Positions 1-63,733 of a stretch of DNA of 63,733 nucleotides are shown in pieces. The DNA comes from a virus. Lineage: Duplodnaviria > Caudoviricetes. The DNA lies in the IMG/VR virus record IMGVR_UViG_3300032722_000019, positions 1 through 63,733 of that record. The stretch is one strand, 5' to 3'. The position numbers were made by a program, and so were the translations under genes. The notes beneath the pieces were generated by a model, which was given only the letters and a program-made list of their open reading frames with translations, was not told where the DNA came from and made no database searches. Positions within the stretch are counted from its first letter, which is position 1. Every line of letters starts with the position of its first letter.

Positions 1-195
1 GGGCGGATGATTGTTCACGGTCACCCCCTGCGTGTAGTCGTCTATGACCCAGGCCCCCGGGCCGGTCTGCGTGATGCGCATGCCGCACCCGCCCACGTCG
101 TAGCTGAAGGACTTCGCGCCGTAGATGGTCACGTTACCCTCCTTGTCGATGGCGATCCTGACCGTGGAGCCGTTGGGGCCCGGGCCGTTCTCTCC
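1..195. repeat. Terminal direct repeat, left copy (circular overlap)
   Basis: 1-195 matches 63539-63733 except G128 vs A63666. Confidence 0.95.
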
Positions 196-633
196 GTCGT
201 CCCTAAGGATCACGCCGTTGGGGCCGTTGATCTCTGTGGCCTCGGGGTCGTCCGCCGGCCTGAGCTCGCCGCCGCCCAGCGCCAGGAAGCCCACCGCGCT
301 GAGGTTGCCCTGGGGGGCCATGGTGGCGGTACCGCCGCCCAGTCCCGAGACCCCTCCCAGGTAGACGTCGCAGGGCACGAGCATCCCCGGGTCGCCCGGC
401 TGGATGGGGAAGCGCACGTACCTCGGGTAGAGGACTGGCACCGTCAGCTGGGGGAACTGCTGGACGGGGTCCTGGACGTCGATGTCCACGGTCACGACGG
501 TCCCCGTGTCGTCCACGGAGGAGACCGTGCAGGGCAGGCTCTTCCCCAGCGTCTCCAGCGCGTGGTCTATCATCGCCTGCACGTAGTACTGCAGGTTCTT
601 GATCAGCGGGCTCTTCTGGGAGTCGTCGGCCAT
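1..633 (-). CDS. Baseplate spike/gpV-like protein, 5' part; continues across the circular junction to a stop at 63506
   Basis: ATG at 633 reads MADDSQKSPLIKNLQ...LPCTVSSVD...VRFPIQPGDPG...GGVSGLGGG, open to base 1 and on through 63538-63506 (TGA); lies directly after the hub gene. Confidence 0.7.
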   Translation of the reverse strand, partial: MADDSQKSPLIKNLQYYVQAMIDHALETLGKSLPCTVSSVDDTGTVVTVDIDVQDPVQQFPQLTVPVLYPRYVRFPIQPGDPGMLVPCDVYLGGVSGLGGGTATMAPQGNLSAVGFLALGGGELRPADDPEATEINGPNGVILRDDGENGPGPNGSTVRIAIDKEGNVTIYGAKSFSYDVGGCGMRITQTGPGAWVIDDYTQGVTVNNHPP

Positions 634-1713
634 CTACTTGGTGCCGCTGAGCTGGGGGTTGACTATGTAGGCATCTATCACCGTGACCCAGGCGTCCGCA
701 GAGGCCTGCCGGAAGTGCCCCAGTTGGTGGAGGGACTGCACCTGGAACTTGCCCTGGAAGATGGAGCGGTTCCGGATGGGGGAGTTGGGCGTGGCCGCGG
801 CCGGGGCGGTGACCACGTAGGGCGCGGCCAGCTTCTCGGGCAGGCGGAGGTAGTCCCCCACCGCCAGGTCTCCGCGCATGACCGTCTTGAAGTTTATGGT
901 CACGGGGTCGATGAAGGTCGGCTGCCCGATCATGTCCTGGAAGGCGATGTCCCGCGGGTTGGACGCCGTCCAGTTAGTGAAGCCGTCCGAGGTATTGTCG
1001 AACACCAGGACCTTCTTTCCAGTGACGGTCACGGAGACGCCGCTGTTTGAGTAGGGCACGCCCGTGACGGTCTTGATACCGTTGAACTGTTGGCTCTTGG
1101 AGACCCTCTTGAGCCAGTTGGCGAAGGAGCTCAGCTTGCTGTAGGAGCCCTTCTGGTCGTAGTTGAAGACGAACTGGGGCGAGAGCTGGACCACTATCTC
1201 GTAGCCCGGGAGCGCCGTGGTCAGTGCCTGCTTGATGCCCTGGCTCATGGGCTGGTTGGCCGGGCAGTTGAGCTGGAAGTTCTTCTTGACCTGGCCCCCG
1301 CCGGTCGGGGGCTGGAGGATCATGTCCAGCCGCATGACGTTGCCCACCCAGGAGCCGAACGCCTGGTAGATCGTGCCGGAGAGGATCAGGCCTGCCTGGT
1401 TGTTCTGACTGGCCGCGGTGGCCAGGGGCAGGCCTGGCTTCATGCCGGCGCGCACCTCTATGCTCATGCCGTTGAGGTCGAAGGACTGGGCCAGCTCCTT
1501 GATGCCCACGCCCCAGACCGAGAGCCTGGAGCCGAACCAGGGCGTGTCGTAGGACGTGATGGGGAAGTCCATCTCCAGGTCGAGCGCGCCGGGGAGACTC
1601 TTGCCGTTCACGAAGCTGGTGAACGTGCTCTGGACGCCGGTCTGCTGCATGAACTGCGGCTGGACCAGGGCTCCCGTGTCAGGATTGGTGATCTTGATGT
1701 CGTAGTAGCGCAT
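634..1713 (-). CDS. Baseplate hub protein
   Basis: Start reassigned to MRYYDIKIT (ATG 1713); position between plug and spike; DMIGQPTFI motif recalled from Bcep781-like hubs. Confidence 0.65.
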   Translation of the reverse strand: MRYYDIKITNPDTGALVQPQFMQQTGVQSTFTSFVNGKSLPGALDLEMDFPITSYDTPWFGSRLSVWGVGIKELAQSFDLNGMSIEVRAGMKPGLPLATAASQNNQAGLILSGTIYQAFGSWVGNVMRLDMILQPPTGGGQVKKNFQLNCPANQPMSQGIKQALTTALPGYEIVVQLSPQFVFNYDQKGSYSKLSSFANWLKRVSKSQQFNGIKTVTGVPYSNSGVSVTVTGKKVLVFDNTSDGFTNWTASNPRDIAFQDMIGQPTFIDPVTINFKTVMRGDLAVGDYLRLPEKLAAPYVVTAPAAATPNSPIRNRSIFQGKFQVQSLHQLGHFRQASADAWVTVIDAYIVNPQLSGTK

Positions 1714-1714
1714 C

Positions 1715-2206
1715 CTACGGCGAGACCTCGAACTGCCTCGTGGGATCGCGGTAGACCAGGGTGCTCGTCTGGAAGTAGCCACCCGCCAGGTCGAGGTCCC
1801 AGCTCAGGGTGCCCAGCGCCGCGGAGGGGCCGGGGTCTCCGGCCAGCGGGTAGGAGAGGGTGCTGGGCCCCGTGATCAGGCAGGGGAACGTCCCGTTGTA
1901 GGCGGCGGGGGAGCAGTCCCGGACCGTCAGCTCGATAGTCTGGCCCACCGCGTAGCCGTGCGGCTGGGCGGTCACCACGCTGGCCGCCCCGGTGGCCCAC
2001 GAGAGCCCCTGGATGGCCACGCCGGCCGGCGAGCCTACCAGGGAGCGGTAGAACACCATGGTCCCGTTGAGTGCGAACAGGGCCAGGTACCATCGCTGCC
2101 CGAACAGGAGGTAGGGCACTATCGCGGTGTAGGTGTTCCCGTCCAGGGTCGGCTGGAACTGGAAGTTGCTCTGTGCCGGGGGCTCGAAGTTGAAGTAGGT
2201 GGTCAT
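1715..2206 (-). CDS. Baseplate plug-like protein with inserted beta-barrel (FCCH-like) domain
   Basis: FQFQPTLDG..Y...FGQRWY N-terminus; internal PHGYAVGQ...YNGTF module; synteny. Confidence 0.55.
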   Translation of the reverse strand: MTTYFNFEPPAQSNFQFQPTLDGNTYTAIVPYLLFGQRWYLALFALNGTMVFYRSLVGSPAGVAIQGLSWATGAASVVTAQPHGYAVGQTIELTVRDCSPAAYNGTFPCLITGPSTLSYPLAGDPGPSAALGTLSWDLDLAGGYFQTSTLVYRDPTRQFEVSP

Positions 2207-2991
2207 GGGGCGGGCAGTGGGGAAACGGAGAACTGGCCCGGCGCGATGGCCGCGGCGTAGCCCGGGATGGCGGTGGTGCCGGCCGCCGCGGAGTTAGTCA
2301 GCGCGGGGGACAGGACCGTGCCGGCCAGGCCGGTGGTGGTGCCGCCCGCGGCCCCGATGCCGGACCAGGCCGGCGTCTGTCCGGGGAGCTGGAGGCTGCC
2401 GCTGATCTGGCTCATGAGGGAGCTCTGCGCGGCCTGGATGTCGCTCAAAGTGATCAGGGGCTGCTCGAAGTCGAAGGTCCAGGCATTCTGGGGCTGCCTG
2501 CTCCCACCCCCAGAGGTGTCCCTCAGCGCCCTCAGCACGCAGCTGGTGTAGACGTAGGAGGGCGTCATGACGATGTAGGTGCCGCCGCTCTGGTTGTGCA
2601 GGGAGAGCGCGGCCTGCAGGGCCTGGAAGACCGCCAGCTTGAGGAAGTAGCCGAGCGGCCCCTTGGCCGGCGTCGTCATCCTCATGGAGACCACCAGCGG
2701 CTGCTGGATGACTGCGTTAGCCGCGATGCCCTGGTTCCCGAAGGGGTAGCGCGCCAGGTCCTGGTTGATCAGCGTGGCCCCGGGCAGGGGGTCGAAGTTG
2801 GCGAAGAAGCCGTCCAGGTCCAGCGAGTCCGAGCCGCCCGACAGCAGGCCGAGCGGGAAGTTCAGCGCCTCCGTGATGGCGATGAGGGGTAGCATCTGAC
2901 CCGGCATGACCTTGGCCAGGCCGCCGGTCAGGATGATCGGGGACAGCTGGAAGGCGAGCTTCCAGACCGCGAGACCGGCGCTGATGCTCAC
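2203..2991 (-). CDS. Tail tube initiator/baseplate protein
   Basis: Follows tape measure; WTFDFEQPLI motif; coupled overlaps with neighbours. Confidence 0.55.
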   Translation of the reverse strand: MSISAGLAVWKLAFQLSPIILTGGLAKVMPGQMLPLIAITEALNFPLGLLSGGSDSLDLDGFFANFDPLPGATLINQDLARYPFGNQGIAANAVIQQPLVVSMRMTTPAKGPLGYFLKLAVFQALQAALSLHNQSGGTYIVMTPSYVYTSCVLRALRDTSGGGSRQPQNAWTFDFEQPLITLSDIQAAQSSLMSQISGSLQLPGQTPAWSGIGAAGGTTTGLAGTVLSPALTNSAAAGTTAIPGYAAAIAPGQFSVSPLPAP

Positions 2992-4793
2992 TGCAGGATA
3001 CTCGGGCCGGGGGTGCCCACGCCGCTGACCCCGCCCGCGTTGGCGATGCTGGTCACGGCGCTGCCGCCAGTGTTGTTGTTGATAGTGACCTCCACTCCGG
3101 AGTTACGGAGGTAGTTGGCGGTCTCTCGGTAGGGATGGTCGCCGCTGCGGTTTGTCCAGTTGTCCAGCCCCGCGAGGCCGCCGCGACGATAGATGTCTAC
3201 GGCCGCCGGACCGCCATTGTAGTCGGCGAGGATCTCGGCCTTATTGCCGTGGTACTTCTGATCCAGTTGAGAAAGGAGCTTCTGGGCCATCTCCTTGTTC
3301 TTGACCGGGTCGTAGCGGTCGTCTGGATCGTAGCCCAGGCCGCGGGCCGTCTCCGGCATGATCTGATAGACGCCCACCGCGCCGGCTGGAGACATGCGGC
3401 CGTCCGGCGTGCCCTCTAGGCGACGCACCAGGTCCAGCATGTCGGAGCCGGCGGCCGAACCGGACATGGTGCTGCCGGCCGGGGGCGTGTCCACGATGGG
3501 GGTGCCGTCGGGGAGGTACTTGACGCCCCCGTTGGAGGGGCTCAGCGGGTTGGTCTTGCCCCCCTTGCCGAACGACGACGAGGTGGAGTTGTGGTCATTC
3601 TTCATGGAGCCGTGGGTGGCGTCGGCGATGGCCGCGTTCTTGCGCTTCTCCTCCTCGCTCTCGGGCAGTAGCCCCAGCCAGCGCGCCCAGCTGACCATCT
3701 TCTTGGCCGCGTAGGAGATGCCGTCGGCCAGGTCCTTGATGTCCTGCTTGAAGGCCGGCTTGTTGACGTACTGCCCGAACTCGTGGAGCCCCTCGGCGAC
3801 CCAGTGGACGCCGTCCTTGAAGCCCTGGCCCCCGATCAGCTGCTTGACCGCGTCGCTGAGGCCGTCGGCGAGCTGCTTCAGCTCTGGGGCCAGCGGCGAG
3901 AGGGCCTCTATGAAGGTGGACTTGATCTTGATGCCGGCCCCCTCCAGGGCCATGTCGAACTCCTGCATGTCCTTGAGGGCCTTGTCGCTCACGCCGAAGT
4001 CGGCCATGCGCTTCTTGTAGCCCTCGGCGTCCAGGTCCGCGTCCGAGGCGGTGCTCAGCCGCCGCATGGTCTCGATGTCCACGCCGAGCGCGCCCAGGCC
4101 CCGGCCCTGGATGACCCGTCCCCAGGTCTTGGGGTCGCTGGACTGCGCCAGTGCTCGGACCCGCTTGAGGACTTCTACGGACTCCTCGGCGGTGTCTCCG
4201 TGCTGCCCCGGGACCATCCCCAGGGCGTACATGGCCCGGGCCTCCTGCGAGCCCAGGTCGCCCTGGGCAGAGGAGACTCCTCGCACTATCCCGCTGGTGT
4301 CTGCGAAGCGTCCGTAGGTGAGGTCAAAGGCCCGCTTGGCCCCGTAGGACAGACCCAGGCCCGTGGCCTCTCGGCGCCCCGCGCCGGCCCCGGCCGCCAG
4401 TCTCTCGAAGCCCCAGACCGACCCGCCCAGCGCCAGTCCGGAGGTCAGGCTGAAGATGCCCGTCCACTTCTCCAGGGAGCGCGTGGCGGCGACGATGTTC
4501 CCCGCGATCGTCTTGGAGCTGCGGGCCATCGAGTCCCAGTAGAGGGCCGCCTTGCTGGAGTGCTGCTCGACCTTCTTGTTCTCGTTGGCGATGTCCCTCG
4601 CCATGTGCTGCTGGGCGAGCATCAGCGCAGCCATGGCCTTGAAGCCCTTGGCCATCGCCTCGTTCTCCTTGGCGACGTCGGCCCACATCTCGGGCTGCTT
4701 GGACAGCACCTCGTTGTAGCGGTCGAACTCCTTGGTGAACTCCTGGAGGTTCGACTGAACATCGAGCGAGACGATCTTCTTTACGACGGGCAT
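2988..4793 (-). CDS. Tape measure protein with C-terminal lytic transglycosylase (SLT) domain
   Basis: Helical Ala-rich body; SPAGAVGVYQIMPETA, ADYNGGP and ETANY SLT motifs. Confidence 0.85.
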   Translation of the reverse strand: MPVVKKIVSLDVQSNLQEFTKEFDRYNEVLSKQPEMWADVAKENEAMAKGFKAMAALMLAQQHMARDIANENKKVEQHSSKAALYWDSMARSSKTIAGNIVAATRSLEKWTGIFSLTSGLALGGSVWGFERLAAGAGAGRREATGLGLSYGAKRAFDLTYGRFADTSGIVRGVSSAQGDLGSQEARAMYALGMVPGQHGDTAEESVEVLKRVRALAQSSDPKTWGRVIQGRGLGALGVDIETMRRLSTASDADLDAEGYKKRMADFGVSDKALKDMQEFDMALEGAGIKIKSTFIEALSPLAPELKQLADGLSDAVKQLIGGQGFKDGVHWVAEGLHEFGQYVNKPAFKQDIKDLADGISYAAKKMVSWARWLGLLPESEEEKRKNAAIADATHGSMKNDHNSTSSSFGKGGKTNPLSPSNGGVKYLPDGTPIVDTPPAGSTMSGSAAGSDMLDLVRRLEGTPDGRMSPAGAVGVYQIMPETARGLGYDPDDRYDPVKNKEMAQKLLSQLDQKYHGNKAEILADYNGGPAAVDIYRRGGLAGLDNWTNRSGDHPYRETANYLRNSGVEVTINNNTGGSAVTSIANAGGVSGVGTPGPSILQ

Positions 4794-4799
4794 GGGGAC

Positions 4800-5135
4800 C
4801 TACCCTGTCAGGGTCCGCCGGAGGTTCTCCACGGAGCGTATCAGCTCTATGGTCGTCCGCTGGCGGAAGAGGTGGGGACTGGGGTAGGCCCAGTCCCTGA
4901 ACTGACCGAAGTACTGCTCCCAGCCCGGCCCGGCGGCCCAGGCTAGACTAGCACTGACGACAGTGGGGTGTCCGAGCTCTCTTTCGTAGTCTCGGCCGGC
5001 GTCGACGTCGGCAAGGAAGCTGCGAATTCCGTAGCAGTCGATGACACGATTTGCGCGCTGTAGACGCGCATCATCGGGAATACGTACTGCTTCTGCTCCT
5101 TCCTGGTCTGCAACCACGAGACCGCAGTAAAAAAA
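4800..5135 (-). CDS. Tail assembly chaperone -1 frameshift extension (gpGT-like)
   Basis: T-TTT-TTT heptamer at 5135-5129; -1 frame open to TAG at 4800, just before the tape measure gene. Confidence 0.55.
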   Translation of the reverse strand, partial: FFYCGLVVADQEGAEAVRIPDDARLQRANRVIDCYGIRSFLADVDAGRDYERELGHPTVVSASLAWAAGPGWEQYFGQFRDWAYPSPHLFRQRTTIELIRSVENLRRTLTG

Positions 5136-5596
5136 GCGGCGTTGCTCATCACCTCCTTGTACTCCTCGGGGGTGATGACCTCCTGGCGCAGGGCCTCGGC
5201 GACGGGCATGGGCTGCCAGCCCCTCTGCGGGTCGAGGGCTATGATGGAGGTCAGGCGCTCGATCTCGTTGATCAGGCCCTTCTGGACCTCCTCCAGGGTG
5301 CCCTCGCGCTGGGCCAGCTGGCGGATTATCAGCAGCGCCACGCGGCCGGCCATGCCGACCCCGAAGTTCTTGCCGTAGACGGTGGTGATGACCTCCGCCA
5401 GGAGGAGGGCGTACCTCTCGTACGTCTCCTCCAGAATCGGGACCGAGTGCGCGTACAGCTTCCGCATGACGGGCTCCATCACTGGGCGCCCGTTTTCGAG
5501 GACGGGCTTGCCGTCCTCGAGCCTCGGCCTGACCTGGTCGGTCTCCTGCTCGATCTCGAGCACCAGGTTCATCTTCTTGTTGATCTTCGCTGCCAT
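4943..5596 (-). CDS. Tail assembly chaperone (gpG-like)
   Basis: Between tube and tape measure; good RBS (AGGAG). Confidence 0.65.
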   Translation of the reverse strand: MAAKINKKMNLVLEIEQETDQVRPRLEDGKPVLENGRPVMEPVMRKLYAHSVPILEETYERYALLLAEVITTVYGKNFGVGMAGRVALLIIRQLAQREGTLEEVQKGLINEIERLTSIIALDPQRGWQPMPVAEALRQEVITPEEYKEVMSNAAFFTAVSWLQTRKEQKQYVFPMMRVYSAQIVSSTATEFAASLPTSTPAETTKESSDTPLSSVLV

Positions 5597-5642
5597 GCTT
5601 CTTCTCCTGCTACTACTGTAGTCCTACCCCTGGTCGTTCCGG

Positions 5643-6101
5643 CTACCCCGCGTTGAAGAGTGCCGAGTTGATCAGGTAGTAGCCGCCGATGGTGACCACG
5701 AACCCGGCGTCCTCGCCCGCGAACGAGAGCTCGCGGATGTTGCGGATGGCACAGTTGTTCACCGGGTAGATGGGCACGCCGCCCGAGGCCTGGGAGACGT
5801 CGGGGTAGACCTGGCCGTTGCCCAGGAACGTGTTGGTCTGGCGCTGCTTCTCGTACAGCGCCGCCAGGTTCTGCGTCTTGAGCAGGGCCATCGTGATTAG
5901 GATGGGCTGGTAGGGCTCGGGCGACTGGACCTGGCCGGTCATCGTGTTGATGAACGTGGTGGCCTCTCCGTCGAACGAGATGGAGATGCCGGCCTTGCCC
6001 AGGTATGGCGCGGTCACGTTGAGCTCCGGGTGGTCGGTCCAGTATACGGAGCCGAGTACCCGGTTCAGGTTGCCCTGTGGGACGAGAGGATTGCCGGGCA
6101 T
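5643..6101 (-). CDS. Tail tube protein
   Basis: 152 aa gene directly after sheath; NPLVPQGNLNR N-terminus. Confidence 0.7.
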   Translation of the reverse strand: MPGNPLVPQGNLNRVLGSVYWTDHPELNVTAPYLGKAGISISFDGEATTFINTMTGQVQSPEPYQPILITMALLKTQNLAALYEKQRQTNTFLGNGQVYPDVSQASGGVPIYPVNNCAIRNIRELSFAGEDAGFVVTIGGYYLINSALFNAG

Positions 6102-6104
6102 GGG

Positions 6105-7763
6105 TTAGCCTCCCTGGACCACGAACTGGTTGACGTTGAGGTTGACGATGATCTTGTCGAACCCGCGCAGCGGCGTCATGACGACCGAGAGGCCGCCGTA
6201 GAGGCCGGTCTTGTAGTTGCTCGGGTTGAGCGTGAGGTAGGAGATGAACGGCTGGGCGTTGACCACCGCCTGACCGTCGTAGACCCCTGCCTCCAGGTTG
6301 GCCAGGAACTGCGTCTGCGGCAGCCCGACCTGGTTGGGCGAGCCCAGGATGAGGCCGTAGGAGATGCCGTTGGCCAGCGTCCGCGCCGCCACGCCCGCCA
6401 GGCGGTTGATGCCGTCCTGGTTGTAGTAGAGCGGGTTGACCGGGTTGTTGCTGCCGTTGATCACGGCGTTGGCCAGGTCGAGGTTGAGGTTGATGGCCGC
6501 CCAGTCGATGGAGTACCAGAAGTTGAACGGGTTGCCGTCCAGGTTGTTGCCGCCGAAGAGGATGTCGAAGGAAACGCCCCCCTGGCTCCCGGTCCCCGCG
6601 TAGCTCCAGTTGGCCGTCGTGATGGCAGAGATGGTCGGTCCCATGCCGCGGGTCTGGAACGGCGTCACGCCGCTGAGCTCGCTGTACTCCAGCGGGGTCA
6701 CCTTGTTGGTGCTGGAGGGCGCGTAGTTGAGCGTGGTGTAGAATACCGAGGCCAGGGAGTACTCCGTGGCCGGCACGCCCGCGCTGGCGTACAGGCTGGC
6801 CACCAGCGTGCCCTCTACCGAGATGGCCCCCGGGTCCGCCGCCACGTTGGCGATCAGCGTCATCCCGGTGGTGCCGGGCTGCGCGATGAACTGGCCGTTG
6901 TAGCCCGCGGGCGTGCAGCCCGTGACCGTGAACAGCTGCCCCGGGGCCACGCCGTGGTTCGTGGTGGTGGTCAGGGTGATCTGGCCGCCCGAGTAGGAGG
7001 CGTTGGTGAGGGTGTTCTGGCCCCAGGTGCCCGTCAGCGGGTTCTCGATCATCCCGAAGACGCACTTCATCGCCGAGTTGTACCTCTTGTAGTTCTGGAG
7101 GTTCGACGTGACGAAGAAGTAGGTCTTGGCGGTGTTGCTCTCGAACCCAGCCAGGAAGGCCAGGAAGGAGGGCACGCCGTCCCAGTCGCGCGGGACCAGG
7201 TAGGAGTAGAAGAACTGGTCGGAGTTGGCGATGAACGAGGCCAGCGCCGTCACGCCGGCCGCCGGCTCCCCCGCGCCGAGCTCCAGCACGTAGACCGGGT
7301 TCTGGGAGCCCTGGGCGAAGTAGCTGCCCACCATCGCCTGGAGGTCGCCCACGCCGCGGGCGGTGTAGGTGCCCGGGGTGGTGGCCGGGGAGGTCCCCGG
7401 GTTGGTCGACAGGTAGTAGGTGAAGGTGCTCGCCCCGGTGGAGATGGCGTTGACCGTGCCGTTGTAGGTGGTGGGGACGGCCCCGGCCACCGTGGTCACG
7501 AACGCCTCTCCCACCGCCACGCCGTGGGCGGCAGTGGCGGTGGCGGTGACCTGCCCGCCGTAGGCCGAGGACCAGGTCAGGGAGGTCAGGGTCAGCGGGG
7601 CGGGCAGCAGCGGCGTGAGGTCGCCCGCCTGCGTCAGGAGCGCGTCGTTCTGCGCCCCCAGGACGGTGCCCCCCTGGCTGAGGAGCGCCCCCGTCTTCTG
7701 CAGCGTGCTCGGCGTCGGGGGCGTCGAGATGCTGACGTTGACTACTACGATGGGGTTCGCCAT
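6105..7763 (-). CDS. Tail sheath protein (DUF3383-like) with two inserted beta-barrel domains
   Basis: IVVVNVSI start; FWYSIDW, NPLYYNQDGIN and C-terminal IIVNLNV features of contractile sheaths. Confidence 0.8.
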   Translation of the reverse strand: MANPIVVVNVSISTPPTPSTLQKTGALLSQGGTVLGAQNDALLTQAGDLTPLLPAPLTLTSLTWSSAYGGQVTATATAAHGVAVGEAFVTTVAGAVPTTYNGTVNAISTGASTFTYYLSTNPGTSPATTPGTYTARGVGDLQAMVGSYFAQGSQNPVYVLELGAGEPAAGVTALASFIANSDQFFYSYLVPRDWDGVPSFLAFLAGFESNTAKTYFFVTSNLQNYKRYNSAMKCVFGMIENPLTGTWGQNTLTNASYSGGQITLTTTTNHGVAPGQLFTVTGCTPAGYNGQFIAQPGTTGMTLIANVAADPGAISVEGTLVASLYASAGVPATEYSLASVFYTTLNYAPSSTNKVTPLEYSELSGVTPFQTRGMGPTISAITTANWSYAGTGSQGGVSFDILFGGNNLDGNPFNFWYSIDWAAINLNLDLANAVINGSNNPVNPLYYNQDGINRLAGVAARTLANGISYGLILGSPNQVGLPQTQFLANLEAGVYDGQAVVNAQPFISYLTLNPSNYKTGLYGGLSVVMTPLRGFDKIIVNLNVNQFVVQGG

Positions 7764-7799
7764 AGAGGCTACCTCCTAGCTGGGGTGGAGGGGGCCTTC

Positions 7800-8111
7800 T
7801 TACTTGGTGAAGAAGGACACGCTGCCGGTGGTCAGGCCCGTGGTGACCACGCAGAGGCCGACCTGAAAGCCGACCGGGGCCGGCGGCACGAACTCGAAGG
7901 TGTTGGCGAGGTCGATCGGGCCGGCCAGCAGCGTGCCGGTGTTGTCGAGGCCGTCGTACACGGACATCGTGGCCCCGGACTGGCCCTTGTTGCAGGTCAC
8001 CGAGGAGACCACGCCCGGGCCGCTCTTGACCAGGGTGGTGGTCGCGGTGTTGATGCAGGTCGACTTGACGGCCGGGGCGGTGACGATGGCGGCGTTGGCG
8101 TTCTGGGTCAT
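7800..8111 (-). CDS. Small beta-rich virion protein
   Basis: TTLVKSGPG...GLCVVT pattern; inside structural operon. Confidence 0.5.
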   Translation of the reverse strand: MTQNANAAIVTAPAVKSTCINTATTTLVKSGPGVVSSVTCNKGQSGATMSVYDGLDNTGTLLAGPIDLANTFEFVPPAPVGFQVGLCVVTTGLTTGSVSFFTK

Positions 8112-8123
8112 GATCGGTTTCTC

Positions 8124-9188
8124 CTAGACTGACAGTTGTTGAACGTAGATTTCGTCGCCCTGCACCAGGCACTCTTCGATGACCTGGCGGGCGACGTTGC
8201 GGATGCTCTGCTGGTTGTAGCTGACCTGGAAGGTGATCCGCTTCTTCATGGCCAGGGTGAGCAGCTCGCTCTGGGCGGCCTTGACGTCGCGGACGGTCGG
8301 CGTGTTCATCAGGCCGAGCAGGCCCGTGTCCGTGCCGTAGGCTATGGCGGCGTCCTGGAAGGTCAGCGCCGCGTCGTTGGAGGCCCCGAAGAGCGTCACC
8401 CGGACGGTGTCCCGGGCCAGCTGGTAGTGCGATGCGGTCGGGCCCAGCGTGGGGACCGCCTGGATGACCTCCGTGTCCTCCTCGCCGATGTGGACCGCGC
8501 CGTAGGGAGGCGGCAGGTTCTGCGGCACCGCGAAGGAGGGGTACAGCGGGATGACCGGGAAGGGCAGCAGCACCGGGTAGGGCGGGGCGTAGGCGTTGAT
8601 GGCCAGCCAGGCGGGCAGCGAGTTGGAGACCACCACCTGCCGCCCGTTGAAGTCCGCCGGGCTGTCTATCAGCTGGCTCTCCATCGTGGAGTAGACCGCG
8701 TCGCCCACGTAGTGCCAGAGCCCGGCCTGGCGGTAGAAGTTGGAGCGCGAAGAGAACGCGAAGCGGATGCGGTCGATCGTCGCGATGAAGAGGGTGTTGG
8801 GGCCCACTCGGTTGAGGCCCTGAACCTCCTGCTCAGAGGTGAAGGTCACGCGGTTGACCGCGTAGTTGGCCTCCTCGGTCTGGCTCATCCCGGTGGCGTA
8901 GTGCAGGGAGCCTCGGGCCTCCAGCGTGTTGTCCTCCACGCCCGCGGCGGCCGCGCCGTTGAAGGGGGCCGTGTTGAACGCCGCGGTGTTGAACGCCGCC
9001 CCCCGGACCAGCGCCGCGGGGGTCAGGAGGGGGGCGGCCACCCAGAACACGAAGCCGTCCACCGGCAGCACGAGTCGGTTGTACTGCTGGAAGACGACCG
9101 ACTGGTTGGAGCTGATCGCCCTCTCGCCCTGGCGCAGGTCCGCGGCCAGGGGCGAGGCGGAGCCGATGGCCTCGTCGAGAGTGGGCAA
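8124..9188 (-). CDS. Head closure/tail completion (neck) protein
   Basis: VLPVDGFVFWV, GSLHY and QAGLWHYVGDA motifs; precedes sheath. Confidence 0.6.
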   Translation of the reverse strand: MPTLDEAIGSASPLAADLRQGERAISSNQSVVFQQYNRLVLPVDGFVFWVAAPLLTPAALVRGAAFNTAAFNTAPFNGAAAAGVEDNTLEARGSLHYATGMSQTEEANYAVNRVTFTSEQEVQGLNRVGPNTLFIATIDRIRFAFSSRSNFYRQAGLWHYVGDAVYSTMESQLIDSPADFNGRQVVVSNSLPAWLAINAYAPPYPVLLPFPVIPLYPSFAVPQNLPPPYGAVHIGEEDTEVIQAVPTLGPTASHYQLARDTVRVTLFGASNDAALTFQDAAIAYGTDTGLLGLMNTPTVRDVKAAQSELLTLAMKKRITFQVSYNQQSIRNVARQVIEECLVQGDEIYVQQLSV

Positions 9189-9191
9189 CGC

Positions 9192-9560
9192 CTACTCCTC
9201 CTTCTCGGCTTCCTCCTCGGCCGGCCGCGGGGGCCACACCGCCGGCCGCGGGCCCCGGTAGACCCAGCCGTGCGCGGCCAGGTACTCGGGGGAGAAGCCC
9301 AGGCGGTTGCCGGTGCCCAGGACGGGCAGCCAGCAGGAATTGGGGCCGGACCACTGCATGGCCACTCCGTGGCCGCCGTGGGGCGGGGTCAGCACGTGCC
9401 AGCTGCCGTCCGCCACGGGGGCGGGGGGCGTGGCGCGGGCCGGCGCGTGGGCGCAGCGGGCGGGCAGCGCGGGGCGCCCCACGTGGACGTAGCCGCGGCC
9501 GTGGCTGAAGACGTGGCAGCAGGGGTCCTGGTGGGCCTGCTCTCTGTTGACGTTGGTCAT
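9192..9560 (-). CDS. Hypothetical protein
   Basis: ATGA overlap with upstream gene; fills the gap in the operon. Confidence 0.5.
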   Translation of the reverse strand: MTNVNREQAHQDPCCHVFSHGRGYVHVGRPALPARCAHAPARATPPAPVADGSWHVLTPPHGGHGVAMQWSGPNSCWLPVLGTGNRLGFSPEYLAAHGWVYRGPRPAVWPPRPAEEEAEKEE

Positions 9561-10057
9561 TGCTCTATCCAGACCTTGACCGAGGCCTGGTAGAGCCCCG
9601 TGTCTATGAAGGAGGGACGGCGCGGGTTGGAGCCCGCGTAGGGGTGGGCCAGCCGGTGGTTGACGCCGGCCAGCGCGGCCTGGGTCGGGACCGCCAGCGT
9701 GGGGCCCTTGAGGCTGGCCTGGTACTCGGCCTCTCTCGAGGAGAGGTAGTGCTTGAACCAGGCCTCTATCTCGGAGCAGGCCGGGGCGAATATCTCGGGG
9801 TTGGCCGGGCGGTTGTTGAGGACGTTGTCCAGGTCTCCCAGGACCGCCTCCACCAGGCTCTCCTCTATGCGGTCGCGGTAGGCCTCGAAGAAGGTCTCCA
9901 TGACCGCGTAGTGGTCCTCCAGGTACTCCGCCACCTCTCCGGTGGTGATGCTCAGGGTGACCTTGCGGCGCTTCTTGAAGGGCTTGCCCTTCTTGGTCAG
10001 GTGCTCCTGCTCGTAGGCGTAGGGGACGTCGATGACCCCTATGTTGAGGGTCGTCAC
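9557..10057 (-). CDS. Neck/tail completion protein
   Basis: C-terminal RPSFIDTGLYQAS motif typical of phage neck proteins. Confidence 0.65.
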   Translation of the reverse strand: MTTLNIGVIDVPYAYEQEHLTKKGKPFKKRRKVTLSITTGEVAEYLEDHYAVMETFFEAYRDRIEESLVEAVLGDLDNVLNNRPANPEIFAPACSEIEAWFKHYLSSREAEYQASLKGPTLAVPTQAALAGVNHRLAHPYAGSNPRRPSFIDTGLYQASVKVWIEQ

Positions 10058-10581
10058 CCCCAGCAGCCGCGCGACAATCCCACGATGCCCGGCCCGTAGG
10101 ACTGCGCGATGCCGAGGTACTGCCGGCCCCAGGGGGTCTGGAGGTTGGCCAGCTGGCTCACCGTGAGCTTCTTCGCCCAGTCGGGCACGTCGTAGCTGGC
10201 GGAGGTGCTCTCGTCGCTGGCCGAGGTGATGGCCCCGCTGACGAAGCCGTTGAGGTTGAACTGCTTGCGCGTCCAGGCCCAGTAGGCCATGGGCGGCTTG
10301 GAGCCCCTCACGGCCGGGGCGTCCGGGGCGTCCTGGGCGAAGTTGACCAGGCGGTCTCCCGCCAGGTTGTACACCGCCAGCGCGTAGGGCGACAGGGAGT
10401 CCGGCGTGCCCAGCGGGGGGACGGGTCCCCCCACGCTCCTGAGCGAGGGGTTGACGAACATCAGCGCCACGTTGTAGGACATCCCGATGACGGGGCTGTC
10501 GTCTGGGAGGACCGCTGGGGACACCCCCATGACCTTTCGGATGAACGGGTCTAGGTAGTAGGAGAGGTTGGGCTGACTCAA
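10054..10581 (-). CDS. Head-tail adaptor (DUF4054-like)
   Basis: Start reassigned to TTG 10581 (MSQPNLS); AVYNLAG, SASDESTS and TPWGRQYL motifs. Confidence 0.7.
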   Translation of the reverse strand: MSQPNLSYYLDPFIRKVMGVSPAVLPDDSPVIGMSYNVALMFVNPSLRSVGGPVPPLGTPDSLSPYALAVYNLAGDRLVNFAQDAPDAPAVRGSKPPMAYWAWTRKQFNLNGFVSGAITSASDESTSASYDVPDWAKKLTVSQLANLQTPWGRQYLGIAQSYGPGIVGLSRGCWG

Positions 10582-10814
10582 GGCCTGACCACCTGGATGG
10601 TCGCGCCCTGGCTGTTCTCCACGAACGCGATGTGGAAGTCGGCGCCGTCCTCGTCGCCCTGTGGACGGAAGACCTCGACGGTCTCGTCCGGGGCGCCCGC
10701 GGGCTTCTTGAGGAGGACGCGGGCCACTCCGTCGCCCGGCTCCACGCAGGCCTCGACGCACTCCACGTTGCGGGTGCGCCGGGTCCTCTCGTTGCGGAAC
10801 TTGACGGTCAGCAT
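10578..10814 (-). CDS. Hypothetical protein
   Basis: RBS GGAGG; AFVENSQGATI C-terminus; typical codon use. Confidence 0.55.
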   Translation of the reverse strand: MLTVKFRNERTRRTRNVECVEACVEPGDGVARVLLKKPAGAPDETVEVFRPQGDEDGADFHIAFVENSQGATIQVVRP

Positions 10815-10832
10815 GGCGCGCGCCTCCCCCGC

Positions 10833-11369
10833 TCAGGCCCGCTTCTGTCCGGGCCGGCCGCCCTTGCCGTCGGGGCGGACGATGACGCCCTCCTCGATGC
10901 GCTTCTCGCCGAGCTCGGACTGGGCCACCTGCTCGAACTCCACGCTGGTCTGCTTGGGGGCGATGAGGCTGGCGGCGTCGAGCACGGCCTGGCTCACGCC
11001 CACGGCCGCGGCCTGGCGGCGCGCGGTGCCCTGCTTGGCGTACACGCCGTTGTTGATGTTGCGCTGGCGACGGATGGCCTCCTGGGTCGGGGGCTGGTCC
11101 TCGCGGTAGATGTAGGGGACGACGAAAGGCTTGTTGCGGCTGACCTCGTCGTGCTTGGTCAGGCCGACCTTGCTCAGCTGGTCGATGATCGAGATAGCCT
11201 GGGCCCGGTGGAGGTCTCCGCCGATGGCGACGGTGCCGCCCGAGGGGATCTTCTCCTGGCGGTGCGAGCGGAAGCGGTCCGCCTCGTCATGGTTCCCGTC
11301 CTTGTCGAAGTCCAGGCGGTAGCAGACGATCTGGTCCTGCATGGTGCAGTTGGAGATGTAGAGCTTCAT
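10833..11369 (-). CDS. Conserved phage protein downstream of capsid
   Basis: MKLYISNCTMQ start, good RBS. Confidence 0.6.
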   Translation of the reverse strand: MKLYISNCTMQDQIVCYRLDFDKDGNHDEADRFRSHRQEKIPSGGTVAIGGDLHRAQAISIIDQLSKVGLTKHDEVSRNKPFVVPYIYREDQPPTQEAIRRQRNINNGVYAKQGTARRQAAAVGVSQAVLDAASLIAPKQTSVEFEQVAQSELGEKRIEEGVIVRPDGKGGRPGQKRA

Positions 11370-11478
11370 GTCCTTTGGTCCTTCTTCTACTTCTTCTGTG
11401 GGAGGGTGGTGCCGCCCCCGGCGTTGGCGCGCCGGAGGCGGGTCGTTTTCGCCCCGTTTTCGACTCGTTTCCGAGTCG

Positions 11479-12495
11479 CTAGTAGGCCATCGAGATGAGC
11501 AGCAGCGCCTGGTAGCGCGGGGCCCAGCCCGAGGAGATGCGCCACTCCATCATGAAGTGGGTCATGCCCATCGGCATCGGCGAGATGATCTCGGTCGGGG
11601 CCGCCTTGTCGCAGTACTGGGTCAGGCAGGCCGCCCAGTTGGGAGCGCCGCCGCCCCACACGTTGGTGTTGTGGCCGGTCGCGGCGGGGACCGCCACCTC
11701 CGGCATCGCGAGGATCACCAGGTCGGTGCCGCCCGAGCCCTTGCCGATCAGGGTATCGTCGTACACCCAGATCAGGTCGTCCCCGTTCTCCATCAAGATT
11801 TCCTTGACGGTGCCGCGGGTCGAGGCCGTGCCCGCCCCCTCGCGCTGGAACTGCGTCAGCTGCACTACGTTGTACTCGAACGAGCCGAGGATGCGCTGCG
11901 GACCGAGGATGGTGAAGCTGCGGCCGATGCCCAGCTGCAGGGTGGCGGTCTTGAGCGCCAGGATCTGCTGCGACAGGAAGAAGGCCATCTGGCCGTTGTC
12001 GTAGCTGCGGGCGGTGTCGTTGCCGAACGAGTCCGGCGGCAGGTTGATGGCCTGCGCGCCGGGCGCGTTGACCAGGCCCTCGCCCATCTCCGGGTGTAAC
12101 CCGTAGAGGCAGGCCTCGCGGGCCAGCTGGTTGTTGCCCTGCCGCATGCCGTTGCGGTACTCCTCCACCACGGAGAGGCCCCAGCGGCCGCCGGCCGCCA
12201 CGTCGTGGTGGTCGTACTGGTTGGCCACGCGGAGCAGGTAGGTCGGCGTGCTGATCATGGACGCGAGGATGTCCACGCTCGGGAGCTCGTTGAAGGCCGA
12301 CTGGCCCGCGGCCACCCGGTTGCGGAGGTTGAGCTGCTTGGCGTAGACCAGCAGCGAGTCGCTCTCGAGCCGCGTCCGGAGCTGCCCGTCGGCGAGCAGC
12401 TCGATGAAGCCGGAGGCCTGCGTCTGCTGACGCAGGAACTCGGGCTCGATGAACGAGGGGTTGAGGGTGACGAAGCTAGCGGCTTGCAGAGACAT
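11479..12495 (-). CDS. Major capsid protein
   Basis: 338 aa, after protease/scaffold and decoration genes; NPSFIEPE start and RISSGW C-terminal motif. Confidence 0.8.
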   Translation of the reverse strand: MSLQAASFVTLNPSFIEPEFLRQQTQASGFIELLADGQLRTRLESDSLLVYAKQLNLRNRVAAGQSAFNELPSVDILASMISTPTYLLRVANQYDHHDVAAGGRWGLSVVEEYRNGMRQGNNQLAREACLYGLHPEMGEGLVNAPGAQAINLPPDSFGNDTARSYDNGQMAFFLSQQILALKTATLQLGIGRSFTILGPQRILGSFEYNVVQLTQFQREGAGTASTRGTVKEILMENGDDLIWVYDDTLIGKGSGGTDLVILAMPEVAVPAATGHNTNVWGGGAPNWAACLTQYCDKAAPTEIISPMPMGMTHFMMEWRISSGWAPRYQALLLISMAY

Positions 12496-12536
12496 GCTTT
12501 GGGTTCCCTATTGCTGTGCGGTTGCGGGGATGAAGG

Positions 12537-13403
12537 CTAGATCTGGATCACGGCCGCACAGCCGTCGTAGTTCCAGGTGGCGAAGCCGGTCACCGGGTCG
12601 TAGTTGACCACGATGTTGTCGTTCAGGCTGATCTCCAGCACCGAGCAGGGGAGCGCCACGGAGGCACCCGAGCCTAGGGTGAGGGAGCCGCCCGTGATGG
12701 TGGAGGCGCCCGCACCGGGCGTGCCCGCCAGGGTGACCTGGGTGCCCGCGACCGCCGTGGCGGTGTAGGTGCCGTCGAGCGAGGCGTAGGCCCCCGTGCC
12801 GGTCAGGCCCGAGAGGATCACCGAGTCGCCCGCGCTGAACGGGGCGGCCGCGGACATCGTCAGGACGATGACGCCCGTGGTGTTGTTGTAGGTGCCCGAC
12901 GAGATGGTCAGGGTGCCCAGGTAAGGCACCAGGCGCTGGGCCACGAAGTCCCAGGAGACCGGGCCCGAGATCGGGCCGCCCTGCAGGGAGACCAGGTCGG
13001 GGTCGGCCGCCACCCAGATGCGGGCCTTGGAGCCCAGGGCGTAGGAGTTGACCAGGCCGCCGGCCGCGGTCAGCGGAACGGGGCTCTGCGGGGTGGTGAC
13101 CGCCGCGTAGTTCTGGTCGAACACCGAGAAGCCCGCCAGCGCCTTGGAGCCGGTGAGGCCCGTGGCGCGGCCGACCTGGACGCCGAGCGCGGCGCTGGGG
13201 CCCGTCCCGCCGCCCGGGGAGGGCACGTTCTCGAAGATGCCCACGCCGCCCCACATGGGGAGGGTTTCCGCCGCGGCGAGGATGCCGCCGCGCAGGCGCC
13301 ACACGGCGCTGGGGTCGGAGTAGGCCGTGCCCTGCCGCCCACCCACGCTGGTGGTGTTGAACAGGCCCTGGCCGTTGGTCGTCTTGTACGGGTTGAACTG
13401 CAT
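12537..13403 (-). CDS. Capsid decoration/cement protein with inserted beta-barrel domain
   Basis: LPMWGGVGI, TPQSPVP and VSWDF motifs; between scaffold and capsid. Confidence 0.65.
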   Translation of the reverse strand: MQFNPYKTTNGQGLFNTTSVGGRQGTAYSDPSAVWRLRGGILAAAETLPMWGGVGIFENVPSPGGGTGPSAALGVQVGRATGLTGSKALAGFSVFDQNYAAVTTPQSPVPLTAAGGLVNSYALGSKARIWVAADPDLVSLQGGPISGPVSWDFVAQRLVPYLGTLTISSGTYNNTTGVIVLTMSAAAPFSAGDSVILSGLTGTGAYASLDGTYTATAVAGTQVTLAGTPGAGASTITGGSLTLGSGASVALPCSVLEISLNDNIVVNYDPVTGFATWNYDGCAAVIQI

Positions 13404-13452
13404 TTAAGTCTCCGGAGTCCTTTGGGTTTCTGGTCTGGCCGAGGCCGCGGCT

Positions 13453-15468
13453 CTAGCCGCGGCGCGCGCCCGGGGTGGGGTTGATCCAGCGCACGCCGCG
13501 CTGGCCGACCGGGCCGGCCAGGGGCCGCATCCAGGCCGCGGTCTCCCCGTAGAACTCGTTGAAGGTGTGGCCGCCGTCCTGGCGCGAGCGCATGACGAGG
13601 GTGCCCTTGGCGATGTCCGTGGGGTTGCGGGCCGCGGTGATGGCGTCGGCGATGATGTCCGCCTCGGCCATCTCGAGCAGCGAGTCATTGACCGCGAGCA
13701 GGCCGATGTCCTTGTCCTTGTACTTCGACGAGTGCTTCTGGAGCTCGCGGAGACGCTGCATGCGGTACTCGTGCAGGGTCTGGCCGAGCAGCGGGGCCGG
13801 GGCCTGCCCGCCGTGCGCGCTGTAGGCGGAGTCGAAGCGGGCCTGGGCCTGCAGGAGCGCCGAGCGGCTCTCGTGGTTGTTGTTCCGCATGGCTCCCTCC
13901 ACCTGGCCCTTGAGCTTGGCCAGCTCGTCGCGCAGGTCTGCGATGGTCTGCGCGTCCTTCTTGGCCTTCTTCTCCTCTTCCTCGGCGTCCTTCTTCTCCT
14001 TGGCCTCCTCCTCGGCCTTCTTGTCGATGTCCTCGGCGTCCTTCTTCTCCTTCTCCCAGGCCTCCTCGGCGTCCTTGCGGCGCCGCTTGGCGCTATCGGC
14101 GGCCATGTCCTCGGACTCGCCGGCCTCCATCATCGCGTCCTTGCACGCCTTCTCCGCGGCGTCCATCTTCTCCTTGTGCTCCTCCTCGCTCTCCTCGGAG
14201 TCCTTCTTGGGGAACTCGAAGGCGTCGGCCTTGGCCTTGGCGTCCTTGCGCTCCTTCTCCTCGGCCGCGTCGACGCGGGCCTTGAGCTGGGCCACGACGT
14301 CCTTGACGCCGACCAGGCCCTCGAGCAGCTTGTCCAGCTTGCCCTCGTCGCCCTTGGACACGCTGTCGGCACGGGCCAGGAGGGCCTCCGCCTCGGCCAC
14401 GCGGGTCGCGTAGCCCGCCTCGGTCTCGCCCTCGATGCGCTTCAGTTGGATCTTCATCTCTCCGTCTCCGTCTGTTCTGGTGTGGATGTTCTCTACGCCT
14501 GTCGGATCACCGCCCTTGTCCCAGACGCCGCGCTCGCAGATAGCGAGGTGATCCAGCAGGCTGGGCTTTCCTTCTACTATGACCTGGGTGCCGCCCTCCA
14601 GCGTGAGCGTGGTGTTGTCGGCCCCCAGGAGGACCCCCGGGCTGGTGGACAGCTGCGTCTCGGTCAGGGCGCGCGCGGCGTCCTGGTCGTAGACGCGGGC
14701 GATGCCCCAGGGCTCCATCTCTCCGTTCTCGTCCGGGCGCAGGTAGGTGATCATGATCGCACCGATGCTGCGTTCGGCGTACTGCCGAGTGTTGAGGATG
14801 GCCTCCTCGGGGTGCATGATGATCACGGGCAGGCCCTGCGCTCGGCGCAGGAACTCCGGGCTGTTGTAGTCCTCGGGCCGGCGGTAGACCACCTCGGCCT
14901 TCTGGACGACCTTGCCCTCCGCGTTCTTCTTCTCGCCCCGGATGGCCGTGCCCACGCCGCTGATGCGCAGCGCGAACAGCCAGATGTTACCGTACTCCTG
15001 AGGGCTGACCAGCTCGCCGTCGCGGATGGCCTCGGCCACCTGGAGCTCGTCGTTCATCGTGAAGCGCCGCAGCGCCACCGCGCAGCCGGGGTGGAGGGGG
15101 GCCGGCGGGCTGCCGATGTCGGCCCAGGCGTAGCCCAGGTGCTCGTCGTTGAGCACCGGAGTGAAGTCCTCGGCGTCCCGGACCAGGAAGGTCGTGAAGT
15201 CCACCTGCTCGCCCTGGGGAGGCGTGACCAGCGGGCTGTCCTCCTGCGGACGCAGAGAGCGGGTCCAGAACTTGAGCTGGTCCTCCTTGGCCTTGAACCC
15301 GGTCTCCTCCTGGGTCTCCCGGATGGCCGTCTGCTGGGCGGTCTCCTCGCCCTCGCGCCGGCCGCCGGGGAAGGCCCACATCCCGGGGTAGTCCGAGCCC
15401 GGGCCGCGCTGCAGGAACAGCGCCTGGCCATGTTTGTTGAGGATGAGGAGGCCGGCCGCGCGAATCAC
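13453..15468 (-). CDS. Nudix hydrolase-prohead protease (DUF2213-like)-scaffold fusion
   Basis: Full Nudix box GRREGEETAQQTAIRETQEETGF; protease motifs GLPVIIMHP, LSTSPGV, DHLAICERGVWDKGG; charged coiled-coil C-terminus; possible internal scaffold start at ATG 14457. Confidence 0.85.
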   Translation of the reverse strand: MIRAAGLLILNKHGQALFLQRGPGSDYPGMWAFPGGRREGEETAQQTAIRETQEETGFKAKEDQLKFWTRSLRPQEDSPLVTPPQGEQVDFTTFLVRDAEDFTPVLNDEHLGYAWADIGSPPAPLHPGCAVALRRFTMNDELQVAEAIRDGELVSPQEYGNIWLFALRISGVGTAIRGEKKNAEGKVVQKAEVVYRRPEDYNSPEFLRRAQGLPVIIMHPEEAILNTRQYAERSIGAIMITYLRPDENGEMEPWGIARVYDQDAARALTETQLSTSPGVLLGADNTTLTLEGGTQVIVEGKPSLLDHLAICERGVWDKGGDPTGVENIHTRTDGDGEMKIQLKRIEGETEAGYATRVAEAEALLARADSVSKGDEGKLDKLLEGLVGVKDVVAQLKARVDAAEEKERKDAKAKADAFEFPKKDSEESEEEHKEKMDAAEKACKDAMMEAGESEDMAADSAKRRRKDAEEAWEKEKKDAEDIDKKAEEEAKEKKDAEEEEKKAKKDAQTIADLRDELAKLKGQVEGAMRNNNHESRSALLQAQARFDSAYSAHGGQAPAPLLGQTLHEYRMQRLRELQKHSSKYKDKDIGLLAVNDSLLEMAEADIIADAITAARNPTDIAKGTLVMRSRQDGGHTFNEFYGETAAWMRPLAGPVGQRGVRWINPTPGARRG

Positions 15469-16349
15469 TTACCCTTAGCCTCGTCCTGGGCCTTGTTGAA
15501 GCCCGAGGCCCAGTTGTAGGCCGCGTCGCTGCCCTCGCTGTAGGGATTAGCCTGGCGAGTCTTGCCGGCCTTGAACGCGGCAGCGCCCTCCTCGGCGTGC
15601 TTTCGGTTGTAGGCGACCGCGTCCTTCTTCCCCATCCGGTCGACCCGGCGGGCCACCTCGGCGATCTCTCCGACCACGGCGTCCATCTCGGCCACGCAGT
15701 CGTCGAGGGTGGCGTCCTTCTTGGAGCCAGACTCCATCTTCCTGATAGCAGCCTCGGCCTCAGCCTTCGTCTTGTACATCGCGTCGCCTGCATAGTCGCC
15801 GTTCTTGTCTGCGATGTACCAGGTGTGGGAGTGCCCTTCGCGGGCAAGGTCGGGGTTCTGCTTAGCCGTGTACTGGGCCGCGTCGTTCTTATTCGTCGCC
15901 ATCAACTTCTCCACTTCCGTGCGGACCGCGCCCTCGTCCAGCGCACGGCTCAGGGGAATCTCGAAAACCTTGGTGCCCAGGGGGACCTTGACCTGGACCA
16001 GCCACTTGTCGGCGGTCTGCTTGAGGCCGGTGATCTGGCCTGCATCAGAGCGGGTGTCCTTCCACTCGACCCGGATCATCGGGCCGCCGCTCGTCAGGCC
16101 GACGGCAGAGGCCTGTCCCGAGCTCTCCGCCTTCTCGAGGACCTTGCCTTTGCGGCCGTCGAACATGTACGTCTTGCCCACCTGGAGGCTGTTGTACATG
16201 GACTGGCGGACGTTCATCCAGCTGGTCACGTCCCCGCGTGCCTCGGAGTAGGCGATGGCCACGGCCTGCTTCTCCGGTTTGCCGGCATGGCGCTCGGTAG
16301 CGATGTTCTTGGAGATCGTAGCCTGGGAGGAGCCGGACAGGAGGGGCAT
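15465..16349 (-). CDS. Modular head-associated protein (putative polyprotein)
   Basis: Start reassigned to ATG 16349 (MPLLSGSSQATISKNIATE...KQAVAIAYS, a recurrent small phage domain); modules end in RGD/RSD/KND/KKD/KKD. Confidence 0.7.
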   Translation of the reverse strand: MPLLSGSSQATISKNIATERHAGKPEKQAVAIAYSEARGDVTSWMNVRQSMYNSLQVGKTYMFDGRKGKVLEKAESSGQASAVGLTSGGPMIRVEWKDTRSDAGQITGLKQTADKWLVQVKVPLGTKVFEIPLSRALDEGAVRTEVEKLMATNKNDAAQYTAKQNPDLAREGHSHTWYIADKNGDYAGDAMYKTKAEAEAAIRKMESGSKKDATLDDCVAEMDAVVGEIAEVARRVDRMGKKDAVAYNRKHAEEGAAAFKAGKTRQANPYSEGSDAAYNWASGFNKAQDEAKGK

Positions 16350-16444
16350 CAGAGACTCCTGATCACGCCGATCAGGATGATGGCGAGCAGGGAGCAGAAC
16401 ATGGTCCGGGTGACCAGGTCCGCGCGCCGCCAGAGCCGGATCAC
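16349..16444 (-). CDS. 31-aa membrane peptide
   Basis: MIRLWRRADLVTRTMFCSLLAIILIGVIRSL; GTGA and TGATG coupling on both sides. Confidence 0.5.
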   Translation of the reverse strand: MIRLWRRADLVTRTMFCSLLAIILIGVIRSL

Positions 16445-16686
16445 GACAGCGCCAGCATGTTGGTGGCCGTAGTCCCCGAGGTGTTGATCTCGGAGAAAGC
16501 CACCGGGAACACGCCGACCGGCACCGCCTTGAACAGGACCGCGTTGTCCTGCCCGGCGGGGACGCCGGTGATGTCCCCCGAGACGCCCACGTAGATCGCG
16601 GTGCAGGAGAACGGGGTGTCCAGCACCACCGCGGCCGCGCGACCGAAGTTGGAGACTGGGCTGGGGATGAACGGCAGCTTAGCCAT
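16441..16686 (-). CDS. Head spike base-like protein (resembles RcGTA Rcc01079 family)
   Basis: AIYVGVSGD...F.AVP.G..P...GTTATNMLAL pattern. Confidence 0.55.
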   Translation of the reverse strand: MAKLPFIPSPVSNFGRAAAVVLDTPFSCTAIYVGVSGDITGVPAGQDNAVLFKAVPVGVFPVAFSEINTSGTTATNMLALS

Positions 16687-17524
16687 GGGCGGCCCTCTTG
16701 CGTGCGGCGTTCTCCAGGAACTCCTCGCCCTTGGGCGTGAGGTAGTCCCTGGGCAACTGCCGGATGTTGTACAGGTACTGGTAGAAGCAGCGGCAGAACG
16801 GCTCCTCGGCCGGCTGCGTCATCTCGTCGGTGCACTTGGCCGCGCCCTTCCTGACGTAGCCCTCCTTGATCGCCCAGCTGTCGCGGACGAGGTAGGGGGC
16901 CCTGAGCGACTCGATCTCGCGGTCCTTGTGGTCCTCACGATAATCATAATTGGCTTGATGCCAGTGCGACTTCCAGACCGCGGCGATGGCGTTGCCCTGC
17001 TGGGCGAGCACCGCGTTGATGGACGAGACCAGCTTGTGGCCCTGGTCCGTCAGCACCCGGCGCTCCTCGAAGCGGAGGCCTGCGATACCCTTCTTGACGC
17101 CCTCGCGGACCTCTCGCTTCTTGACCGCGTCGCTGCCCCCGGCGGGGATGCTCGTGGCCCAGCCCGCGAACCGCTGCTGCATCTTGAGGACCACGGAGTC
17201 CTTGTTGAGCCTGATCAGGTTCAGGCTCGCCATGATCCTCTTGTCGAGCTCGGCCCTCAGGTAGGGCTTGATGCGCTCCAGCGTGAAGCGCGGGACGCCG
17301 GGGTGGTACCGCAGGACGCGGGCCTTCTCCACCATGTCGTTATACAGCCCGATCAGCCCCTTCTCCAGCATAGCCCTCATCTGGGCCTCTGGGGTGAAGG
17401 AGCGCCGGGCGGCCTCCGCGAGCAGTCTCTCCCACTCGGTGATCTGCTCGGGACTGAGGTAGCCCCGGTCCTCCAGGTCCTGCATGGCCGCGGCCAGGAC
17501 CTGGCTGAAGGTGGGCTCGGCCAC
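16679..17524 (-). CDS. Head morphogenesis protein (MuF/SPP1 gp7-like)
   Basis: DQGHKL, WKSHW, YREDH and PAEEPFCRC motifs. Confidence 0.8.
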   Translation of the reverse strand: MAEPTFSQVLAAAMQDLEDRGYLSPEQITEWERLLAEAARRSFTPEAQMRAMLEKGLIGLYNDMVEKARVLRYHPGVPRFTLERIKPYLRAELDKRIMASLNLIRLNKDSVVLKMQQRFAGWATSIPAGGSDAVKKREVREGVKKGIAGLRFEERRVLTDQGHKLVSSINAVLAQQGNAIAAVWKSHWHQANYDYREDHKDREIESLRAPYLVRDSWAIKEGYVRKGAAKCTDEMTQPAEEPFCRCFYQYLYNIRQLPRDYLTPKGEEFLENAARKRAAHG

Positions 17525-17748
17525 TAGGAGACGAAGTTGTCTATCTTGCGGATCGTGACCTGGAAGGTGGTCTCGTCGTCGAAGATGTTGACCTGGGCCA
17601 CGGCGAGGGAGGGCAGGCCCTCCAGGATCTTGGCGAGGGCCGTCGAGACCTCCGTCTTGGCCGGCAGCTCGGAGGCCTCTAGGAACTCCAGGGCGAGCGG
17701 GCCGACCTTGCTGACCAGGCCGATGCGGTTGAACTGAGTGGCGGGCAT
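17524..17748 (-). CDS. Hypothetical protein
   Basis: RBS AAGGAG; coupled to MuF gene. Confidence 0.55.
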   Translation of the reverse strand: MPATQFNRIGLVSKVGPLALEFLEASELPAKTEVSTALAKILEGLPSLAVAQVNIFDDETTFQVTIRKIDNFVS

Positions 17749-17758
17749 GTGGCTCTCC

Positions 17759-18163
17759 TTACTGGTGGCCGCGCAGGCGGCCGTCGGGGGTGACGGCCAG
17801 CCTTCCCGCGGCGATGCGGGCGGCCCGGCGCTGGGCCGAGCTGAGCTTGGTGGACTTACTCTCGGGCTGGGCCGAGAGGCGCCGGGGGTCCAGAGGCAGC
17901 TGGGCGAACATGAGCGTGGCGGCGAGCGCCTTGCCCGAGCGGGCCTCCATCAGGGGCGGCCTCTTGACCACGTCGGGTGTCACGCGCGCCCCGCGGGGCA
18001 TGTCCATGACAGCCTCGGGGTCGTAGCGCAGGCCGTCGGGGCGCTGGTACAGGCCCAGGGCGAGGATCTCCTCGTGGGTGTGCTCGGGCCAAACCGCGCG
18101 GGGTGGCACCTCCTGATTGTCGTACGCGGCCCGGACTTCCTCCAGGTGCTTCGTGTCTGTCAT
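17759..18163 (-). CDS. Hypothetical protein
   Basis: RBS AGGAGGAG; in operon. Confidence 0.55.
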   Translation of the reverse strand: MTDTKHLEEVRAAYDNQEVPPRAVWPEHTHEEILALGLYQRPDGLRYDPEAVMDMPRGARVTPDVVKRPPLMEARSGKALAATLMFAQLPLDPRRLSAQPESKSTKLSSAQRRAARIAAGRLAVTPDGRLRGHQ

Positions 18164-18177
18164 CTGCTCCTCCTTCT

Positions 18178-18402
18178 CTACTCTCTAATGCCGGACCTGG
18201 CCTGGCGCATCCTCCGGTAGGCGATGAGCCAGTTGTCCATGAACGCCTCGTAGGAGCCGATCACCCGCGCCCGGGCGGCCTCGGCGGCCCCCTCGTCGCC
18301 CACCAGGCAGGCGGCCTGGAACTCGTTGAGGCCCTCGCAGGCGGCCTGCTGGCAGTTGGTCGCCAGCCGGAAGCTCTCCTGGATGTCCTCGACCAGGCTC
18401 AC
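18178..18402 (-). CDS. Hypothetical protein
   Basis: Start reassigned to GTG 18402 overlapping portal stop (MSLVEDIQ). Confidence 0.55.
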   Translation of the reverse strand: MSLVEDIQESFRLATNCQQAACEGLNEFQAACLVGDEGAAEAARARVIGSYEAFMDNWLIAYRRMRQARSGIRE

Positions 18403-19880
18403 GCGGCGTCCCTCTGGGGGCGGGCCTTGATCATGCGCAGGACGGAGGCCTTGAACTCCTCCATGGCGTCGTTCTTGGGCAGGCCCTCGGGCTGGGGCTG
18501 GAAGTCCGGGGCCTCCTGCTTGACCAGGCCCTCCTCCAGGTTGAGCTCCAGGTCGTGGCCGCCGAACAGCAGCTTCATCTCGTTGATGTTCTGCTGGACG
18601 AACTGGAGGAGCTCCCTCTGGTTCTCCTCGCCGAACTTGTCCAGCAGCACCTCGAGCAGGGCGATGAGCGCGCGCAGCCGGACGTCGTCCACCTTGACCA
18701 GCTCGCTCGGGGGCTCGCTGAGGTAGTTGGGCCAGGAGCACTCGAAGCTGTTCTTCCACTCGTAGAAGGCCTCCTCGTAGGGCACGCCGCCGTACTCGGC
18801 CGGGAACATCTTCTGCACCAGCTTGTAGAACTCCGGGTTGACCGCCCGGTGGAAGCAGATGTTCTCCATGAACGTGTAGAGAGGGTTGAGGTCCTCCCGG
18901 ATGCCGTCGATGTAGCGGGCCACCATCTTGGCGTCCTCGCTACCCTCGCCGAAGCCCTTCGCGAAGGTCTCGTCGTTGAGCAGGATGGCGGGCATAGGGA
19001 CCGCCGAGGCGGTGTTCTGGAGGCAGTTCTTGCGGGCCAGCTCGTAGGGGCCCTGCAGGTTCTGGAAGTTGAGGGTCTCGATCTCCTCGTCGGGGGAGAT
19101 GCTCAGCACGTCGGAGGTGCGGGCCTCGCCGATCAGGCTCCGCTTGAGGCCATACATCCACTGCATCGCGTTGTCGATCACGGAGCCGGGCTGCTGCAGC
19201 TTGGCCACGATCACGCCGGACTTAACGATGATCAGGTCGTCCGTCCGCATGCTCTGCAGGAAGGTCTTCATCGGGTAGATCGCGCGCTGGAACACGCTGC
19301 GGCCCGTGAACCCGAAGGTCGAGGACTGGTAGTCGATGTAGATGGGGGCCTCGTTCATCACGATGCACACCCGGTTGCGGTTGAACAGCTTGCCCGAGAC
19401 CCGGATGGTCACCGGGTGCTGGAAGTCCATGCTGAGCGGGTCCTGGTTGAGAACCAGGCTGCCCGCCGTGTTCAGGGGGTCCATCGTGTTGAAGCTGATC
19501 TGCTTCTTCCACAGGTCCCTCAGGTTGAGGGGCTCCCTGGGCTCCTCGTCCTGGATCATGGTGGCCAGCGCGCCGATGCCGTAGATGCGGGCGTGACGCG
19601 CGGCGTTGCGGATGACCTTGTCGGACCCCATCTTCTTCCACTCGCGGAGGTAGGCCGCCTTGACCATGTCCGGCGCGGTGGGGATGGCGACCTCGCGCGG
19701 CTGGCTCTGGGCCATCTCGAGAGGCTTGTCGACGATCTTGCGCCCCCAGGGGTGCTGGAGGTAGAGGGTCTTGCAGAGCTGGTAGGAGGGCCCGTAGCCC
19801 GGGCGGATGCCCTCGTTGTCCCCGAGCAGGGTCATCAGCTCGGAGCTCATAGCAGAGCCGTTGAGGGAGACCACGCTCAC
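18399..19880 (-). CDS. Portal protein (DUF1073-like)
   Basis: 493 aa after terminase; SYQLCKTLY..HP, DPLNTAGS, GFTGRSVFQR and GFGEGSEDAK motifs. Confidence 0.85.
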   Translation of the reverse strand: MSVVSLNGSAMSSELMTLLGDNEGIRPGYGPSYQLCKTLYLQHPWGRKIVDKPLEMAQSQPREVAIPTAPDMVKAAYLREWKKMGSDKVIRNAARHARIYGIGALATMIQDEEPREPLNLRDLWKKQISFNTMDPLNTAGSLVLNQDPLSMDFQHPVTIRVSGKLFNRNRVCIVMNEAPIYIDYQSSTFGFTGRSVFQRAIYPMKTFLQSMRTDDLIIVKSGVIVAKLQQPGSVIDNAMQWMYGLKRSLIGEARTSDVLSISPDEEIETLNFQNLQGPYELARKNCLQNTASAVPMPAILLNDETFAKGFGEGSEDAKMVARYIDGIREDLNPLYTFMENICFHRAVNPEFYKLVQKMFPAEYGGVPYEEAFYEWKNSFECSWPNYLSEPPSELVKVDDVRLRALIALLEVLLDKFGEENQRELLQFVQQNINEMKLLFGGHDLELNLEEGLVKQEAPDFQPQPEGLPKNDAMEEFKASVLRMIKARPQRDAA

Positions 19881-19969
19881 TTAGGGCGCCCCGAGTAGTG
19901 GCAGAGGAAGGCCAGGGCTGCCATAACGCAGGACCCCGAGAAGACGATGAACCACCAGTACTCGTCCAC
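19877..19969 (-). CDS. 30-aa membrane peptide
   Basis: MDEYWWFIVFSGSCVMAALAFLCHYSGRPK; RBS GGAGG; GTGA overlap with portal start. Confidence 0.45.
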   Translation of the reverse strand: MDEYWWFIVFSGSCVMAALAFLCHYSGRPK

Positions 19970-19970
19970 T

Positions 19971-20165
19971 TCAGGCCTCCCCGGCCGGCGGCGCGCGGCG
20001 GAGGTCTTGGATCATGCGGTCGGTGGCCACCGCGTGGGCCCAGGGGTAGAGCATGGCGCGCGGGGCCCGGGCCACCTCTGCGGCGACCTGGCTCTCCCGG
20101 GCGGCGAACACCGTGCCACAGGAGAAGCCGACGAGGGTCATCTTGTCGAACAGGCTCGGGGGCAT
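19971..20165 (-). CDS. Hypothetical protein
   Basis: RBS AGGAGG before ATG. Confidence 0.5.
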   Translation of the reverse strand: MPPSLFDKMTLVGFSCGTVFAARESQVAAEVARAPRAMLYPWAHAVATDRMIQDLRRAPPAGEA

Positions 20166-20184
20166 GGGTGCCTCCTGTGATGGG

Positions 20185-20522
20185 GTCCGGGGGTGTTACC
20201 CGCGAGGAGAGCTCGCACCAGGATGGCCCCGTGAGGCGTTGGCGGTCCTGCGTGCAGGCCGTGCGCGACGGTTGGGGCTCGGGTTGGGATGCGGTCTTCT
20301 AGCGCCCGTTAGGGCCCGGATTTTGTGCAGGCCGGAGGGTCTCTTAGCTCGATAGTCCGAGCCGCCGCTCGCGCGGGTCCAGTGGCCCTCCGGCCGACGT
20401 GCGCCCAGGGTCTCCCCCGGGTGCCTGGCTACCTCTGAACACGATGACGGCGGGGAGCATCCCTTTTAGTGAGAACCCTCTCCACCGCCGCTTGACCCGG
20501 ACTCCGCGTTGGCGGCCGGGCT
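20185..20522 (-). ncRNA. Candidate structured non-coding RNA
   Basis: About 340 nt with no convincing ORF; many stems including GGCCGGAGGG/CCCTCCGGCC enclosing a GCGA tetraloop hairpin and a second hairpin. Confidence 0.4.
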
Positions 20523-20527
20523 CGTTC

Positions 20528-21049
20528 CTATTCAGCCTTCCCCAGCAGGGGTGGGAAGCCCTTCAGGCTGATCGGCATGCGCCCAGAGCCGCCGCGGCCG
20601 GCCATCAGCAGCGCCTTGGGCGGCTCGGGGACCATGCGGGTGACCACGTGCCGGCGCGCCATGACGGGCTCGGGCAGGGCCGCCCCCGGCGGCGGAGGGG
20701 GCGGGACCGGCGCGGGGGCGGCCATCCGGCGGCCCGGACGCCTGATCCGCACCCGCATCCTCTTGAGGACCGCCAGGACCGCCTGTCGCGAGCAGCCGAT
20801 GATCGGGGCGATGGCCTCGTGGCTCTTGAACTCCTGGGTGTAGAGCCTGACGATCTGGGCCTTCTCCTCGTCGGTGAAGTTCTTGCGGCGACGGCTGGGG
20901 GCCACGTATCCCTGGAGCTTGAGCACCCGGTCGATCGCCGGGCGCGTGCATCCGTAGGTCCGCGCGATGGTGCTGGTCTCCTCGCCGGCCAGTCGGCGGC
21001 GCAGCACCTCGGGGTAGTCCGCGCGGGGTATCTTGACGTTGCCGATCAT
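20528..21049 (-). CDS. Helix-turn-helix DNA-binding protein (two HTH repeats)
   Basis: IARTYGCTRPAIDRVLK and IAPIIGCSRQAVLAVLK. Confidence 0.7.
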   Translation of the reverse strand: MIGNVKIPRADYPEVLRRRLAGEETSTIARTYGCTRPAIDRVLKLQGYVAPSRRRKNFTDEEKAQIVRLYTQEFKSHEAIAPIIGCSRQAVLAVLKRMRVRIRRPGRRMAAPAPVPPPPPPGAALPEPVMARRHVVTRMVPEPPKALLMAGRGGSGRMPISLKGFPPLLGKAE

Positions 21050-21080
21050 CTACGTTCCTGAATTCTCAAGCGGTCCAACA

Positions 21081-21230
21081 GGGCCCGGGCACGCCCGCCG
21101 CTAGCGGAGCGGGCTCATCCCGAGTCCTGAGCGACTGGTTAGCCGGTAAGGCCGCTTCATAACCCGGCGCGTCGCTTTTCCGCGCCCCTCTCGGGAGCTA
21201 GCAGTTCCCTGCCCAGGCGCGGCCGGGCCC
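21081..21230 (-). ncRNA. Candidate multi-stem structured RNA or leader
   Basis: Outer GGGCCCGG/CCGGGCCC stem enclosing CCGCGCC/GGCGCGG, AGCGAC/GTCGCT and GCCCGC/GCGGGC stems. Confidence 0.45.
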
Positions 21231-21258
21231 CTATAGCGCGTCAGATGCCTTGCGTCAA
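21230..21258 (-). promoter_or_regulatory. Sigma70-type promoter
   Basis: TTGACG-17 nt-TATAGG with GC before the -10. Confidence 0.65.
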
Positions 21259-21259
21259 G

Positions 21260-21502
21260 CTAGAAACCCCACTTGGACAACTCTGGGCACTGCGAGGTGT
21301 CGTACACGAGCCACTCTCCGGGCCGGAGGGCCTCCCCGTCGCAGGGGCGGACGTCGTAGCCGCCGGCCGGGTCCCTCACCAGGTCGCAGGAGCGGGCAGT
21401 GACCGGGTCGGGCGGCACCTGGGGCTCGGTCAGGACCACTTCCTGACGCTCCGTGATGGGGTGGGGGAAGAACTCGTCCGGAGTCTTCGTGAACTGCAGC
21501 AT
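21260..21502 (-). CDS. Hypothetical protein
   Basis: ATG 21502 overlaps terL stop (TGATG); MLQFTKTPDEFF. Confidence 0.55.
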   Translation of the reverse strand: MLQFTKTPDEFFPHPITERQEVVLTEPQVPPDPVTARSCDLVRDPAGGYDVRPCDGEALRPGEWLVYDTSQCPELSKWGF

Positions 21503-23154
21503 CAGAACCCCTTGGTGTTGCCGAACGCCAGCGCCACGCCGTAGCACATGCAGTCGAACATCTCGTCCTCGTCCTCCGGCGTGCCCTTCTTCATGCGGTA
21601 GTTGGTCGCCTGGTAGAAGAAGTGGTTGCGCACCCGGCCGTTGAACGCGCAGGTGTGGTCGAAGGCCGGCTGGCTGACCTTGAACAACCCCTGGCTGATG
21701 TAGCCGGACACCGACAGTGCGCGGCCGTCCTTGCCCAGGGCCGTGAGCTCGCTGGGGACGGGCTTGACCCGCCAGCCCTTGCGCTGGGCGTGCTGGATGA
21801 GCGCGACGCCGGAGTCCTTGTCCTCCACGTAGCAGTAGGTCCAGCCCCCGCGGGGCTTGACGATCTTCGCCAGCTCCTCGCCGCGGCGCAGGATGCCCGG
21901 CATCCACGCGGTCAGCAGGTCGGCCGATATCTTGTCGTAGGCCCACTCCAGGGCCACCAGCGAGGGCTTGGGGTAGCGGGTGTAGGCATAGTAGACCACG
22001 CCGGTGCCGTCGTGCTTCTTCTCCGTCTTGGAGGCGGTGTCCGCCACCGCGTAGACCGCGTCGCACACCCGGGGCCACTCGGCCGGCCGGTGCTCTACGC
22101 GGGGGACCAGGTCGCCCTTGCCGTCCGGCACCAGCTCGTTGGTGGGGCGCGGTACGAGGAACTTCTCCTCCGCGAAGTAGTACGAGCCCGCGCGGGCCTT
22201 GGCCCGCTGGTTGTACTGGGTGTCCCAGGCGAAGTCGGACGTGATCTTGAGCGCCGCGCACTTGGCGGCGTCCCAACGCTGGGGGAACAGCAGCTCGCCG
22301 TCCTCGCGGCGGGGGTCCTCGTAGTAGGGCGTCTTGACGACCAGGGAGCGCGTGTACTCCATGGGGAGGACCAGCTTGACCCACTTGTCGCCGCCCTGGG
22401 CCTCGATCTCCTCGGCCACGCCGCACAGGTCGTCGGTGGCCAGCCGGTGCATCATCAGGACCATGAGGTCCTTCATCGGGTCGTTGAGGCGGCTCTGGGC
22501 CGACTCCTTGAAGATGCGGGTGGTGGTCTCTTTCTCCGCGGCGGACTCGGCCTGCTCCGTGGAGTGCGGGTCGTCGATCAGCAGCCGGTTGCCGCGGCCC
22601 GCGGTCAGTCGCGAGATGGGGACCGCCTTGCGGCCGCCCTTGTAGGTGTTCTCGAACTCCTCCTCGGCGAAGGAGGTCAGCTCCACCTGGGGCCAGTGCT
22701 CCTGGTACCAGTCGCTGAGCACCAGGTCGCGGTGCTTGCGGGAGTCGCGCCGGGCGTAGCCGGCCTCGTAGGAAGTGGTGAAGTAGCGCAGGCCTGGGCT
22801 GAGCATGGGCCCCCACTCCCAGGCGGGGAACATCACGGAGACGCTCAGGCTCTTCATCGTGCCCGGCGGCTGGTTGATCATCAGCCGAGTGATCTCTCCT
22901 CGGTGGGCCGCCTCCAGGTGCTCTGCGATGGCGTCGATGTGCCAGTTGTGAAAGTACTTGGCGGAGGGCTCCGGCACGTGCCAGGCCCTGCGGACGAAGG
23001 TGGAGAACCGCTTGCAGGACTCCATGACCTCGAGGCGCTTGTCCTCAATGTAGGCCCGGTTTTGCTCCCTTATCTTCTTCAGCCTCATCATCCCGTCGCG
23101 CAGCAGAGTTAGCTTCTGCTCCCGCGACAGCGAGCTCAAGTCGCTTGAGGGCAA
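21502..23154 (-). CDS. terL: Terminase large subunit
   Basis: INQPPGTMKS Walker A, LLIDDPH Walker B, MHRL coupling motif, nuclease DTASK...HD and DEMFD; exact start uncertain. Confidence 0.92.
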   Translation of the reverse strand: MPSSDLSSLSREQKLTLLRDGMMRLKKIREQNRAYIEDKRLEVMESCKRFSTFVRRAWHVPEPSAKYFHNWHIDAIAEHLEAAHRGEITRLMINQPPGTMKSLSVSVMFPAWEWGPMLSPGLRYFTTSYEAGYARRDSRKHRDLVLSDWYQEHWPQVELTSFAEEEFENTYKGGRKAVPISRLTAGRGNRLLIDDPHSTEQAESAAEKETTTRIFKESAQSRLNDPMKDLMVLMMHRLATDDLCGVAEEIEAQGGDKWVKLVLPMEYTRSLVVKTPYYEDPRREDGELLFPQRWDAAKCAALKITSDFAWDTQYNQRAKARAGSYYFAEEKFLVPRPTNELVPDGKGDLVPRVEHRPAEWPRVCDAVYAVADTASKTEKKHDGTGVVYYAYTRYPKPSLVALEWAYDKISADLLTAWMPGILRRGEELAKIVKPRGGWTYCYVEDKDSGVALIQHAQRKGWRVKPVPSELTALGKDGRALSVSGYISQGLFKVSQPAFDHTCAFNGRVRNHFFYQATNYRMKKGTPEDEDEMFDCMCYGVALAFGNTKGF

Positions 23155-23620
23155 GGTCCAGCTTGTCAGTGTTCATCTCCTCGAACACCAGCGCCTCGCC
23201 GTTGGCGTTGCCGTGGTGAAGGGGCTGGGCCGCCTTGCCGATGCCGCGGTCCAGGATCTGGTTGGCGGCGTAGGCCCTGCTGGCCATCGGCTGCTCCACG
23301 TCCATGAGGACCGCGGCGAAGAACTGGATGGCGTCCCCGCCGTACTTGCGCGCTATGGCGCGGATCTCCTCTGGCGTGAGGCCAGGCAGGGTGGGGTCCA
23401 GGGTGATGACCCGTCCGACCTGGCCCTCTGGGGTGCGGGCAGGCTTGGTGGTGACGCCCTTGGCGACCTGCCGTGCGCCCTTCTCGGGAGCCGTGGTCTT
23501 GATGATGAGGTTCTTGGAGCCCTGGGCGCCCTTGGGTCGGCCGGCGCCGGGGCGCTTGCCCCCTCGCCCCTTGCCGCCGCTGTGAACCATGTTGGCCGCC
23601 TGGGCCGGGGTCTTGATCAT
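23045..23620 (-). CDS. terS: Terminase small subunit
   Basis: GGKRPGAGRPKG and ILDRGIGKA motifs; directly upstream of and overlapping terL. Confidence 0.75.
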   Translation of the reverse strand: MIKTPAQAANMVHSGGKGRGGKRPGAGRPKGAQGSKNLIIKTTAPEKGARQVAKGVTTKPARTPEGQVGRVITLDPTLPGLTPEEIRAIARKYGGDAIQFFAAVLMDVEQPMASRAYAANQILDRGIGKAAQPLHHGNANGEALVFEEMNTDKLDLALKRLELAVAGAEANSAARRDDEAEEDKGAKPGLH

Positions 23621-23663
23621 CTTTGATTACGATTTCAAACTGAAATCAAACTTTGATTTCGCG

Positions 23664-24182
23664 TCAGCCGACCAGCTCCACGTCCGACCTCTGCACCTGG
23701 ACCGGCCGGCGGCCCCCCAGCATGCTCAGCAGGACGGTGACGCGCTCGTCGTTGGACCACTCCACGGGGGCCTCGAAGCCCTCGAACGCCCCCTGGGTGA
23801 TCTTCACCGTGCCCCCCACTGGGATGAGTTTGGAGACGGCCGCGTCCACGTGGCGCGCCTCCATGAGCCCGGAGCCCGAGCACTTCCCGATGAGCACGTC
23901 CATCATGCGCTGGTCCACGGGGGAGGGCACCTCGCTGGTCTCGGGCAGGAGGCGCCGCACGCCGCGGGTGTTGTTGACCCGCTGCCAGCCCTCTCGCTCG
24001 GTGTCCAGGTTGACGAATATGTAGCCCCGGATGTAGGGCACCTCCGTGGTGACTCGCCGGCCCTGCTGGACCCGGGACACCGCGCAGCGCGGGTTGAATG
24101 CCTGGAACCCCTGCCGGGACAGCTGGTCCTCGGCGGTGAACTCGGCGAGCGGCTTGACCGCCGCGACGCGCCATGCGTACAT
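23664..24182 (-). CDS. nusG: NusG/RfaH-family transcription antiterminator
   Basis: NGN domain (PYIRGYIFV, VNNTRGV) and KOW (GGTVKITQGAFEGFEA, RVTVLLSMLG). Confidence 0.88.
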   Translation of the reverse strand: MYAWRVAAVKPLAEFTAEDQLSRQGFQAFNPRCAVSRVQQGRRVTTEVPYIRGYIFVNLDTEREGWQRVNNTRGVRRLLPETSEVPSPVDQRMMDVLIGKCSGSGLMEARHVDAAVSKLIPVGGTVKITQGAFEGFEAPVEWSNDERVTVLLSMLGGRRPVQVQRSDVELVG

Positions 24183-24471
24183 CCGTGTGTGGTCTCCCCC
24201 GAGTCCTGGGCAGGACTACCGTCTCTAGCTGGAGCTAGATTTCTCTCCCGCGAGTCGTAGAGGCCCGTGCCATCCGCGCTCCGCTCCCCCTGGTAGGGCC
24301 CCCCACCCGCCACGTGCTCGGCTGGTGGGGAGGCCCTGAGGCGGGGGGAAGTCTGCCCTGTGGATCCACCTCCGCTCGCCTGGGTCCGTGGGCACCGAGT
24401 CCTAGTCCCCGAGGGGATTAGACCGCTTGCGTCAGGTTCCCAAGGGCTGAGGGAGGCTTCACCGAGCCCCC

Positions 24472-24510
24472 TCTCTAGCGCGGCCCGAACGGGAAGTCAA
24501 GCGCGAAGTT
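24472..24510 (-). promoter_or_regulatory. Promoter upstream of nusG/late operon
   Basis: TTGACT-17 nt-TAGAGA preceded by AACTTCGCGC motif and an AT-rich tract. Confidence 0.6.
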
Positions 24511-24530
24511 TCCCCCGCCGTAAAAATTCT

Positions 24531-25031
24531 CTACGGACCCATCCACTGGCCCTCGTACCAGGCCGAAAGCGCGCGGTACAGCGCCTGCGGCTCGGCCGGG
24601 AGCTCCGCCACCTCCGAGAGCTCCCGCACCGTGGCCCCGTGGGCGTAGCGCATCACGAACGGCCTCCAGGACCGCGCCCCAGTCCTCACCCCGGCCACGA
24701 ACGCCGTGATGACTTGCCGGTGGGCCGCGCGGGCGTGCCACTCCCTCTGGCTGTCCTCTATGCCGCTGAGCGCCAGCCGGGTGCCCCCGGCCCCCAGGGT
24801 GGCCACCTTGAGCTCGCAGGGTAGGAGCACCCTCAGACTCCTCCGGGAAGAAGGGTTCATACCCGTCATCTCGGACACTGATAGCACCACTCCTAGCGTC
24901 AGGTCCGGGGCCCCCGAGCCCGACCCCCAGCCCCGCCGCCGGGCCGACCCTCGACCCACCGGCTCCCGCCCGTCCACCCAGCCGGGCCAGCCGCCCCGCA
25001 GCCAGTCCCTGAAGTCCGACTCCTCGCTCAC
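24531..25031 (-). CDS. PD-(D/E)XK nuclease (VRR-NUC/resolvase-like)
   Basis: Start GTG 25031 (MSEESDF); GAPDL, CELKV and SQREWH motifs. Confidence 0.6.
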   Translation of the reverse strand: MSEESDFRDWLRGGWPGWVDGREPVGRGSARRRGWGSGSGAPDLTLGVVLSVSEMTGMNPSSRRSLRVLLPCELKVATLGAGGTRLALSGIEDSQREWHARAAHRQVITAFVAGVRTGARSWRPFVMRYAHGATVRELSEVAELPAEPQALYRALSAWYEGQWMGP

Positions 25032-25381
25032 GACTCCACCGTCCCGCTCATGACGATGCCGAGGGCCTGCCAGAGCTCCGTGGTGGTCAGCTCTGGGAAC
25101 AGGACCCACTCGTCCTTGAACGAGCCGCCAAACGCCCGGCAGAGCACGAGCTTGACCGCCCTGCGCTCGTCCCTGGTCCAAGAGTTTTCTCCGTACAGTC
25201 CGGTGAGCGAGAACCTCACCCATCCCTTGGGCATCTTGCGGTTTCTCGCCGACGCCCTGCTCATCCTCACGCGGCTGTCCGGACACTTCCGCATCAACTC
25301 CGTCAGTGCCACCGCTGCTTGGACGCAGCGCAGCCTGTGCAGGGTCCTGTTACCCACCCTCGTCATCGTGCCGTCAGTCAT
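25028..25381 (-). CDS. Hypothetical protein
   Basis: RBS AGGAG; GTGA overlap downstream. Confidence 0.5.
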   Translation of the reverse strand: MTDGTMTRVGNRTLHRLRCVQAAVALTELMRKCPDSRVRMSRASARNRKMPKGWVRFSLTGLYGENSWTRDERRAVKLVLCRAFGGSFKDEWVLFPELTTTELWQALGIVMSGTVES

Positions 25382-25423
25382 CCATCGTCTCCTCGGTAGA
25401 AAGCCTAGAAAATTAGCCCGGAC

Positions 25424-25809
25424 GTATCCGCCCCTCGAGCCCCCTTAAGGGGGAGGCTCGCTAGGGGCGGAAACATCCTCCTGTCCGGCCGTATCCGCCC
25501 CGCCATACGAAAGGGATACGGGGCGGATACTTTTAATTTGATTACTGCGCCCCGTAAGGTATTGCAGAACCAGTTCAATTTGATTTAAAGTATCCGCCCC
25601 TTTCCCGCGGGGCGGATACGCCTCTGGGTTTTTACGGGCAACCCACGTTTTCTGACCGATTCCGTAGAAGCCACGTTTTGCTGGCGGGGCGGATACCCGC
25701 GAATAAGGCGCAATCCGGGCGAGGTACGTTCTTGGCTCGTTTTGCAGCATTATCCAACAGCGTGCTCCGGGCTCGCAAAAGTATCCGCCCCCGAATGAGG
25801 GGCGGATAC
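25424..25809. repeat. Iteron-like repeat cluster; putative replication origin
   Basis: Eight exact copies of GTATCCGCCCC (either strand) plus one variant, around an AT-rich core at 25531-25589. Confidence 0.75.
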
Positions 25810-26067
25810 TCCTCGGCCGCCCCGGACAGGGTGTAGAGCAGGCCGACGAGCAGCCCCAGGACCACCCCTGCGGCCGCCCAGCACCACAGCGTGCGGGCGG
25901 GGTTCACGAGGGGTCTCCCGGCGGGGCTGGGGCCCTGCCTTCGCTCTCCAGGAGGGCGCGCAGGGCCGCCCTCGTGAGGGTTATCGAGACGGCCTGGTCG
26001 CCCTCCTTCTCGCACCTCTCCAGAGCCCTGCGGAGGTACCCCCACGCCCGGTCGGCGACGTCCCGGG

Positions 26068-26331
26068 TCACGGGTCACGGGTCACGGGGTCCTCGGGCCG
26101 GTGCTCCACGGCCCAGGGCGTGACTAGGGAGTCCGGGCAGAGCTCGTCCGGTCCGTGATGAGGCCGCTCCTCCGGCCAGTACCGCGCCTCGGTACGGAGG
26201 TGCTCCCCGGTGGCGAGGAGGTAGGTTCCCTCGTGCCGCGTCTTGTAGTACAGGACGCCCCTGTACTCGAACAGCCCGTGGCCGCGGGGGAGCCGGTCGA
26301 ACCGGCAGGCCGCGCCCTTCAGGAGCCTCAT
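26068..26331 (-). CDS. Hypothetical protein
   Basis: ATG 26331 overlapping upstream stop (MRLLKGAACRF). Confidence 0.5.
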   Translation of the reverse strand: MRLLKGAACRFDRLPRGHGLFEYRGVLYYKTRHEGTYLLATGEHLRTEARYWPEERPHHGPDELCPDSLVTPWAVEHRPEDPVTRDP

Positions 26332-27377
26332 CGGTCGGTCCCTCCCAGTGGGTCGAAGGCCTCGCCCAGGAGCTCCTCCAGCTCCCTGATCGAGGCCTTG
26401 CCGCGGAACAGCGCCAGGGTGTCGCGTCCCGAGCGCCGTCCCACGGAGGGGTCCAGCAGGTGGTCCGTCCACATGTCTCGGAGCACCCTGAGGAGCCGCT
26501 CCCGGACCGCCGCGCCGGGCTCCCCCGGGCTCGCGCTCCGCGACTCCTCGATGCCCTTGAGAACTCCCCTCAGCGCGTCGGCGGCCTCCAGGACGTCGTC
26601 CGGGTGGACGAAGTGAGAGGCCGGGCTCAGGTTGGGGCGCCCCTCCACGAAGCAGGGCTTGTGGAGGTCGAGCAGCCACTGGCACACCCGTGAGAGGCGC
26701 TCCCTCCGCACGGGCTGGTCGGCCACTGGGTCCTTCCCCCTCGGCCGAGTGTTGGACCAGGCCTCGGTTATGATGGCGCCGGCTTCCTCTGCCGAGCAAT
26801 CCAGAAGGCTCCTCGGCTTCGCGCGATCCTGGGCGCCGTCCTTGGTCCTCAGACCCTTGCCGGCCGTGCCGCGCCAGCGTCCCCACCAGTCGGCCCAGGC
26901 CTCCCCCTCGGTCCGCCAGCCCTCCGTCCTGTGGTCGCAGTTCGGGCAGCGGACGAAGAAGATGCACCCCACCGTGCCGAGCGTCACGCCCCTCTGGAGC
27001 TCCGGACGGCTCTCCGGGCAGCAGGAGAGCGGGAGGTCGCGGGCGAACCTGACCCCTTCCTCGGAGACGAGCTTGACCTCGGGCTGGTCTGCCGCTCGGG
27101 CCTGTGTGCCGTCCGGCGTAGGGGTCCCGCGCCTGCGCGGCTGCCAGACCTCCCGGCTGAACCGCGCCATGTCGGCCGCGCACGAGAAGGCCTCGTTGAC
27201 CATCTCGCCGTCTTCCTTGGGCCGGAGACCAGCCTCTATGTCGGAGCGTCGACTCCGGGCCCAGGCCCTCACGAGGTCGGCGGCGCGGGGGTCCCGGCCC
27301 AGCAGGACGAACATCGGCTCGTCGGGCTCGGCATTGCGGTGGCAGTCGAACTGCCCGGGGTTGTTCTTCGTGCCCAT
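26328..27377 (-). CDS. Mosaic hypothetical protein with zinc-ribbon segment
   Basis: Start ATG 27377; common phage N-terminal domain EPDEPMFVLLGRD; CCP...VRCPNC Lar-like segment. Confidence 0.6.
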   Translation of the reverse strand: MGTKNNPGQFDCHRNAEPDEPMFVLLGRDPRAADLVRAWARSRRSDIEAGLRPKEDGEMVNEAFSCAADMARFSREVWQPRRRGTPTPDGTQARAADQPEVKLVSEEGVRFARDLPLSCCPESRPELQRGVTLGTVGCIFFVRCPNCDHRTEGWRTEGEAWADWWGRWRGTAGKGLRTKDGAQDRAKPRSLLDCSAEEAGAIITEAWSNTRPRGKDPVADQPVRRERLSRVCQWLLDLHKPCFVEGRPNLSPASHFVHPDDVLEAADALRGVLKGIEESRSASPGEPGAAVRERLLRVLRDMWTDHLLDPSVGRRSGRDTLALFRGKASIRELEELLGEAFDPLGGTDR

Positions 27378-27646
27378 CAGGCGTCCTCCTCCACGTGCAG
27401 GGTGGCGCGCAGCCTCTTCGTGAGGCGGTCCAGGTTCATGCTGACCAAGGCCCCGTCCTTGACCCGGATGACCGTCGAGGTAGTCCCGTCGGCGACCGCG
27501 CGGGTCTTCAGGTAGACCGTGCGAGGATCCAGGTAGATCGTGCGATTGGGGTCCGTGTCGAGGGGCAGCCTGAAGCACGCCCCCGGCTCCAGTTCCTTGA
27601 GGGTGACGGCCCCCTCCTCGTCGTTCTTGCTCCACTCCACGTCCAT
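27377..27646 (-). CDS. Hypothetical protein
   Basis: RBS AAGGAG; TGATG coupling. Confidence 0.55.
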   Translation of the reverse strand: MDVEWSKNDEEGAVTLKELEPGACFRLPLDTDPNRTIYLDPRTVYLKTRAVADGTTSTVIRVKDGALVSMNLDRLTKRLRATLHVEEDA

Positions 27647-27699
27647 CTTCTTCTCCTTCTTCTCTGATAATCAAACGACGTGTTTTGAATTCTTTGAAA

Positions 27700-28002
27700 T
27701 CAGCGGTAGAGCCGGCGGTCGCGTTCCCTGCGACGGCGCTCGGCGCGGTTGCGCGGGGGTGGCTCGGGCTCCGGGAGCGCCTCGATCATCTGCCGAGCGA
27801 CCTCCTCCATGTTCGGCACCGGCGTGGCATCCAGCGGCTCGGGGACCCCGGGCAGCGCGACGGGCGTGATCCCGAGCAGCGTGTAGGCCTCCCGCAGCAG
27901 CCTGATGGAGTGGCCCGCGACGCCGACCACCACCACGACGCTGTCCTCGGCGGGGTCGTCCCAGGTGACCGGCTCGTCCGCGATGATGAATGTCTTGGTC
28001 AC
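27700..28002 (-). CDS. Hypothetical protein
   Basis: RBS GAGGA; ends in NRAERRR motif. Confidence 0.55.
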   Translation of the reverse strand: MTKTFIIADEPVTWDDPAEDSVVVVVGVAGHSIRLLREAYTLLGITPVALPGVPEPLDATPVPNMEEVARQMIEALPEPEPPPRNRAERRRRERDRRLYR

Positions 28003-28016
28003 GTGAGTCCTCTATG

Positions 28017-28358
28017 CTATGCGCTATCGATCGGGGCAATCGGTGGTCTACATGACGGCCTCCCGGGCTGCGACTCAGTCAACTCTGTCGCCGAGTATGT
28101 AGTCAACCCTATAGCGCGGATCGGCCCGCGGGTCAAGGGTCTTACGGGACGAAGCACCACCCGGGCGCTGTACGGCGTGTTCCACGACCGATCCTTCTCC
28201 TCCACGCGGAACTCGCCTCTCAATTCCGGCACGCCCGTGAAGGTCAGCCGCTGGCCTACTTCGACATCGTGGTAGCCGATCTCTATGACGGGCCAGTCGC
28301 GCCGACGCCTGCGCGCCCTCTGCTTCCTGCGACGCGCCTTGTTCACTCGCTCCTCCAC
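28017..28358 (-). CDS. Hypothetical protein
   Basis: In operon; start uncertain. Confidence 0.4.
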   Translation of the reverse strand: MEERVNKARRRKQRARRRRRDWPVIEIGYHDVEVGQRLTFTGVPELRGEFRVEEKDRSWNTPYSARVVLRPVRPLTRGPIRAIGLTTYSATELTESQPGRPSCRPPIAPIDSA

Positions 28359-28651
28359 TGCTCGGGGTCGAGTCCGTCCAGCACACCTAGCTCTAGGAAC
28401 ATCCTCTCGTAGTTCTTCGCCTGAGTTCGGATCATGTTCCTGCCGACCTCGTTATCGGGGATGCTATAGGTTGTATCGATCCGGAGTATCCTCTCCTTAA
28501 CGAGCGCTTCCAGGACCGGGCGGCGCAGGTGGGGAGGTAGCCTGTGAAGAACGCAGACGTCCCTCATCAACTGTTCGTCCAGGAAACGCGCCTTCTCGTC
28601 TACCTCGAGGTGGGCTGTCATGATGGCACGGTGTCTGTCCAGAAAATTCAT
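28343..28651 (-). CDS. Hypothetical protein
   Basis: ATGA overlap with primase stop. Confidence 0.55.
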   Translation of the reverse strand: MNFLDRHRAIMTAHLEVDEKARFLDEQLMRDVCVLHRLPPHLRRPVLEALVKERILRIDTTYSIPDNEVGRNMIRTQAKNYERMFLELGVLDGLDPEQWRSE

Positions 28652-30678
28652 TTCTTCCCCATCCCAAATGTAGGTTTCTTGAAGAGGTAGAAGTGCTCCT
28701 CCTCGGCCGGGCGGTAGGCCTCCACCAGCGCGGCCACCAGCTCGCCGCGCACCTCGGAGCTCCTCTTGCCCATCATCACGTCCTCCAGGGACCAGCGCGC
28801 GTAGCCCGGGGGCGGCTGGGCGCGGCCGGCGGTGCGCGCCACCGCCAGGCCCTCGCCCTCGCAGGACTCCAGCGCGCGCTTGGCGCGGGTCATCATCACC
28901 ATCATCCGTGCCCGGAGGTCGTCCTCCTGGCGGGCAGAGCGCGCCCTCTGCCTCTGCTCGCGGCGCTCCTCCGGCGTGACGGCCTGCATCAGGCTGACCG
29001 TCCGGTACAGGGCCGTCTGGCGCTGCCCCCAGGGCGTGTCTATCGCCTCCTCGCTGACCTGCGTGTGGACCTCGTACAGAGACGTGGTGGGCTCGAAGCG
29101 TCGCTTGCCCAGCGAGACGAAGCGCGTGGTGGGCGGGGGGTCATCGGGGTCCTGCTTGGGCGGCAGCGCCACGAATATCTCTCCCGTGGTGTCGGCGGCC
29201 CAGGCCCCCGCGCCGCGGGCCGACAGGTCCTCGCCCTCGGAGAACTTGAGGGCCTTGGCCACGTGCATGGTGGCCCAGAGGCTGGCGTCGCCTATGCCCG
29301 CCCGCAGCGCGGCAACCGCGGCGGACACCTCGCTGTTGGCGTTCTCGTCGGAGAGGGCCACGGTGGCCGGGACGGTGTCCAGGACCACCAGCGGCGTGGG
29401 GGAGTACCCGTCCGCCTCCTGGCGGTAGCCCTCGGCCTCGTCCGCCCTCATCAGGTCGAGCAGGGTCTTGCGCCAGACCGCGGCCTCCGCGCGCTTGGCG
29501 GGGATCAGCTTGAACCAGCGGTCGAACTCGGAGTGGGCGGCCCCGATCTGCCCCGCCAGCTTCATGCCGCGGATGATGCGCTGGCACTGGTGGACGTCCT
29601 CGGTCACGAAGTAGACGCGGCGCCTCAGGTAGGGCCGGGCCAGCCCCTCCACCTCCGCCAGGTGGGCCACCACCAGCGTCAGCGCCACCAGGATGGAGGA
29701 CTTGCCCACGCCGGCGGACCCCGCGACCACCACCATGCCCGTGGCCACGAAGCCGTCCAGCACGAACTCCACGGGCTGCCCGCGGCCGAAGTCCACCGGG
29801 ATCGCGGTGGCCAGCAGGTCCATCCCCTGGCGCTCGCGGGGGTCCCAGCCGGCGGCCTTGGCCCAGGCGAACACCGAGCGCCAGGGCGCGTAGGGGAGGC
29901 CCGTGTTGGCGAACTTGCGCCGGTTCTCGGCCTCGTCGAACTTGGGGCTGCGCCGCGCCCACTCCAGGAACAGGTCCTCCCCGCCCTCCACCTTCTGGAG
30001 TGCCAGCGCCACGGACACCCAGGTGTGGTAGGGCGAGGGGTCCAGGTAGGTCAGCGCGTGGCGCAGGTCGCGCAGCTGGGCCTCCTCCAGCGCCTCCATC
30101 GGGCGGGCGAGCAGCGCGGCCTGGTCCGCCGGGGGGCCGGAGCCCGCGCGGTCGTACAGGTCGGCGGGCTCGCCGTCCCTGATCTCGTCCAGGGTGACGC
30201 CGAAGTAGCGGCCCAGCGAGTACCACTCGTGGCCCCGCTCGTGGTCCACCCGGGCGGCGAAGGGGCGGCCGTAGGAGATGCAGTGCCACCCGCCGCCCGA
30301 CACGCTGCGCTCGATGTAGCCAGGCATGTTCCCGACCTCCGAGGCCGTGGGGTCTGCATCATGGTCGAAGCCCTGCCACGCCCCGCCCATGCCGTCCGAC
30401 CCCAGGGCGAATCCCAGGTGCAGCGTACCGCCGGACTCCTTGACCGCCCTGTGGGCCTGCTCGAAGGTGGCCAGCTGGGCCAGGTCCTCGGGGGTGTCGG
30501 TCTTCTCGCGGGGGCCGCCGCTGAGGTAGAAGGGGTTCTTGGGGGGCTTCTTGCCCGGCATCGTGATGGGGCCGTAGCGCCAGACCAGCCAGCGGCGGGC
30601 CAGCTTCATCAGCTGGAGCGTCGTGAGGCCCTGGCGCGGGTCGTCCCGCCGGACCGTGTAGGCGCTGATGTCCACCAT
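28648..30678 (-). CDS. Primase-polymerase/PriCT-2/AAA helicase fusion
   Basis: WLVWRY, DHD, ERSVSGGGWH primase motifs; YHTWVSVALAL PriCT-2; GSAGVGKS Walker A and VVLDT Walker B. Confidence 0.85.
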   Translation of the reverse strand: MVDISAYTVRRDDPRQGLTTLQLMKLARRWLVWRYGPITMPGKKPPKNPFYLSGGPREKTDTPEDLAQLATFEQAHRAVKESGGTLHLGFALGSDGMGGAWQGFDHDADPTASEVGNMPGYIERSVSGGGWHCISYGRPFAARVDHERGHEWYSLGRYFGVTLDEIRDGEPADLYDRAGSGPPADQAALLARPMEALEEAQLRDLRHALTYLDPSPYHTWVSVALALQKVEGGEDLFLEWARRSPKFDEAENRRKFANTGLPYAPWRSVFAWAKAAGWDPRERQGMDLLATAIPVDFGRGQPVEFVLDGFVATGMVVVAGSAGVGKSSILVALTLVVAHLAEVEGLARPYLRRRVYFVTEDVHQCQRIIRGMKLAGQIGAAHSEFDRWFKLIPAKRAEAAVWRKTLLDLMRADEAEGYRQEADGYSPTPLVVLDTVPATVALSDENANSEVSAAVAALRAGIGDASLWATMHVAKALKFSEGEDLSARGAGAWAADTTGEIFVALPPKQDPDDPPPTTRFVSLGKRRFEPTTSLYEVHTQVSEEAIDTPWGQRQTALYRTVSLMQAVTPEERREQRQRARSARQEDDLRARMMVMMTRAKRALESCEGEGLAVARTAGRAQPPPGYARWSLEDVMMGKRSSEVRGELVAALVEAYRPAEEEHFYLFKKPTFGMGKK

Positions 30679-30930
30679 CAGCGAGAGCCTGCTTTTACTG
30701 TCAAGACGCTTCCCCCGCTCCTAGCCGGAAGAAGGTGGTGCTGTGCACGGGTCTCCGAGCGTGGGGGCTAGGGAGGGTACCTGGGCGCTTCCACTATCGC
30801 ACCGGGAGCGACCCGGTTCGCTTGGCGATCGTCTTCTTCCTGCCCCTGATCATCGGGCCGCCGATCCCAAAAGGCAACCAGGAAAACGCCGCGCAACGCC
30901 CTCAGTGGCGTCCGGTTTCGCCGAGACGAG

Positions 30931-30991
30931 TAAAATAAATTTTGCCGGTGGGTAACTTTCCGCTTTACTTCTGACGCGGCGAGGTTATAAT
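30931..30991 (+). promoter_or_regulatory. Early promoter
   Basis: AT-rich UP tract, TAACTTTCCGC motif, TTTACT-16 nt-TATAAT. Confidence 0.7.
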
Positions 30992-31021
30992 GGGGGCATA
31001 GCAACTAGCAAGGAGGCTCTC

Positions 31022-31237
31022 ATGAGCGACGTCGACACCACCCTCACCTCGGCCCAGGCCGAGCTCTTCAAGGACCCCGCGATCGAGGCCGCGTTCCAGG
31101 CCTGGGTGGCGGAGGCCCGCAAGGGGGCCACGGCCGCGGATCGGCTCAGGGGTGCCCTGACCCGCAAGCAGTTCCTGATGCGCATCCGCGCGCTCATTCA
31201 GAGCGGTGCCATCGAGGCGGCCCGCGGGGAGGGCTGA
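31022..31237 (+). CDS. Hypothetical early protein
   Basis: RBS AAGGAGG; first gene after promoter. Confidence 0.65.
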   Translation: MSDVDTTLTSAQAELFKDPAIEAAFQAWVAEARKGATAADRLRGALTRKQFLMRIRALIQSGAIEAARGEG

Positions 31238-31240
31238 GCG

Positions 31241-31423
31241 ATGGGCACCTCCTTCCCCTGGGTGTACGACGACGGCGGCCGCCCGGCCGCGCCTTCCCCA
31301 CCCCGCTCCTCTTCAAGGGCGACCGGCAGGTGGGGTACGTCTCCTACAACGGTCGCGTCTGGGCCGGCACGCCGCAGGACTGCAAGCCCGACGCCACCCT
31401 TCCCCCTCTACGACAACCGCTGA
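31241..31423 (+). pseudogene. Probable chimeric or frameshifted gene remnant
   Basis: WVYDDGGR start, then plausible sequence switches frame to VGYVSYNGRVWAG and back to PLYDNR. Confidence 0.4.
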
Positions 31424-31429
31424 GACGAG

Positions 31430-32089
31430 ATGTCTGGATTTTCTTTCATCGACCTGTTCGCCGGCATCGGGAGCCTCCGCAGGGGCTTCGAGGGTGCCGG
31501 CGGCCGCTGCGTCTACACCTCGGAGTGGAACCCCAAGTCCCAGCAGACCTACAGGGCTAACTTCCCGCACGACGGGCACGGCATCGACGGCGACATCACC
31601 AAGGTGGACGCCGCTGCCGTGCCCGACCACGACGTGCTCCTGGCGGGCTTCTTCTGCCAGCCGTTCTCCATCGCGGGGGTCTCCGCCCGGAACAGCCTGG
31701 GCAGGGCCCACGGCTTCGCCTGCGAGGCGCAGGGCACCCTCTTCTTCGACGTGGCCCGCATTCTCAGGGAGAAGAGGCCCGCCGCGTTCCTGCTCGAGAA
31801 CGTCCGCAACCTTGTGTCCCACGACGGGGGTAACACGTTCCGCGTCATCCGCGGCGTCCTCGAGGAGGAGCTCGGCTACCGCGTCAGCTGGCGCGTCATC
31901 AACTCGCGGTCGTGGGTCCCCCAGAGCCGCAACCGGGTCTTCATCGCGGGCTTCAGGGACCACGGCCACTTCTCCCTAGGCACCCTGCTGGCGCCGCGTC
32001 CCGCACGCCGACCGCCGGGCGTTCTACAAGGCCGCCCGGGAGGGCACCAATGCCGAGTATCGGGCCGCGATGGAGAACGTCCTGACTAA
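31430..32089 (+). pseudogene. Truncated C5-cytosine DNA methyltransferase (Dcm-like)
   Basis: FIDLFAGIG (motif I), GFFCQPFS (motif IV, Pro to Phe), LENV (VI), PQSRNRVFI (VIII); target-recognition domain and motifs IX-X absent; homology ends near 31980. Confidence 0.8.
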
Positions 32090-32107
32090 GTCGTTCGAGG
32101 CCCGCTG

Positions 32108-32230
32108 ATGGACTCGTACGACGAAGGCTGGGAGGACTGGTTTGACGGCCTGCAGCCTCAGTCTGACGATCCCGAGTACCTGCGCGGCTGGAACGACGCC
32201 GACAACTCCTGCGAGGAGTGGCCCGGCTAA
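32108..32230 (+). CDS. 40-aa acidic Trp-rich peptide
   Basis: MDSYDEGWEDWFDG...YLRGWNDA; TGATG and TAATG coupling. Confidence 0.5.
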   Translation: MDSYDEGWEDWFDGLQPQSDDPEYLRGWNDADNSCEEWPG

Positions 32231-32661
32231 TGGACTTCCTCCTAAACGAGACCCCCGTGCCCTGGCTGCCGCTCTACCTGGACGAGCACGGTACCTTCGC
32301 CCTGGTCAGCGCCGAGGACTACCCCTGGGCCAGTCGGTTCTCCTGGAGGCCCAAGCCCGACAAGACCGGCCGCAAGCTGTACGCCGTGCGCAGCATGGAC
32401 GTCGGGCGCCCTGTCGGAAAGGACAGGGCCGGACGCAGGCAGGTCAGCATCCACCTCCACAAGGAGGTCTGCCTGAGGGCATTCGGGCCGCCACCCACTC
32501 CCCGCCACGTCATCGGGGACCACCTGGACGGCAACAGCCTGGACTGCCGCCGGAGCAACCTCCGCTGGGCGACGAGGAGCGAGAACAACATGAACCTCAA
32601 CGGTTGGTACGCCCGGCAGATGAGGCTGCCGTTGGAGGCCAGGGATGCGCGCTTACGATAA
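32230..32661 (+). CDS. HNH endonuclease
   Basis: DHLDGNSLDCRRSNLRWATRSENNMN. Confidence 0.85.
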   Translation: MDFLLNETPVPWLPLYLDEHGTFALVSAEDYPWASRFSWRPKPDKTGRKLYAVRSMDVGRPVGKDRAGRRQVSIHLHKEVCLRAFGPPPTPRHVIGDHLDGNSLDCRRSNLRWATRSENNMNLNGWYARQMRLPLEARDARLR

Positions 32662-32848
32662 GGCGTTCCTCTGCCTGGTGCTCGCGACCGCGGCGGCCAT
32701 GCTACTGGGATTCGGCGTCCGCTCGTGCGTCATGGGCGGGCTGGAAGAGATCCGCAGGAGCACCGAGTGCGCCCTGCGTGGCGGGGTGATGGTCAGGGAG
32801 GCGAGGAATAGCTCTCGCCTGGCCTGCGCAAGACTGATGGAGGAGTAG
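32645..32848 (+). CDS. Small membrane protein
   Basis: Hydrophobic N-terminal helix; C...GG...C motif. Confidence 0.5.
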   Translation: MRAYDKAFLCLVLATAAAMLLGFGVRSCVMGGLEEIRRSTECALRGGVMVREARNSSRLACARLMEE

Positions 32849-33118
32849 GTGACCAAGAGGGTGTGGCCCGGCCTGGGTCGGGCGGCTGTGACTATCAAAG
32901 GCGCGAACCCCACGGAGGCTTGGCTCCAGGACGTGGAGGACTGGCTGGTCAGCAGCCGGTTCTCCCTGGGCGACCTGGCGGTGTGCGACCGCGTGCTGTC
33001 GGGCCTGGACAACGAGAGGATGGCCGAGCACTGCCGGCGCGGGGCCCGGCCCATCCCGGGGGCCCCGCCCTCCATGCGGGACATCCTGGAGGCCCTCAGG
33101 GCGGAGCCCTCCCTGTGA
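32849..33118 (+). CDS. Hypothetical protein
   Basis: RBS GGAGGAG; coupled. Confidence 0.5.
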   Translation: MTKRVWPGLGRAAVTIKGANPTEAWLQDVEDWLVSSRFSLGDLAVCDRVLSGLDNERMAEHCRRGARPIPGAPPSMRDILEALRAEPSL

Positions 33119-33438
33119 GCCTGCTCGACCTGACCGAGTACGACCACCACGTCCTGGCTGCGCTCGTCCACTACAGGAGTGTGCAGTCCCGGGAGGAGAT
33201 GGAGAGGACTGATCCCCAGTCGCCGCTGGTGCGCTGGATGATCAACTACATGCCGGCCCCAGAGGGCGAGGAGATACTAAACGGCCGCATGAACGGCTAC
33301 GGCGTGGGGGTGGAGAAGAACCCCAGGACGAGGGAGTGGTGCGTGGTGTTCTACCACCCGCTCACGAGGCAGCCGGCGGCCCAAGTGGTGGTCCCGGGCA
33401 GCGCGCCACCTCCTCCCATACCGCCGTGGGTAACTTAG
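33115..33438 (+). CDS. Hypothetical protein
   Basis: GTG 33115 overlapping upstream stop. Confidence 0.5.
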   Translation: MSLLDLTEYDHHVLAALVHYRSVQSREEMERTDPQSPLVRWMINYMPAPEGEEILNGRMNGYGVGVEKNPRTREWCVVFYHPLTRQPAAQVVVPGSAPPPPIPPWVT

Positions 33439-33469
33439 CGCTTGCCTTCTCTTTGAACCCCGCTATAAT
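33431..33469 (+). promoter_or_regulatory. Promoter
   Basis: TAACTTAGCGC motif then TTGCCT-16 nt-TATAAT. Confidence 0.7.
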
Positions 33470-33517
33470 CGTGCGACCGGTCAAGGGACCGCGATAGCAC
33501 ATAACAGGAGAACTGCC

Positions 33518-35229
33518 TTGGAAATCCAGCTAAAGAAAGACTTCGTGGCCTCCCTGGCGCAGGCCGTGAACGCCACCCACCCAGTCCTCTGCAAGCACCT
33601 GCTCAGCAGGATCAACCGCTACGGCGAGGAGAGCCTGACGCTCGACACCAACCGTCTGGAGGAGCTCGACGAGGGCCTGACCCCGGCGGCCCTGGAAGAC
33701 CTGGTGTACGAGCACGCTCGGGCCGTCAAGGCCCAGGGCGTCATGATGTACATCGGCTCCATCCGACTGGTGCTCAAGGACGTCAAGAGGTCCAAGCCGG
33801 GCAGCCTGGCGGCCCTGCAGGCCGCGCTCCGTGTCTACTTCCTGGAGGACGCGCTGGACGGCTGGCTGTACAAGGAGTGCGGCGACAAGTTTCTCCCCTT
33901 CGTGATCAACGGCGTCTACCTCAAGCTGCACACCACGAGGGAGAAGAGCGAGGGGGCCAAGGACTACGTGCGCCTCAGTTTCGTGGCGCACTCCACTGCG
34001 GGCACCGCCAGGAGCTACCGCAACACGTGCAGCCGGCGGGACGACTACGGCTCAGAGTACGACAGCGTCTCCTGGGAGTGGGGCGACTTCAACAAGAAGA
34101 CGGTCCCCGACCTGCTGGCCGAGAAGGGCCTCTTCCACGAGAGGCCCGAGCTCAAGGCGGACTACCTCCGCCAGCTGGCCCTGTTCGACGCCTATCGCCC
34201 CAGGTTCGGCGAGCAGTTCGTGGGCGTGTCGGGCTCCCTGGAGATGGAGTTCGACCCCGATGACAACTCCGAGTACAGGAGTCGGCGCAACCGAGAGCTC
34301 GTGTCGGAGGCCTGCTACATCAACGACGACGGCAGCGTCGAGCGCGCCGAGATGGCCGAGGAGCGCGAGAACACCCACTGGGTAGAGACCACCGGGCTCG
34401 CCGAGGACAGCCCTCTGTTCCGGCGCATCCCGGTCCACCCCTACCTGCGCATGTTCAACCTGGGCACCCACGCGTTCGCCTTCAAGCACGTGGACGACGT
34501 GAGGCCCTACGTCTACCGCGAGGACATGGCCGACAAGATCGTACTACCGGAGGCCCACCGCGACCTCATCGAAGTGCTGACCACCGACTTCGACGCGGTC
34601 CTCGGGGGCGATGTAGTAGAGGGCAAGGGCACTGGGGCCTGCATCCTCTGCAAGGGCCAGGCGGGCCTAGGCAAGACCCTGACCGCCGAGATCTCCTCCG
34701 AGGTCAGCAGGAAGCCCCTCTACAAGGTGCACTCCGGTCAGCTGGGCACCGACGCCCAGGAGGTCGAGAAGACGCTCAAGGTCATCTTCGGCCGGGCCGA
34801 GCGGTGGGGGTGCATCCTCCTGCTCGACGAGGCGGACGTGTACATCCGCCGCCGGGGCGACGACCTGGACCACAACGCCGTGGTGGCAGCCTTCCTGCGC
34901 ACCATGGAGTACTTCGGCGGCACGTTCTTCATGACCACTAACCGGGCCGACGACGTCGACGACGCGATCGAGAGCCGCTGCGTGGCCATCATCCTCTACG
35001 AAATGCCGAGCGCCAGGGAGCTCCGCCGCATCTTCGAGATCCAGTCCGAGAGCTGGGGGGCCGAGCTGTCCGAGAGCGACCTCGAAAAGCTGGTCAGCTA
35101 CTACGACGGCAGCTGTCGGGACGCGACGTCGGCCAGCTGGTCAAGCTGGCAACTCGCTACGCCGCGGCGCGGAAGATCCGAGTGGACAGCGAGGTCATCC
35201 GCAAGCTGGCCCAGTTCAAGGGGTTCTGA
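33518..35229 (+). CDS. AAA+ ATPase, frameshifted near 35110
   Basis: GQAGLGKT, LLLDEAD, MTTNR motifs; the expected C-terminal LSGRD helix continues in the -1 frame to TGA 35229, 3 nt before the next ATG. Confidence 0.8.
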
Positions 35230-35232
35230 GGC

Positions 35233-35556
35233 ATGGACATCAAGACCCTCCCCGAGCTCATCGCCTGCGTCCGGCAGGCCGTCGACGACATGCCCTCCCG
35301 GGTCGGGGAGGCCGTCCTCATGGTCTGCGACGCCGTCGAGAACACCATGAAGAAAGAGGTCCCCACCCAGGGGCCTCCTCCTTTCGAGACGGGGGACGTC
35401 GTCCGCGTCAGGGGCATACCCACCGCCCCGCTCATGTCGGTCTCTTCCTGCCAGCTGCACTCCCAGCACGGCTGGCTAGTGCCGGTCTGCTGGTTCGTGG
35501 AGGACCACGAGGCCACTTCCACATTCCTGGCGGGGCAGCTGGAGAAGGTCAGGTGA
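35233..35556 (+). CDS. Hypothetical protein (YodC/DUF2158-like C-terminus)
   Basis: FETGDVVRV...PLMSV...CWF pattern. Confidence 0.55.
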   Translation: MDIKTLPELIACVRQAVDDMPSRVGEAVLMVCDAVENTMKKEVPTQGPPPFETGDVVRVRGIPTAPLMSVSSCQLHSQHGWLVPVCWFVEDHEATSTFLAGQLEKVR

Positions 35557-35834
35557 CCCCCAACGAGATCGACCGAGAGGGCGACCTCCGCCATGCCCTG
35601 CGCGAGCTCCGCGTGGTCATAAGCGCGGAGTTCACCTACGCGGTCGCCCAGGTGAGGGCCCGCAACGCCGGGCTGCCCTGCCCGTCCCGCGAGCACTTTG
35701 CGGGGCAGGACGCCTTCCGCAGGGTGGTGAGGGACAACCTCTCCATGGACCTGGCGGGCACGATCCTGTTCCTGACCGTGCTGGCCCTGCGCGGCAGCCA
35801 CCCCAGAGAGCTTCAGAGGAGCACGCTGAATTGA
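35553..35834 (+). CDS. Hypothetical protein
   Basis: Coupled by GTGA/TTGA overlaps. Confidence 0.5.
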   Translation: MTPNEIDREGDLRHALRELRVVISAEFTYAVAQVRARNAGLPCPSREHFAGQDAFRRVVRDNLSMDLAGTILFLTVLALRGSHPRELQRSTLN

Positions 35835-36475
35835 CCCACATTATGATCGACATCGAGACCTGGGGCACCCGGCCGGGGAGCGCCATCCGCAGCATCGGGG
35901 CATGCGTGTTCAGGCCCCGGGGCCCCGTCTGCGAGGAGCACATCCTGGCCGAGTTCTACGTCAACGTCAGCACCGAGTCCTGCCTGGCCTTCGGCCTCAC
36001 GCAGGACGAGTCGACGATCAAGTTCTGGGCCGAGCAGGGCGAGGCCGCGCGGGCGGCGCTGGAGGCAGACCAGGCCAGCATCGACGTGGCGCTGGGCCGA
36101 CTGGGCACCTTCTTCGTCGAGCACCGCTGCGAGCACTACTGGGGCCACGGGGCCAACTTCGACGGCGTGCTGCTGGAGGCCGCCTACCACGCCTGTGGGA
36201 TGATCCCGCCCTGGAAGTTCTGGGGCAGTCGCTGCACGCGGACCCTCTACGACATGGCGGGGGTGGACCTCAAGTCGCTGCCCCGCCAGGGCACCCACCA
36301 CAACGCGCTCGACGACGCCAAGCACCAGGCCTGGGTGGCCATGCTGGCGTGCGAGAGACTCTTCCCGCCAGCCCCGGCAGCCGAGCCCCCGGAGAAGCAG
36401 ATCTGTCAGTACTGCCTGGACCCGGCGGCCTGCGTGGCGGCGGGGGCCTGCGGCCACCACGGGGCGGACCTGTGA
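35831..36475 (+). CDS. DEDDh 3'-5' exonuclease
   Basis: IMIDIET, WGHGANFD and HNALDDA motifs. Confidence 0.85.
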   Translation: MTHIMIDIETWGTRPGSAIRSIGACVFRPRGPVCEEHILAEFYVNVSTESCLAFGLTQDESTIKFWAEQGEAARAALEADQASIDVALGRLGTFFVEHRCEHYWGHGANFDGVLLEAAYHACGMIPPWKFWGSRCTRTLYDMAGVDLKSLPRQGTHHNALDDAKHQAWVAMLACERLFPPAPAAEPPEKQICQYCLDPAACVAAGACGHHGADL

Positions 36476-36696
36476 CCCACGGCTTCAAGACGCGCCGGGG
36501 GGTCAAGACCTGCGACCCCTGCGGCCGGGACGAGGAGGGCCGCTGCGCGTCCTCCGGGACGACCCAGCCGGCCTGCTCGGACGCGCGCTGCCCCTGGAAA
36601 GACCCGGACGGCACGCCCGAGGCCATGAGTGCCCGCGTCGCGGAGCTCGAGAGCAGGTTCAACGTCTTCGGCTACGGTCCGGGGATCTGGCGATGA
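36472..36696 (+). CDS. Small Cys-rich protein
   Basis: GTG 36472 coupled; CDPC...C...C...CPW. Confidence 0.45.
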   Translation: MTHGFKTRRGVKTCDPCGRDEEGRCASSGTTQPACSDARCPWKDPDGTPEAMSARVAELESRFNVFGYGPGIWR

Positions 36697-37655
36697 CCTG
36701 GGAGGAAGAGGCCAAGAGGCTGACCCCCTGGGAGGAGCGCGGGGGCGTGCTGTTCAAGCGCGAGGACCTGTTCGCGCCGCTGTGCAAGAACGGCCCCAAC
36801 GGGGCCAAGTTCCGCCAGCTGCTGCACCTGTTCGCGCGCCACCGGGGCAACGCCACCCACGTGATGACCGCGGCCAGCGTGCTCTCGCCGCAGCACAGCA
36901 TGACAGCGGCGGTGGCCCACCACTACGGGCTGCCGAGTCTCCACATCATCGGGGCCACCACGCCCGAGAAGGCGGTGGCCAACCACGTCAACGTCCGGGT
37001 GGCCTCCCGCTTCGGGGCCAAGTTCGAGGCGATCAAGGTGGCGTACAACCCGGAGCTCCAGAGGGCACTGGAGCGCCGCCGCCGGCCCGACAGCTTCGTG
37101 GTGCCCTACGGCATCACCACCGCCCCTGACTGCTCGGAGGAGGACCTGAGGGCCTTCCACGAGGTGGGCGGGGTCCAGGTCAAGAACCTGCCCGAGCAGG
37201 TGGAGACACTGATCGTCCCGGCGGGCAGCTGCAACACTCTCACCAGCGTGATCTACGGACTGGTCCGGCACGGCCACGGGAACCTCCGGGAGCTCGTATC
37301 CGTCGGCATCGGGCCCGACAAGGTGGCCTGGGTCCAGGAGCGCCTGACCCGGCTGGGCGTGCGGCCACCGCTGCCCTTCAAGTGGAACCGCCGAGTGTCC
37401 CTGCACGAGAGTGGGTTCGCGGCCTACGGGGACCGGATGCCGGAAGAGTACTACGGCCTGCAAGGGCACCCTACTTATGAGGGAAAAATCCTTCGCTGGA
37501 TGAAGAGGCACGGCGTCCTCCCTCCCCGCGACAAGGGCCTGGGCTTCTGGATCGTGGCCGGCGAGATGAGCGAGAAGGCCGTGGAGAAGAAGTACCCGGT
37601 CGAGGGCCTCAACGACAGCATCAAGGACCTGTTCAGCGTGCAGTTAGCACCATAA
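36693..37655 (+). CDS. PLP-dependent enzyme (fold type II), probable DNA-modification decarboxylase
   Basis: FKREDL, NGAKFRQ, SPQ, PAGSCN and HPTYEGK motifs; adjacent to hypermodification genes. Confidence 0.8.
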   Translation: MTWEEEAKRLTPWEERGGVLFKREDLFAPLCKNGPNGAKFRQLLHLFARHRGNATHVMTAASVLSPQHSMTAAVAHHYGLPSLHIIGATTPEKAVANHVNVRVASRFGAKFEAIKVAYNPELQRALERRRRPDSFVVPYGITTAPDCSEEDLRAFHEVGGVQVKNLPEQVETLIVPAGSCNTLTSVIYGLVRHGHGNLRELVSVGIGPDKVAWVQERLTRLGVRPPLPFKWNRRVSLHESGFAAYGDRMPEEYYGLQGHPTYEGKILRWMKRHGVLPPRDKGLGFWIVAGEMSEKAVEKKYPVEGLNDSIKDLFSVQLAP

Positions 37656-37665
37656 GGAGAGAACT

Positions 37666-38043
37666 ATGAAGAAGAAACTCTTGATCGGTCTCGCGCTCCT
37701 CGCCCTAGTGGGGTGCGACCGCGATGCCGACGTGGCCCAGAAGAACCTAGCCCAGGACGCAGACAACTTCAAGATCCCCAGGCGCATCGCCTTCATCAAC
37801 GGGATCACGGACAAGTACCTCCTGGAGATCACGGGCTTCTGCGCGTTCAAGGCCTCCGATGAGACCAAGAACGTGCTCAACGTCATCTGCAAGGTCGACG
37901 GAGGCTACAAGAAGCACTCCATCGGCCTCTCGGACAACGTGACGTTCGTGAGCGAGCAGCTGGCCCCGCGGGACGTCAGCACCTCGCTCTACCACGTGAC
38001 GTTCAAGCCGGCCACGCTGGTCCCCGACGTCGAGCTGCGGTAG
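37666..38043 (+). CDS. Phage lipoprotein
   Basis: Signal peptide with lipobox LVGC; ADNF...RRIAFINGITD motif. Confidence 0.75.
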   Translation: MKKKLLIGLALLALVGCDRDADVAQKNLAQDADNFKIPRRIAFINGITDKYLLEITGFCAFKASDETKNVLNVICKVDGGYKKHSIGLSDNVTFVSEQLAPRDVSTSLYHVTFKPATLVPDVELR

Positions 38044-38051
38044 GCGCGCAG

Positions 38052-38327
38052 ATGAAGGCCGGTACGCACGTCCGCACGCCCGACGGCCGCGAGTGGACGG
38101 TCGTCTACCACGGTCCCGACGGCTACGGGGTCGTGGAGGGACGCCGGACCCTGACCGAGGACGAGCTCAGGAACATACACCTGGGCGGCCCGTTCTCCAG
38201 GGAGGCACTGGCTGAGGCCGTCAAGGCTACCCACATGCTGCGGGACTCCGTCTCGCCGACCATGGACGAGCGCATGTGGCCCGGAATGACGCTGATCGGC
38301 GAAGAGTTCGAGAGGATCGCGGAATGA
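38052..38327 (+). CDS. Hypothetical protein
   Basis: Coupled to next gene by ATGA. Confidence 0.55.
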   Translation: MKAGTHVRTPDGREWTVVYHGPDGYGVVEGRRTLTEDELRNIHLGGPFSREALAEAVKATHMLRDSVSPTMDERMWPGMTLIGEEFERIAE

Positions 38328-39343
38328 AGGACTACCGCACCCCCGAGCACCGCGGCGAGTACTTCGCCGCGCTCTACGAGACCAACCTCCGGCACGGCAC
38401 CATGCCGGGGCTCGTCTACCTCTACATGCCGGCGCTGGCGCACGCCCTGGGCTGGGACGAAAAGACCAAGCTGTGGTTCGCGTTCCTCAACGGGATGACG
38501 CAGAACCCGCTGACTAGCCTGCGCCTTCTCGAGCAGCTGCCCGAGCCGCCCGAGAACAAGATAGCCCTAGCGGTCTTCAAGCAGTGGTTCGACGCGGAGT
38601 GGCCCCGACTTCAATACGACACCGATCGGCGCTACGCCAAGAAGGAGACCTGCGAGGCCATCAAGAGCTACTGCTGGGCGGCGGCCGCTTTCGGAGACTC
38701 TCAGACGACTCCCCAGGTCGACATGCTGAGCCTTAGGTCTTGGGAGGCCATTTGGGGCTTCGTGACTTCCTCCTTCCGCAGCTTCGGCCGGCTCTCGGCC
38801 TTCAGCTACCTGGAGTACGTGCGAATCATGGGCCACGGCTGCGAGCCCGATACCCTACTATTCTCCGACAAGTCGGGCAGCAAGAGCCACCGCAACGGCA
38901 TGCTGTTCCTGACAGGCCTGGACGAGCTGGTGAACGACAAGCGGACCGGCCGGGGCCCCGTGGCCTACGAGAACTTCGGCAAGATGTGTGTATGGCTCCA
39001 AGAACGCGCCGACATCTGGCAGGCCGCCTTCAACGAGATGGAGGCGCGGAAGGGCTCGACGCTGCGGGCCACCAACTTCACCTTCGAGAGCCAGCTGTGC
39101 CAGTTCAAAAACTCCTTCTTCGGCCGGCGCTACCCCGGGGTCTACGCAGACATGGCCTGGGAGCGCCTCCAGTGGTACAAGACCAACGTGGGGCAGGACA
39201 GGAACTGCCGCCTGATCGCCGACATCTACCACTCCCTGCCCGACTGGCTCCAGTACGGAAATGACCGCTTGACCGTCAGGCAGAGAGCGGCTATATTCCC
39301 CCGCACGGGCGTGCCCTACCGAGCAGAGCACTTCCTAGAATAG
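38324..39343 (+). CDS. Amino acid:DNA transferase (aGPT-Pplase2/ADDT-like)
   Basis: Start ATG 38324; YDTDRRY, FGRLSAFSYLE, SHRNG, ESQLC and RYPGVY motifs. Confidence 0.75.
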   Translation: MKDYRTPEHRGEYFAALYETNLRHGTMPGLVYLYMPALAHALGWDEKTKLWFAFLNGMTQNPLTSLRLLEQLPEPPENKIALAVFKQWFDAEWPRLQYDTDRRYAKKETCEAIKSYCWAAAAFGDSQTTPQVDMLSLRSWEAIWGFVTSSFRSFGRLSAFSYLEYVRIMGHGCEPDTLLFSDKSGSKSHRNGMLFLTGLDELVNDKRTGRGPVAYENFGKMCVWLQERADIWQAAFNEMEARKGSTLRATNFTFESQLCQFKNSFFGRRYPGVYADMAWERLQWYKTNVGQDRNCRLIADIYHSLPDWLQYGNDRLTVRQRAAIFPRTGVPYRAEHFLE

Positions 39344-39356
39344 CGAGATAGCACTC

Positions 39357-39896
39357 ATGGAAATCTACACCCAGGCCCTCATATTCGCGGTCCGCGCCCA
39401 CGGGGACCAGAAGCGCAAGTACACCAACGATCCCTACGTCGTCCACCCCATCCGCGTGGCCGAGATACTGCGGGAGGCGAAGGCCCCAGAGGTCATAGTC
39501 TCCGCCGCGCTCCTGCACGACACGGTGGAGGACACGAAGACGACTTACCAGGACCTCGTCATGGAGTTCGGTCCGGCCATGGCAGACCTCGTCATGGAGG
39601 TCACGGACCCCAGCCGGCCCGAGGACGGCAACCGCGCCGCGCGCAAGGCCATCGACAGGGAGCACCTGGCCCGGGCCAGCGTGTACGGGAAGACCATCAA
39701 GCTGGCGGACCTCATCGACAACACCGCCAGCATCGTGAGGTACGACCCCGACTTCGCCAGGGTCTACCTCGCCGAGAAGAGGCTACTCCTGCAGGAGGCG
39801 CTGAGGCCCGTCGGGGCGTTCCATGACTGGCAGAGTGTCCACGGCAGGCTCTACGCGAAGGCACTGGCCCAGATGGAGACTCTATGCCTAAGCTGA
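39357..39896 (+). CDS. RelA/SpoT-type HD hydrolase (small alarmone hydrolase/Mesh1-like)
   Basis: AH.DQKRK, PY..HP..VA, ALLHDTVEDT and IKLADLIDN motifs. Confidence 0.85.
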   Translation: MEIYTQALIFAVRAHGDQKRKYTNDPYVVHPIRVAEILREAKAPEVIVSAALLHDTVEDTKTTYQDLVMEFGPAMADLVMEVTDPSRPEDGNRAARKAIDREHLARASVYGKTIKLADLIDNTASIVRYDPDFARVYLAEKRLLLQEALRPVGAFHDWQSVHGRLYAKALAQMETLCLS

Positions 39897-40468
39897 TCAT
39901 CAACCTGCGCGGCACGTCCGGCTCCGGCAAGACCACGGTGGTCCGCCGGCTCATGGGGCTGGGCGAGGTCGAGAATATGAGGACAACCGACGGGAAGATC
40001 GCAGGGGTTCGCCTAGAGGTTCCACGCTGGAGCCACGCCGTGTTCTTCATCGGCAAGTACGACAGCGTCTGCGGCGGGATGGACACCGTGCCCACGCAGG
40101 CCGACTGCTCCACCCTGATCCATCGGGCATACGATCATGGCCACGTAGTCTGCGAGGGCCTGCTAGCCTCCGGGGTCGGGCCCAAGGCTACCCTGCCCGC
40201 GGCGTGCATCGCGGCGGCCGGCCCCAACGCCTGGTTCCTCTGCCTGGACACGCCGCTAGAGGTTTGCATCGAGCGCGTCAAGCAGCGCCGGGCCGCCCGG
40301 GGCGACGACCGCCCGTTCAACCCGGCCAACACCCAGGCCAAGTGGGAGCAGACGCGCCGGGCCTACGAGCTCCTGGAGGAGGGCGGAGCCAACGTGCGCT
40401 GGCTGCCCTACGAGACGGCCTACGAGAAGGTCCGCGCCATTCTGGAGAAGGTTGATGCCGCGGACTGA
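39884..40468 (+). CDS. P-loop kinase (5-hmdU DNA kinase catalytic domain-like)
   Basis: NLRGTSGSGKTT, IGKY...CGGMD, VVCEG and C.ERV.QRR motifs; cluster context. Confidence 0.75.
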   Translation: MPKLIINLRGTSGSGKTTVVRRLMGLGEVENMRTTDGKIAGVRLEVPRWSHAVFFIGKYDSVCGGMDTVPTQADCSTLIHRAYDHGHVVCEGLLASGVGPKATLPAACIAAAGPNAWFLCLDTPLEVCIERVKQRRAARGDDRPFNPANTQAKWEQTRRAYELLEEGGANVRWLPYETAYEKVRAILEKVDAAD

Positions 40469-40739
40469 ACCGAGCCTCTGGAAGGCCAAGCACAGGGTCT
40501 CTAAAGAGGACGACGGTCGGGCCTTGACCTACTTCTGCGACGACAAGCGCCACCTGGTGTGCCAGCCGTATAGCCTGGAGAACCTCCACGTCATGGCCCA
40601 GCGCCTCGGCCTCAAGCGCCACTGGTTCCACAGGGACCACTACGACATCCCGGTCAAGCGCCGGGCTGAGATCGAGAACCTGTGCATCCACCTGACGGCG
40701 CGGGACATCGTGCGCATCTGCCGGGGAGGCAAGGAGTGA
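40452..40739 (+). CDS. DUF4031-like protein
   Basis: LH.MAQRLGLKRHWF..DHYDI. Confidence 0.7.
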   Translation: MMPRTEPSLWKAKHRVSKEDDGRALTYFCDDKRHLVCQPYSLENLHVMAQRLGLKRHWFHRDHYDIPVKRRAEIENLCIHLTARDIVRICRGGKE

Positions 40740-41611
40740 GCAGCGACCTGCGCGGCCTGGTGGCGTTCGTCCGGGAACGGGAAACGATTCGCTTGAAGAG
40801 GCACCTCGGAGAGCTCGCGCCCTGGACGGACGACCCGATCCTGGCCAAGTACCGTTTCTGCAACGTGAGGCGCGGAGACGACCGAGTCTCGCAATGGCTG
40901 CTGAAGAAGTACTACCCGAGGTTTGATCCTCGGGGAGACCTCTGGTTCGCGGCCGCCGTGGCACGCCTGATCAATTGGCCGCCGACCCTGGCGTGGCTCA
41001 TGGAGAGGTCCGTGACCTGCGACATGGTCGACGCCTACGATGCCCATGACTTCTCCAGAGAACTCGAGAAGTACCACCATGAGAACCCCGGCAAGACTTA
41101 CACCGGGGCATACATGCTCTACGCCGGGGGCAGGCAGGCGCGGTTCAAGGGGATGGCCAAGGCCGACTTCATCGCGCACCACCTGCTCGCGGGGCTGACC
41201 GTCAGCCGCGACATAATCAGGCTGGCCGTCTCGAGCAGGAGCGTGGAGGCCACCGTGACGGCGCTCCAGCACTCCTTCGGTATAAGCTCGTTCATGGCGG
41301 GTCAGGTCGCGGCTGACCTGACCTACCTTCCTCTCCAGCTGGGTCAGGCTCGAGATCTCTACACCTGGGCCCCCCGCGGCCCTGGGTCCTTGCGCGGCCT
41401 CAACCGCCTCCACGGTCGGCCGCTGAACAACCAGTGGGACCAGGACCACTTCAACGATGCGTTGAAAAAGGTTAACTGGGCAATTGGCCCCGGCTTGGGC
41501 CTCACCCTGCACGACGTCCAGAACGTCCTGTGCGAGTGGGACAAGTACGAGAGGGTGCGGCTCGGGCAGGGCGTGCCCCGGTCGCAGTACAGGCCCGAGA
41601 CGGCATATTAA
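40736..41611 (+). CDS. 5-hmdU DNA kinase helical domain (aGPT-Pplase1-like)
   Basis: Start GTG 40736; PWTDDPIL.KYRFCNVRRGDDRVS, GPGS.RGL and LCEWDKY motifs. Confidence 0.8.
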   Translation: MSSDLRGLVAFVRERETIRLKRHLGELAPWTDDPILAKYRFCNVRRGDDRVSQWLLKKYYPRFDPRGDLWFAAAVARLINWPPTLAWLMERSVTCDMVDAYDAHDFSRELEKYHHENPGKTYTGAYMLYAGGRQARFKGMAKADFIAHHLLAGLTVSRDIIRLAVSSRSVEATVTALQHSFGISSFMAGQVAADLTYLPLQLGQARDLYTWAPRGPGSLRGLNRLHGRPLNNQWDQDHFNDALKKVNWAIGPGLGLTLHDVQNVLCEWDKYERVRLGQGVPRSQYRPETAY

Positions 41612-41633
41612 GCAGCCAGGAGAGGAGAAGAAG

Positions 41634-42650
41634 ATGACCTACGCACTGACGGCCCGCAACCCCAACGAGGCGTTCCCCATGACCGTGAGGATGCTGAGGG
41701 ACCACGGGGTGCGGCTGCCGAGCCGCAACGGCGACTGCCTGGAGTTCCCGGACGTGGTCAGCGTGACCTTCACGCATCCCCTGGAGCGGGTGCTGACCAA
41801 TCCGCTGCGCCGGATCAACCCGTTCCTGCACTTCTTCGAGCCTCTGTGGATCCTCGCCGGCCGGCGCGACGTCGGCTTCCTCGCGCAGTTTGCCAAGAAC
41901 ATGACGAACTACAGCGATGATGGCGAGAATTTTGCCGCGGCCTACGGTCACCGGATCAGGCACGTGCCCTCTTCTTATGAGGGAGACCCAGACATCGATC
42001 AGATTTACGAGGCCGTAGTTCGTCTGAAGGCGGACCCGGATGACCGCCGCGTGGTTCTCATGATCCGACAGCCTCTAGACATCGGCTACACCGGCAAAGA
42101 CGCGGCCTGCAACATCGCGGCCAGCCTGAAGATCCGCGGCGGCCGGCTCAACATGCACGTCATGAACCGCAGCAACGACGCGGTCTGGGGCGGCCCGGCC
42201 GGCGGAACCAACCACCCGCAGTTCACTGTCCTGCTGGAGTTCATGGCCGGGATGATCGGCTGCGAGGTGGGGCGCTACACGATCACCACCGACAGCATGC
42301 ACGCCTACGTCAACCCCCAGTGGGAGAAACTGAGGGACACGCCGGCCTACGCAGACCCCTACCAGTCGGCCTCCCACGACTACCGACCGTTCCCCATGAT
42401 GGAAGAGCCCGTCCTCTTCTGCACGGACCTGACGGCCTTCTTCGAGACGTACGACGACGGCCGTATGCGCCCCTACTCCAGCGTCTACTTCCGCCGGGTG
42501 GTCCTGCCCATGTGGGAGACCTTCCTCTCCTACAAGGCGCGCGACGGCCGGGAGCGCGAGCTCCTGGAGAGGGTGGCGGCCGCGGACTGGCAGGACGCCG
42601 TCAGCCAGTGGTTCGACGGCATCGAGCGCCTCCAGAGGCCCTTCTCGTGA
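41634..42650 (+). CDS. Thymidylate synthase-family dUMP hydroxymethylase
   Basis: Start ATG 41634; NPFLH, YSDDG, AAYG.R, catalytic ACN, RSND..WG and downstream Asn consistent with dUMP specificity. Confidence 0.8.
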   Translation: MTYALTARNPNEAFPMTVRMLRDHGVRLPSRNGDCLEFPDVVSVTFTHPLERVLTNPLRRINPFLHFFEPLWILAGRRDVGFLAQFAKNMTNYSDDGENFAAAYGHRIRHVPSSYEGDPDIDQIYEAVVRLKADPDDRRVVLMIRQPLDIGYTGKDAACNIAASLKIRGGRLNMHVMNRSNDAVWGGPAGGTNHPQFTVLLEFMAGMIGCEVGRYTITTDSMHAYVNPQWEKLRDTPAYADPYQSASHDYRPFPMMEEPVLFCTDLTAFFETYDDGRMRPYSSVYFRRVVLPMWETFLSYKARDGRERELLERVAAADWQDAVSQWFDGIERLQRPFS

Positions 42651-43186
42651 GTGTCCTGCGGGCGGTGTCCTGGGCCTACCGCAAGGCCCGGACGCTGCGC
42701 TTTCACACTCACTTCTGCACCCGGCAGGAGACCATCGGCCACCACTCCCACGGCGTGGCGGTCATCGTGTCCCTGGTCTACCCGGACGCCAGCGCCGACC
42801 TGCTCAGGGCCGCGGTCCTGCACGACCTGGGAGAGGGCGAGTGGGGCGACATGCCGGGCCACACCAAGCGCGAGCTCGGCATCCGGGAGGCCGTAGCCGT
42901 CCTGGAGGAGCGAGAGATGCGCAGGAACGGCGTGGAGATGCCGACGCTGAACGCCGAAGAGCACCGCAGGCTCAAGTTCGCCGACAACGCCCACGGCGCG
43001 CTCTTCTCCATGGAGGAGCTCTCTAGGGGCAACCGGGAGCTCCTGGGGCCCTTCCGCAACTACGTGGAGTGGATGGAGAAAGAGCCGATGCACCTGCTAG
43101 GCGAGCAGGAGCTCTTCGAGATGATCAGGCGACGGTTCTTCAGGCATTCTACCGAAGGTGTGAGAGATGAAGTCTTCGAGTTCTGA
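42647..43186 (+). CDS. HD-domain 5'-deoxynucleotidase-like protein
   Basis: Start GTG 42647; RFH, HHSHGVA, LHDLGE..GD.P and KFAD motifs. Confidence 0.75.
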   Translation: MSVLRAVSWAYRKARTLRFHTHFCTRQETIGHHSHGVAVIVSLVYPDASADLLRAAVLHDLGEGEWGDMPGHTKRELGIREAVAVLEEREMRRNGVEMPTLNAEEHRRLKFADNAHGALFSMEELSRGNRELLGPFRNYVEWMEKEPMHLLGEQELFEMIRRRFFRHSTEGVRDEVFEF

Positions 43187-43427
43187 GGCGGACAAGCGCC
43201 AGGTCGGCGGCGGCCATTACAAGGACGTCCCCGAGCACCTCCAGCACTGGAACGTGGTCGCGGCCCTGGGCTGGGATTATTTCATCGGCACGGCCACCAA
43301 GTACATCTGGCGGGCCGGCAAGAAGGACGACCCCGTCCAGGAGCTCGAGAAAGCGGTGCACTACCTCCAGAAGAAGATCGAGCTCCTCAGGGCCGAGCGC
43401 GCGGCCGCGGAGAAGCAAGTTGGCTGA
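43167..43427 (+). CDS. DUF3310 (SaV-like) protein
   Basis: QVGGGHYK, KYIWR and LEKAVHYL motifs. Confidence 0.8.
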   Translation: MKSSSSEADKRQVGGGHYKDVPEHLQHWNVVAALGWDYFIGTATKYIWRAGKKDDPVQELEKAVHYLQKKIELLRAERAAAEKQVG

Positions 43428-45366
43428 CGGAGAGGTCGCCTTTTTAGACACGGAGAGCTACGCCAACGCGGCGCTCTTCATGTGCCAGACCGAGGGCGGC
43501 CGCCTGTTCAAGGCCTGGGTGGAGGGCCCGAACGGTCCGGCGGCGGACTACGTCCGGGCGGTCATGGCCTCGGGCTACACGTTCGTGACCTTCAACGGCA
43601 TCAACTACGACATGCCGGTGGTCAGCGCCATGATCGACGGCCGGGGCCCGCACGAGATCAAGCACCTCTCCAACCGCATCATCGAGGGCGGCCTGATGCC
43701 CTGGGAGGCCGCCGACGAGTTTCGCCTGCCGCCAAACCTGGCGGGCGTGGACCACATCGACCTCATCGGGGTCAGGCCGCCCAACGCCGGCCTCAAGATG
43801 GCCGCGGCCCGGATGGGCTCCCCGCACCTGGAGGAGAACCCTATCGACCACCGCTCGGAAATCGCCCCGGCGCAGTACCCCGGCGCCGAGCGGTACTGCA
43901 TGAGCGACCTCCGCAACACCCGGATGCTGTTCGGCCGCTGCGAGCAGCCGCTCCTGCTGCGCTGCCAGATGAGCCGCGAGTACGGCGTGGACCTGCGGAG
44001 CAAGAGCGACGCCCAGGTCGCCGAGCAGGTGTTCGTCAAGAAACTGGGCCTCAAGAGGAAGTGGGGCGAGAACGCCCGCATACCTCCGGTGGTGCGCTAC
44101 CGCGCGCCGGCCTGGGCCCAAAGTTTCCAGAGCCCGGGCCTGCGCGCGCTGGTGGCGCGGCTGGAGGACACGATCTTCCACGTCCACCAGGGCAGCGGCC
44201 ACGTGGCCATGCCCTCCTGGCTGGAGGCGGCCTCCCCGGAGTCGCGCCTGACCTCCCGGACCGGCGTCTTCCAGATGGGCGTGGGCGGCCTGCACAGCAC
44301 CCACGACAAGAAGGTCTGCCACGTCGCCGGGCCGGACTGGCGCGTCACGGACGTGGACTGGGACTCCTACTACCCCACGCTGATCGTCAACGCCGACCCC
44401 GAGATACTGCCGCCCCACCTGGGCGAGGCGTTCATCACCGAGTACGACAACATTCGGCGCATCCGCCTGGAGGCCAAGCGGGTCAAGGACGTCTCCAAGG
44501 CCGACAGCCTGCGCATCGCGGTCAACGGCACCTTCGGCAAGCTGATGTCGCGCTGGTCGCCGCTGTACGCCCCGGGCCTGGGCCTGTACACTACCCTGAC
44601 CGGGCAGCTGGGGCTGCTGGGCGCGGTCTACGAGGTCCTGGAGCCCGCCGGCTGCTCCATACTGAGCGCCAACACCGACGGCATCGTCATCGGGCACCCG
44701 GCGGGGGTGGACGCCGCGGCGCTGATGGCGGAGTACGCCGCGGTCATGAGCGAGGGCGGCCGCGCGCCCTACGGCGTGGAGGCCACCTCCTACCGCACCA
44801 TCGCGATGAAGGACGTCAACAACTACATCGCGGTCAAGGCCAAGGATCGCTCGGTCAAGGCCAAGGGGCTGTACGCCCCGCTGGACAAGATGATGAAGAA
44901 CCCCACCCTGCCGGTCTGCTCGGAGGCGGTGGGCAAGTGGCTGGCCCACGGCGTCCCCTTCGAGAGGACGCTGGCCGAGGCCCACCAGCGGCGCTACCTG
45001 CCCGACTGGCTGGCCGCGCGGCGCGTCAACGGCGGGGGCGTCCAGGGAGAGAAGACGGTGGGCAGCCTGGTCCGCTGGTACTTATCAACCGACCCCGGAC
45101 TTCCGCCCTTGACTTATGCGCTGAATGGCAATAGAGTACCCAAGACCGAGGGCGTCAGGGCCTGCATGATCTTCGATCCTGCGGCCCCGTTGCCGGCGGA
45201 CCTAGACACTCTAGCATATAACAAGGAATGCATCAGGATAGCCAAGGACCTGGGCTGCTCCCAGTACCTGTCAGAGGAACAGCTGGCACTCGTCGCGCCG
45301 CCCCCGAAGGCCGGCCGCAAGAGGAAGGCCGTCACCGAGTCCCCAGAGAAGGAAGCGTCAGCATGA
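43420..45366 (+). CDS. DNA polymerase (family B-like) with 3'-5' exonuclease
   Basis: DTE and FNGINYD exonuclease motifs; DWDSYYP, NGTFGK and SANTDG polymerase motifs. Confidence 0.9.
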   Translation: MADGEVAFLDTESYANAALFMCQTEGGRLFKAWVEGPNGPAADYVRAVMASGYTFVTFNGINYDMPVVSAMIDGRGPHEIKHLSNRIIEGGLMPWEAADEFRLPPNLAGVDHIDLIGVRPPNAGLKMAAARMGSPHLEENPIDHRSEIAPAQYPGAERYCMSDLRNTRMLFGRCEQPLLLRCQMSREYGVDLRSKSDAQVAEQVFVKKLGLKRKWGENARIPPVVRYRAPAWAQSFQSPGLRALVARLEDTIFHVHQGSGHVAMPSWLEAASPESRLTSRTGVFQMGVGGLHSTHDKKVCHVAGPDWRVTDVDWDSYYPTLIVNADPEILPPHLGEAFITEYDNIRRIRLEAKRVKDVSKADSLRIAVNGTFGKLMSRWSPLYAPGLGLYTTLTGQLGLLGAVYEVLEPAGCSILSANTDGIVIGHPAGVDAAALMAEYAAVMSEGGRAPYGVEATSYRTIAMKDVNNYIAVKAKDRSVKAKGLYAPLDKMMKNPTLPVCSEAVGKWLAHGVPFERTLAEAHQRRYLPDWLAARRVNGGGVQGEKTVGSLVRWYLSTDPGLPPLTYALNGNRVPKTEGVRACMIFDPAAPLPADLDTLAYNKECIRIAKDLGCSQYLSEEQLALVAPPPKAGRKRKAVTESPEKEASA

Positions 45367-45725
45367 AGGAATCAACGTCTCCCGCCCAGGCCGGCGCGAG
45401 CCTCGCCGAGGGACCCCGCGTGTGGGTGGTCTACGCCGACCGGCGCAAGGACATGACCACCGCCGAGAAGTACGGCCAGCTGACAGACATGTTCACCGGC
45501 CGGGTGGACTACTCCCGCGCCGTGGAGCACGCCCGCAAGATGCTGGCGCGCTACAAGCAGGGCGACCACATCCTGATCGTCGGCGACCCCGCGCTGTGCG
45601 GCATCGCCATGACGGTGGCCCTGGAGTACGCCCCGGTGGACGAGCAGGTGCTCTCCATCCTGCGCTGGGATCGCGACGAGCTGGAGTACCGGCCCGAGGT
45701 GTTCGACTTCAGCGACGACAACTAG
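45363..45725 (+). CDS. Conserved phage protein
   Basis: ATG 45363 coupled; AEKYG...DHILIVGDP...LRWDR. Confidence 0.6.
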   Translation: MKESTSPAQAGASLAEGPRVWVVYADRRKDMTTAEKYGQLTDMFTGRVDYSRAVEHARKMLARYKQGDHILIVGDPALCGIAMTVALEYAPVDEQVLSILRWDRDELEYRPEVFDFSDDN

Positions 45726-45736
45726 GAGCACATAGC

Positions 45737-46498
45737 ATGTCAGACTGGCAGGACAGTCTTACTCGCGGCAGGCAGAAGACGCCGCCGCGCATCGGCATCT
45801 ACGGGGGCCATGGCATCGGCAAGAGCACGCTGGCCAACAGGTTCCCTAACCCCATCTTCATGAGCACCGAGGACGGCCTGGACGCCATCGACCTCAACGC
45901 GGCCTTCCCCCGGGCGAGGACCTACGAGGACGTCCTCCAGAGCCTGGGCAAGCTGGCCAAGGAGCCACACGACTTCAAGACCGCGGTCCTGGACACCGCG
46001 GACTGGCTGGTGGAGCCCCTCATCACCCGCTATATCGAGGGTAAGCACGAGCCGAAGGACCTGGCCTACGGCAGGGGGGCGGTCCTGATCGCCGAGGAGT
46101 TCCGCAACGTGCTCACGGGCTTCGACGCCCTGCGCCGGAAGCGTGGGATGAACATCGTCATCATCGCCCACGCCGAGATCAGGCGGTTCGAGAACCCCAT
46201 GACCGAGCCCTACGACACCTACCGCCCCAAGCTCCCGGTGCGCTGCAACGCGCTCCTCCAGGAGTGGCTCGACGTCCTGGCCTTCGCCTCGTTCAAGGTC
46301 ATCGTCAAGAACACAGACGTGGGCTTCAACAACAAGGTCCGCCGCGGCGTGGGCACCGGAGACCGCCTCCTCCACCTGGTGGAGACGCCCGCCTACGTGG
46401 CCAAGAACCGCTACGATTTCGAGGACTCAGAGGTCGAGATGGCCTTCGAGAACCTCATCAAGTTCATCCCCATCGTGGGGCTGGAGAGCGCCCAGTAG
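45737..46498 (+). CDS. Sak4-like ssDNA annealing ATPase (AAA_24)
   Basis: Start ATG 45737; YGGHGIGKST, VLDT, IIAH and AKNR motifs; upstream of SSB and exonuclease. Confidence 0.85.
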   Translation: MSDWQDSLTRGRQKTPPRIGIYGGHGIGKSTLANRFPNPIFMSTEDGLDAIDLNAAFPRARTYEDVLQSLGKLAKEPHDFKTAVLDTADWLVEPLITRYIEGKHEPKDLAYGRGAVLIAEEFRNVLTGFDALRRKRGMNIVIIAHAEIRRFENPMTEPYDTYRPKLPVRCNALLQEWLDVLAFASFKVIVKNTDVGFNNKVRRGVGTGDRLLHLVETPAYVAKNRYDFEDSEVEMAFENLIKFIPIVGLESAQ

Positions 46499-46523
46499 GG
46501 CAGAGGCAAGGAGCATAGCAGAG

Positions 46524-46757
46524 ATGAAAACCGCAAGCACCATTAGCATCGACCTCGGGGGTCTCCAGCAGGACCACCGGAAGGCCAAGGCGGCCCTGGC
46601 GGCCGCCCAGGCGACCTGGACCGCGGCGGCCCGCAAGGTCGAGCTGGCCTGTGCGGCCGCCGACCGCGCTAGGGCGAAGGTCGACGAGCAGAAGAGCAAC
46701 GTCGAGAAGGCGCGCGTCGCCATGCTCGAGGGCGCCCGCACCGCGGCCAACAACTAG
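46524..46757 (+). CDS. Small coiled-coil protein
   Basis: RBS AAGGAG; Ala/Lys-rich. Confidence 0.55.
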   Translation: MKTASTISIDLGGLQQDHRKAKAALAAAQATWTAAARKVELACAAADRARAKVDEQKSNVEKARVAMLEGARTAANN

Positions 46758-46810
46758 GGCCGCGGACAGCAGACTACCAACCCCAAACCGTCAAGTAGAG
46801 GAATAGGCAG

Positions 46811-47344
46811 ATGAGCAAGTTCGGCTTCGACCCGGCGGAGTACGCCGACCCGGTCAACAACTTCAATCCGGTGCCCCCGGGCGACTACATCCTCAAGGCC
46901 CTGGAGGCCGAGGAGATGAGCACCCGGGCCGGCGACGGCCAGTACATCAAGGTGAAGTTCGAGGTGTCGCGCGGCGAGCTCAAGGGCCGCAAGATCTTCA
47001 TGAACTTCAACGTGGTCAACCCCAACGAGACCGCCCAGCGCATCGGCCGCGAGCAGCTGGCGGCCTGGGCCCGGGCCTGCGGCAAGCCCAAGGCTAACGA
47101 CACCGACCAGCTCCTAGAGGTCGAGTTCCAGGCCAAGGTCGGCATCGAGAAAGGCAAGGGCGAGTACCTCGGACGGGACAACAACCGCATTAACGAGTTC
47201 GTGCCCAAGGAGGGCGTCCAGGCTCCGGCGCAGACCACGGCCAAGGAGGGTACCCAGGCCCCCTCGACCAAGGCCGCTGACAAGACCCCGCCGGCCGGCA
47301 AGTCCCAGCAGGCCGCGGCCACCAAGAACCCCTGGGACGACTAG
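46811..47344 (+). CDS. Single-stranded DNA-binding protein (DUF669-like)
   Basis: PVPPGDY, GRKIF.NFN motifs; C-terminal PWDD tail. Confidence 0.8.
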   Translation: MSKFGFDPAEYADPVNNFNPVPPGDYILKALEAEEMSTRAGDGQYIKVKFEVSRGELKGRKIFMNFNVVNPNETAQRIGREQLAAWARACGKPKANDTDQLLEVEFQAKVGIEKGKGEYLGRDNNRINEFVPKEGVQAPAQTTAKEGTQAPSTKAADKTPPAGKSQQAAATKNPWDD

Positions 47345-47352
47345 GGCCGCCC

Positions 47353-48231
47353 GTGGCGACCATCCCCTACCGGGTGGAGGACCAGCTGTCGGACCTCATC
47401 TACGAGGCCCGGCAGCGAGAGGAGGCGGCGAAGCGCAGCCGGCGGGGCATCAGCCTCGCCCGGCTGGGCTCCTCCACCATCGGCCACCCCTGCGTGAGGT
47501 ACGTCTACCTGGACTGGCGGGCCCACGCCCGCGCGCCCCAGGTGGACGGCCGTGTCCAGGCCATCTTCGACACCGGCCACTTGCTGGAGGCCCGGACGCT
47601 GGACGACCTCGGCCGCGCCGGCCTGGAGGTCTGGGCAGTCGACGCCAAGATCGGCAAGCAGTTCGAGTGGTTGGACGAAACGGGGCACTTCGTCTGCAAG
47701 CCCGACGGCGTGGTCAAGGGCCTGCCCTGGGACCCCAAGACCCCGCACAGCCTCGAGATCAAGAGCCACAACCTGAAGAACTTCGGGGCCATCGCCAAGG
47801 AGCAGAGCCTGGCCAAGGCCAACCAGGGTCACTACGTCCAGTGCCAGTCTGGCATGTGGCTGAGCGGCCTGGGGAAGTGCCTCTACGTCGCGCGCTGCAA
47901 GAACGACGAGCGGTACTATTTCGAGACCGTGGTGCGCAACGACAAAGCCATCGCCTGGATCGCCGATCGAGTGGGGAGCCTCTACCGCACCGAGGTGACC
48001 CCGGCGGGCATCAGCGCGGACGCCAGCGCCTTCCTGTGCACGGCCTACGGCGGCTGCGACCAGCGCGGCCCCTGCCTGGGCGGCCAGCCGCTCAAGAATT
48101 GCCGCACCTGCCAGAAGTGCGAGCCGGGGCCCGAGGGCAGCTGGCTGTGCGGCCTCTGGGAGAAGAGCCTGACCTGGGACGAGCAGCGGGCGGCCTGCGA
48201 AGAGTACAGGCCGCACACAGTGGGGAAGTAG
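47353..48231 (+). CDS. PD-(D/E)XK exonuclease with Cys clusters
   Basis: LGSS.IG.PC.R, PDG, LEIKS and HY.QCQ motifs. Confidence 0.8.
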   Translation: MATIPYRVEDQLSDLIYEARQREEAAKRSRRGISLARLGSSTIGHPCVRYVYLDWRAHARAPQVDGRVQAIFDTGHLLEARTLDDLGRAGLEVWAVDAKIGKQFEWLDETGHFVCKPDGVVKGLPWDPKTPHSLEIKSHNLKNFGAIAKEQSLAKANQGHYVQCQSGMWLSGLGKCLYVARCKNDERYYFETVVRNDKAIAWIADRVGSLYRTEVTPAGISADASAFLCTAYGGCDQRGPCLGGQPLKNCRTCQKCEPGPEGSWLCGLWEKSLTWDEQRAACEEYRPHTVGK

Positions 48232-48232
48232 C

Positions 48233-48625
48233 ATGAAGGAATACTTGGATCAGTGGACCCTCGGGCAATTGATCGACGCCCTGGAGGCCGTCGGCGACAA
48301 GGCGAACGCCTGCCGCTTTGACTTCTGCCACGCCGTTCCCGGAAAGCTCGACAGCTATCGGGGATACTACGAGGACCTGGCGCTGGGCTGGGAACCGCAG
48401 ACAAATTATCCAGAGCCGACCGTGGCGCACGTTCTGGACACTCTGAAGAAGCAGATCGGAACCACCGTTCACGGCTACAAGGGGGGTGACTACGTCGTCT
48501 CGCGCGATCAGACAGTCTATGTGGCCAACTACGGAGAGACTGGCTCCACCGGCATCGTCGGAGTCGACAGCACCTATACGACCGTCATCCGAACGGTCTG
48601 CACAGACCCGGCACCCGACCGATGA
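48233..48625 (+). CDS. Conserved phage protein
   Basis: TLGQLI, SYRGYY.DLA and GYKGG motifs. Confidence 0.65.
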   Translation: MKEYLDQWTLGQLIDALEAVGDKANACRFDFCHAVPGKLDSYRGYYEDLALGWEPQTNYPEPTVAHVLDTLKKQIGTTVHGYKGGDYVVSRDQTVYVANYGETGSTGIVGVDSTYTTVIRTVCTDPAPDR

Positions 48626-49110
48626 TACCGGACGGCCGCGCCGTGATCATCGGCATGAACAACGAGGACGGCGGGGAGGCGCTCGCGCTGCACCCCGCCA
48701 CGCGCGCCGGGGCCCGATTGCTGAAGTTCTCCGGGATGACCCGCGACGAGATGATAGCGGGCTTCCAGCGAGTCAACCTCCTGTACGCCCAGTCCTGGGT
48801 CATGACGGAGGCCCGCCGCGCCGCCGACCGGCTGATGGAGCACCTGGGCGGCCGCACCTGCGTGGTGCTGGGCCGAGACGCGTGGCGCGCGCTGGGGCTC
48901 CCCCACCAGGCCAGGTTCTGGGAGCGGCACACGCACCGCTTTGTGGCCGGCTTCCCGCCGGCCGAGACCGAGGCGTGCTTCTACTCCATCCCGCACCCCT
49001 CGGGGCTGAACCACTACTACAACCGCAGAGACAACCAGAAGAAGGCCGCAGAGGTGCTCTACGACGCCCTGCGCCGCAGCAAGGAGAAGTCAGTTGTCAG
49101 CCACGCCTAG
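48622..49110 (+). CDS. Uracil-DNA glycosylase-fold protein (divergent)
   Basis: IIGMN, AGARL, VNL, VVLGR and IPHPSGLN motifs. Confidence 0.55.
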   Translation: MIPDGRAVIIGMNNEDGGEALALHPATRAGARLLKFSGMTRDEMIAGFQRVNLLYAQSWVMTEARRAADRLMEHLGGRTCVVLGRDAWRALGLPHQARFWERHTHRFVAGFPPAETEACFYSIPHPSGLNHYYNRRDNQKKAAEVLYDALRRSKEKSVVSHA

Positions 49111-49624
49111 AGAGAACCTGAACCCGGACGAGATCCGGGACTACGCCCGCGAGCAGCTTAAGAAGAACCCGGACGACATCCTGGCCTGGCTGCAGTACAT
49201 GCTGGACATGACCCACGCCGACCGGGAGGAGGGCTTCCGGGTCGGGGACCACGTCGCGGCCAACCGGCACGACGCCCTGGTCCAGAAGTTCGCCGCAGCC
49301 GTCCAGGAGATGAGCCGCCTACGCCAGCACAACCAGGTGACCGTCCAGGCCCTAATGAACACGGTGGAAATCAGCCTGCGCAACGCCAAGGCCCCGCCCT
49401 GGAGAGCCACGCACCTCCACTACAAGGGCACGGCCTACCGAGTCCTCTCCATGAAGGTCCTCAACGCCGAGGAGACCGAGGCCTTCCCAGCGGTGGTCTA
49501 CGACAACGAGCAGGGCCAGGTTTACACGCTCTCTAAGGAGAAGTGGGAGAGCCGGCTGGAGAGTGGTCGGCTGCGCTACGAGCCCCTGATCCCGGAGCGA
49601 GACCTGACGACCCTGCCGCGCTAG
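49094..49624 (+). CDS. Protein with C-terminal DUF1653-like domain
   Basis: HYKGTAYRV...AVVY. Confidence 0.55.
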   Translation: MSATPRENLNPDEIRDYAREQLKKNPDDILAWLQYMLDMTHADREEGFRVGDHVAANRHDALVQKFAAAVQEMSRLRQHNQVTVQALMNTVEISLRNAKAPPWRATHLHYKGTAYRVLSMKVLNAEETEAFPAVVYDNEQGQVYTLSKEKWESRLESGRLRYEPLIPERDLTTLPR

Positions 49625-49684
49625 AATTTATTTTGACCCCGAAGTAACTTCCCGCTTGACTTCCCCGGGGAGGGGGCCCAAGAT
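49625..49684 (+). promoter_or_regulatory. Promoter
   Basis: AT-rich tract, TAACTTCCCGC motif, TTGACT-17 nt-CAAGAT. Confidence 0.6.
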
Positions 49685-49717
49685 GTCCCTCATAGCATCA
49701 TAGCAGGAGACTTTCCG

Positions 49718-49909
49718 ATGTTCAATCAACTCCTCCACCTGATCGCCCTCGAGTACGCCTATCAGGGTCGCATGCGCGCCCATGGCGGCAACGGCGCGGG
49801 CGCGACCTACAAGACCAGCCGCAGAGAGTTTCTGAAGCTGAAGTGGGTTCAGAAAGCTCCTTGGCTCCAGCTGGGTGGTCCGGCCCCGTACGCTTTTCAG
49901 GAGCGCTGA
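49718..49909 (+). CDS. Hypothetical protein
   Basis: RBS AGGAG after promoter. Confidence 0.55.
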   Translation: MFNQLLHLIALEYAYQGRMRAHGGNGAGATYKTSRREFLKLKWVQKAPWLQLGGPAPYAFQER

Positions 49910-49911
49910 GA

Positions 49912-51540
49912 ATGGCCTCCCTCTCCGGCATCACCAGCGGTCCCGCCAGGCAGCCCCGCCGCCCGCTCCCCGAGTTCGACTTCGGCCGCCGGCCCTCCGA
50001 GCTCCAGGCAGGCTTCTTCGACTACGTGTTCAACGGGGAGGGCAACGCGGTCCTCAAGGCCGTCGCGGGCTCGGGCAAGAGCACCAGTCTGGTCTGGGCG
50101 CTGGCCTACATCCCAGAGAGCGCCTTCGTCACCATCCTCGCGTTCAGCGCCAAGATCGCGCCAGAGCTCAAGGAGAAGGTGGCCGAGCTCGGCCGGCGGA
50201 TCGGCCGGCCCTTCAAGCGCGTCTCCGTCAAGACCTTCCACTCCCTCGGCTTCGGCGCGGTGCTGCGCAAGATCGGCAAGGGCTACGGCGAGTGCGAGCC
50301 CGACGACCGCAAACTGCGCAAGCTCTTCTTCGCCAAGTTCGGCCCCGAGGCGGACGCCCTCTACGGCTCGTTCGTGGCCGACCTGGTGTCTCTCGGCAAG
50401 GGCCAGGGCATCGGCACCCACCTCTGCGAGGACACGCCCGCGGCCTGGGAGGCACTGGTGGACCACCACGCGCTGTTCCTGGACAGCGAGGAGGCCGACG
50501 AGTGGACGGCCATCAAGTTCGCCCACCGCCTCCTGATGCTCTCCAACGAGGCCGCCCTGCGCGGAGAGCTGGACTTCGACGACATGATCTATCTACCGGT
50601 CCTCTGGCGGCTGAGCATCTGGAAGAACGACTGGGTGTTCGTGGACGAGGCCCAGGACACCAACCCCTGCCGGCGCGAGCTTGCCCGCATGACCCTGCAG
50701 CCCTGGGGCCGCCTGGTGGCGGTGGGCGACGATGCCCAGGCCATCTTCGGCTTCACGGGGGCCTCGCACGACGCCCTGGACCAAATCAGGGAGGACTTCG
50801 GGGCCCGGGAGCTCCCGCTGACCGTGAGCTACCGCTGCCCGAAGATAGCCGAGACCCTGGTCCGGGCCATCCCGATGATCGACAATGGGTTCACGGTCTG
50901 GGAGGGGGCCCCGGCCGGCGTCGTGGAGCACCTCTCGGAGAAGGAGGCCCTCGCCAAGCTGGGGCCTAGGGACGCGGTCCTCTGCCGCAACACCGCCCCC
51001 CTGGTCAACCTCGCGTTCAGGCTCATCTCGGCCGGGCGCGGGTGCGTGATCCTGGGCCGCGACATCGGCAAGAGCCTCCGGGAACTCGTGGAGAAGCAGA
51101 GCGTCGCCACCATCAAGGGTCTGGAGGGCAAGCTGGAGGCCTACCGCGCCCGGGAGGTCAAGCACCTTACCAAGAAGGGCAAGGAGGGCCGGCTAGTCAG
51201 CTGGGAGAAGAAGATCGCTGCCGTCCACGACCGCGTAGACAGCCTGATGAGCATCTGCCGCGGCCTGCCCGAGGGCGAGCGGACTGTCCAGGGCCTGCTG
51301 CTCCGCCTAGACACTATGTTCCGGGACGACGGCCGGGGCGTGCTGACTCTCTGCACGATGCACAAGGCCAAGGGCCTGGAGTGGCCGCGCGTGGCCATCC
51401 TGCAGCCGGAGCTCATCCCCAGTCCGTTCGCCCGGCGCGAGCACCAGCTGCGCCAGGAGTACAACCTGCGCTACGTGGGGGAGACCCGCTTCCAGCAGGA
51501 GCTCTACTTCATCAAGGCCGAGGAGCAGGGCAATGGCTGA
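49912..51540 (+). CDS. UvrD/Rep-like SF1 helicase
   Basis: Start ATG 49912; AVAGSGKST, VDEAQD, VGD..QAI, SYRCP and TMHKAKGLEW motifs. Confidence 0.9.
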   Translation: MASLSGITSGPARQPRRPLPEFDFGRRPSELQAGFFDYVFNGEGNAVLKAVAGSGKSTSLVWALAYIPESAFVTILAFSAKIAPELKEKVAELGRRIGRPFKRVSVKTFHSLGFGAVLRKIGKGYGECEPDDRKLRKLFFAKFGPEADALYGSFVADLVSLGKGQGIGTHLCEDTPAAWEALVDHHALFLDSEEADEWTAIKFAHRLLMLSNEAALRGELDFDDMIYLPVLWRLSIWKNDWVFVDEAQDTNPCRRELARMTLQPWGRLVAVGDDAQAIFGFTGASHDALDQIREDFGARELPLTVSYRCPKIAETLVRAIPMIDNGFTVWEGAPAGVVEHLSEKEALAKLGPRDAVLCRNTAPLVNLAFRLISAGRGCVILGRDIGKSLRELVEKQSVATIKGLEGKLEAYRAREVKHLTKKGKEGRLVSWEKKIAAVHDRVDSLMSICRGLPEGERTVQGLLLRLDTMFRDDGRGVLTLCTMHKAKGLEWPRVAILQPELIPSPFARREHQLRQEYNLRYVGETRFQQELYFIKAEEQGNG

Positions 51541-51742
51541 CGCAGAGAACGAGATTGTCGAATTCGGCTGGGAGCCCGGCGCAAGCGGGCGTTTCTACAT
51601 CCTGACCGGCCCTCGTCGCCGCAAGCACATCGTGCCCGATGAAATGCGCCTTAGCCTGAGCGCGCATCGCATCGACCTGGGCGCGGACTATCCTTTCATC
51701 GACGATGCCGAAGGCGTCGCCATCAAGCCCAAGGTGAACTGA
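51533..51742 (+). CDS. Hypothetical protein
   Basis: RBS GAGGAG; in operon. Confidence 0.5.
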   Translation: MADAENEIVEFGWEPGASGRFYILTGPRRRKHIVPDEMRLSLSAHRIDLGADYPFIDDAEGVAIKPKVN

Positions 51743-51743
51743 C

Positions 51744-52094
51744 ATGACCGACACAGAGGGCGGGAAGATGCTGACGGATGAGCGCATCGCAGAAACAATT
51801 GAGATTGCTCGCCGTACAGCGGCCAACCCGAAAGCATCCGGCTTAGAAGAAAATCTCGCGCTTGCGGTAATTTTTCTCGCAAACTGCCGCGCCCAGCCAG
51901 CACCAGAGGAGGTGCGTGCGCAAATAAAAGAGGAGTGCGCGAAGGTTTGCGATGCGTATGCCGAATGGGCACATGAAGAATTGAAGACATGCCCAGATTT
52001 CGTTCGTCAGTCCCGCATCAACTTCGCCTCCGCCGGAATCGCATTGGGGGCCCGCATCCGCGCCCTAGGAGCAAAGCCGGAGATGAAGTTATGA
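51744..52094 (+). CDS. Hypothetical protein with atypical codon use
   Basis: EECAKVCD...IRAL motif common in phages; visibly more A/T at third positions. Confidence 0.55.
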   Translation: MTDTEGGKMLTDERIAETIEIARRTAANPKASGLEENLALAVIFLANCRAQPAPEEVRAQIKEECAKVCDAYAEWAHEELKTCPDFVRQSRINFASAGIALGARIRALGAKPEMKL

Positions 52095-52615
52095 GCCACG
52101 ACCGAGGGTGCCCCTGCGGCCGGGAGCCGTACGAGTACGAGGACTGCACGAACGAAGTCTGCTGGAAGAGGCCCGGCGGCCCCCGTATCCACCAGGCACC
52201 GTCCCCGATCATGGACCCAGAGACGCCCGTGCAACCGGGCAGTGTGGGAGCGCCTGAATCAAGCGCCCCAGGGGGCGGCCTAGGCTGCGACCGAGCGCAT
52301 CGGCAAAAAGGCGCGCAGGTGCCGAGGGCCACAGCCGCCCCCATTCCATCTCGGCCGATGCCGGACTACGCCACCGTCCCGGCCCGGCACATGATCCCGG
52401 GCATCTCGCTCTACCTGGAGAAGGGCGTCCCGCCGGGGAGCTTCCTCATGGCGCTTCTACAGAACGACCTGGCCGGCGCGGTGCGGACCGCAGACCACGT
52501 CAACCTAGTCTTGATGCGCGAGTGGGTCCTCTGGCTCCACAACAATCTGCCGGCCGAGTGCCACGGCTCTCCGGAGAGGGTGGAGGCCTGGTGCGACAAG
52601 CTGGAGGACACCTGA
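52091..52615 (+). CDS. Hypothetical protein
   Basis: ATG 52091 coupled; PPGSFL.ALLQNDL..A...AD motif. Confidence 0.6.
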   Translation: MSHDRGCPCGREPYEYEDCTNEVCWKRPGGPRIHQAPSPIMDPETPVQPGSVGAPESSAPGGGLGCDRAHRQKGAQVPRATAAPIPSRPMPDYATVPARHMIPGISLYLEKGVPPGSFLMALLQNDLAGAVRTADHVNLVLMREWVLWLHNNLPAECHGSPERVEAWCDKLEDT

Positions 52616-52617
52616 GT

Positions 52618-52809
52618 ATGAACGCGCTCTCCTACACGCGGCCGCTCTGGTCGTTCACCAGCCCGGTGGCGGTCAGCCTGCCGGCCCACAACCTGTCCCT
52701 GATCAGGGAACGCCTCCTGCGTGACGAGCTGGGGCGCAGACTGGTCCTCCTGGACCCCGCGGAGGCCGAGCGCCGACTCAAGGCTCGGGGCAGGGAGGAC
52801 GGACAGTGA
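52618..52809 (+). CDS. Hypothetical protein
   Basis: ATG 52618; coupled downstream. Confidence 0.45.
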   Translation: MNALSYTRPLWSFTSPVAVSLPAHNLSLIRERLLRDELGRRLVLLDPAEAERRLKARGREDGQ

Positions 52810-53066
52810 AGAACGAGGCGATGACCATCACCATCGAGGACCCCGCGCACCAGAGGCTCCGCCCTGGCGCGACGATCCGCGTCGGCAACAACGACGAGCT
52901 CAAGAGGGAGGGCCTGGGCACCATGCCGGGCCTCTGGGAAGTCACCTACGTCTACTCGGCCGAGCAGGGTAGGCAGAGGTACGACGTCGTGCCGGCGGCC
53001 ATCAATCGGCACCAGCTGAGGGCGAGGCTGAAGAAGATCGCCAAGGGCAACTTCAAGAGAGGATAG
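52806..53066 (+). CDS. Hypothetical protein
   Basis: RBS GGAGG; GTGA overlap. Confidence 0.5.
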   Translation: MKNEAMTITIEDPAHQRLRPGATIRVGNNDELKREGLGTMPGLWEVTYVYSAEQGRQRYDVVPAAINRHQLRARLKKIAKGNFKRG

Positions 53067-53070
53067 CAAC

Positions 53071-53325
53071 ATGGGACTCCTAGGAAGAGTAGTGATCGCG
53101 GCCGCGCTGTTCGGGCTGGGCTGGATGGCCGCCCGGGGAGACGTCAGCTGCAGGGTCTCCCCGGAGGCCCTCTCGCGGCTCAGGGACGCCGGGGCGGGCG
53201 TCCTGGACCAGGCGACGAGCTATGCTCACGGGCAGGACTGGGGACGCCGGGACGGCTCCCCCACGCCCCTGGGCCGGGACCTCGGCGGCTCGGCGGACCC
53301 CGCGAGCGGGAGGGCGCGTTGGTAG
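53071..53325 (+). CDS. Small membrane-anchored protein
   Basis: Hydrophobic N-terminus. Confidence 0.5.
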   Translation: MGLLGRVVIAAALFGLGWMAARGDVSCRVSPEALSRLRDAGAGVLDQATSYAHGQDWGRRDGSPTPLGRDLGGSADPASGRARW

Positions 53326-53519
53326 CCGTCATAGCCATGGCGATGTGCACGCACTTCGCCGGCTACTGGGACTGCCGCGCGATGCCGCAGCCCTTCCCCA
53401 CCGAGCAGATGTGTCTGGAGATGCTGGATGCGTATCGTTCTAGGACGAGTAACCCCAACATCTCCTACGTCTGCATGAAGCGCGAGAAGTGGGATGGCTG
53501 GGTCAGGGTGCCGGAGTAG
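53319..53519 (+). CDS. Small Cys-containing protein
   Basis: C...C...C...C pattern; RBS GGAGG. Confidence 0.45.
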   Translation: MVAVIAMAMCTHFAGYWDCRAMPQPFPTEQMCLEMLDAYRSRTSNPNISYVCMKREKWDGWVRVPE

Positions 53520-53528
53520 GAGGACGAC

Positions 53529-53921
53529 ATGACGCCGACGAGAGAAGAGCACGCCGAGGCAGAGATGCTGAGGCCGGCGCGAGCAGGCGAGCCCGGGGTC
53601 ACCCTGAGTCCTCCCGTCGCCATCCCCTCTTGGGCCCGGAGCGGAGATCTCATCTACACGGATGGTCCCAAGGCCGGCGTTCTGATCGACCACCACGCGC
53701 GGCCCGTTGACTGGCATGGCCGCCGGGCCCGACCCTGCTGGTTCGGGAGCTACGCCACCATGGCCTGCGCCATCATGAGCGGGCAGATCAGCTGCCCGTC
53801 AGAGGTCTCGGTCAGGCCGATCCCGGGCCGGTTGGAGCCCAGGGCGGAGGTGGGCTGGCTGGGCTACGCCGTTTTCCTCGCCCTGCTCGCCGCAGCCGCC
53901 ACCTGGCCTATCTGGAAATAG
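53529..53921 (+). CDS. Hypothetical protein with C-terminal TM helix
   Basis: RBS AGGAGG; last gene before terminator. Confidence 0.5.
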   Translation: MTPTREEHAEAEMLRPARAGEPGVTLSPPVAIPSWARSGDLIYTDGPKAGVLIDHHARPVDWHGRRARPCWFGSYATMACAIMSGQISCPSEVSVRPIPGRLEPRAEVGWLGYAVFLALLAAAATWPIWK

Positions 53922-53957
53922 AAAAGGCCCCCGGAGCTATCCGGGGGCCTTTCTTCT
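53922..53957. terminator. Bidirectional intrinsic terminator
   Basis: AAAAGGCCCCCGGA-GCTA-TCCGGGGGCCTTTCTT between converging operons. Confidence 0.85.
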
Positions 53958-53977
53958 ACCTGTCTTAGAGAGAACGG

Positions 53978-54478
53978 CTACTTGGCGGCGTACGCCCTCA
54001 GGCGGGCGTAGACGCGCGGCCCGGTCATGGAGGGCACCGCCGGCCGCGGCGCGGCGACGCCGAGCACGCCCAGGATGGCCGCGATCATCGGGACGATGGC
54101 CTGCAGGTCGGCCAGGACCGTCTGCAGAAGCGGCGGGAGGCCGCCGACGCCGCCCACCGCCGAGGCAATGGCGGTCACCGCCGAGGCGATCTGCTGGTAG
54201 ATCGACCCGGTGGTACTCGAGGTCGCCGAGGCCAGCGCGTTCGCGGCGGCCTGGAGGGAGGCCGCAGCGGTCTGAACGGCCGTCACGACGGCCGGCCCTA
54301 CGCCGAGGGCCGTCAGGTCCGGGACCAGGGCGAGGGCCGCCGCGGCCGCCGCCTGGGCATACTGTATCGCGGCCTGAGGAACCAGGCTCCCGATGGAATT
54401 GGTCCCGCAGGCCGAGAGGCCCAGTGCGGCGGAGCCCATCAGGGCCCCAACGAATAAGCGACGATTCACCTGGATCAA
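53978..54478 (-). CDS. Lipoprotein with twin-arginine-like signal (spanin candidate)
   Basis: NRRLF motif, lipobox LSAC, Ala-rich helices; start TTG 54478 or GTG 54469. Confidence 0.6.
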   Translation of the reverse strand: MIQVNRRLFVGALMGSAALGLSACGTNSIGSLVPQAAIQYAQAAAAAALALVPDLTALGVGPAVVTAVQTAAASLQAAANALASATSSTTGSIYQQIASAVTAIASAVGGVGGLPPLLQTVLADLQAIVPMIAAILGVLGVAAPRPAVPSMTGPRVYARLRAYAAK

Positions 54479-54663
54479 GACTGCTCTCCCTCGCTGACCG
54501 ACACCACCGCGGTGCCGATGACGTCCACGAGGGCGTCCCCGTGGGCCTCTAGGTACGACTTGATCGCACCCCTCTCGAACACGCTGGCCGCCGCGATCTG
54601 CGGGGTGGCCCAGTCGTTGAGGGCCTGCCGGGCGGCGGCCCTCTGTGCGTCTGTCAGTGCCAT
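54475..54663 (-). CDS. Hypothetical protein
   Basis: 62 aa, coupled to the lipoprotein gene. Confidence 0.5.
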   Translation of the reverse strand: MALTDAQRAAARQALNDWATPQIAAASVFERGAIKSYLEAHGDALVDVIGTAVVSVSEGEQS

Positions 54664-54675
54664 TCTTCTTCTCTT

Positions 54676-55419
54676 TCAGTTGTCCATGAGGATGGTCCAG
54701 AAATCGGACCCGTGCTTCTCCAGGTAGCCGCGGGGGAGTTTGCAGTAGCCCCGGCGGCCCAGGGAGTCCCGGCAGCCCCACTGGCTGCCCCAGCTGTTGA
54801 GGACCACGTCGTGGTCCGGGGCGTAGCCCGCGAGCAGCATGCAGTGCATGCCCACCTTGGTCTCCAGCGCCCGGGGCATGGGGACCAGCCCGGTCTCGGA
54901 GACCTGGTCGGACTCGAAGGCGGCGAACACCGGCACGCCGATGACCACCGGCCGGCCCAGGAAGATCGTGCTGTTGATCGACGCCCGGTCGGTCCCTACC
55001 CTGCAGTACTCCAGGGCGCGGTGGCGCAGGGCGTCCTGGTAGACCTCCGGGGGCGGGGGCTGGAGCAGGCGGTCGTAGCCCCAGGAGGACTCCAGCGCCG
55101 CCCCGCGGGTGGCCACGGCCTTGATGACGTCCCTGATCTGCCGTCCGCAGTCCCCGGTGTTGCCCTCCAGCACCCCGGCGTCCCAGTAGGGCTGGGAGCG
55201 GGAGAGGACCACGTCGGGCAGGTCGGAGTTGATCAGGTTGTAGCGGATGGCCGCAGTCACTCCGTGGGCCGTGCAGGTGCCGTAGGGGCCCTGGTCCATC
55301 GCGTCGGGCAGCCAGGGGGTCAGGTCGTGCGAGAGCGGCACTATGAGGGGGACCTGCCTCGGTGAGAAGAGGTGGTCCCTGGGGTCGTCCTGGTCTCGAA
55401 CGCATCCGTATCCGCGCAT
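54676..55419 (-). CDS. Papain-like (C1A) cysteine peptidase
   Basis: DQGPYGTCTA (Gln, Cys), GMHCM (His) and NSWG (Asn) motifs. Confidence 0.88.
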   Translation of the reverse strand: MRGYGCVRDQDDPRDHLFSPRQVPLIVPLSHDLTPWLPDAMDQGPYGTCTAHGVTAAIRYNLINSDLPDVVLSRSQPYWDAGVLEGNTGDCGRQIRDVIKAVATRGAALESSWGYDRLLQPPPPEVYQDALRHRALEYCRVGTDRASINSTIFLGRPVVIGVPVFAAFESDQVSETGLVPMPRALETKVGMHCMLLAGYAPDHDVVLNSWGSQWGCRDSLGRRGYCKLPRGYLEKHGSDFWTILMDN

Positions 55420-55589
55420 CAGAACCTCTGTCTCCAGCCTATCAGGTAGTCCTCGCCGTTGAGGCCGGTGCGGGCCGGGTAGGCGCCCGTCAGCGGTCTC
55501 TCCCAGGCGGTCACGCAGCCGCCCAGGGGCAGCGTCAGGAGTGCCAGGAGTGCCAGGCTAAGGAGCCTTGCCGCCAGTGAGCGAGGCAA
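55419..55589 (-). CDS. Small lipoprotein (o-spanin-like candidate), not in the ORF track
   Basis: MPRSLAARLLSLALLALLTLPLGGC lipobox; overlaps holin end; TGATG coupling to peptidase. Confidence 0.55.
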   Translation of the reverse strand: MPRSLAARLLSLALLALLTLPLGGCVTAWERPLTGAYPARTGLNGEDYLIGWRQRF

Positions 55590-55800
55590 TCTGCTTGTCC
55601 TTGGAGCTGGAGCCCGCGCTGGAGCCCAGCCAGTAGTTGACCACGAGCACGAACGCCCCGCCCAGGGTGCCCCCGGCCGTGTTGACCACGTCCTTCATGT
55701 CGGTGGGGACGGGGAAGAAGATGATCCCGATGAGGTAGGCCATGAAGGCCAGGATGACCAGGATGCTGATGGTCACTCGTCCGACGTTCTCCACGTTCAT
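55558..55800 (-). CDS. Holin
   Basis: Two TM helices; YWLGSSAGS..KD motif; follows endolysin. Confidence 0.7.
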   Translation of the reverse strand: MNVENVGRVTISILVILAFMAYLIGIIFFPVPTDMKDVVNTAGGTLGGAFVLVVNYWLGSSAGSSSKDKQIASLTGGKAP

Positions 55801-55810
55801 GCCATTCTCC

Positions 55811-56269
55811 CTACTCAGGCCAGCGGGCCACTAAGACGTCGCCGATGAACTGGTGCTTCTCCCCCATGCGGCGGCTAGTCACCTCGGGCGGATTGCACCA
55901 GTTGTCGAAGGCTGCGGCCGCGCCCTCGTAGTCCCCGGCGTTGAGCGCGCGCAGGATCGAGCAGGGGCCGCCGTGGTCCCCGGCGCGGAGGGCCCACTCG
56001 CCGCAGTTGACGCTGAAGCTGACCAGGGCGTCGTACTGGTCCTGATTGAGCGGGACGGTCACGGACGCGTCCACGGCCGCCTCGAAGCGCCGGACGTCTT
56101 CCTCGAAGGAGGCGTCCACCTGGTCGTTGGTCCAGAAGAGACCCAGGTGGACCTCTGGGCCGGTGTGGCCCACGCCGATGGTGGGGCGGCCGCGGCTGTC
56201 GAGGTACGCCTCGTTCCGGCGGTCCTCCCTGAGCTCTATGAGGGTCCGGCCGCGCGGGCTGGTCCGCAT
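55811..56269 (-). CDS. Endolysin (GH24 lysozyme)
   Basis: E...AYLD...PTIGVGHT catalytic pattern; QYDALVSF.N motif. Confidence 0.9.
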   Translation of the reverse strand: MRTSPRGRTLIELREDRRNEAYLDSRGRPTIGVGHTGPEVHLGLFWTNDQVDASFEEDVRRFEAAVDASVTVPLNQDQYDALVSFSVNCGEWALRAGDHGGPCSILRALNAGDYEGAAAAFDNWCNPPEVTSRRMGEKHQFIGDVLVARWPE

Positions 56270-56694
56270 CAGTTGGCCCGGCCCGGGCTCAGCGGGTAGA
56301 CCCGTTTCTTTATGTCATCCATGTCGTTCTCGAGGTGGTTGATGCGGTCGCCCTGCCCCGCGAAGCGGCCGGTGGCGGTGGCCGACAGGTTGTTGATCTG
56401 GAGCTGCAGGTTGTTGATGCTCCCCTCGGTCCGGCCCCGGAAGTCGATCAGGGTGCTGTTCATCAGGGCCACGCTGCTCTTGATCTCCTGGAGAGCCTTG
56501 CCGTTGTCCTTGCGGTCCTCCTTGTAGGAGGCCCAGACCTCCTGCCCGGCCCAGCCCGCGACGCCAAGAAAGCATGCGCAGACGATCATTGCACCGCTAC
56601 CAGCAAGCTGGAAATAAGCGTTCTCGGCGGCCTCTTTGGCGAATTTGTAGAGGCGGCCCTCCTGCCTCTTCTCGACGACTTCGGCATCACTCAT
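56269..56694 (-). CDS. Membrane protein with coiled coil (lysis-associated)
   Basis: Start ATG 56694; one TM helix then coiled coil; coupled to endolysin. Confidence 0.55.
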   Translation of the reverse strand: MSDAEVVEKRQEGRLYKFAKEAAENAYFQLAGSGAMIVCACFLGVAGWAGQEVWASYKEDRKDNGKALQEIKSSVALMNSTLIDFRGRTEGSINNLQLQINNLSATATGRFAGQGDRINHLENDMDDIKKRVYPLSPGRAN

Positions 56695-56705
56695 AGAAAG
56701 TACTC

Positions 56706-57065
56706 CTACGGGATGTTGACTGCTTCGCTTGGCGCGACGAACGGCTGCCCTGTCGCGAGTGCCGTCGCGAGCGCGACCTGACAGGCGTATCGGAACTGCC
56801 ACGCGCCCTTCGCCATCGCGAGGAACTGCGCCTGCGTCCAGATTTTAGTAGAGCCTGGCGGGTACGAGAACGTGTCGGTGCCGGAGGGAAGCTCGTTGAA
56901 GATCGAGATCGCCGCGACCATGCGGCTCAGGGCGTCGGCCCCGATAGGATCGAGAGATATCGAACCATTGAGCGCGGGCGTACCGGTCGAAGTCAATGTG
57001 ATGCCTGTTGCGAGCACCTGATTGACTTGTGCGATGAGAACGGCAGCAGCGCTGGTGTCTGTCAT
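56706..57065 (-). CDS. Tail fibre assembly/chaperone-like protein
   Basis: Directly follows fibre gene and shares its atypical composition. Confidence 0.5.
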   Translation of the reverse strand: MTDTSAAAVLIAQVNQVLATGITLTSTGTPALNGSISLDPIGADALSRMVAAISIFNELPSGTDTFSYPPGSTKIWTQAQFLAMAKGAWQFRYACQVALATALATGQPFVAPSEAVNIP

Positions 57066-57066
57066 G

Positions 57067-58704
57067 TCAGCGCACTCCCATTACGCTGACGCGGTTTGTG
57101 TCAACGCTACCCGTTGACCAGTTGTACACGAGGAACCGTACCGTGGTCGTGGTGACGGTGTTGGCAGCCCCCGTACTGACGATCCCTGTGTAGTAAGACC
57201 CGGAGGTGCTGCCAACTGCAGAGCCGGCAATGGTGTAATTGGCGTCGGTGATTGCGCTGGTGAACGTGAACGTATAGTCCCCTGTGCCATTTTTCGTAAT
57301 CGACGCGACATTGTAAGAGCCAGATAGACACGTAGGAGAGCCGGCCGTTCCGTCGAACACGCAGCGAAAAACAACCTTGCCGCCTGCTACAGCATTGCTG
57401 GAAGAAGTGTCGGCATAAGCCTGCGTTGAAACGTTCACACCACCTGCGCCCGGCGATCCAGTCGTCGCGGTCGTGCTAGGTGGCAGCGCCGCAGACGCGA
57501 CGACGTGGCCCGAGCCATCGCCCGAGAGAACGCCGGTCGAAGTGCCACCTGAGAGGGCGGTCGTCCCGGAGACGATGGTACCGGCCGCTCCTATCGCCGT
57601 CCAGGTGGTCGAGCCGCTACTGTTGTAGTAGGGAACGCCGCCGCTGTTGTCGAGGTACAACGTGCCCTTGGCCGCACTGAAGGTGGGGGCTCCTATCCCC
57701 CAGCAGTAGCCGTAGACTGACGTGCTGGAGGCGAAGTAGCATTGCGAGGCAGAGCCGCCCGAGGTAGGAGCTGTGCCGCTGAACGCCGTGTGGGCCCCGG
57801 TGCTCGTGAGGCTGGTGAATGCCCCCGTCCCAGGGGTCGTGCCGCCGATTGCGCCCGGGGAGGCGAACGTGGCCCCGTTCAGTTGGGCCGCGTTGACGTT
57901 GGTGATGTTGGAGCCGTTGCCGCTCGCCGGGGTTCCCAGGATGGGGGCCACGAAGGTCTGCTGACCGGTCCAGGTGTTGGCGTGACCCAGGGCCAGCGAG
58001 GCCGTCACCGCGCCGGTCGTCGGAGAGACGGTCAGCGTGCCGTCGCTGTTGGAGACGGACGTGACGTCGGAGGGGTCCGCGGTGAAGGTGTAGGTCCCCG
58101 CGCCGGTCCTCTTGATGAAGCCCGTGCCGCTGAAGCCCGTGATGTTGTCGAGCGCCGTGCCGCTGGGGGAGGCGCTGTTGGTGCCGCCGTTCGCCACGGG
58201 CAGGGTTCCCGAGACGTGCGTGGTGAGCCCGATCTTGCCCCAGGCTGGCGCGACGCCCACGCCTCCGGAGATTAGCGCGTTGCCCGTGGCCACGTCGGCC
58301 AGGCGCGACAGCGCGCTGGTCCCGCTGGCGTAGAGGAGGTCTCCGATGACGTAGGCGGGCAGGCCCGTCCCGCCGCTCGCCGCGGCGAGCGTGCCGCCCA
58401 GGACCACCGCTCCCGTCGTCGCGCTGCTCGGCGTCAAGCCGGTCGCGCCGCCCGAGAACGAGGCCACGGAGCCTCCGGTAGTCGGCACCGCCACGCCCTT
58501 GATGAACAGAGAGTCGAAATTGGCCGAGCCCGCGCCCTTGCACCCGCCCGTGACGCTGCCGGGCAGGGTCAGGCAATAGGCCGCGTCCTTGGGGTAGATG
58601 GCCGAGCCGTTGAGCAGCCAGGGGCCGGGCGGCGGGGAGGGCTGGGCGGCCGCGGTCAGCGGAGCCAGGGCGAGGAGGACGGCGAGGAGGAGCTTCTTGA
58701 GCAT
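57067..58704 (-). CDS. Fibre/receptor-binding-like protein with N-terminal signal-peptide-like sequence
   Basis: Gly/Thr/Ser-rich; GTLPVANGGT repeats; C-terminal SYNVASITKNGTGDY domain; MLKKLLLAVLLALAPLTAAA start. Confidence 0.65.
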   Translation of the reverse strand: MLKKLLLAVLLALAPLTAAAQPSPPPGPWLLNGSAIYPKDAAYCLTLPGSVTGGCKGAGSANFDSLFIKGVAVPTTGGSVASFSGGATGLTPSSATTGAVVLGGTLAAASGGTGLPAYVIGDLLYASGTSALSRLADVATGNALISGGVGVAPAWGKIGLTTHVSGTLPVANGGTNSASPSGTALDNITGFSGTGFIKRTGAGTYTFTADPSDVTSVSNSDGTLTVSPTTGAVTASLALGHANTWTGQQTFVAPILGTPASGNGSNITNVNAAQLNGATFASPGAIGGTTPGTGAFTSLTSTGAHTAFSGTAPTSGGSASQCYFASSTSVYGYCWGIGAPTFSAAKGTLYLDNSGGVPYYNSSGSTTWTAIGAAGTIVSGTTALSGGTSTGVLSGDGSGHVVASAALPPSTTATTGSPGAGGVNVSTQAYADTSSSNAVAGGKVVFRCVFDGTAGSPTCLSGSYNVASITKNGTGDYTFTFTSAITDANYTIAGSAVGSTSGSYYTGIVSTGAANTVTTTTVRFLVYNWSTGSVDTNRVSVMGVR

Positions 58705-58706
58705 GG

Positions 58707-59006
58707 CTACCACTGGACTGCGGTGAAGGGATGATTGAGGTCGGGCGCGACGACCTGGGTGACCGTGCCCTGCCCGGGGATGGCGACGTAGGTGCCGCCG
58801 GGCCAGATCGCGAAGGTGGTCCCGCCCTCTGCCAGCTGCGGCGCGGCCCCGGTAGGGTCTACGTACAGGGGCTCGGTGGCCGTGGAGGGGTTGGTGATCC
58901 AGCCCCCGTTGATGTCCTGGCCCAGGGCGACCACGGGCACGCTGATGGCCCCCGTGGTCAGGTTAGGCCCGGGCGTCGGGATGACTTGGGGTGCCACGGT
59001 GGCCAT
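58707..59006 (-). CDS. Small virion protein, paralogous to wedge N-terminus
   Basis: GGWITNP...LYVD...PGG pattern shared with 60377-61462. Confidence 0.55.
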   Translation of the reverse strand: MATVAPQVIPTPGPNLTTGAISVPVVALGQDINGGWITNPSTATEPLYVDPTGAAPQLAEGGTTFAIWPGGTYVAIPGQGTVTQVVAPDLNHPFTAVQW

Positions 59007-59016
59007 GCGCGGCCTC

Positions 59017-60366
59017 CTAGAGCTTGATGATCAGGTTGAGGCCCAGGGAGGGCGGGATCGGCACGATGGTGGAGGTATGGGTGTGGCCCGAGCCGGCCAC
59101 CGTGATGCCGCCGGCCCCCACGTTGCCGTAGTCGACGCTCTCGGTGCCGCTGACCACGCTGTAGGACTGGCTGCCGCCGCTGCTGCCGAGCACTGGCTCG
59201 AAGCCGATGACCGCCTGCGTGAGGCGCGAGGAGGGCGTCCCGCCCATGTAGTTGTTGCCGTAGACGAAGGCGCCCCGGCCGTCCGGGTACTGGAAGGTGT
59301 TGCTGCCGTCGCCGCAGCCGAAGGGGTTGTAGCGGCAGGTCTGGACGCCGCTCTGGCTGCCCGTGAAGGCGATGGGGGTGCCGTCCTGCGTGGCCGCCAC
59401 CTGGAAGCTGTTGGTGGAGGGGTTCACCACGTAGTAGTTGGTGGCGGTGCTCAGCCCGGTGGGCAGCGTCCCGGTGGTCTCGAAGGAGACCTTGGAGCCG
59501 AGCGGAATGCCGTGGTTCGCCCAGTTGACCACGCCGGGGCTGGCGATGGTCAGCGTGACCGTGGCCGCTGCGGTGATGGCGTTGAACAGGGAGGCCTGGG
59601 ACACCCGGTTGCCGGTCTGCCCGTAGGCGAAGGCCCAGCCGGCGGGGGCGGTGATGGCCGCGGTCCAGACCATGGAGCCCGAGGGAGAGAAGCTGGCGTT
59701 GGCCAGCTGCGCGGGGGTGATGGCGCTCTGCGTGTCGGTGCCGGCGGCGACGGCCGCGGAGGTGGCCGGGGCGGTCCCCTGGTACTCGAAGTGCGTGCCG
59801 TCCCAGATGGTGTCGGTGATGACGCCTGCCCCGACCTCGCCGCCGACGCAGGCCGAGCCGTCCCGGCGGACCAGCGGGGCCGCGCCCCAGCCGGCGTTGA
59901 TGGTGGTGGCCCCGTTGTTGGCGTTGCCGGTGAGGAAGCGGATGGGCGTGCCGGCGGGCGGCGCGGTCCCGATGGCGGGGGTGAAGCCCACCACGTAGGC
60001 GTTGGCCACGCCGGTGTCCACGCCGTAGTTGGTCGACTGCGTCTGGAGCTGGGTCAGCTGGACCAGCGTCTCCAGCTGACCGGCCGTCATCAGGTTCCCG
60101 AAGAGGTCGTTGGCGCTCCAGTTGAGGGCGGTGGTGCCCTCCTGGGCGCGCTGCATGGTGATCTGGTCGCCCGTGACCGCGGTGACCCAGACGATCTCGT
60201 GCAGGAGGCCCGTGGCGGCGTCCGTGAAGGTTCCCACGAAGTACTGCCCCGCCGAGGGCGGGGCGAACAGGATGCCGCTGCCGGAGGCCAGGTTGGCCGT
60301 GGTGGCGGTGTTGGTGATGGACCCCGCGAGGGTGCTCTGGGCGTTGTTGGCGGCGATCAGCTGCAT
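59017..60366 (-). CDS. Tail fibre protein with collar domain
   Basis: ANNAQSTLAG and RAQEGT baseplate-binding N-terminus; APAGW...GDGSNTF.YPD.RG collar motif. Confidence 0.8.
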   Translation of the reverse strand: MQLIAANNAQSTLAGSITNTATTANLASGSGILFAPPSAGQYFVGTFTDAATGLLHEIVWVTAVTGDQITMQRAQEGTTALNWSANDLFGNLMTAGQLETLVQLTQLQTQSTNYGVDTGVANAYVVGFTPAIGTAPPAGTPIRFLTGNANNGATTINAGWGAAPLVRRDGSACVGGEVGAGVITDTIWDGTHFEYQGTAPATSAAVAAGTDTQSAITPAQLANASFSPSGSMVWTAAITAPAGWAFAYGQTGNRVSQASLFNAITAAATVTLTIASPGVVNWANHGIPLGSKVSFETTGTLPTGLSTATNYYVVNPSTNSFQVAATQDGTPIAFTGSQSGVQTCRYNPFGCGDGSNTFQYPDGRGAFVYGNNYMGGTPSSRLTQAVIGFEPVLGSSGGSQSYSVVSGTESVDYGNVGAGGITVAGSGHTHTSTIVPIPPSLGLNLIIKL

Positions 60367-60376
60367 GGGGCTTGCC

Positions 60377-61462
60377 TCAATTCGTGTTCACGATGAACTG
60401 GTACTGGAAAGGGAGCTCGAGCGCGCCGGCCTCCACCGCCGCCTTGAAGATCGGGATGTAGGGCGACGTCGGCAGCGCGATGGACGTGGTGTTGAGCTCG
60501 TTGAAGGCCGAGGTGTTGAAGGCCCCCGTGTTGAAGGTGGCCCCCGACTGCGCGAAGCGGCGCGTCGTCTGCAGGTTGATGTCTATCTGATTGCCCGCGC
60601 CGAAGGTCACGGACACCTGGTAGGTCTGGTCCGTCTGGCCCGGGCCGCCGTCGGTGCCGGTGAGGAACCTCTGGACGCGGCGCTTGAGCCATCGGACGTC
60701 GAAGGTACGGCCGTCCCCGCGCCACAGGTGCCAGGTGAGGACGCGCTTGAACACGTCGTCCGAGGTGACGTAGAAGCTGGCCGGCCCGAGCAGCTTGAAG
60801 TCGTTGAACGGGATGGTGTTGAACGCGGCGGTGTTGAAGGGGCCCAGCATCTTGGACAGGCCGGCCGGCAGCACCGGGCGCTGGATGCCGTAGATGCCGG
60901 CCGCCACCCAGTCCAGCAGCTTGCCGGTGATCAGAGGACCTGTGTAGACGGGCAGGGAGATGTTGGCGAACCAGCCGATGTACGACTGGGCCATCTGGTT
61001 GTAGGCGTCCACGAACGCCTGGAGGTCCTCGTCGTCGTTGTACTGCTGGTAGAGGTAGCTGGGCAGGCCGCCAGTGACCGTGGTGGGGCCGGAGGGCGGG
61101 AAGCTGCCCGCGGCCGGCGGGACGTACCCCGGCGGGGGCTGCACCACGACCCCCGCCACGCGGTGGCCGGCGGAGGCCGCGTTGATGGAAACGCCCAGAC
61201 CCGCGTAGTTGTCCGGTATCCTGAAGCGACCGCCGGGCTGCACCATGACGCAGGTCCCGGTCTGCCCCAGGACCGCGGGGTTCACGCAGTCCACGTAGAG
61301 GGCCTCCGCCGCGGGCAGCCCCTGGGAGGCCGCCGTGGCCGGGTTGACCACGTAGCCTCCCAGGCAGGGGCCGTAGGCCACCGTTACCGGGCGACCCCCC
61401 GTGGTGACCACGGAGTTGACCAGGGGCCAGACCTTGGTCGGGGCGGTGACGAGCCTGACCAC
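60377..61462 (-). CDS. Baseplate wedge subunit (DUF2612-like)
   Basis: Start GTG 61462; SYLYQQYNDD and LLDWVA.GIYG motifs; follows baseplate J. Confidence 0.7.
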   Translation of the reverse strand: MVRLVTAPTKVWPLVNSVVTTGGRPVTVAYGPCLGGYVVNPATAASQGLPAAEALYVDCVNPAVLGQTGTCVMVQPGGRFRIPDNYAGLGVSINAASAGHRVAGVVVQPPPGYVPPAAGSFPPSGPTTVTGGLPSYLYQQYNDDEDLQAFVDAYNQMAQSYIGWFANISLPVYTGPLITGKLLDWVAAGIYGIQRPVLPAGLSKMLGPFNTAAFNTIPFNDFKLLGPASFYVTSDDVFKRVLTWHLWRGDGRTFDVRWLKRRVQRFLTGTDGGPGQTDQTYQVSVTFGAGNQIDINLQTTRRFAQSGATFNTGAFNTSAFNELNTTSIALPTSPYIPIFKAAVEAGALELPFQYQFIVNTN

Positions 61463-63138
61463 TATCCCTGCACCACATTGATGCCGGTCGCCGCCGCCGT
61501 GAAGTAGGACAGCGGGTCGCCCACGATGATCTCGGTGCCTGCGTCGGGCGGGGTGCCCACGCCGTCTATGGAGACCGAGAACACCAGCCTGGTCAGCAGG
61601 TAGGGAGCCAGGATGCTCTCTATGGAGGCCTGGAATACTGCGTTCATCTCCAGGAGGTTGAGCGGCTGGCCGGTCGGCACGCTGTTGACGTAGTCCGCCA
61701 GCGCGGGAGCCGCGGCCTGGGCCACCGCCGTGGTGCTGACGAAGTTCGGCGAGGAGGTGTTCCAGACCACCGTCATGGTAACGTTCTGCGGCGGCGGGCT
61801 CACGTAGGGGATCTGGTAGGTGTCCGGGTAGTCCGTGATGGTGACCAGGACGTTGCGCAGGTTGGGGGTGATTACCCCGCCGCTGACCCAGTCCGAGAGG
61901 CCCGAGGTGTCGTAGTTGGCCGTTCCCGCCAGCACCTGTCCAAACGTCGCGGCGGGGGAGGTCAGGGTGGTGGTCTGGGCCGCCAAGATGGTGGTGCCGG
62001 AGGTGCCTGCGAGGGCCGTGTAGTTCCCGTTGTAGCCGGCGGGGGAGGCCCCCGAGACGGTGAAGGATGAGCCCGGCGTGATGCCGTGCGGGGTCGCCGT
62101 GGTCCCCGTGATTCGACCGCCCGCGGTGCTGGCCCAGGTCAGGTTGGACAGGTTGATGGCGGGGAAGGCCGTGCCTAGGGAGAACGAGGTCTCCGTCGGC
62201 ACCGCCAGGACCACGAAGTTTCCGCTGTACCCGCTGGGGGTGGCGCCCGTGATCTTGACCGCCTGCCCCGGGGAAAAGAGGTGGTTGATGTTGGTGGTCA
62301 CCACGCCGGGGTTGGCCTTGGTGACGCCGATGACCTCCAGCGTGGAGCCCACCAGGTTGGCGATGTCGGGCACCGCCTGGTAGATGGCGTAGGCCACCTG
62401 GTAGGGGTCCCCACCACCGCACACGATCGTCCACTTGCCGGTGGACTGGTCCGCCACCGCCGAGACCAGGCGCGTCTGCACGTTGGGCACGTTGCCGAGC
62501 AGGGTCTTCAGGTAGGAGAGCATCCCCTGGGAGGCCGCCAGCTGGGCCTGGAGCACGCGGGCGCGGTAGGAGGTCTCTGTCTCGGCCCCGGTGCCGGGGG
62601 TGCCGGGCACGCGGTTGGTGAAGGTCAGCGGGAAGCCGCTGGGGACGGAGGTGACCCGCTGGCTGACCGTGCCGGCCGGGACGGACCAGGTGCCCCCCTG
62701 AGTGGCCAGCGCGAACAGCTGCTGGCTCTCTCCGTCCGAGCCGATGACGCCGCCGTCCACCAGCGCGTACTGGAAGGTGCCGTCCGAGACCAGGAAGCCC
62801 TTGCCCAGGACGAAGCCAGGGTTGCCCGTGAAGGTCACCAGCACGCTGGTGTTGCTGCCCAGGCCGATAGGCACCCCCGTCTGCTGCCCCACCTGGGCCA
62901 GGACGAAGGCGTTGGCACCCACGGGGCTGATGCTGTTGATCAGCTCCACCAGGCCCTGGTTGAGCAGGATCAGCGCGCCGGTGTCCGTGGAGGCGATGTC
63001 CTCCGTCAGGGTGCCCGGCAGGTTGAGCGTGGCCTTGGGGTTGATCTTGGCGACCAGCGTGAGCAGCGCTTGCAGCAGGTCCGCCGGGGGCGTGGGGGCC
63101 AGGCCCGCGGGGCCCAGTACGACGGGGAGGTCGGTCAT
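61462..63138 (-). CDS. Baseplate J-like wedge protein with inserted beta-barrel domains
   Basis: NLPGTL.EDIAST and ET...YRARV motifs. Confidence 0.8.
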   Translation of the reverse strand: MTDLPVVLGPAGLAPTPPADLLQALLTLVAKINPKATLNLPGTLTEDIASTDTGALILLNQGLVELINSISPVGANAFVLAQVGQQTGVPIGLGSNTSVLVTFTGNPGFVLGKGFLVSDGTFQYALVDGGVIGSDGESQQLFALATQGGTWSVPAGTVSQRVTSVPSGFPLTFTNRVPGTPGTGAETETSYRARVLQAQLAASQGMLSYLKTLLGNVPNVQTRLVSAVADQSTGKWTIVCGGGDPYQVAYAIYQAVPDIANLVGSTLEVIGVTKANPGVVTTNINHLFSPGQAVKITGATPSGYSGNFVVLAVPTETSFSLGTAFPAINLSNLTWASTAGGRITGTTATPHGITPGSSFTVSGASPAGYNGNYTALAGTSGTTILAAQTTTLTSPAATFGQVLAGTANYDTSGLSDWVSGGVITPNLRNVLVTITDYPDTYQIPYVSPPPQNVTMTVVWNTSSPNFVSTTAVAQAAAPALADYVNSVPTGQPLNLLEMNAVFQASIESILAPYLLTRLVFSVSIDGVGTPPDAGTEIIVGDPLSYFTAAATGINVVQG

Positions 63139-63509
63139 TGGAGGGGTGCCCGCACGTAGATGGGTGGGATCTTGGACCCGTTCTTGGTGATGATCGAGAC
63201 GCCGTAGGTCGGCGTGGGATCCTGCGTCTTGGCGATGGTCAGCGCGGCGAAGTAGGGCGAGAACCGCTGGGCCGCGAGCGTGACGTAGAGGTCTGGAGCG
63301 ACCTGCTGCTGGACGCTGGTCTTGGCCGGGATGCCCCAGTCTCCGTAGAAGGGGGACTCGTTGAGGTTGAGCTTCAGGGCCTGCGCCAGCCAGGTGATGG
63401 TGAGCGCGTCGTTGTTGCCGAGCGCGTCCGTCTCCACCATCTCCCAGGGTCCGAACACCTGCCTCCCCGAGGCGTCGGTGCCGACCACGGGCCTGCCGTA
63501 GATCCTCAC
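63135..63509 (-). CDS. Baseplate/sheath initiator protein
   Basis: Start GTG 63509 (MRIYGR); LNLNESPFYGDWGIPA motif. Confidence 0.65.
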   Translation of the reverse strand: MRIYGRPVVGTDASGRQVFGPWEMVETDALGNNDALTITWLAQALKLNLNESPFYGDWGIPAKTSVQQQVAPDLYVTLAAQRFSPYFAALTIAKTQDPTPTYGVSIITKNGSKIPPIYVRAPLQ

Positions 63510-63538
63510 GAGGGCGGGTCCGGCAGCACGGGCGGATG

Positions 63539-63733
63539 GGGCGGATGATTGTTCACGGTCACCCCCTGCGTGTAGTCGTCTATGACCCAGGCCCCCGGGC
63601 CGGTCTGCGTGATGCGCATGCCGCACCCGCCCACGTCGTAGCTGAAGGACTTCGCGCCGTAGATGATCACGTTACCCTCCTTGTCGATGGCGATCCTGAC
63701 CGTGGAGCCGTTGGGGCCCGGGCCGTTCTCTCC
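63539..63733. repeat. Terminal direct repeat, right copy
   Basis: Matches 1-195 with one mismatch. Confidence 0.95.

Follow-up and report, generated by a model that had tools for sequence, protein, structure and literature searches.

A candidate chain of mini-proteins, joined at Asp motifs, beside a putative DUF2213-type prohead protease in a tailed phage

Prohead proteases remove propeptides from proteins packed into the phage head, as in T4 (gp21, with IPI-III and Alt as substrates), SPN3US (gp245) and phiKZ (gp175), the latter two acting on ejection proteins (PMC10052503). Their cuts follow an acidic residue, sometimes at several sites per protein, and in T4 it is the propeptides that direct proteins to the core of the prohead (PMC10052503). 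Proteolytic release has also been proposed for the polyvalent proteins of phages (Iyer et al. 2017, PMC5512222). For head proteases of the DUF2213 type, the catalytic serine is known just from a modelled Bas11/Bas13 protein (preprint 10.1101/2023.05.21.541620). One N terminus has been published from a phage with such a protease: by Edman sequencing, the mature capsid protein of coliphage TLS begins with ASDMGIW (PMC11447400). We did not find a rule of cutting after Asp stated in the openly accessible literature on DUF2213, on prohead-protease motifs or on Asp-specific cleavage, and the accessible sections of the TLS paper (PMC11447400) state none. Here we describe a head module in which such a rule may operate on a string of small proteins. 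The window, that is, the whole stretch of DNA analyzed, is 63,733 nt from a member of the Caudoviricetes (IMGVR_UViG_3300032722_000019).

Six units in one head-module gene

The genes of the module are ordered portal, MuF, spike-base-like, 294-aa gene, protease-scaffold, p288, and capsid. The 294-aa gene lies within this head morphogenesis module and adjoins the protease/scaffold gene.

13453..15468, minus strand: 671-aa fusion of NUDIX, putative DUF2213-type prohead protease and scaffold
15465..16349, minus strand: candidate cargo polyprotein gene (P0001), 294 aa
16679..17524, minus strand: MuF-like head morphogenesis gene, which bounds the variable cargo slot on its upstream side

The 294-aa reading frame is a real gene. 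It starts with ATG at 16349, with AGGAG upstream, and has a GC3 of 0.88; in the conserved units, synonymous codon changes exceed nonsynonymous ones relative to the close relative L008 (9/7, 7/4, and 6/4). A 4-nt overlap joins its stop to the start (GTG) of the protease-scaffold gene, an arrangement kept in L008. Across related phages, the slot between MuF and protease holds 0, 114, 288, 294, or 550 aa of cargo; L009 and L010 carry cargo in this same slot, and the cultured relatives Shewanella phage QDWS and Pantoea phage PdC23 have no cargo gene. A search of viral contigs with the whole protein found no relative, a search with the unit 2 alignment found one locus, on a 118-kb contig, and a metagenome scan returned solely the 1.8-kb contig of P0002.

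A preliminary description of the window had divided the protein into six modules of 40, 62, 54, 56, 31, and 51 aa, the first five ending in a [KR]xD motif, and both the lengths and the motif ends are as it gave them. The motifs are at residues 38 to 40 (RGD|V), 100 to 102 (RSD|A), 154 to 156 (KND|A), 210 to 212 (KKD|A), and 241 to 243 (KKD|A), with a further one at residues 235 to 237 (RVD|R).

16230..16349, minus strand: unit 1, residues 1-40, phrog_2423 helical hairpin, ends RGD|V
16044..16229, minus strand: unit 2, residues 41-102, predicted small beta-barrel (pLDDT 93-97), ends RSD|A
15882..16043, minus strand: unit 3, residues 103-156, three strands and a helix, ends KND|A
15714..15881, minus strand: unit 4, residues 157-212, strand-strand-helix, ends KKD|A
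15621..15713, minus strand: unit 5, residues 213-243, an amphipathic helix, LDDCVAEMDAVVGEIAEVARRVD, and then RMGKKD|A
15468..15620, minus strand: unit 6, residues 244-294, RMF/CrpP-like two-helix unit

The six units, encoded next to MuF, are unrelated to one another, and none is a recognized enzyme. Unit 1 belongs to phrog_2423 (E 1.8e-16, residues 1 to 38 on profile positions 1 to 38 of 52), a family with at least 536 IMG/VR loci. In other settings it usually occurs by itself, as a phage mini-protein of 42 to 77 aa; this is so for 52 of the 60 leader carriers counted (the carrier-ORF pattern captured 60 of 80 leader loci, the other 20 being left out of the count). In its other form it is fused to the N terminus of DUF2213 proteases, and in P0013 it is fused to topoisomerase IB. 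Unit 2 is found alone (ORFs of 53 to 69 aa), at C termini, inside chains of 700 to 900 aa, and in a portal fusion, P0048, that also carries an InPase domain; its profile gave nothing significant in a PDB sequence search, and ESM Atlas returned just weak small-barrel look-alikes. Unit 3 begins right after ARGD| or SRKD| in six homologues, unit 4 was found in the close relative P0002 only (55 of 56 residues identical), and the unit 5 helix is conserved in eight cargo proteins.

Unit 6 resembles the RMF/CrpP family, with 39 of 53 profile positions aligned at E 3.2e-5. It scores below the curated cutoffs (24.3 versus 27.9 bits for PF04957 and 16.9 versus 28 bits for NF041886), and we therefore call it RMF-like and do not file it as a member, though its homologues P0056 (28.2 bits) and P0055 pass the Pfam RMF cutoff. 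P0056 matches the 294-aa protein at a phmmer E of 4e-10.

AlphaFold predicts separate domains for the whole protein (pLDDT 74, pTM 0.37) and places D40, D102, D156, and D212 in interdomain loops, with a dip in pLDDT at each. Foldseek comparison of this model with PDB and BFVD gave no match at an E of ≤0.001, the best rows being barrels of the eIF5A/EF-P type at an E of ~0.02.

Cassette exchange at the Asp joints

The preliminary description had also called the modules exchangeable cassettes, and this is borne out: the units are autonomous, and their borders coincide with the Asp motif, in the AlphaFold domains at four of the five joints and likewise in the positions at which local alignments of homologues end (residues 38 to 44, 96 to 104, 153 to 157, 206 to 211, and 240 to 253). 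L008 provides a case of the swaps at xD boundaries that were to be looked for. With a flanking gene that is 94% identical in nucleotides, it has units 1, 3, 4, and 5 at 77 to 98% identity to those of this phage and has replaced units 2 and 6 (18% and 27% identity). The breakpoints of these exchanges are D40, D102, and D243. In P0029 and P0038, units 5 and 6 stand in inverted order.

The Asp motif in cargo, scaffold and the TLS capsid

The 671-aa neighbor is probably a DUF2213-type prohead protease, an assignment that is remote and follows from family membership: it scores 21.1 bits against PF09979 (DUF2213; cutoff, 22) and matches phrog_530 (E 1.6e-6) and phrog_6216 (E 2e-126). Comparison of this protease alignment with TLS gp33 by hhalign was not significant (probability 0.2), a PDB sequence search with the protease domain gave nothing significant, and a fold prediction for that domain from seven sequences was unusable (pLDDT 40).

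Both proteins are enriched for [KR]xD[AS] over shuffled versions of themselves, with 4 sites versus 0.63 expected in the 294-aa protein (P = 0.003) and 11 versus 1.03 in the protease-scaffold (P ≤ 2e-4); the latter holds when residues 330 to 560 alone are shuffled. The 11 sites span residues 366 to 546. Each scaffold motif listed earlier is correct, but RKDA is present twice, which brings the total to 11. As controls in the scaffold, the reversed motif occurs once (1.0 expected) and the Glu variant not at all (1.6 expected). Every other protein, among about 70 crude ORF calls, has at most two sites. The KNDA noted near the portal C terminus is at residues 469 to 472 of 493 and opens a short extension.

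18402..18476, minus strand: portal C-terminal extension, starting at KND|A

This extension is absent from three of four related portals, and the L010 portal has KTD|A followed by a helix.

Scaffolds of relatives are similarly rich in the motif. QDWS has 8 sites versus 0.98 expected, PdC23 has 8 versus 1.17, L010 and L028 have 9 and 11, and L009, which is in two pieces, has 5 in the downstream scaffold ORF; two sites are positionally conserved. The motif is thus common to the cargo and protease-scaffold here and to the scaffolds of five relatives, and the 550-aa cargo chain of L009 has 12 sites. Among 59 proteins homologous to the 294-aa protein (P0040 and P0054, repeat proteins judged to be spurious matches of the representative search, were left out of these counts), there are 104 sites versus 33.5 expected; a narrower set of 54, without P0053, P0055, and P0057-59, has 103 versus 30.9. 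The parts of the homologues that do not align to the query still hold 66 sites versus 24.0 expected (reversed motif, 21 versus 23.8). Of 318 [KR]xD occurrences, 122 have Ala as the following residue (P1'), a 3.3-fold excess over background; at the RGD|V joint this residue is Val instead of Ala or Ser. The DUF2213 proteins AB1, L077, L078, and P0018 showed no enrichment, and thus the Asp rule is not family-wide. In helical scaffolds, part of the preference for basic-x-Asp before Ala could stem from helix capping.

The capsid protein of this phage has zero [KR]xD and therefore offers no internal positive control. In the TLS capsid protein, the sequenced ASDMGIW directly follows GAKND (PMC11447400), which places the cut at K-N-D|A, the sole [KR]xD[AS] of that protein. 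K-x-D is kept at this position in 117 of 120 capsid homologues examined (101 KxD|A by pattern plus 16 read in alignment rows), with P2 varying; of the remaining three, one has RxD|K, one has KxD|V, and one is without the region. TLS gp33 is a DUF2213 protein (E 4e-23; phrog_530, E 4e-108) with nine motif sites versus 0.8 expected. The motif of the cargo is therefore that of the scaffolds here and in relatives and, at the level of the family, agrees with one sequenced capsid site (PMC11447400). It seems likely that the motif sites are used as cut sites in this phage as well.

How the chain might be targeted to the capsid is a separate matter. Unit 5 had been aligned with a helix of the scaffold and taken as its mimic.

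14269..14337, minus strand: scaffold helix LDKLLEGLVGVKDVVAQLKARVD, the proposed partner of unit 5

The alignment does cover 23 residues with 7 identical, but this is not above chance: 46% of shuffled scaffolds yield 7 or more identities, and 2.4% of them reach the BLOSUM score of 27. By BLASTP the alignment was not significant, an HMM of eight helix homologues gave no match to the scaffold, and we reject a scaffold-mimic helix in this phage on these grounds together with the shuffles. The idea does gain backing from one relative: the cargo helix of L010 is scaffold-like, matching a scaffold-helix HMM at E 1.5e-8. The unit 1 leader is another candidate for capsid targeting, recurring as it does on protease N termini, though most of its carriers are the stand-alone genes noted above.

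Proposed release of the units and relation to known systems

Given that the mark at the joints is probably a protease cut site, the chain is likely to be loaded into the capsid and cut there. We put the probability that the 294-aa protein is a string of mini-proteins which the prohead protease cuts apart at roughly 0.6. We imagine that six small, independently folding mini-proteins are made as one chain, together with the translationally coupled protease-scaffold, and enter the prohead. There the DUF2213-type protease would cut the chain after Asp at [K/R]-x-D|small, and the same sites would allow it to come loose from its own scaffold and to break that scaffold down. The products would be the phrog_2423 hairpin, the beta-barrel, two small alpha/beta units, the helix, and the RMF-like unit, modules that other phages encode as tiny separate genes or attach to portals and proteases. 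These may then be retained in the head and delivered to the host. At 3 to 7 kDa, the fragments might also exit the capsid in the manner of scaffold peptides.

It is unlikely, in our view, that the protein stays uncut, as a multidomain head-associated protein whose units act together and whose motif is a linker or helix-capping signature of the lineage. Such a protein would fit the position of D243, which like D237 lies inside a long, continuous predicted helix and not in a loop, the frequent placement of scaffold motifs before Glu-rich helix starts, and the several homologues and other DUF2213 scaffolds without the motif. It fits poorly with the three of five joints that precede beta-strands in the AlphaFold model, with the L009 and P0060 sites that precede Pro/Gly-rich stretches, and with the coupling of a basic P3 to Ala or Ser at P1', which is seen specifically with Asp and not with Glu; moreover, the identical motif is the sequenced cut site in TLS (PMC11447400).

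Cutting need not imply delivery, and the chain could act as an accessory scaffold or protease substrate, its fragments either being lost from the capsid or having a role in assembly alone. We regard this as quite improbable, since the units are folded, mobile, and present as stand-alone genes in many phages, one of them is RMF-like, and those of relatives are joined to topoisomerase IB and InPase domains, which are typical of delivered proteins (PMC5512222). What such a role would explain is the sharing of the motif with a scaffold that is itself expected to be degraded and expelled, the small size and near neutrality of the units (31 to 62 aa, net charge -3 to +3), and the lack of such a gene in the cultured QDWS and PdC23. 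That lack, which makes the gene an insertion, would also suit a cytoplasmic accessory ("moron") protein that sits in the head cluster and never enters the capsid, as would the stand-alone unit 1 genes that lie outside head modules in 12 of 30 loci examined. The stop-start overlap kept in L008, the occupied slot in L009 and L010, and the fusions of units to portals and proteases in relatives make this very improbable.

The findings offer a candidate cutting rule, simple and open to test, for a head protease family that is widespread but little studied; it is anchored on one published N terminus. They also begin to place several orphan families of phage mini-proteins, phrog_2423 among them, in a functional context. 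Should the units reach the host, their joints would provide a natural and exchangeable means of loading small proteins into capsids, relevant both to early host takeover and to equipping capsids with chosen proteins in laboratory strains. One can envision, tentatively and with more doubt than conviction, that an Asp code, [K/R]-x-D|small, is what DUF2213-type head proteases recognize across a large group of phages, and that phages use it to pack strings of interchangeable mini-proteins into the capsid, where they are released and from which they are injected along with the DNA. The RMF-like unit could then act on host ribosomes, and the many orphan head-module genes of 40 to 70 aa, such as those of phrog_2423, would be free-standing versions of these injected mini-effectors.

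T4 and phiKZ protease motifs end in Glu. The proteases of T4, SPN3US, and phiKZ belong to a different family from the DUF2213 type, and each of their substrates is one protein that carries a propeptide, whereas here the putative substrate is a chain of unrelated mini-proteins cut throughout. RMF and CrpP (PF04957, NF041886) are free bacterial proteins; unit 6 forms the last part of a candidate polyprotein encoded in a phage head module. TLS has a similar arrangement, with the PF06381 portal, MuF, and PF09950 capsid families in common and a DUF2213/phrog_530 protease-scaffold, rich in K-x-D-A/S, whose putative counterpart here is the 671-aa protein. TLS, however, has no cargo gene in the slot (in the region examined) and no NUDIX domain, both of which this phage has, and its protease trims a capsid propeptide that is missing here. 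The chain resembles the polyvalent proteins (Iyer et al. 2017, PMC5512222) in its many unrelated domains, in linkage to MuF or portal genes, in mosaic evolution, and in a proposed proteolytic release, and the portal-InPase fusion of P0048 is of the kind described for them; the terms "RMF" and "ribosome modulation" are absent from that paper. The units here differ in being 31 to 62 aa with no recognizable enzyme, and their release would depend on cutting by the head protease at short, conserved joints instead of on a built-in peptidase domain.

Head module and putative cargo gene

The complete 63.7-kb IMG/VR virus record carries its head module on the minus strand in the order terminase, portal, MuF, cargo, protease-scaffold, capsid.

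Head-module features (coordinates, strand, description)
21502-23154, -, large terminase
18399-19880, -, PF06381 portal
between portal and MuF-like gene, -, two small ORFs
16679-17524, -, MuF-like head morphogenesis gene
16441-16686, -, 81-aa RcGTA spike-base family protein (NF048002, E = 7e-9, above curated cut-off)
15465-16349, -, cargo gene (294 aa)
13453-15468, -, fusion of NUDIX domain, putative DUF2213-type protease domain and charged scaffold (671 aa)
between protease-scaffold and capsid genes, -, 288-aa protein
11479-12495, -, PF09950-like capsid protein

The cargo gene is a real gene, because AGGAG precedes its ATG start, its stop codon shares bases with the GTG at which the protease-scaffold gene starts, its GC3 is 0.88, and synonymous changes exceed non-synonymous ones in the units conserved with the close relative L008. 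The RcGTA head-spike base family protein (16441-16686, minus strand) sits between the MuF and cargo genes, a place where the cultured relatives have none. The slot has a further variable insert in L008, where a Cys/His-rich ORF of 96 aa (151-441, plus strand) lies immediately upstream of the cargo gene; the matching stretch of the window has no ORF of at least 50 aa on the corresponding strand.

The NUDIX hydrolase domain (residues 3-122 of the 671-aa protein; 15103-15462, minus strand) is N-terminal to the protease-scaffold, and by eye its Nudix box is apparently intact. This fusion is common to the cultured phages Shewanella QDWS, Pantoea PdC23, Klebsiella Chronis/RothC/D, and Yersinia vB_YenM. 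No [KR]xD[AS] motif occurs between the NUDIX and protease domains, and thus the NUDIX enzyme may remain joined to the protease within the prohead. The QDWS protein (L005, 4860-6707) has another leader before its NUDIX domain (28 residues, not shown), ending KARAD↓A, where the arrow marks the putative cut. A similar unit terminates the long chains P0021 and P0032, and the QDWS leader may be another mobile mini-protein.

Motif sites and the candidate protease

A preliminary description had read the cargo protein as a capsid polyprotein processed at (K/R)-x-D sites. All the sites it listed were found, its unit lengths (40, 62, 54, 56, 31, and 51 aa) are correct, and the motif does exceed compositional background. 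The cargo protein has 4 [KR]xD[AS] sites (0.63 expected from shuffles, p = 0.003) and the protease-scaffold has 11 (1.03 expected, p <= 2e-4), the latter expectation holding even with shuffling restricted to the charged region 330-560. The reversed motif occurs 0 times and once, respectively, the Glu variant is absent from the scaffold (1.6 expected), and no other ORF among about 70 crude calls in the window has more than two sites. The window's capsid protein contains no [KR]xD and so offers no internal control.

The enrichment extends to relatives. QDWS and PdC23, whose enzyme halves are 37-43% identical to the window's, have 8 scaffold sites each, against about 1 expected; comparison with them reveals two conserved places, one immediately behind the protease domain and one ahead of the C-terminal domain. 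There are 9 sites in L010, 11 in L028, and 5 in the downstream scaffold ORF of the two L009 pieces. The motif is found 104 times across 59 homologous proteins (33.5 expected); the regions that do not align to the query account for 66 of its occurrences (24.0 expected), against 21 for the reversed motif (23.8 expected). Of 318 residues that follow [KR]xD, 122 are Ala (3.3 times the background rate), a bias absent after [KR]xE. The distribution is uneven, with no enrichment in P0018, P0048, P0049, AB1, L077, or L078, and P0060 uses A-K-D↓A in place of the motif. Several different N-terminal leaders all end basic-x-Asp.

Coliphage TLS, which has the same head-gene families as the window, provides an experimental anchor. 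Its mature capsid protein was reported to begin ASDMGIW by Edman sequencing (PMC11447400); in the gene product this follows ...GAKND, and K-N-D-A is the sole [KR]xD[AS] in the protein. Among the 120 TLS capsid homologues listed of 470 found, a pattern match gives K-x-D↓A there for 101, and a further 16 show K-x-D in the printed rows; the other three comprise one RxD↓K, one KxD↓V, and one without the region, and P2 is variable. TLS gp33, the phrog_530 archetype (E = 4e-108), belongs to DUF2213 (E = 4e-23) and contains 9 motif sites where 0.8 are expected. The window protease-scaffold matches phrog_530 at E = 1.6e-6; its assignment as a DUF2213-type protease is remote. The T1-like protein has been described as having a serine protease at its N-terminus and a helical scaffold at its C-terminus (preprint 10.1101/2023.05.21.541620).

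Units, borders, and exchange

By alignment, the units are autonomous, with motif sites as their borders. Residues 41-294, searched against 1.84 billion representatives, gave 37 matches, each covering just one or two units. Together with word-index search matches, these alignments end at residues 38-44, 96-104, 153-157, 206-211, and 240-253, that is, at motif sites. An AlphaFold model built from a 23-row alignment predicts separate domains (pLDDT 74, pTM 0.37), with D40, D102, D156, and D212 in inter-domain loops, each at a dip in confidence; D237 and D243, and with the latter one joint, fall inside a long predicted helix.

Unit 1 (phrog_2423, E = 1.8e-16) is present in at least 536 IMG/VR loci. 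It stands alone, as 42-77 aa with a Lys/Arg-rich tail, in 52 of 60 loci with a carrier ORF found (the search pattern missed 20 of 80). A head or packaging gene adjoins it in 18 of 30 stand-alone loci examined, 3 of them in the order MuF, mini-protein, scaffold, capsid. It is also the N-terminus of DUF2213 proteases in Acinetobacter phage AB1 and its relatives and in P0010, P0018, P0061, and L028. A phrog_7595 protein (90-105 aa) adjoins the stand-alone mini-protein in 5 of 30 loci (L032, L040, L052, L059, and L061). Unit 2 is predicted to be a small beta-barrel (AlphaFold, pLDDT 93-97) with weak KOW/SH3-like look-alikes; it is encoded alone by ORFs of 53-69 aa and also occurs at C-termini, inside chains of 700-900 aa, and, in P0048, between portal and InPase domains. 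Unit 6 is RMF/CrpP-like, yet under curated cut-offs in the cargo protein; its homologues P0056 and P0055 pass the Pfam one.

That homologues might swap modules at the Asp boundaries is borne out by L008, a 1.8-kb contig of the same arrangement whose NUDIX gene shares 94% nucleotide identity with the window's. Units 1, 3, 4, and 5 are retained (33/40, 44/54, 55/56, and 24/31 identical), whereas 2 and 6 are swapped for unrelated sequence (11/62 and 14/51), the changes beginning directly after D40, D102, and D243. Rearrangements elsewhere point in the same direction: in P0003 unit 2 is missing and unit 1 comes after a different leader, following DKGD↓A; in P0004 unit 2 precedes unit 1; and in P0029 and P0038 unit 6 precedes the helix. 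The slot before the protease also varies among related phages recognised by their MuF, protease-scaffold, 288-aa protein, and capsid genes. QDWS and PdC23 have no cargo there, L028 has a leader fused to the protease, L010 has a 114-aa cargo, and L009 one of 550 aa with 12 motif sites.

Of the proteins seen, P0060, a 681-aa metagenome protein, looks most clearly like a polyprotein: its unit-1 leader is followed by the joint A(R)AKD↓A about 10 times between unrelated units, often then VTPIPV. H(P/D)(R/K)xxxG(K/Q)F with a Gly/Ser run recurs within or at the end of cargo chains P0003, P0008, P0013, P0016, P0049, and P0052.

Proposed packaging and processing, and known systems

The unit-5 helix had been proposed to mimic a scaffold helix (14269-14337). 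The alignment exists, with 7 of 23 identities; it is not above chance in the window phage, this identity level being reached in 46% of shuffled scaffolds and its substitution score in 2.4%. BLASTP reported no significant match between this helix and the scaffold, and an HMM from eight homologous cargo helices did not match the scaffold. The idea is therefore not supported for the window phage, though not empty: an HMM of L009, L010, and L028 scaffold helices matches the 114-aa L010 cargo (E = 1.5e-8 among 4,819 sequences), and the L010 portal C-terminus has KTD↓A and a similar helix. The window portal has a C-terminal extension beginning at KND↓A that is missing in three of four related portals.

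Overall, the pattern first noticed in the sequence stands, and its interpretation is partly supported. We think it probable (about 0.6) that the prohead protease cuts the cargo chain at its Asp joints. Retention and ejection of the 3-7 kDa fragments are inferred; that the units are delivered into the host seems rather doubtful.

In T4, phiKZ, and SPN3US, it is established that a prohead protease processes head-internal proteins at a short motif, in some cases more than once per protein (PMC10052503). Polyvalent proteins, mosaics of several domains with a link to MuF or portal genes, have also been described (PMC5512222). In the openly accessible literature searched, we found no statement of an Asp rule. 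The system here differs in that the protease belongs to another family, Asp precedes the putative cut, and the substrate would be a chain of very small units, each mobile on its own and non-enzymatic.

Follow-up and report, generated by a model that had tools for sequence, protein, structure and literature searches.

A plus-strand gene block at positions 36693-43427 of the window, the whole 63733-base record of an uncultured virus analysed here, raises the question of whether this phage carries a bulky amino-bearing base in place of thymine, a known anti-restriction strategy, and which base that would be. As judged from the sequence, the gene set predicted for such a replacement is complete and recognisable. 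With moderate confidence, we propose that the block encodes a working ViI-type thymidine hypermodification pathway on an M6/PaMx11-like replication module, with 5-NeOmdU as the end product. The proposal draws on sequence homology, the retained catalytic residues, a predicted fold and the conserved synteny of the block; the chemical steps, the choice of amino acid and how far T is replaced are inferred from these.

Organization of the gene block

The genes form a single run on one strand, with short gaps or overlapping stop and start codons (Table 1). Pfam and PHROG profiles together with BLASTP located within it all seven pathway elements named by the first-pass annotation, and the DUF3310 gene is directly followed by the DNA polymerase gene, as that annotation had described. 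The gene order along the block, however, differs from the one it listed, and four additional ORFs that it left unnamed are present. Every ORF is intact, with a high GC3 like that of the remaining genome. The catalytic residues are all kept, namely C159, R31, R179 and N193 of the thymidylate-synthase-like (TS-like) protein, E255 and C259 of the amino acid:DNA transferase (ADDT) and K39 of the PLP enzyme.

Table 1. Coordinates and supporting matches of the genes in and next to the block
Feature	Positions	Strand	Support
Fold-type II PLP enzyme, ViI gp226 homologue	36693..37655	+	phrog_3650, E 1.4e-66
VG64-family lipoprotein, signal peptide and lipobox	37666..38043	+	PF25682, E 4e-46
91-aa ORF, no known family	38052..38327	+	ORF
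ADDT, clade-2 aGPT-Pplase	38324..39343	+	PF18724, 49.6 bits (cut-off 26.2)
Stand-alone RelA/SpoT-type HD hydrolase (HD_4)	39357..39896	+	PF13328, 58.2 bits
P-loop 5-hmdU DNA kinase (5-HMUDK), Walker A GTSGSGKT	39884..40468	+	BLASTP
DUF4031 protein, between kinase and HMUDK_hel	40452..40739	+	PF13223, 46.8 bits
HMUDK_hel protein (formerly clade-1 aGPT-Pplase), M6 gp55 homologue	40736..41611	+	PF18723, 142.8 bits
TS-like dUMP hydroxymethylase (C159, N160, N193)	41634..42650	+	PF00303, 65.5 bits
YfbR-like HD 5'-deoxynucleotidase	42647..43186	+	PF12917, 31 bits
DUF3310 protein	43167..43427	+	PF11753, 31.9 bits
DNA polymerase	43420..45366	+	phrog_1252, E 3.2e-116

Six-frame profile searches of the entire record returned no match at E <= 1 for a radical SAM gene or a dCMP deaminase gene, bearing out their reported absence; the controls were positive in 14/14 and 13/14 known genomes, respectively. 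No dUTPase or dTTPase that would exclude dTTP was recognisable in the window, and a Pfam scan of the 74 ORFs revealed no gene for the biosynthesis of an unusual amino acid or amine.

The module was found in at least 80 IMG/VR contigs at protein identities of 31-64%, and 80 of 101 matching loci were compared. These loci share a string of PLP, ADDT, kinase, HMUDK_hel, TS-like, YfbR, DUF3310, polymerase, Pam3_gp32, Sak4, SSB and Cas4-exonuclease genes, with homologues of the PLP enzyme in 64/80, the YfbR-like protein in 72/80, the DUF3310 protein in 70/80 and the polymerase in 64/80. Because the same string recurs in 80 loci, the clustering is not due to chance, and the gene set is not the distinctive one it had been taken for. 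Lee et al. 2021 (PMC8989533) had already described metavirome permutations of these genes. In some relatives that have the ADDT, kinase and TS-like genes, no PLP gene lies within flanks of up to 10 kb.

The four additional ORFs, encoding the VG64 lipoprotein, the 91-aa protein, the SpoT-type HD protein and the DUF4031 protein, have homologues in none of the 80 loci and by this comparison are inserts in the module. The 91-aa ORF gave no match in Pfam, PHROG or NCBIfam. The SpoT-type HD protein also matches the N-terminal hydrolase region of TIGR00691 (85.4 bits) and is probably a small alarmone hydrolase rather than part of the core pathway.

Predicted enzymes for the supply and phosphorylation of 5-hmdU

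In phmmer searches the TS-like protein scored 206 bits against its PaMx11 homologue, 169 against M6 and 150 against SPO1 gp29, compared with 39.5 for E. coli ThyA; ThyA is a far more distant relative than gp29 or the TS-like proteins encoded in the M6, PaMx11, SP10 and ViI loci. It has the Cys-Asn motif and the C-terminal extension of gp29 and those TS-like proteins. The tree placed it among the hydroxymethylases of 5-hmdU phages, and its scores for the six NCBIfam thymidylate synthase equivalogs that it matches all fell far under their cut-offs. M6 and PaMx11 encode a homologue of the YfbR-like HD protein in the corresponding place, and the protein is a candidate dTMP nucleotidase that would keep T out of the DNA. 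A DUF3310 gene likewise occupies the corresponding place in M6, PaMx11 and Bhz59. DUF3310 also occurs in the T7 gp1.7 nucleotide kinase (residues 122-184), and the protein encoded here might conceivably serve as a nucleotide-kinase module for 5-hmdUMP. The polymerase is 33-36% identical to those of Achromobacter, Burkholderia, Pseudomonas and Vibrio phages, and BLASTP found no counterpart for it in the M6 locus.

The P-loop kinase shows 34% identity to PaMx11 gp49 (BLASTP, E 2e-26) and 30% to M6 gp54 (E 1.5e-12), both of them tested kinases. Its score against the HMUDK_HMUD1 profile (23.9 bits) lies below the cut-off of 27, and PaMx11 gp49 itself scored 18.1. The HMUDK_hel protein is 34.5% identical to its M6 homologue and 38% to that of Stenotrophomonas phage Bhz59; its gene starts with a GTG at 40736, which overlaps the stop codon of the gene before it and has GGAGG ahead of it. 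SP10 gp186 is a fusion of the kinase and helical domains, and the separate protein encoded here is probably a DNA-binding partner of the kinase. Its homologue M6 gp55 was dispensable in vitro.

The amino acid:DNA transferase

The ADDT has the catalytic motif Glu255...Cys259, which is essential in M6 gp51 and ViI gp247, and its residues E255/S256/C259 align with E243/T244/C247 of PaMx11 gp46 (PMC11472151). The transferase phylogeny that the first-pass annotation had suggested grouped the enzyme with the serine:DNA transferase ViI gp247 (YP_004327568), Montesquieu_42 and Zemanar gp3 in a clade supported by 100/100, separate from the Gly and polyamine transferases. However, serine specificity is not readable from the tree, because the identity to gp247 is about 26% (BLASTP) and ViI gp247 sits on a long branch of 2.29. 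The excerpts of the literature on these transferases used here name no residues that determine the choice of amino acid. Its nearest cultured homologues, the Montesquieu and Zemanar proteins (33-34% identity), are chemically uncharacterised, and the ADDT forms subclades of its own with its environmental relatives. Altogether 612 proteins match it at E <= 1e-10; the best 120 of these are all at least 50% identical, and none of these 120 has a functional name.

The PLP enzyme

The PLP enzyme is 37% identical to ViI gp226 (YP_004327553, orf00226; E 8.1e-42), a proven PLP-dependent O-serinyl-T decarboxylase (Lee et al. 2021, PMC8989533). It also matches Montesquieu MONT_41 (E 1.1e-42), gave no match in the phi_M6 record and scored 18.1 bits against Pfam PALP, below the cut-off of 35. 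Lys39 aligns with the proposed aldimine lysines Lys92 of ViI and Lys36 of M6 and is predicted to be the Schiff-base lysine; many further motifs in the alignment are common to the enzyme and gp226. Across 43 homologues 95 positions are invariant, which argues for a conserved activity. The best PDB folds for the AF2 model (pLDDT 84.2) were D-cysteine desulfhydrase (4d9e, E 1.6e-12, TM 0.65) and the ACC deaminase homologue 1j0a, the latter being the template reported for gp226 by Lee et al. 2021 (PMC8989533). Other near matches were threonine deaminase and serine dehydratase; the nearest solved folds are lyases and deaminases and include no decarboxylase.

Proposed pathway

Thymidine would most likely be modified along the route 5-hmdU, 5-PmdU, O-serinyl-T and 5-NeOmdU. 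The TS-like enzyme would convert dUMP to 5-hmdUMP, which the DUF3310 protein and host kinases may raise to 5-hmdUTP, and the YfbR-like HD nucleotidase may remove thymidylate. The phage polymerase, which must accept 5-hmdUTP, would place 5-hmdU where T would otherwise be. Part of the 5-hmdU in the DNA would be phosphorylated to 5-PmdU by the P-loop kinase, probably aided by the separate HMUDK_hel protein. Cys259 of the ADDT would then attack C6, with the phosphate expelled and the amino acid joined via its side chain; serine is the likeliest amino acid and would yield O-serinyl-T. The free alpha-amine would react with the PLP enzyme to form a Schiff base, and decarboxylation would give 5-(2-aminoethoxy)methyl-dU (5-NeOmdU). 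The DNA so modified would be shielded from host nucleases. Since no radical SAM gene is present, the PLP step would need an adduct already bearing a free alpha-amine, following the logic of Lee et al. 2021 (PMC8989533). Homology to tested enzymes supports the earlier suggestion of 5-hmdU in place of T, phosphorylation, amino acid addition and decarboxylation, and the gp226-type PLP enzyme and gp247-clade ADDT support its ViI-like logic, in which no radical SAM step is needed.

The identity of the amino acid is where another outcome deserves most weight. A residue other than serine joined via its side chain, such as threonine, homoserine, cysteine or a diamino acid, would give an undescribed decarboxylated thymidine derivative by the same architecture. 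The separate subclades of the ADDT, its low identities to gp247 and to the Montesquieu and Zemanar proteins, and the lack of a functional name among its best 120 of 612 matches leave room for this, as does a family specificity that covers Gly, Ser and putrescine (Lee et al. 2021, PMC8989533) and includes a diaminopropane-derived modification (PMC13458397). Nevertheless, we consider it rather unlikely, as the PLP enzyme clearly belongs to the gp226 type, the Pfam scan of the 74 ORFs revealed no gene for making an unusual amino acid or amine, and serine is the sole substrate shown for the ADDT clade.

It is quite improbable that the amino acid is added and the PLP enzyme then eliminates, deaminates, racemises or is inactive, leaving the intact adduct or 5-hmdU as the final base. 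ViI gp226, whose fold was also assigned to 1j0a, has been shown to decarboxylate O-serinyl-T; the window protein keeps the lysine and many of the motifs of gp226, and the invariant positions argue for a conserved activity. This reading would suit the resemblance of the model to desulfhydrase, deaminase and dehydratase folds. Several relatives also lack the PLP gene near their ADDT, kinase and TS-like genes, and therefore an undecarboxylated end product seems viable. Ordinary thymine in the virion DNA, with the TS-like enzyme making dTMP or the module being a remnant, would suit the lack of a recognisable dTTP-excluding enzyme and of a dCMP deaminase, as well as the kinase score under the Pfam cut-off. 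This is most improbable given the catalytic residues kept in the TS-like, ADDT and PLP proteins, the intact ORFs with genome-like GC3, the grouping of the TS-like protein with hydroxymethylases and not within the ThyA equivalog cut-offs, and the retention of the module in 80 loci.

Virion module and lineage

Tail sheath and baseplate genes are present in the window. A Bcep781-like virion, as assigned in the first-pass annotation, is not supported by sequence, as only 1/46 window proteins matches Bcep781, through a NUDIX domain. Instead, 20/46 match Pantoea phage PdC23 (Certevirus), in identical order over the first 19 kb of the PdC23 genome. The likeness to PdC23, Klebsiella phage Chronis and Yersinia phage vB_YenM_29.18 is confined to the virion module, whose head, tail-sheath and baseplate genes run colinearly; identity between the capsid proteins amounts to 46-47%. 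These cultured relatives are 44-48 kb phages, and none of five with a related capsid carries an ADDT or TS-like gene. The genome is therefore a mosaic, and the pathway is indeed unusual for this virion lineage among cultured relatives, its gene set being joined here to a head-and-tail type with which it had not been seen among them. Five complete module-bearing relatives have no homologue of the window capsid or sheath protein, and no sheath was found among 22 large ORFs of one module-bearing relative.

Comparison with known hypermodification systems

Salmonella phage ViI (Ackermannviridae) forms 5-NeOmdU with the kinases gp67/gp243, the serine:DNA transferase gp247 and the PLP decarboxylase gp226 (Lee et al. 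2018, 2021). Similar to the window, ViI has a PLP enzyme of this type (37%), an ADDT of the same clade, a TS-like hydroxymethylase supplying 5-hmdU and no radical SAM step. However, its genes are scattered (gp226 at about 140.5 kb, gp247 at about 151 kb, TS-like at about 37.5 kb) over a 157-kb genome, whereas those of the window lie in one 6.7-kb block of a 64-kb genome with a single M6/PaMx11-type kinase, and the virions are unrelated.

The Pseudomonas phages M6 (5-NedU) and PaMx11 (5-AcNmdU) have homologous kinases (30-34%) and HMUDK_hel proteins (31-35%) and share with the window the order kinase, helical protein, TS-like, YfbR-like HD, DUF3310 and polymerase. The Gly-type ADDT, the PLP type, the radical SAM isomerase, Nmad5 and the dCMP deaminase of M6 were not found in the window, nor were the FAD lyase and acetyltransferase of PaMx11. 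Both phages belong to Mesyanzhinovviridae, in contrast to the tail sheath and baseplate genes found here.

In Glutamicibacter phage Montesquieu the ADDT gene adjoins one for a PLP enzyme 36-37% identical to that of the window, and the phage also has clade-1 and TS-like genes. Cluster B mycobacteriophage Zemanar has the ADDT homologue gp3 but no PLP homologue. In the excerpts used here no chemistry is cited for Montesquieu or for cluster B mycobacteriophages such as Zemanar, and the virion types of both differ from that of the window. The Zemanar gp3 gene adjoins a queuine tRNA-ribosyltransferase-like gene.

Organization of the modification block

The first-pass annotation had recognized a thymidine hypermodification pathway in this DNA, and its recognition of a known kind of pathway is correct. 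The block comprises eleven ORFs on the + strand (36693-43427), separated by gaps of 8-22 bases or joined by overlapping stop and start codons, with the high third-position GC of the remaining genome. Assignment of the gene families with Pfam, PHROGs and NCBIfam revealed all of the elements that had been named at first, but their order differs and four additional ORFs lie among them. Six-frame profile searches of the record also bore out the reported absence of radical SAM and dCMP deaminase genes. Radical SAM (PF04055) gave no match at E <= 1 in the whole record (control positive in 14 of 14 genomes), and the search for dCMP/cytidine deaminase domains was likewise negative (control positive in 13 of 14 known genomes). 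A megablast search with the 6.7-kb block as query returned no match among 50,697 phage records.

Features of the modification block and of the virion and replication regions
Feature	Position	Strand	Family or remark
Baseplate genes	1-633 and 61462-63626	-	both record ends
Tail sheath	6105-7763	-
Replication block	~31 kb to 52 kb	+
PLP enzyme	36693-37655	+
VG64-family lipoprotein	37666-38043	+
91-aa ORF without named family	38052-38327	+
Amino acid:DNA transferase (ADDT)	38324-39343	+	PF18724
RelA/SpoT-type HD protein	39357-39896	+
P-loop kinase	39884-40468	+
DUF4031 protein	40452-40739	+
Kinase helical-domain protein (HMUDK_hel)	40736-41611	+	PF18723
Thymidylate-synthase-like protein	41634-42650	+
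YfbR-like HD protein	42647-43186	+
DUF3310 protein	43167-43427	+
DNA polymerase	43420-45366	+

The thymidylate-synthase-like enzyme

The thymidylate-synthase-like (TS-like) enzyme is the point that carries the entire pathway. In phmmer comparisons it scored 206 bits against the homologue from PaMx11, 169 against M6, 150 against SPO1 gp29, which we take to be a dUMP hydroxymethylase, 128 against SP10, 95 against ViI and 54 against PhiW-14, down to 39.5 against E. coli ThyA and 21.8 against T4 td exon 1. A tree of 20 rows placed it in an 18-member group of phage TS-like proteins (support 84/94), together with SPO1 gp29, SP10 and the proteins of the M6, PaMx11, ViI and PhiW-14 loci; T4 gp42 and E. 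coli ThyA, the one bona fide ThyA in the tree, fall outside this group. The protein retains the nucleophile Cys159 together with Arg31 and Arg179, and Asn193 occupies the position of E. coli Asn177. Three further features are common to the window protein and all phage TS-like proteins compared: a Cys-Asn pair, in place of the Cys-His of ThyA, an FSDDG motif and about 100 additional residues at the C-terminus.

None of the six matching NCBIfam thymidylate synthase equivalog models reached its cut-off, the scores being 57.5 (cut-off 174.55), 56.6 (327), 45.2 (405), 39.1 (108.35), 37.9 (325) and 36.9 bits (327), and a bona fide ThyA is rejected because the protein lies far under all of these cut-offs. 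PF00303 scored 65.5 bits, within the range of 50.6-84 bits given by the TS-like genes of SP10, SPO1, ViI and PhiW-14 and by T4 gp42, compared with 214.6 plus 83.3 bits for T4 td. The window protein is thus predicted from its sequence to be a dUMP hydroxymethylase supplying 5-hmdU.

The kinase and its helical partner

The P-loop kinase shares 34% identity with PaMx11 gp49 (E 2e-26) and 30% with M6 gp54 (E 1.5e-12), both of which are 5-hmdU DNA kinases according to Lee et al. (PMC8989533), who describe a kinase assay for M6 gp54. The HMUDK_HMUD1 profile gave 23.9 bits on the window kinase against a cut-off of 27; on the known kinases it gave 18.1 (PaMx11 gp49) and 65.1 bits (M6 gp54). The window enzyme is closer to the M6 kinase than to the ViI kinases, with matches to ViI-like phages at about E 9e-4. 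HMUDK_hel is 34.5% identical to M6 gp55, the ORF next after the M6 kinase gene, and 38% identical to a protein of Stenotrophomonas phage Bhz59. M6 gp55 is dispensable for the in vitro reaction described by Lee et al. (PMC8989533). The tested kinase SP10 gp186 unites both domains, kinase and helical, in a single protein of 637 residues, which suggests by analogy that the window kinase and HMUDK_hel may act together.

The PLP enzyme and the amino acid:DNA transferase

The Pfam PALP profile scored only 18.1 bits on the PLP enzyme, below the threshold of 35, and a sequence search of the PDB gave nothing meaningful (best E 0.84). The protein nevertheless shares 37% identity over residues 16-247 (E 8.1e-42) with ViI YP_004327553 (orf00226), the gp226 that Lee et al. 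(2021, PMC8989533) describe as the PLP-dependent decarboxylase converting O-serinyl-T to 5-NeOmdU. Window K39 aligns with ViI K92 and M6 K36, which the same paper proposes as the lysines of the internal aldimine. An AlphaFold2 model built with 43 homologues (pLDDT 84.2, pTM 0.85) adopts fold-type II, and a fold search with it returned D-cysteine desulfhydrase 4d9e as the best hit (E 1.6e-12, TM 0.65) and also 1j0a, an ACC deaminase homologue that is the reported template for gp226 (Lee et al. 2021, PMC8989533). The enzyme also matches an 'ACC deaminase' gene of the Glutamicibacter phage Montesquieu that adjoins the ADDT gene of that phage, and has no match in the records of phi_M6 or of Mycobacterium phage Zemanar. 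Alignment and model together predict a gp226-type enzyme with a Schiff-base lysine.

The ADDT scored 49.6 bits with PF18724 (cut-off 26.2). Its E255-S-x-x-C259 motif aligns with E243, T244 and C247 of PaMx11 gp46, and for E255 and C259 the alignment also shows the counterparts in ViI. PaMx11 gp46 C247 is the proposed nucleophile attacking C6 (PMC11472151), and the cysteine and neighbouring glutamate are reported to be essential in both M6 gp51 and ViI gp247 (PMC8989533). No BLASTP match was obtained between the window ADDT and M6 gp51, and among cultured phages no ADDT exceeded 34% identity to it.

Pathway assignment

A transferase phylogeny, proposed as a check in the first-pass annotation, was calculated by maximum likelihood for 20 transferases, with the accession of ViI gp247 confirmed. 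The window ADDT falls in one clade with 11 metagenome relatives, ViI gp247, Montesquieu_42 and Zemanar gp3 (support 100/100, on a long branch). This clade excludes the glycine transferases (M6 gp51, PaMx11 gp46, Bhz59) as well as the polyamine-type enzymes (PhiW-14 gp109, SH-Ab 15599). Since long branches meet in this tree, that of ViI itself among them, and identity to ViI gp247 is only about 26%, the placement gives kinship with the serine enzyme and not serine specificity. In Zemanar (locus L092, 785-2826), the ADDT homologue gp3 lies directly 3' of gp2, annotated as a queuine tRNA-ribosyltransferase, and the record carries no PLP homologue; this cluster B mycobacteriophage setting is apparently a different, unexplored context for the transferase clade of the window.

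Comparison with the characterized systems separates the window from two of them. M6, which makes 5-NedU, has a radical SAM glycinyl-thymine isomerase, of which none was found here, together with a Gly-type ADDT and a gp52-type PLP enzyme, whereas the window ADDT stands outside the M6/PaMx11/Bhz59 clade and its PLP enzyme has no M6 match. In PaMx11, which makes 5-AcNmdU, a FAD-dependent lyase and an acetyltransferase adjoin the ADDT; neither of these Pfam families occurred among the 74 window ORFs scanned. Like ViI, the window has, by homology, a TS-like enzyme, a 5-hmdU DNA kinase, a clade-2 ADDT and a gp226-type PLP enzyme, with the difference that the genes are scattered in ViI and form a compact single operon here. 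The most likely product is therefore 5-NeOmdU, probably formed by the ViI route from 5-hmdU through 5-PmdU and O-serinyl-T. What is new is the compact layout and the presence of the pathway in this virion lineage.

The window ADDT belongs to a large and abundant, wholly uncultured ADDT branch. We consider it unlikely that the transferases of this branch use a different amino acid in place of serine and so produce an undescribed thymidine derivative. If they did, the window phage and many environmental relatives would carry that derivative, and the modification module would be moving as a cassette between unrelated virion types. On the favoured 5-NeOmdU reading, the window, a complete high-GC genome of 64 kb, holds the ViI-type route in a single operon, and reconstitution would be easier from this compact operon than with ViI, whose genes are scattered. 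DNA with hypermodified thymidines resists many restriction enzymes and is harder to sequence and clone, and the enzymes of these pathways (a DNA base kinase, ADDTs and a PLP decarboxylase acting on DNA) are useful for labelling DNA.

The module in environmental phages

Among 2007 candidates, 612 ADDT relatives were found at E <= 1e-10; the best 120 of the 612 are all at least 50% identical and carry no functional names. An identical ADDT protein was seen on 24 contigs; a contig of 67,702 bases also carries it. Scanning IMG/VR with the ADDT alone gave no relative, and scanning with an alignment of 23 ADDT homologues gave 101 relatives, from which 80 loci were kept. A set of 26 window proteins was compared with these 80 loci by tblastn. 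The ADDT was present in 80 loci, the kinase in 79, HMUDK_hel in 76, the TS-like gene in 75, the YfbR-like gene in 72, DUF3310 in 70, and the polymerase and PLP genes in 64 each, followed by Pam3_gp32 (46), Sak4 (45), SSB (41), a Cas4-like exonuclease (40) and the primase (32), all of which are lower bounds since contig ends truncate many of the loci. GC content ranges from 29 to 67% among the loci (median 52%). With the module this frequent in IMG/VR, the gene set is not the 'distinctive' one that had been proposed at first. Lee et al. (2021, PMC8989533), searching IMG/VR v2 and GOV2.0 with kinase queries, had also described contigs with permuted PLP, rSAM and flavin enzymes and aGPT-Pplase2 near dUMP hydroxymethylase genes.

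About eight loci have no PLP gene despite enough upstream sequence. Among 19 upstream ORFs scanned in these relatives no substitute tailoring enzyme was recognisable; the only domains recognised were a second HMUDK_hel, a pyrimidine-dimer glycosylase, a primase and YuA_Gp49. In one PLP-less locus (L031), the second HMUDK_hel gene and the pyrimidine-dimer DNA glycosylase gene lie upstream of the ADDT, at 2738-3562 and 5633-6052.

Accessory genes and inserts

Homologues of the YfbR-like HD protein occupy the same position in M6 and PaMx11, and we infer that this protein is a candidate dTMP nucleotidase. DUF3310 also forms the C-terminal part (81.5 bits, residues 122-184) of T7 gp1.7, a protein with a nucleotide kinase annotation. 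The window DUF3310 protein, with 86 residues, consists of this domain alone, and direct BLASTP against gp1.7 aligned no more than 16 residues (pairwise E 0.002), so that the common Pfam domain hints at most weakly at a candidate 5-hmdUMP kinase.

The RelA/SpoT-type HD protein (HD_4, 179 aa) matches the N-terminal hydrolase region of TIGR00691 with 85.4 bits and looks like a stand-alone phage small alarmone hydrolase. A role as the dTTPase of the pathway was set aside on account of this domain type and because none of the 80 related loci carries the protein. Nor does any of these loci have a homologue of the VG64 lipoprotein, the 91-aa ORF or the DUF4031 protein, and all four ORFs are read as inserts outside the pathway. 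The VG64 protein, encoded between the PLP and ADDT genes, has a lipobox (…LVGC); its family is labelled recombination directionality factor in PHROGs, a doubtful label for a lipoprotein. Outside the block, 48622-49110 (+) encodes a weak uracil-DNA glycosylase-like protein (PF03167, 23.3 bits, below cut-off). It shares 30% identity with an ORF (L002:2139-2645) that lies upstream of the modification genes in M6, and it may belong to the toolkit of phages passing through dU-rich pools.

The record and its virion lineage

The record of 63,733 bases is 100% complete by CheckV, with 64-72% GC in 2-kb windows; no tRNA genes were found in it. The genes for a contractile-tail virion (sheath, baseplate, portal, large terminase and major capsid protein) lie on the - strand, and the baseplate genes are split over both ends, indicating that the record is a circular permutation of the genome. 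The virion had been called 'Bcep781-like'. Kinship with Bcep781 (Naesvirus) is rejected, as only 1 of 46 window proteins matches the complete Bcep781 genome (tblastn, E <= 1e-3), and this match is a NUDIX domain located under Bcep781 gp17, whereas 20 of the 46 match the first 19.2 kb of the Pantoea phage PdC23 (Certevirus) at 23-52% identity. The PdC23 matches are colinear from the terminase through the baseplate, head and sheath genes included. In a 671-aa head-region protein at 13453-15468 (-), the N-terminal NUDIX domain, which gives the single Bcep781 match, is followed by a fused DUF2213/protease-like part, a fusion that is annotated in PdC23 too.

The capsid protein has 14 matches in the phage collection at 39-47% identity, from Klebsiella phages Chronis, RothC and RothD, five Yersinia vB_YenM phages, PdC23 (two records) and Shewanella, Hujiaoplasma, Actinobacillus and Rac-SA53 phages, with no Burkholderia phage among them. 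Identity to the Chronis, Yersinia phage and PdC23 capsids is 46-47%, a level that marks a distant relative of the Certevirus/Chronis-like myoviruses and not a member of the genus. The ADDT and TS-like genes are absent from all five cultured relatives examined (PdC23, Chronis, vB_YenM_29.18, vB_Sb_QDWS and vB_Apl-pPE4); the positive controls of the ADDT search, ViI, PhiW-14 and the window, were all matched. Judged by its cultured members, the pathway is thus unusual for this virion lineage, as had been supposed, and the module is common to a large uncultured group yet lacking in these five phages.

Conversely, the window capsid and sheath have no homologue in five module-bearing IMG/VR relatives (99-100% complete). 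In one of these, terminase subunits, a DNA-ejection protein and tail fibres were recognised among 22 large ORFs located outside the module, but no sheath. Therefore, the genome is a mosaic in which a Certevirus-like virion module is joined to a replication/modification module in circulation among other phages. Since neither GC content nor codon bias changes from one module to the other, the junction is not recent. The distribution of the module fits the view of Lee et al. (2021, PMC8989533) that the genes form a modular pool.

At 31430-32089 (+) lies a C5-cytosine DNA methylase ORF that covers only profile positions 1-164 of 324, with an HNH endonuclease gene (32218-32661, +) directly 3' of it. 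The C-terminal half was sought downstream of the HNH gene and none was recognised; the methylase gene is possibly truncated or split. On the other strand, a gene for a NusG-like transcription factor (23664-24182, -; PF02357, 58.1 bits) adjoins the packaging genes.
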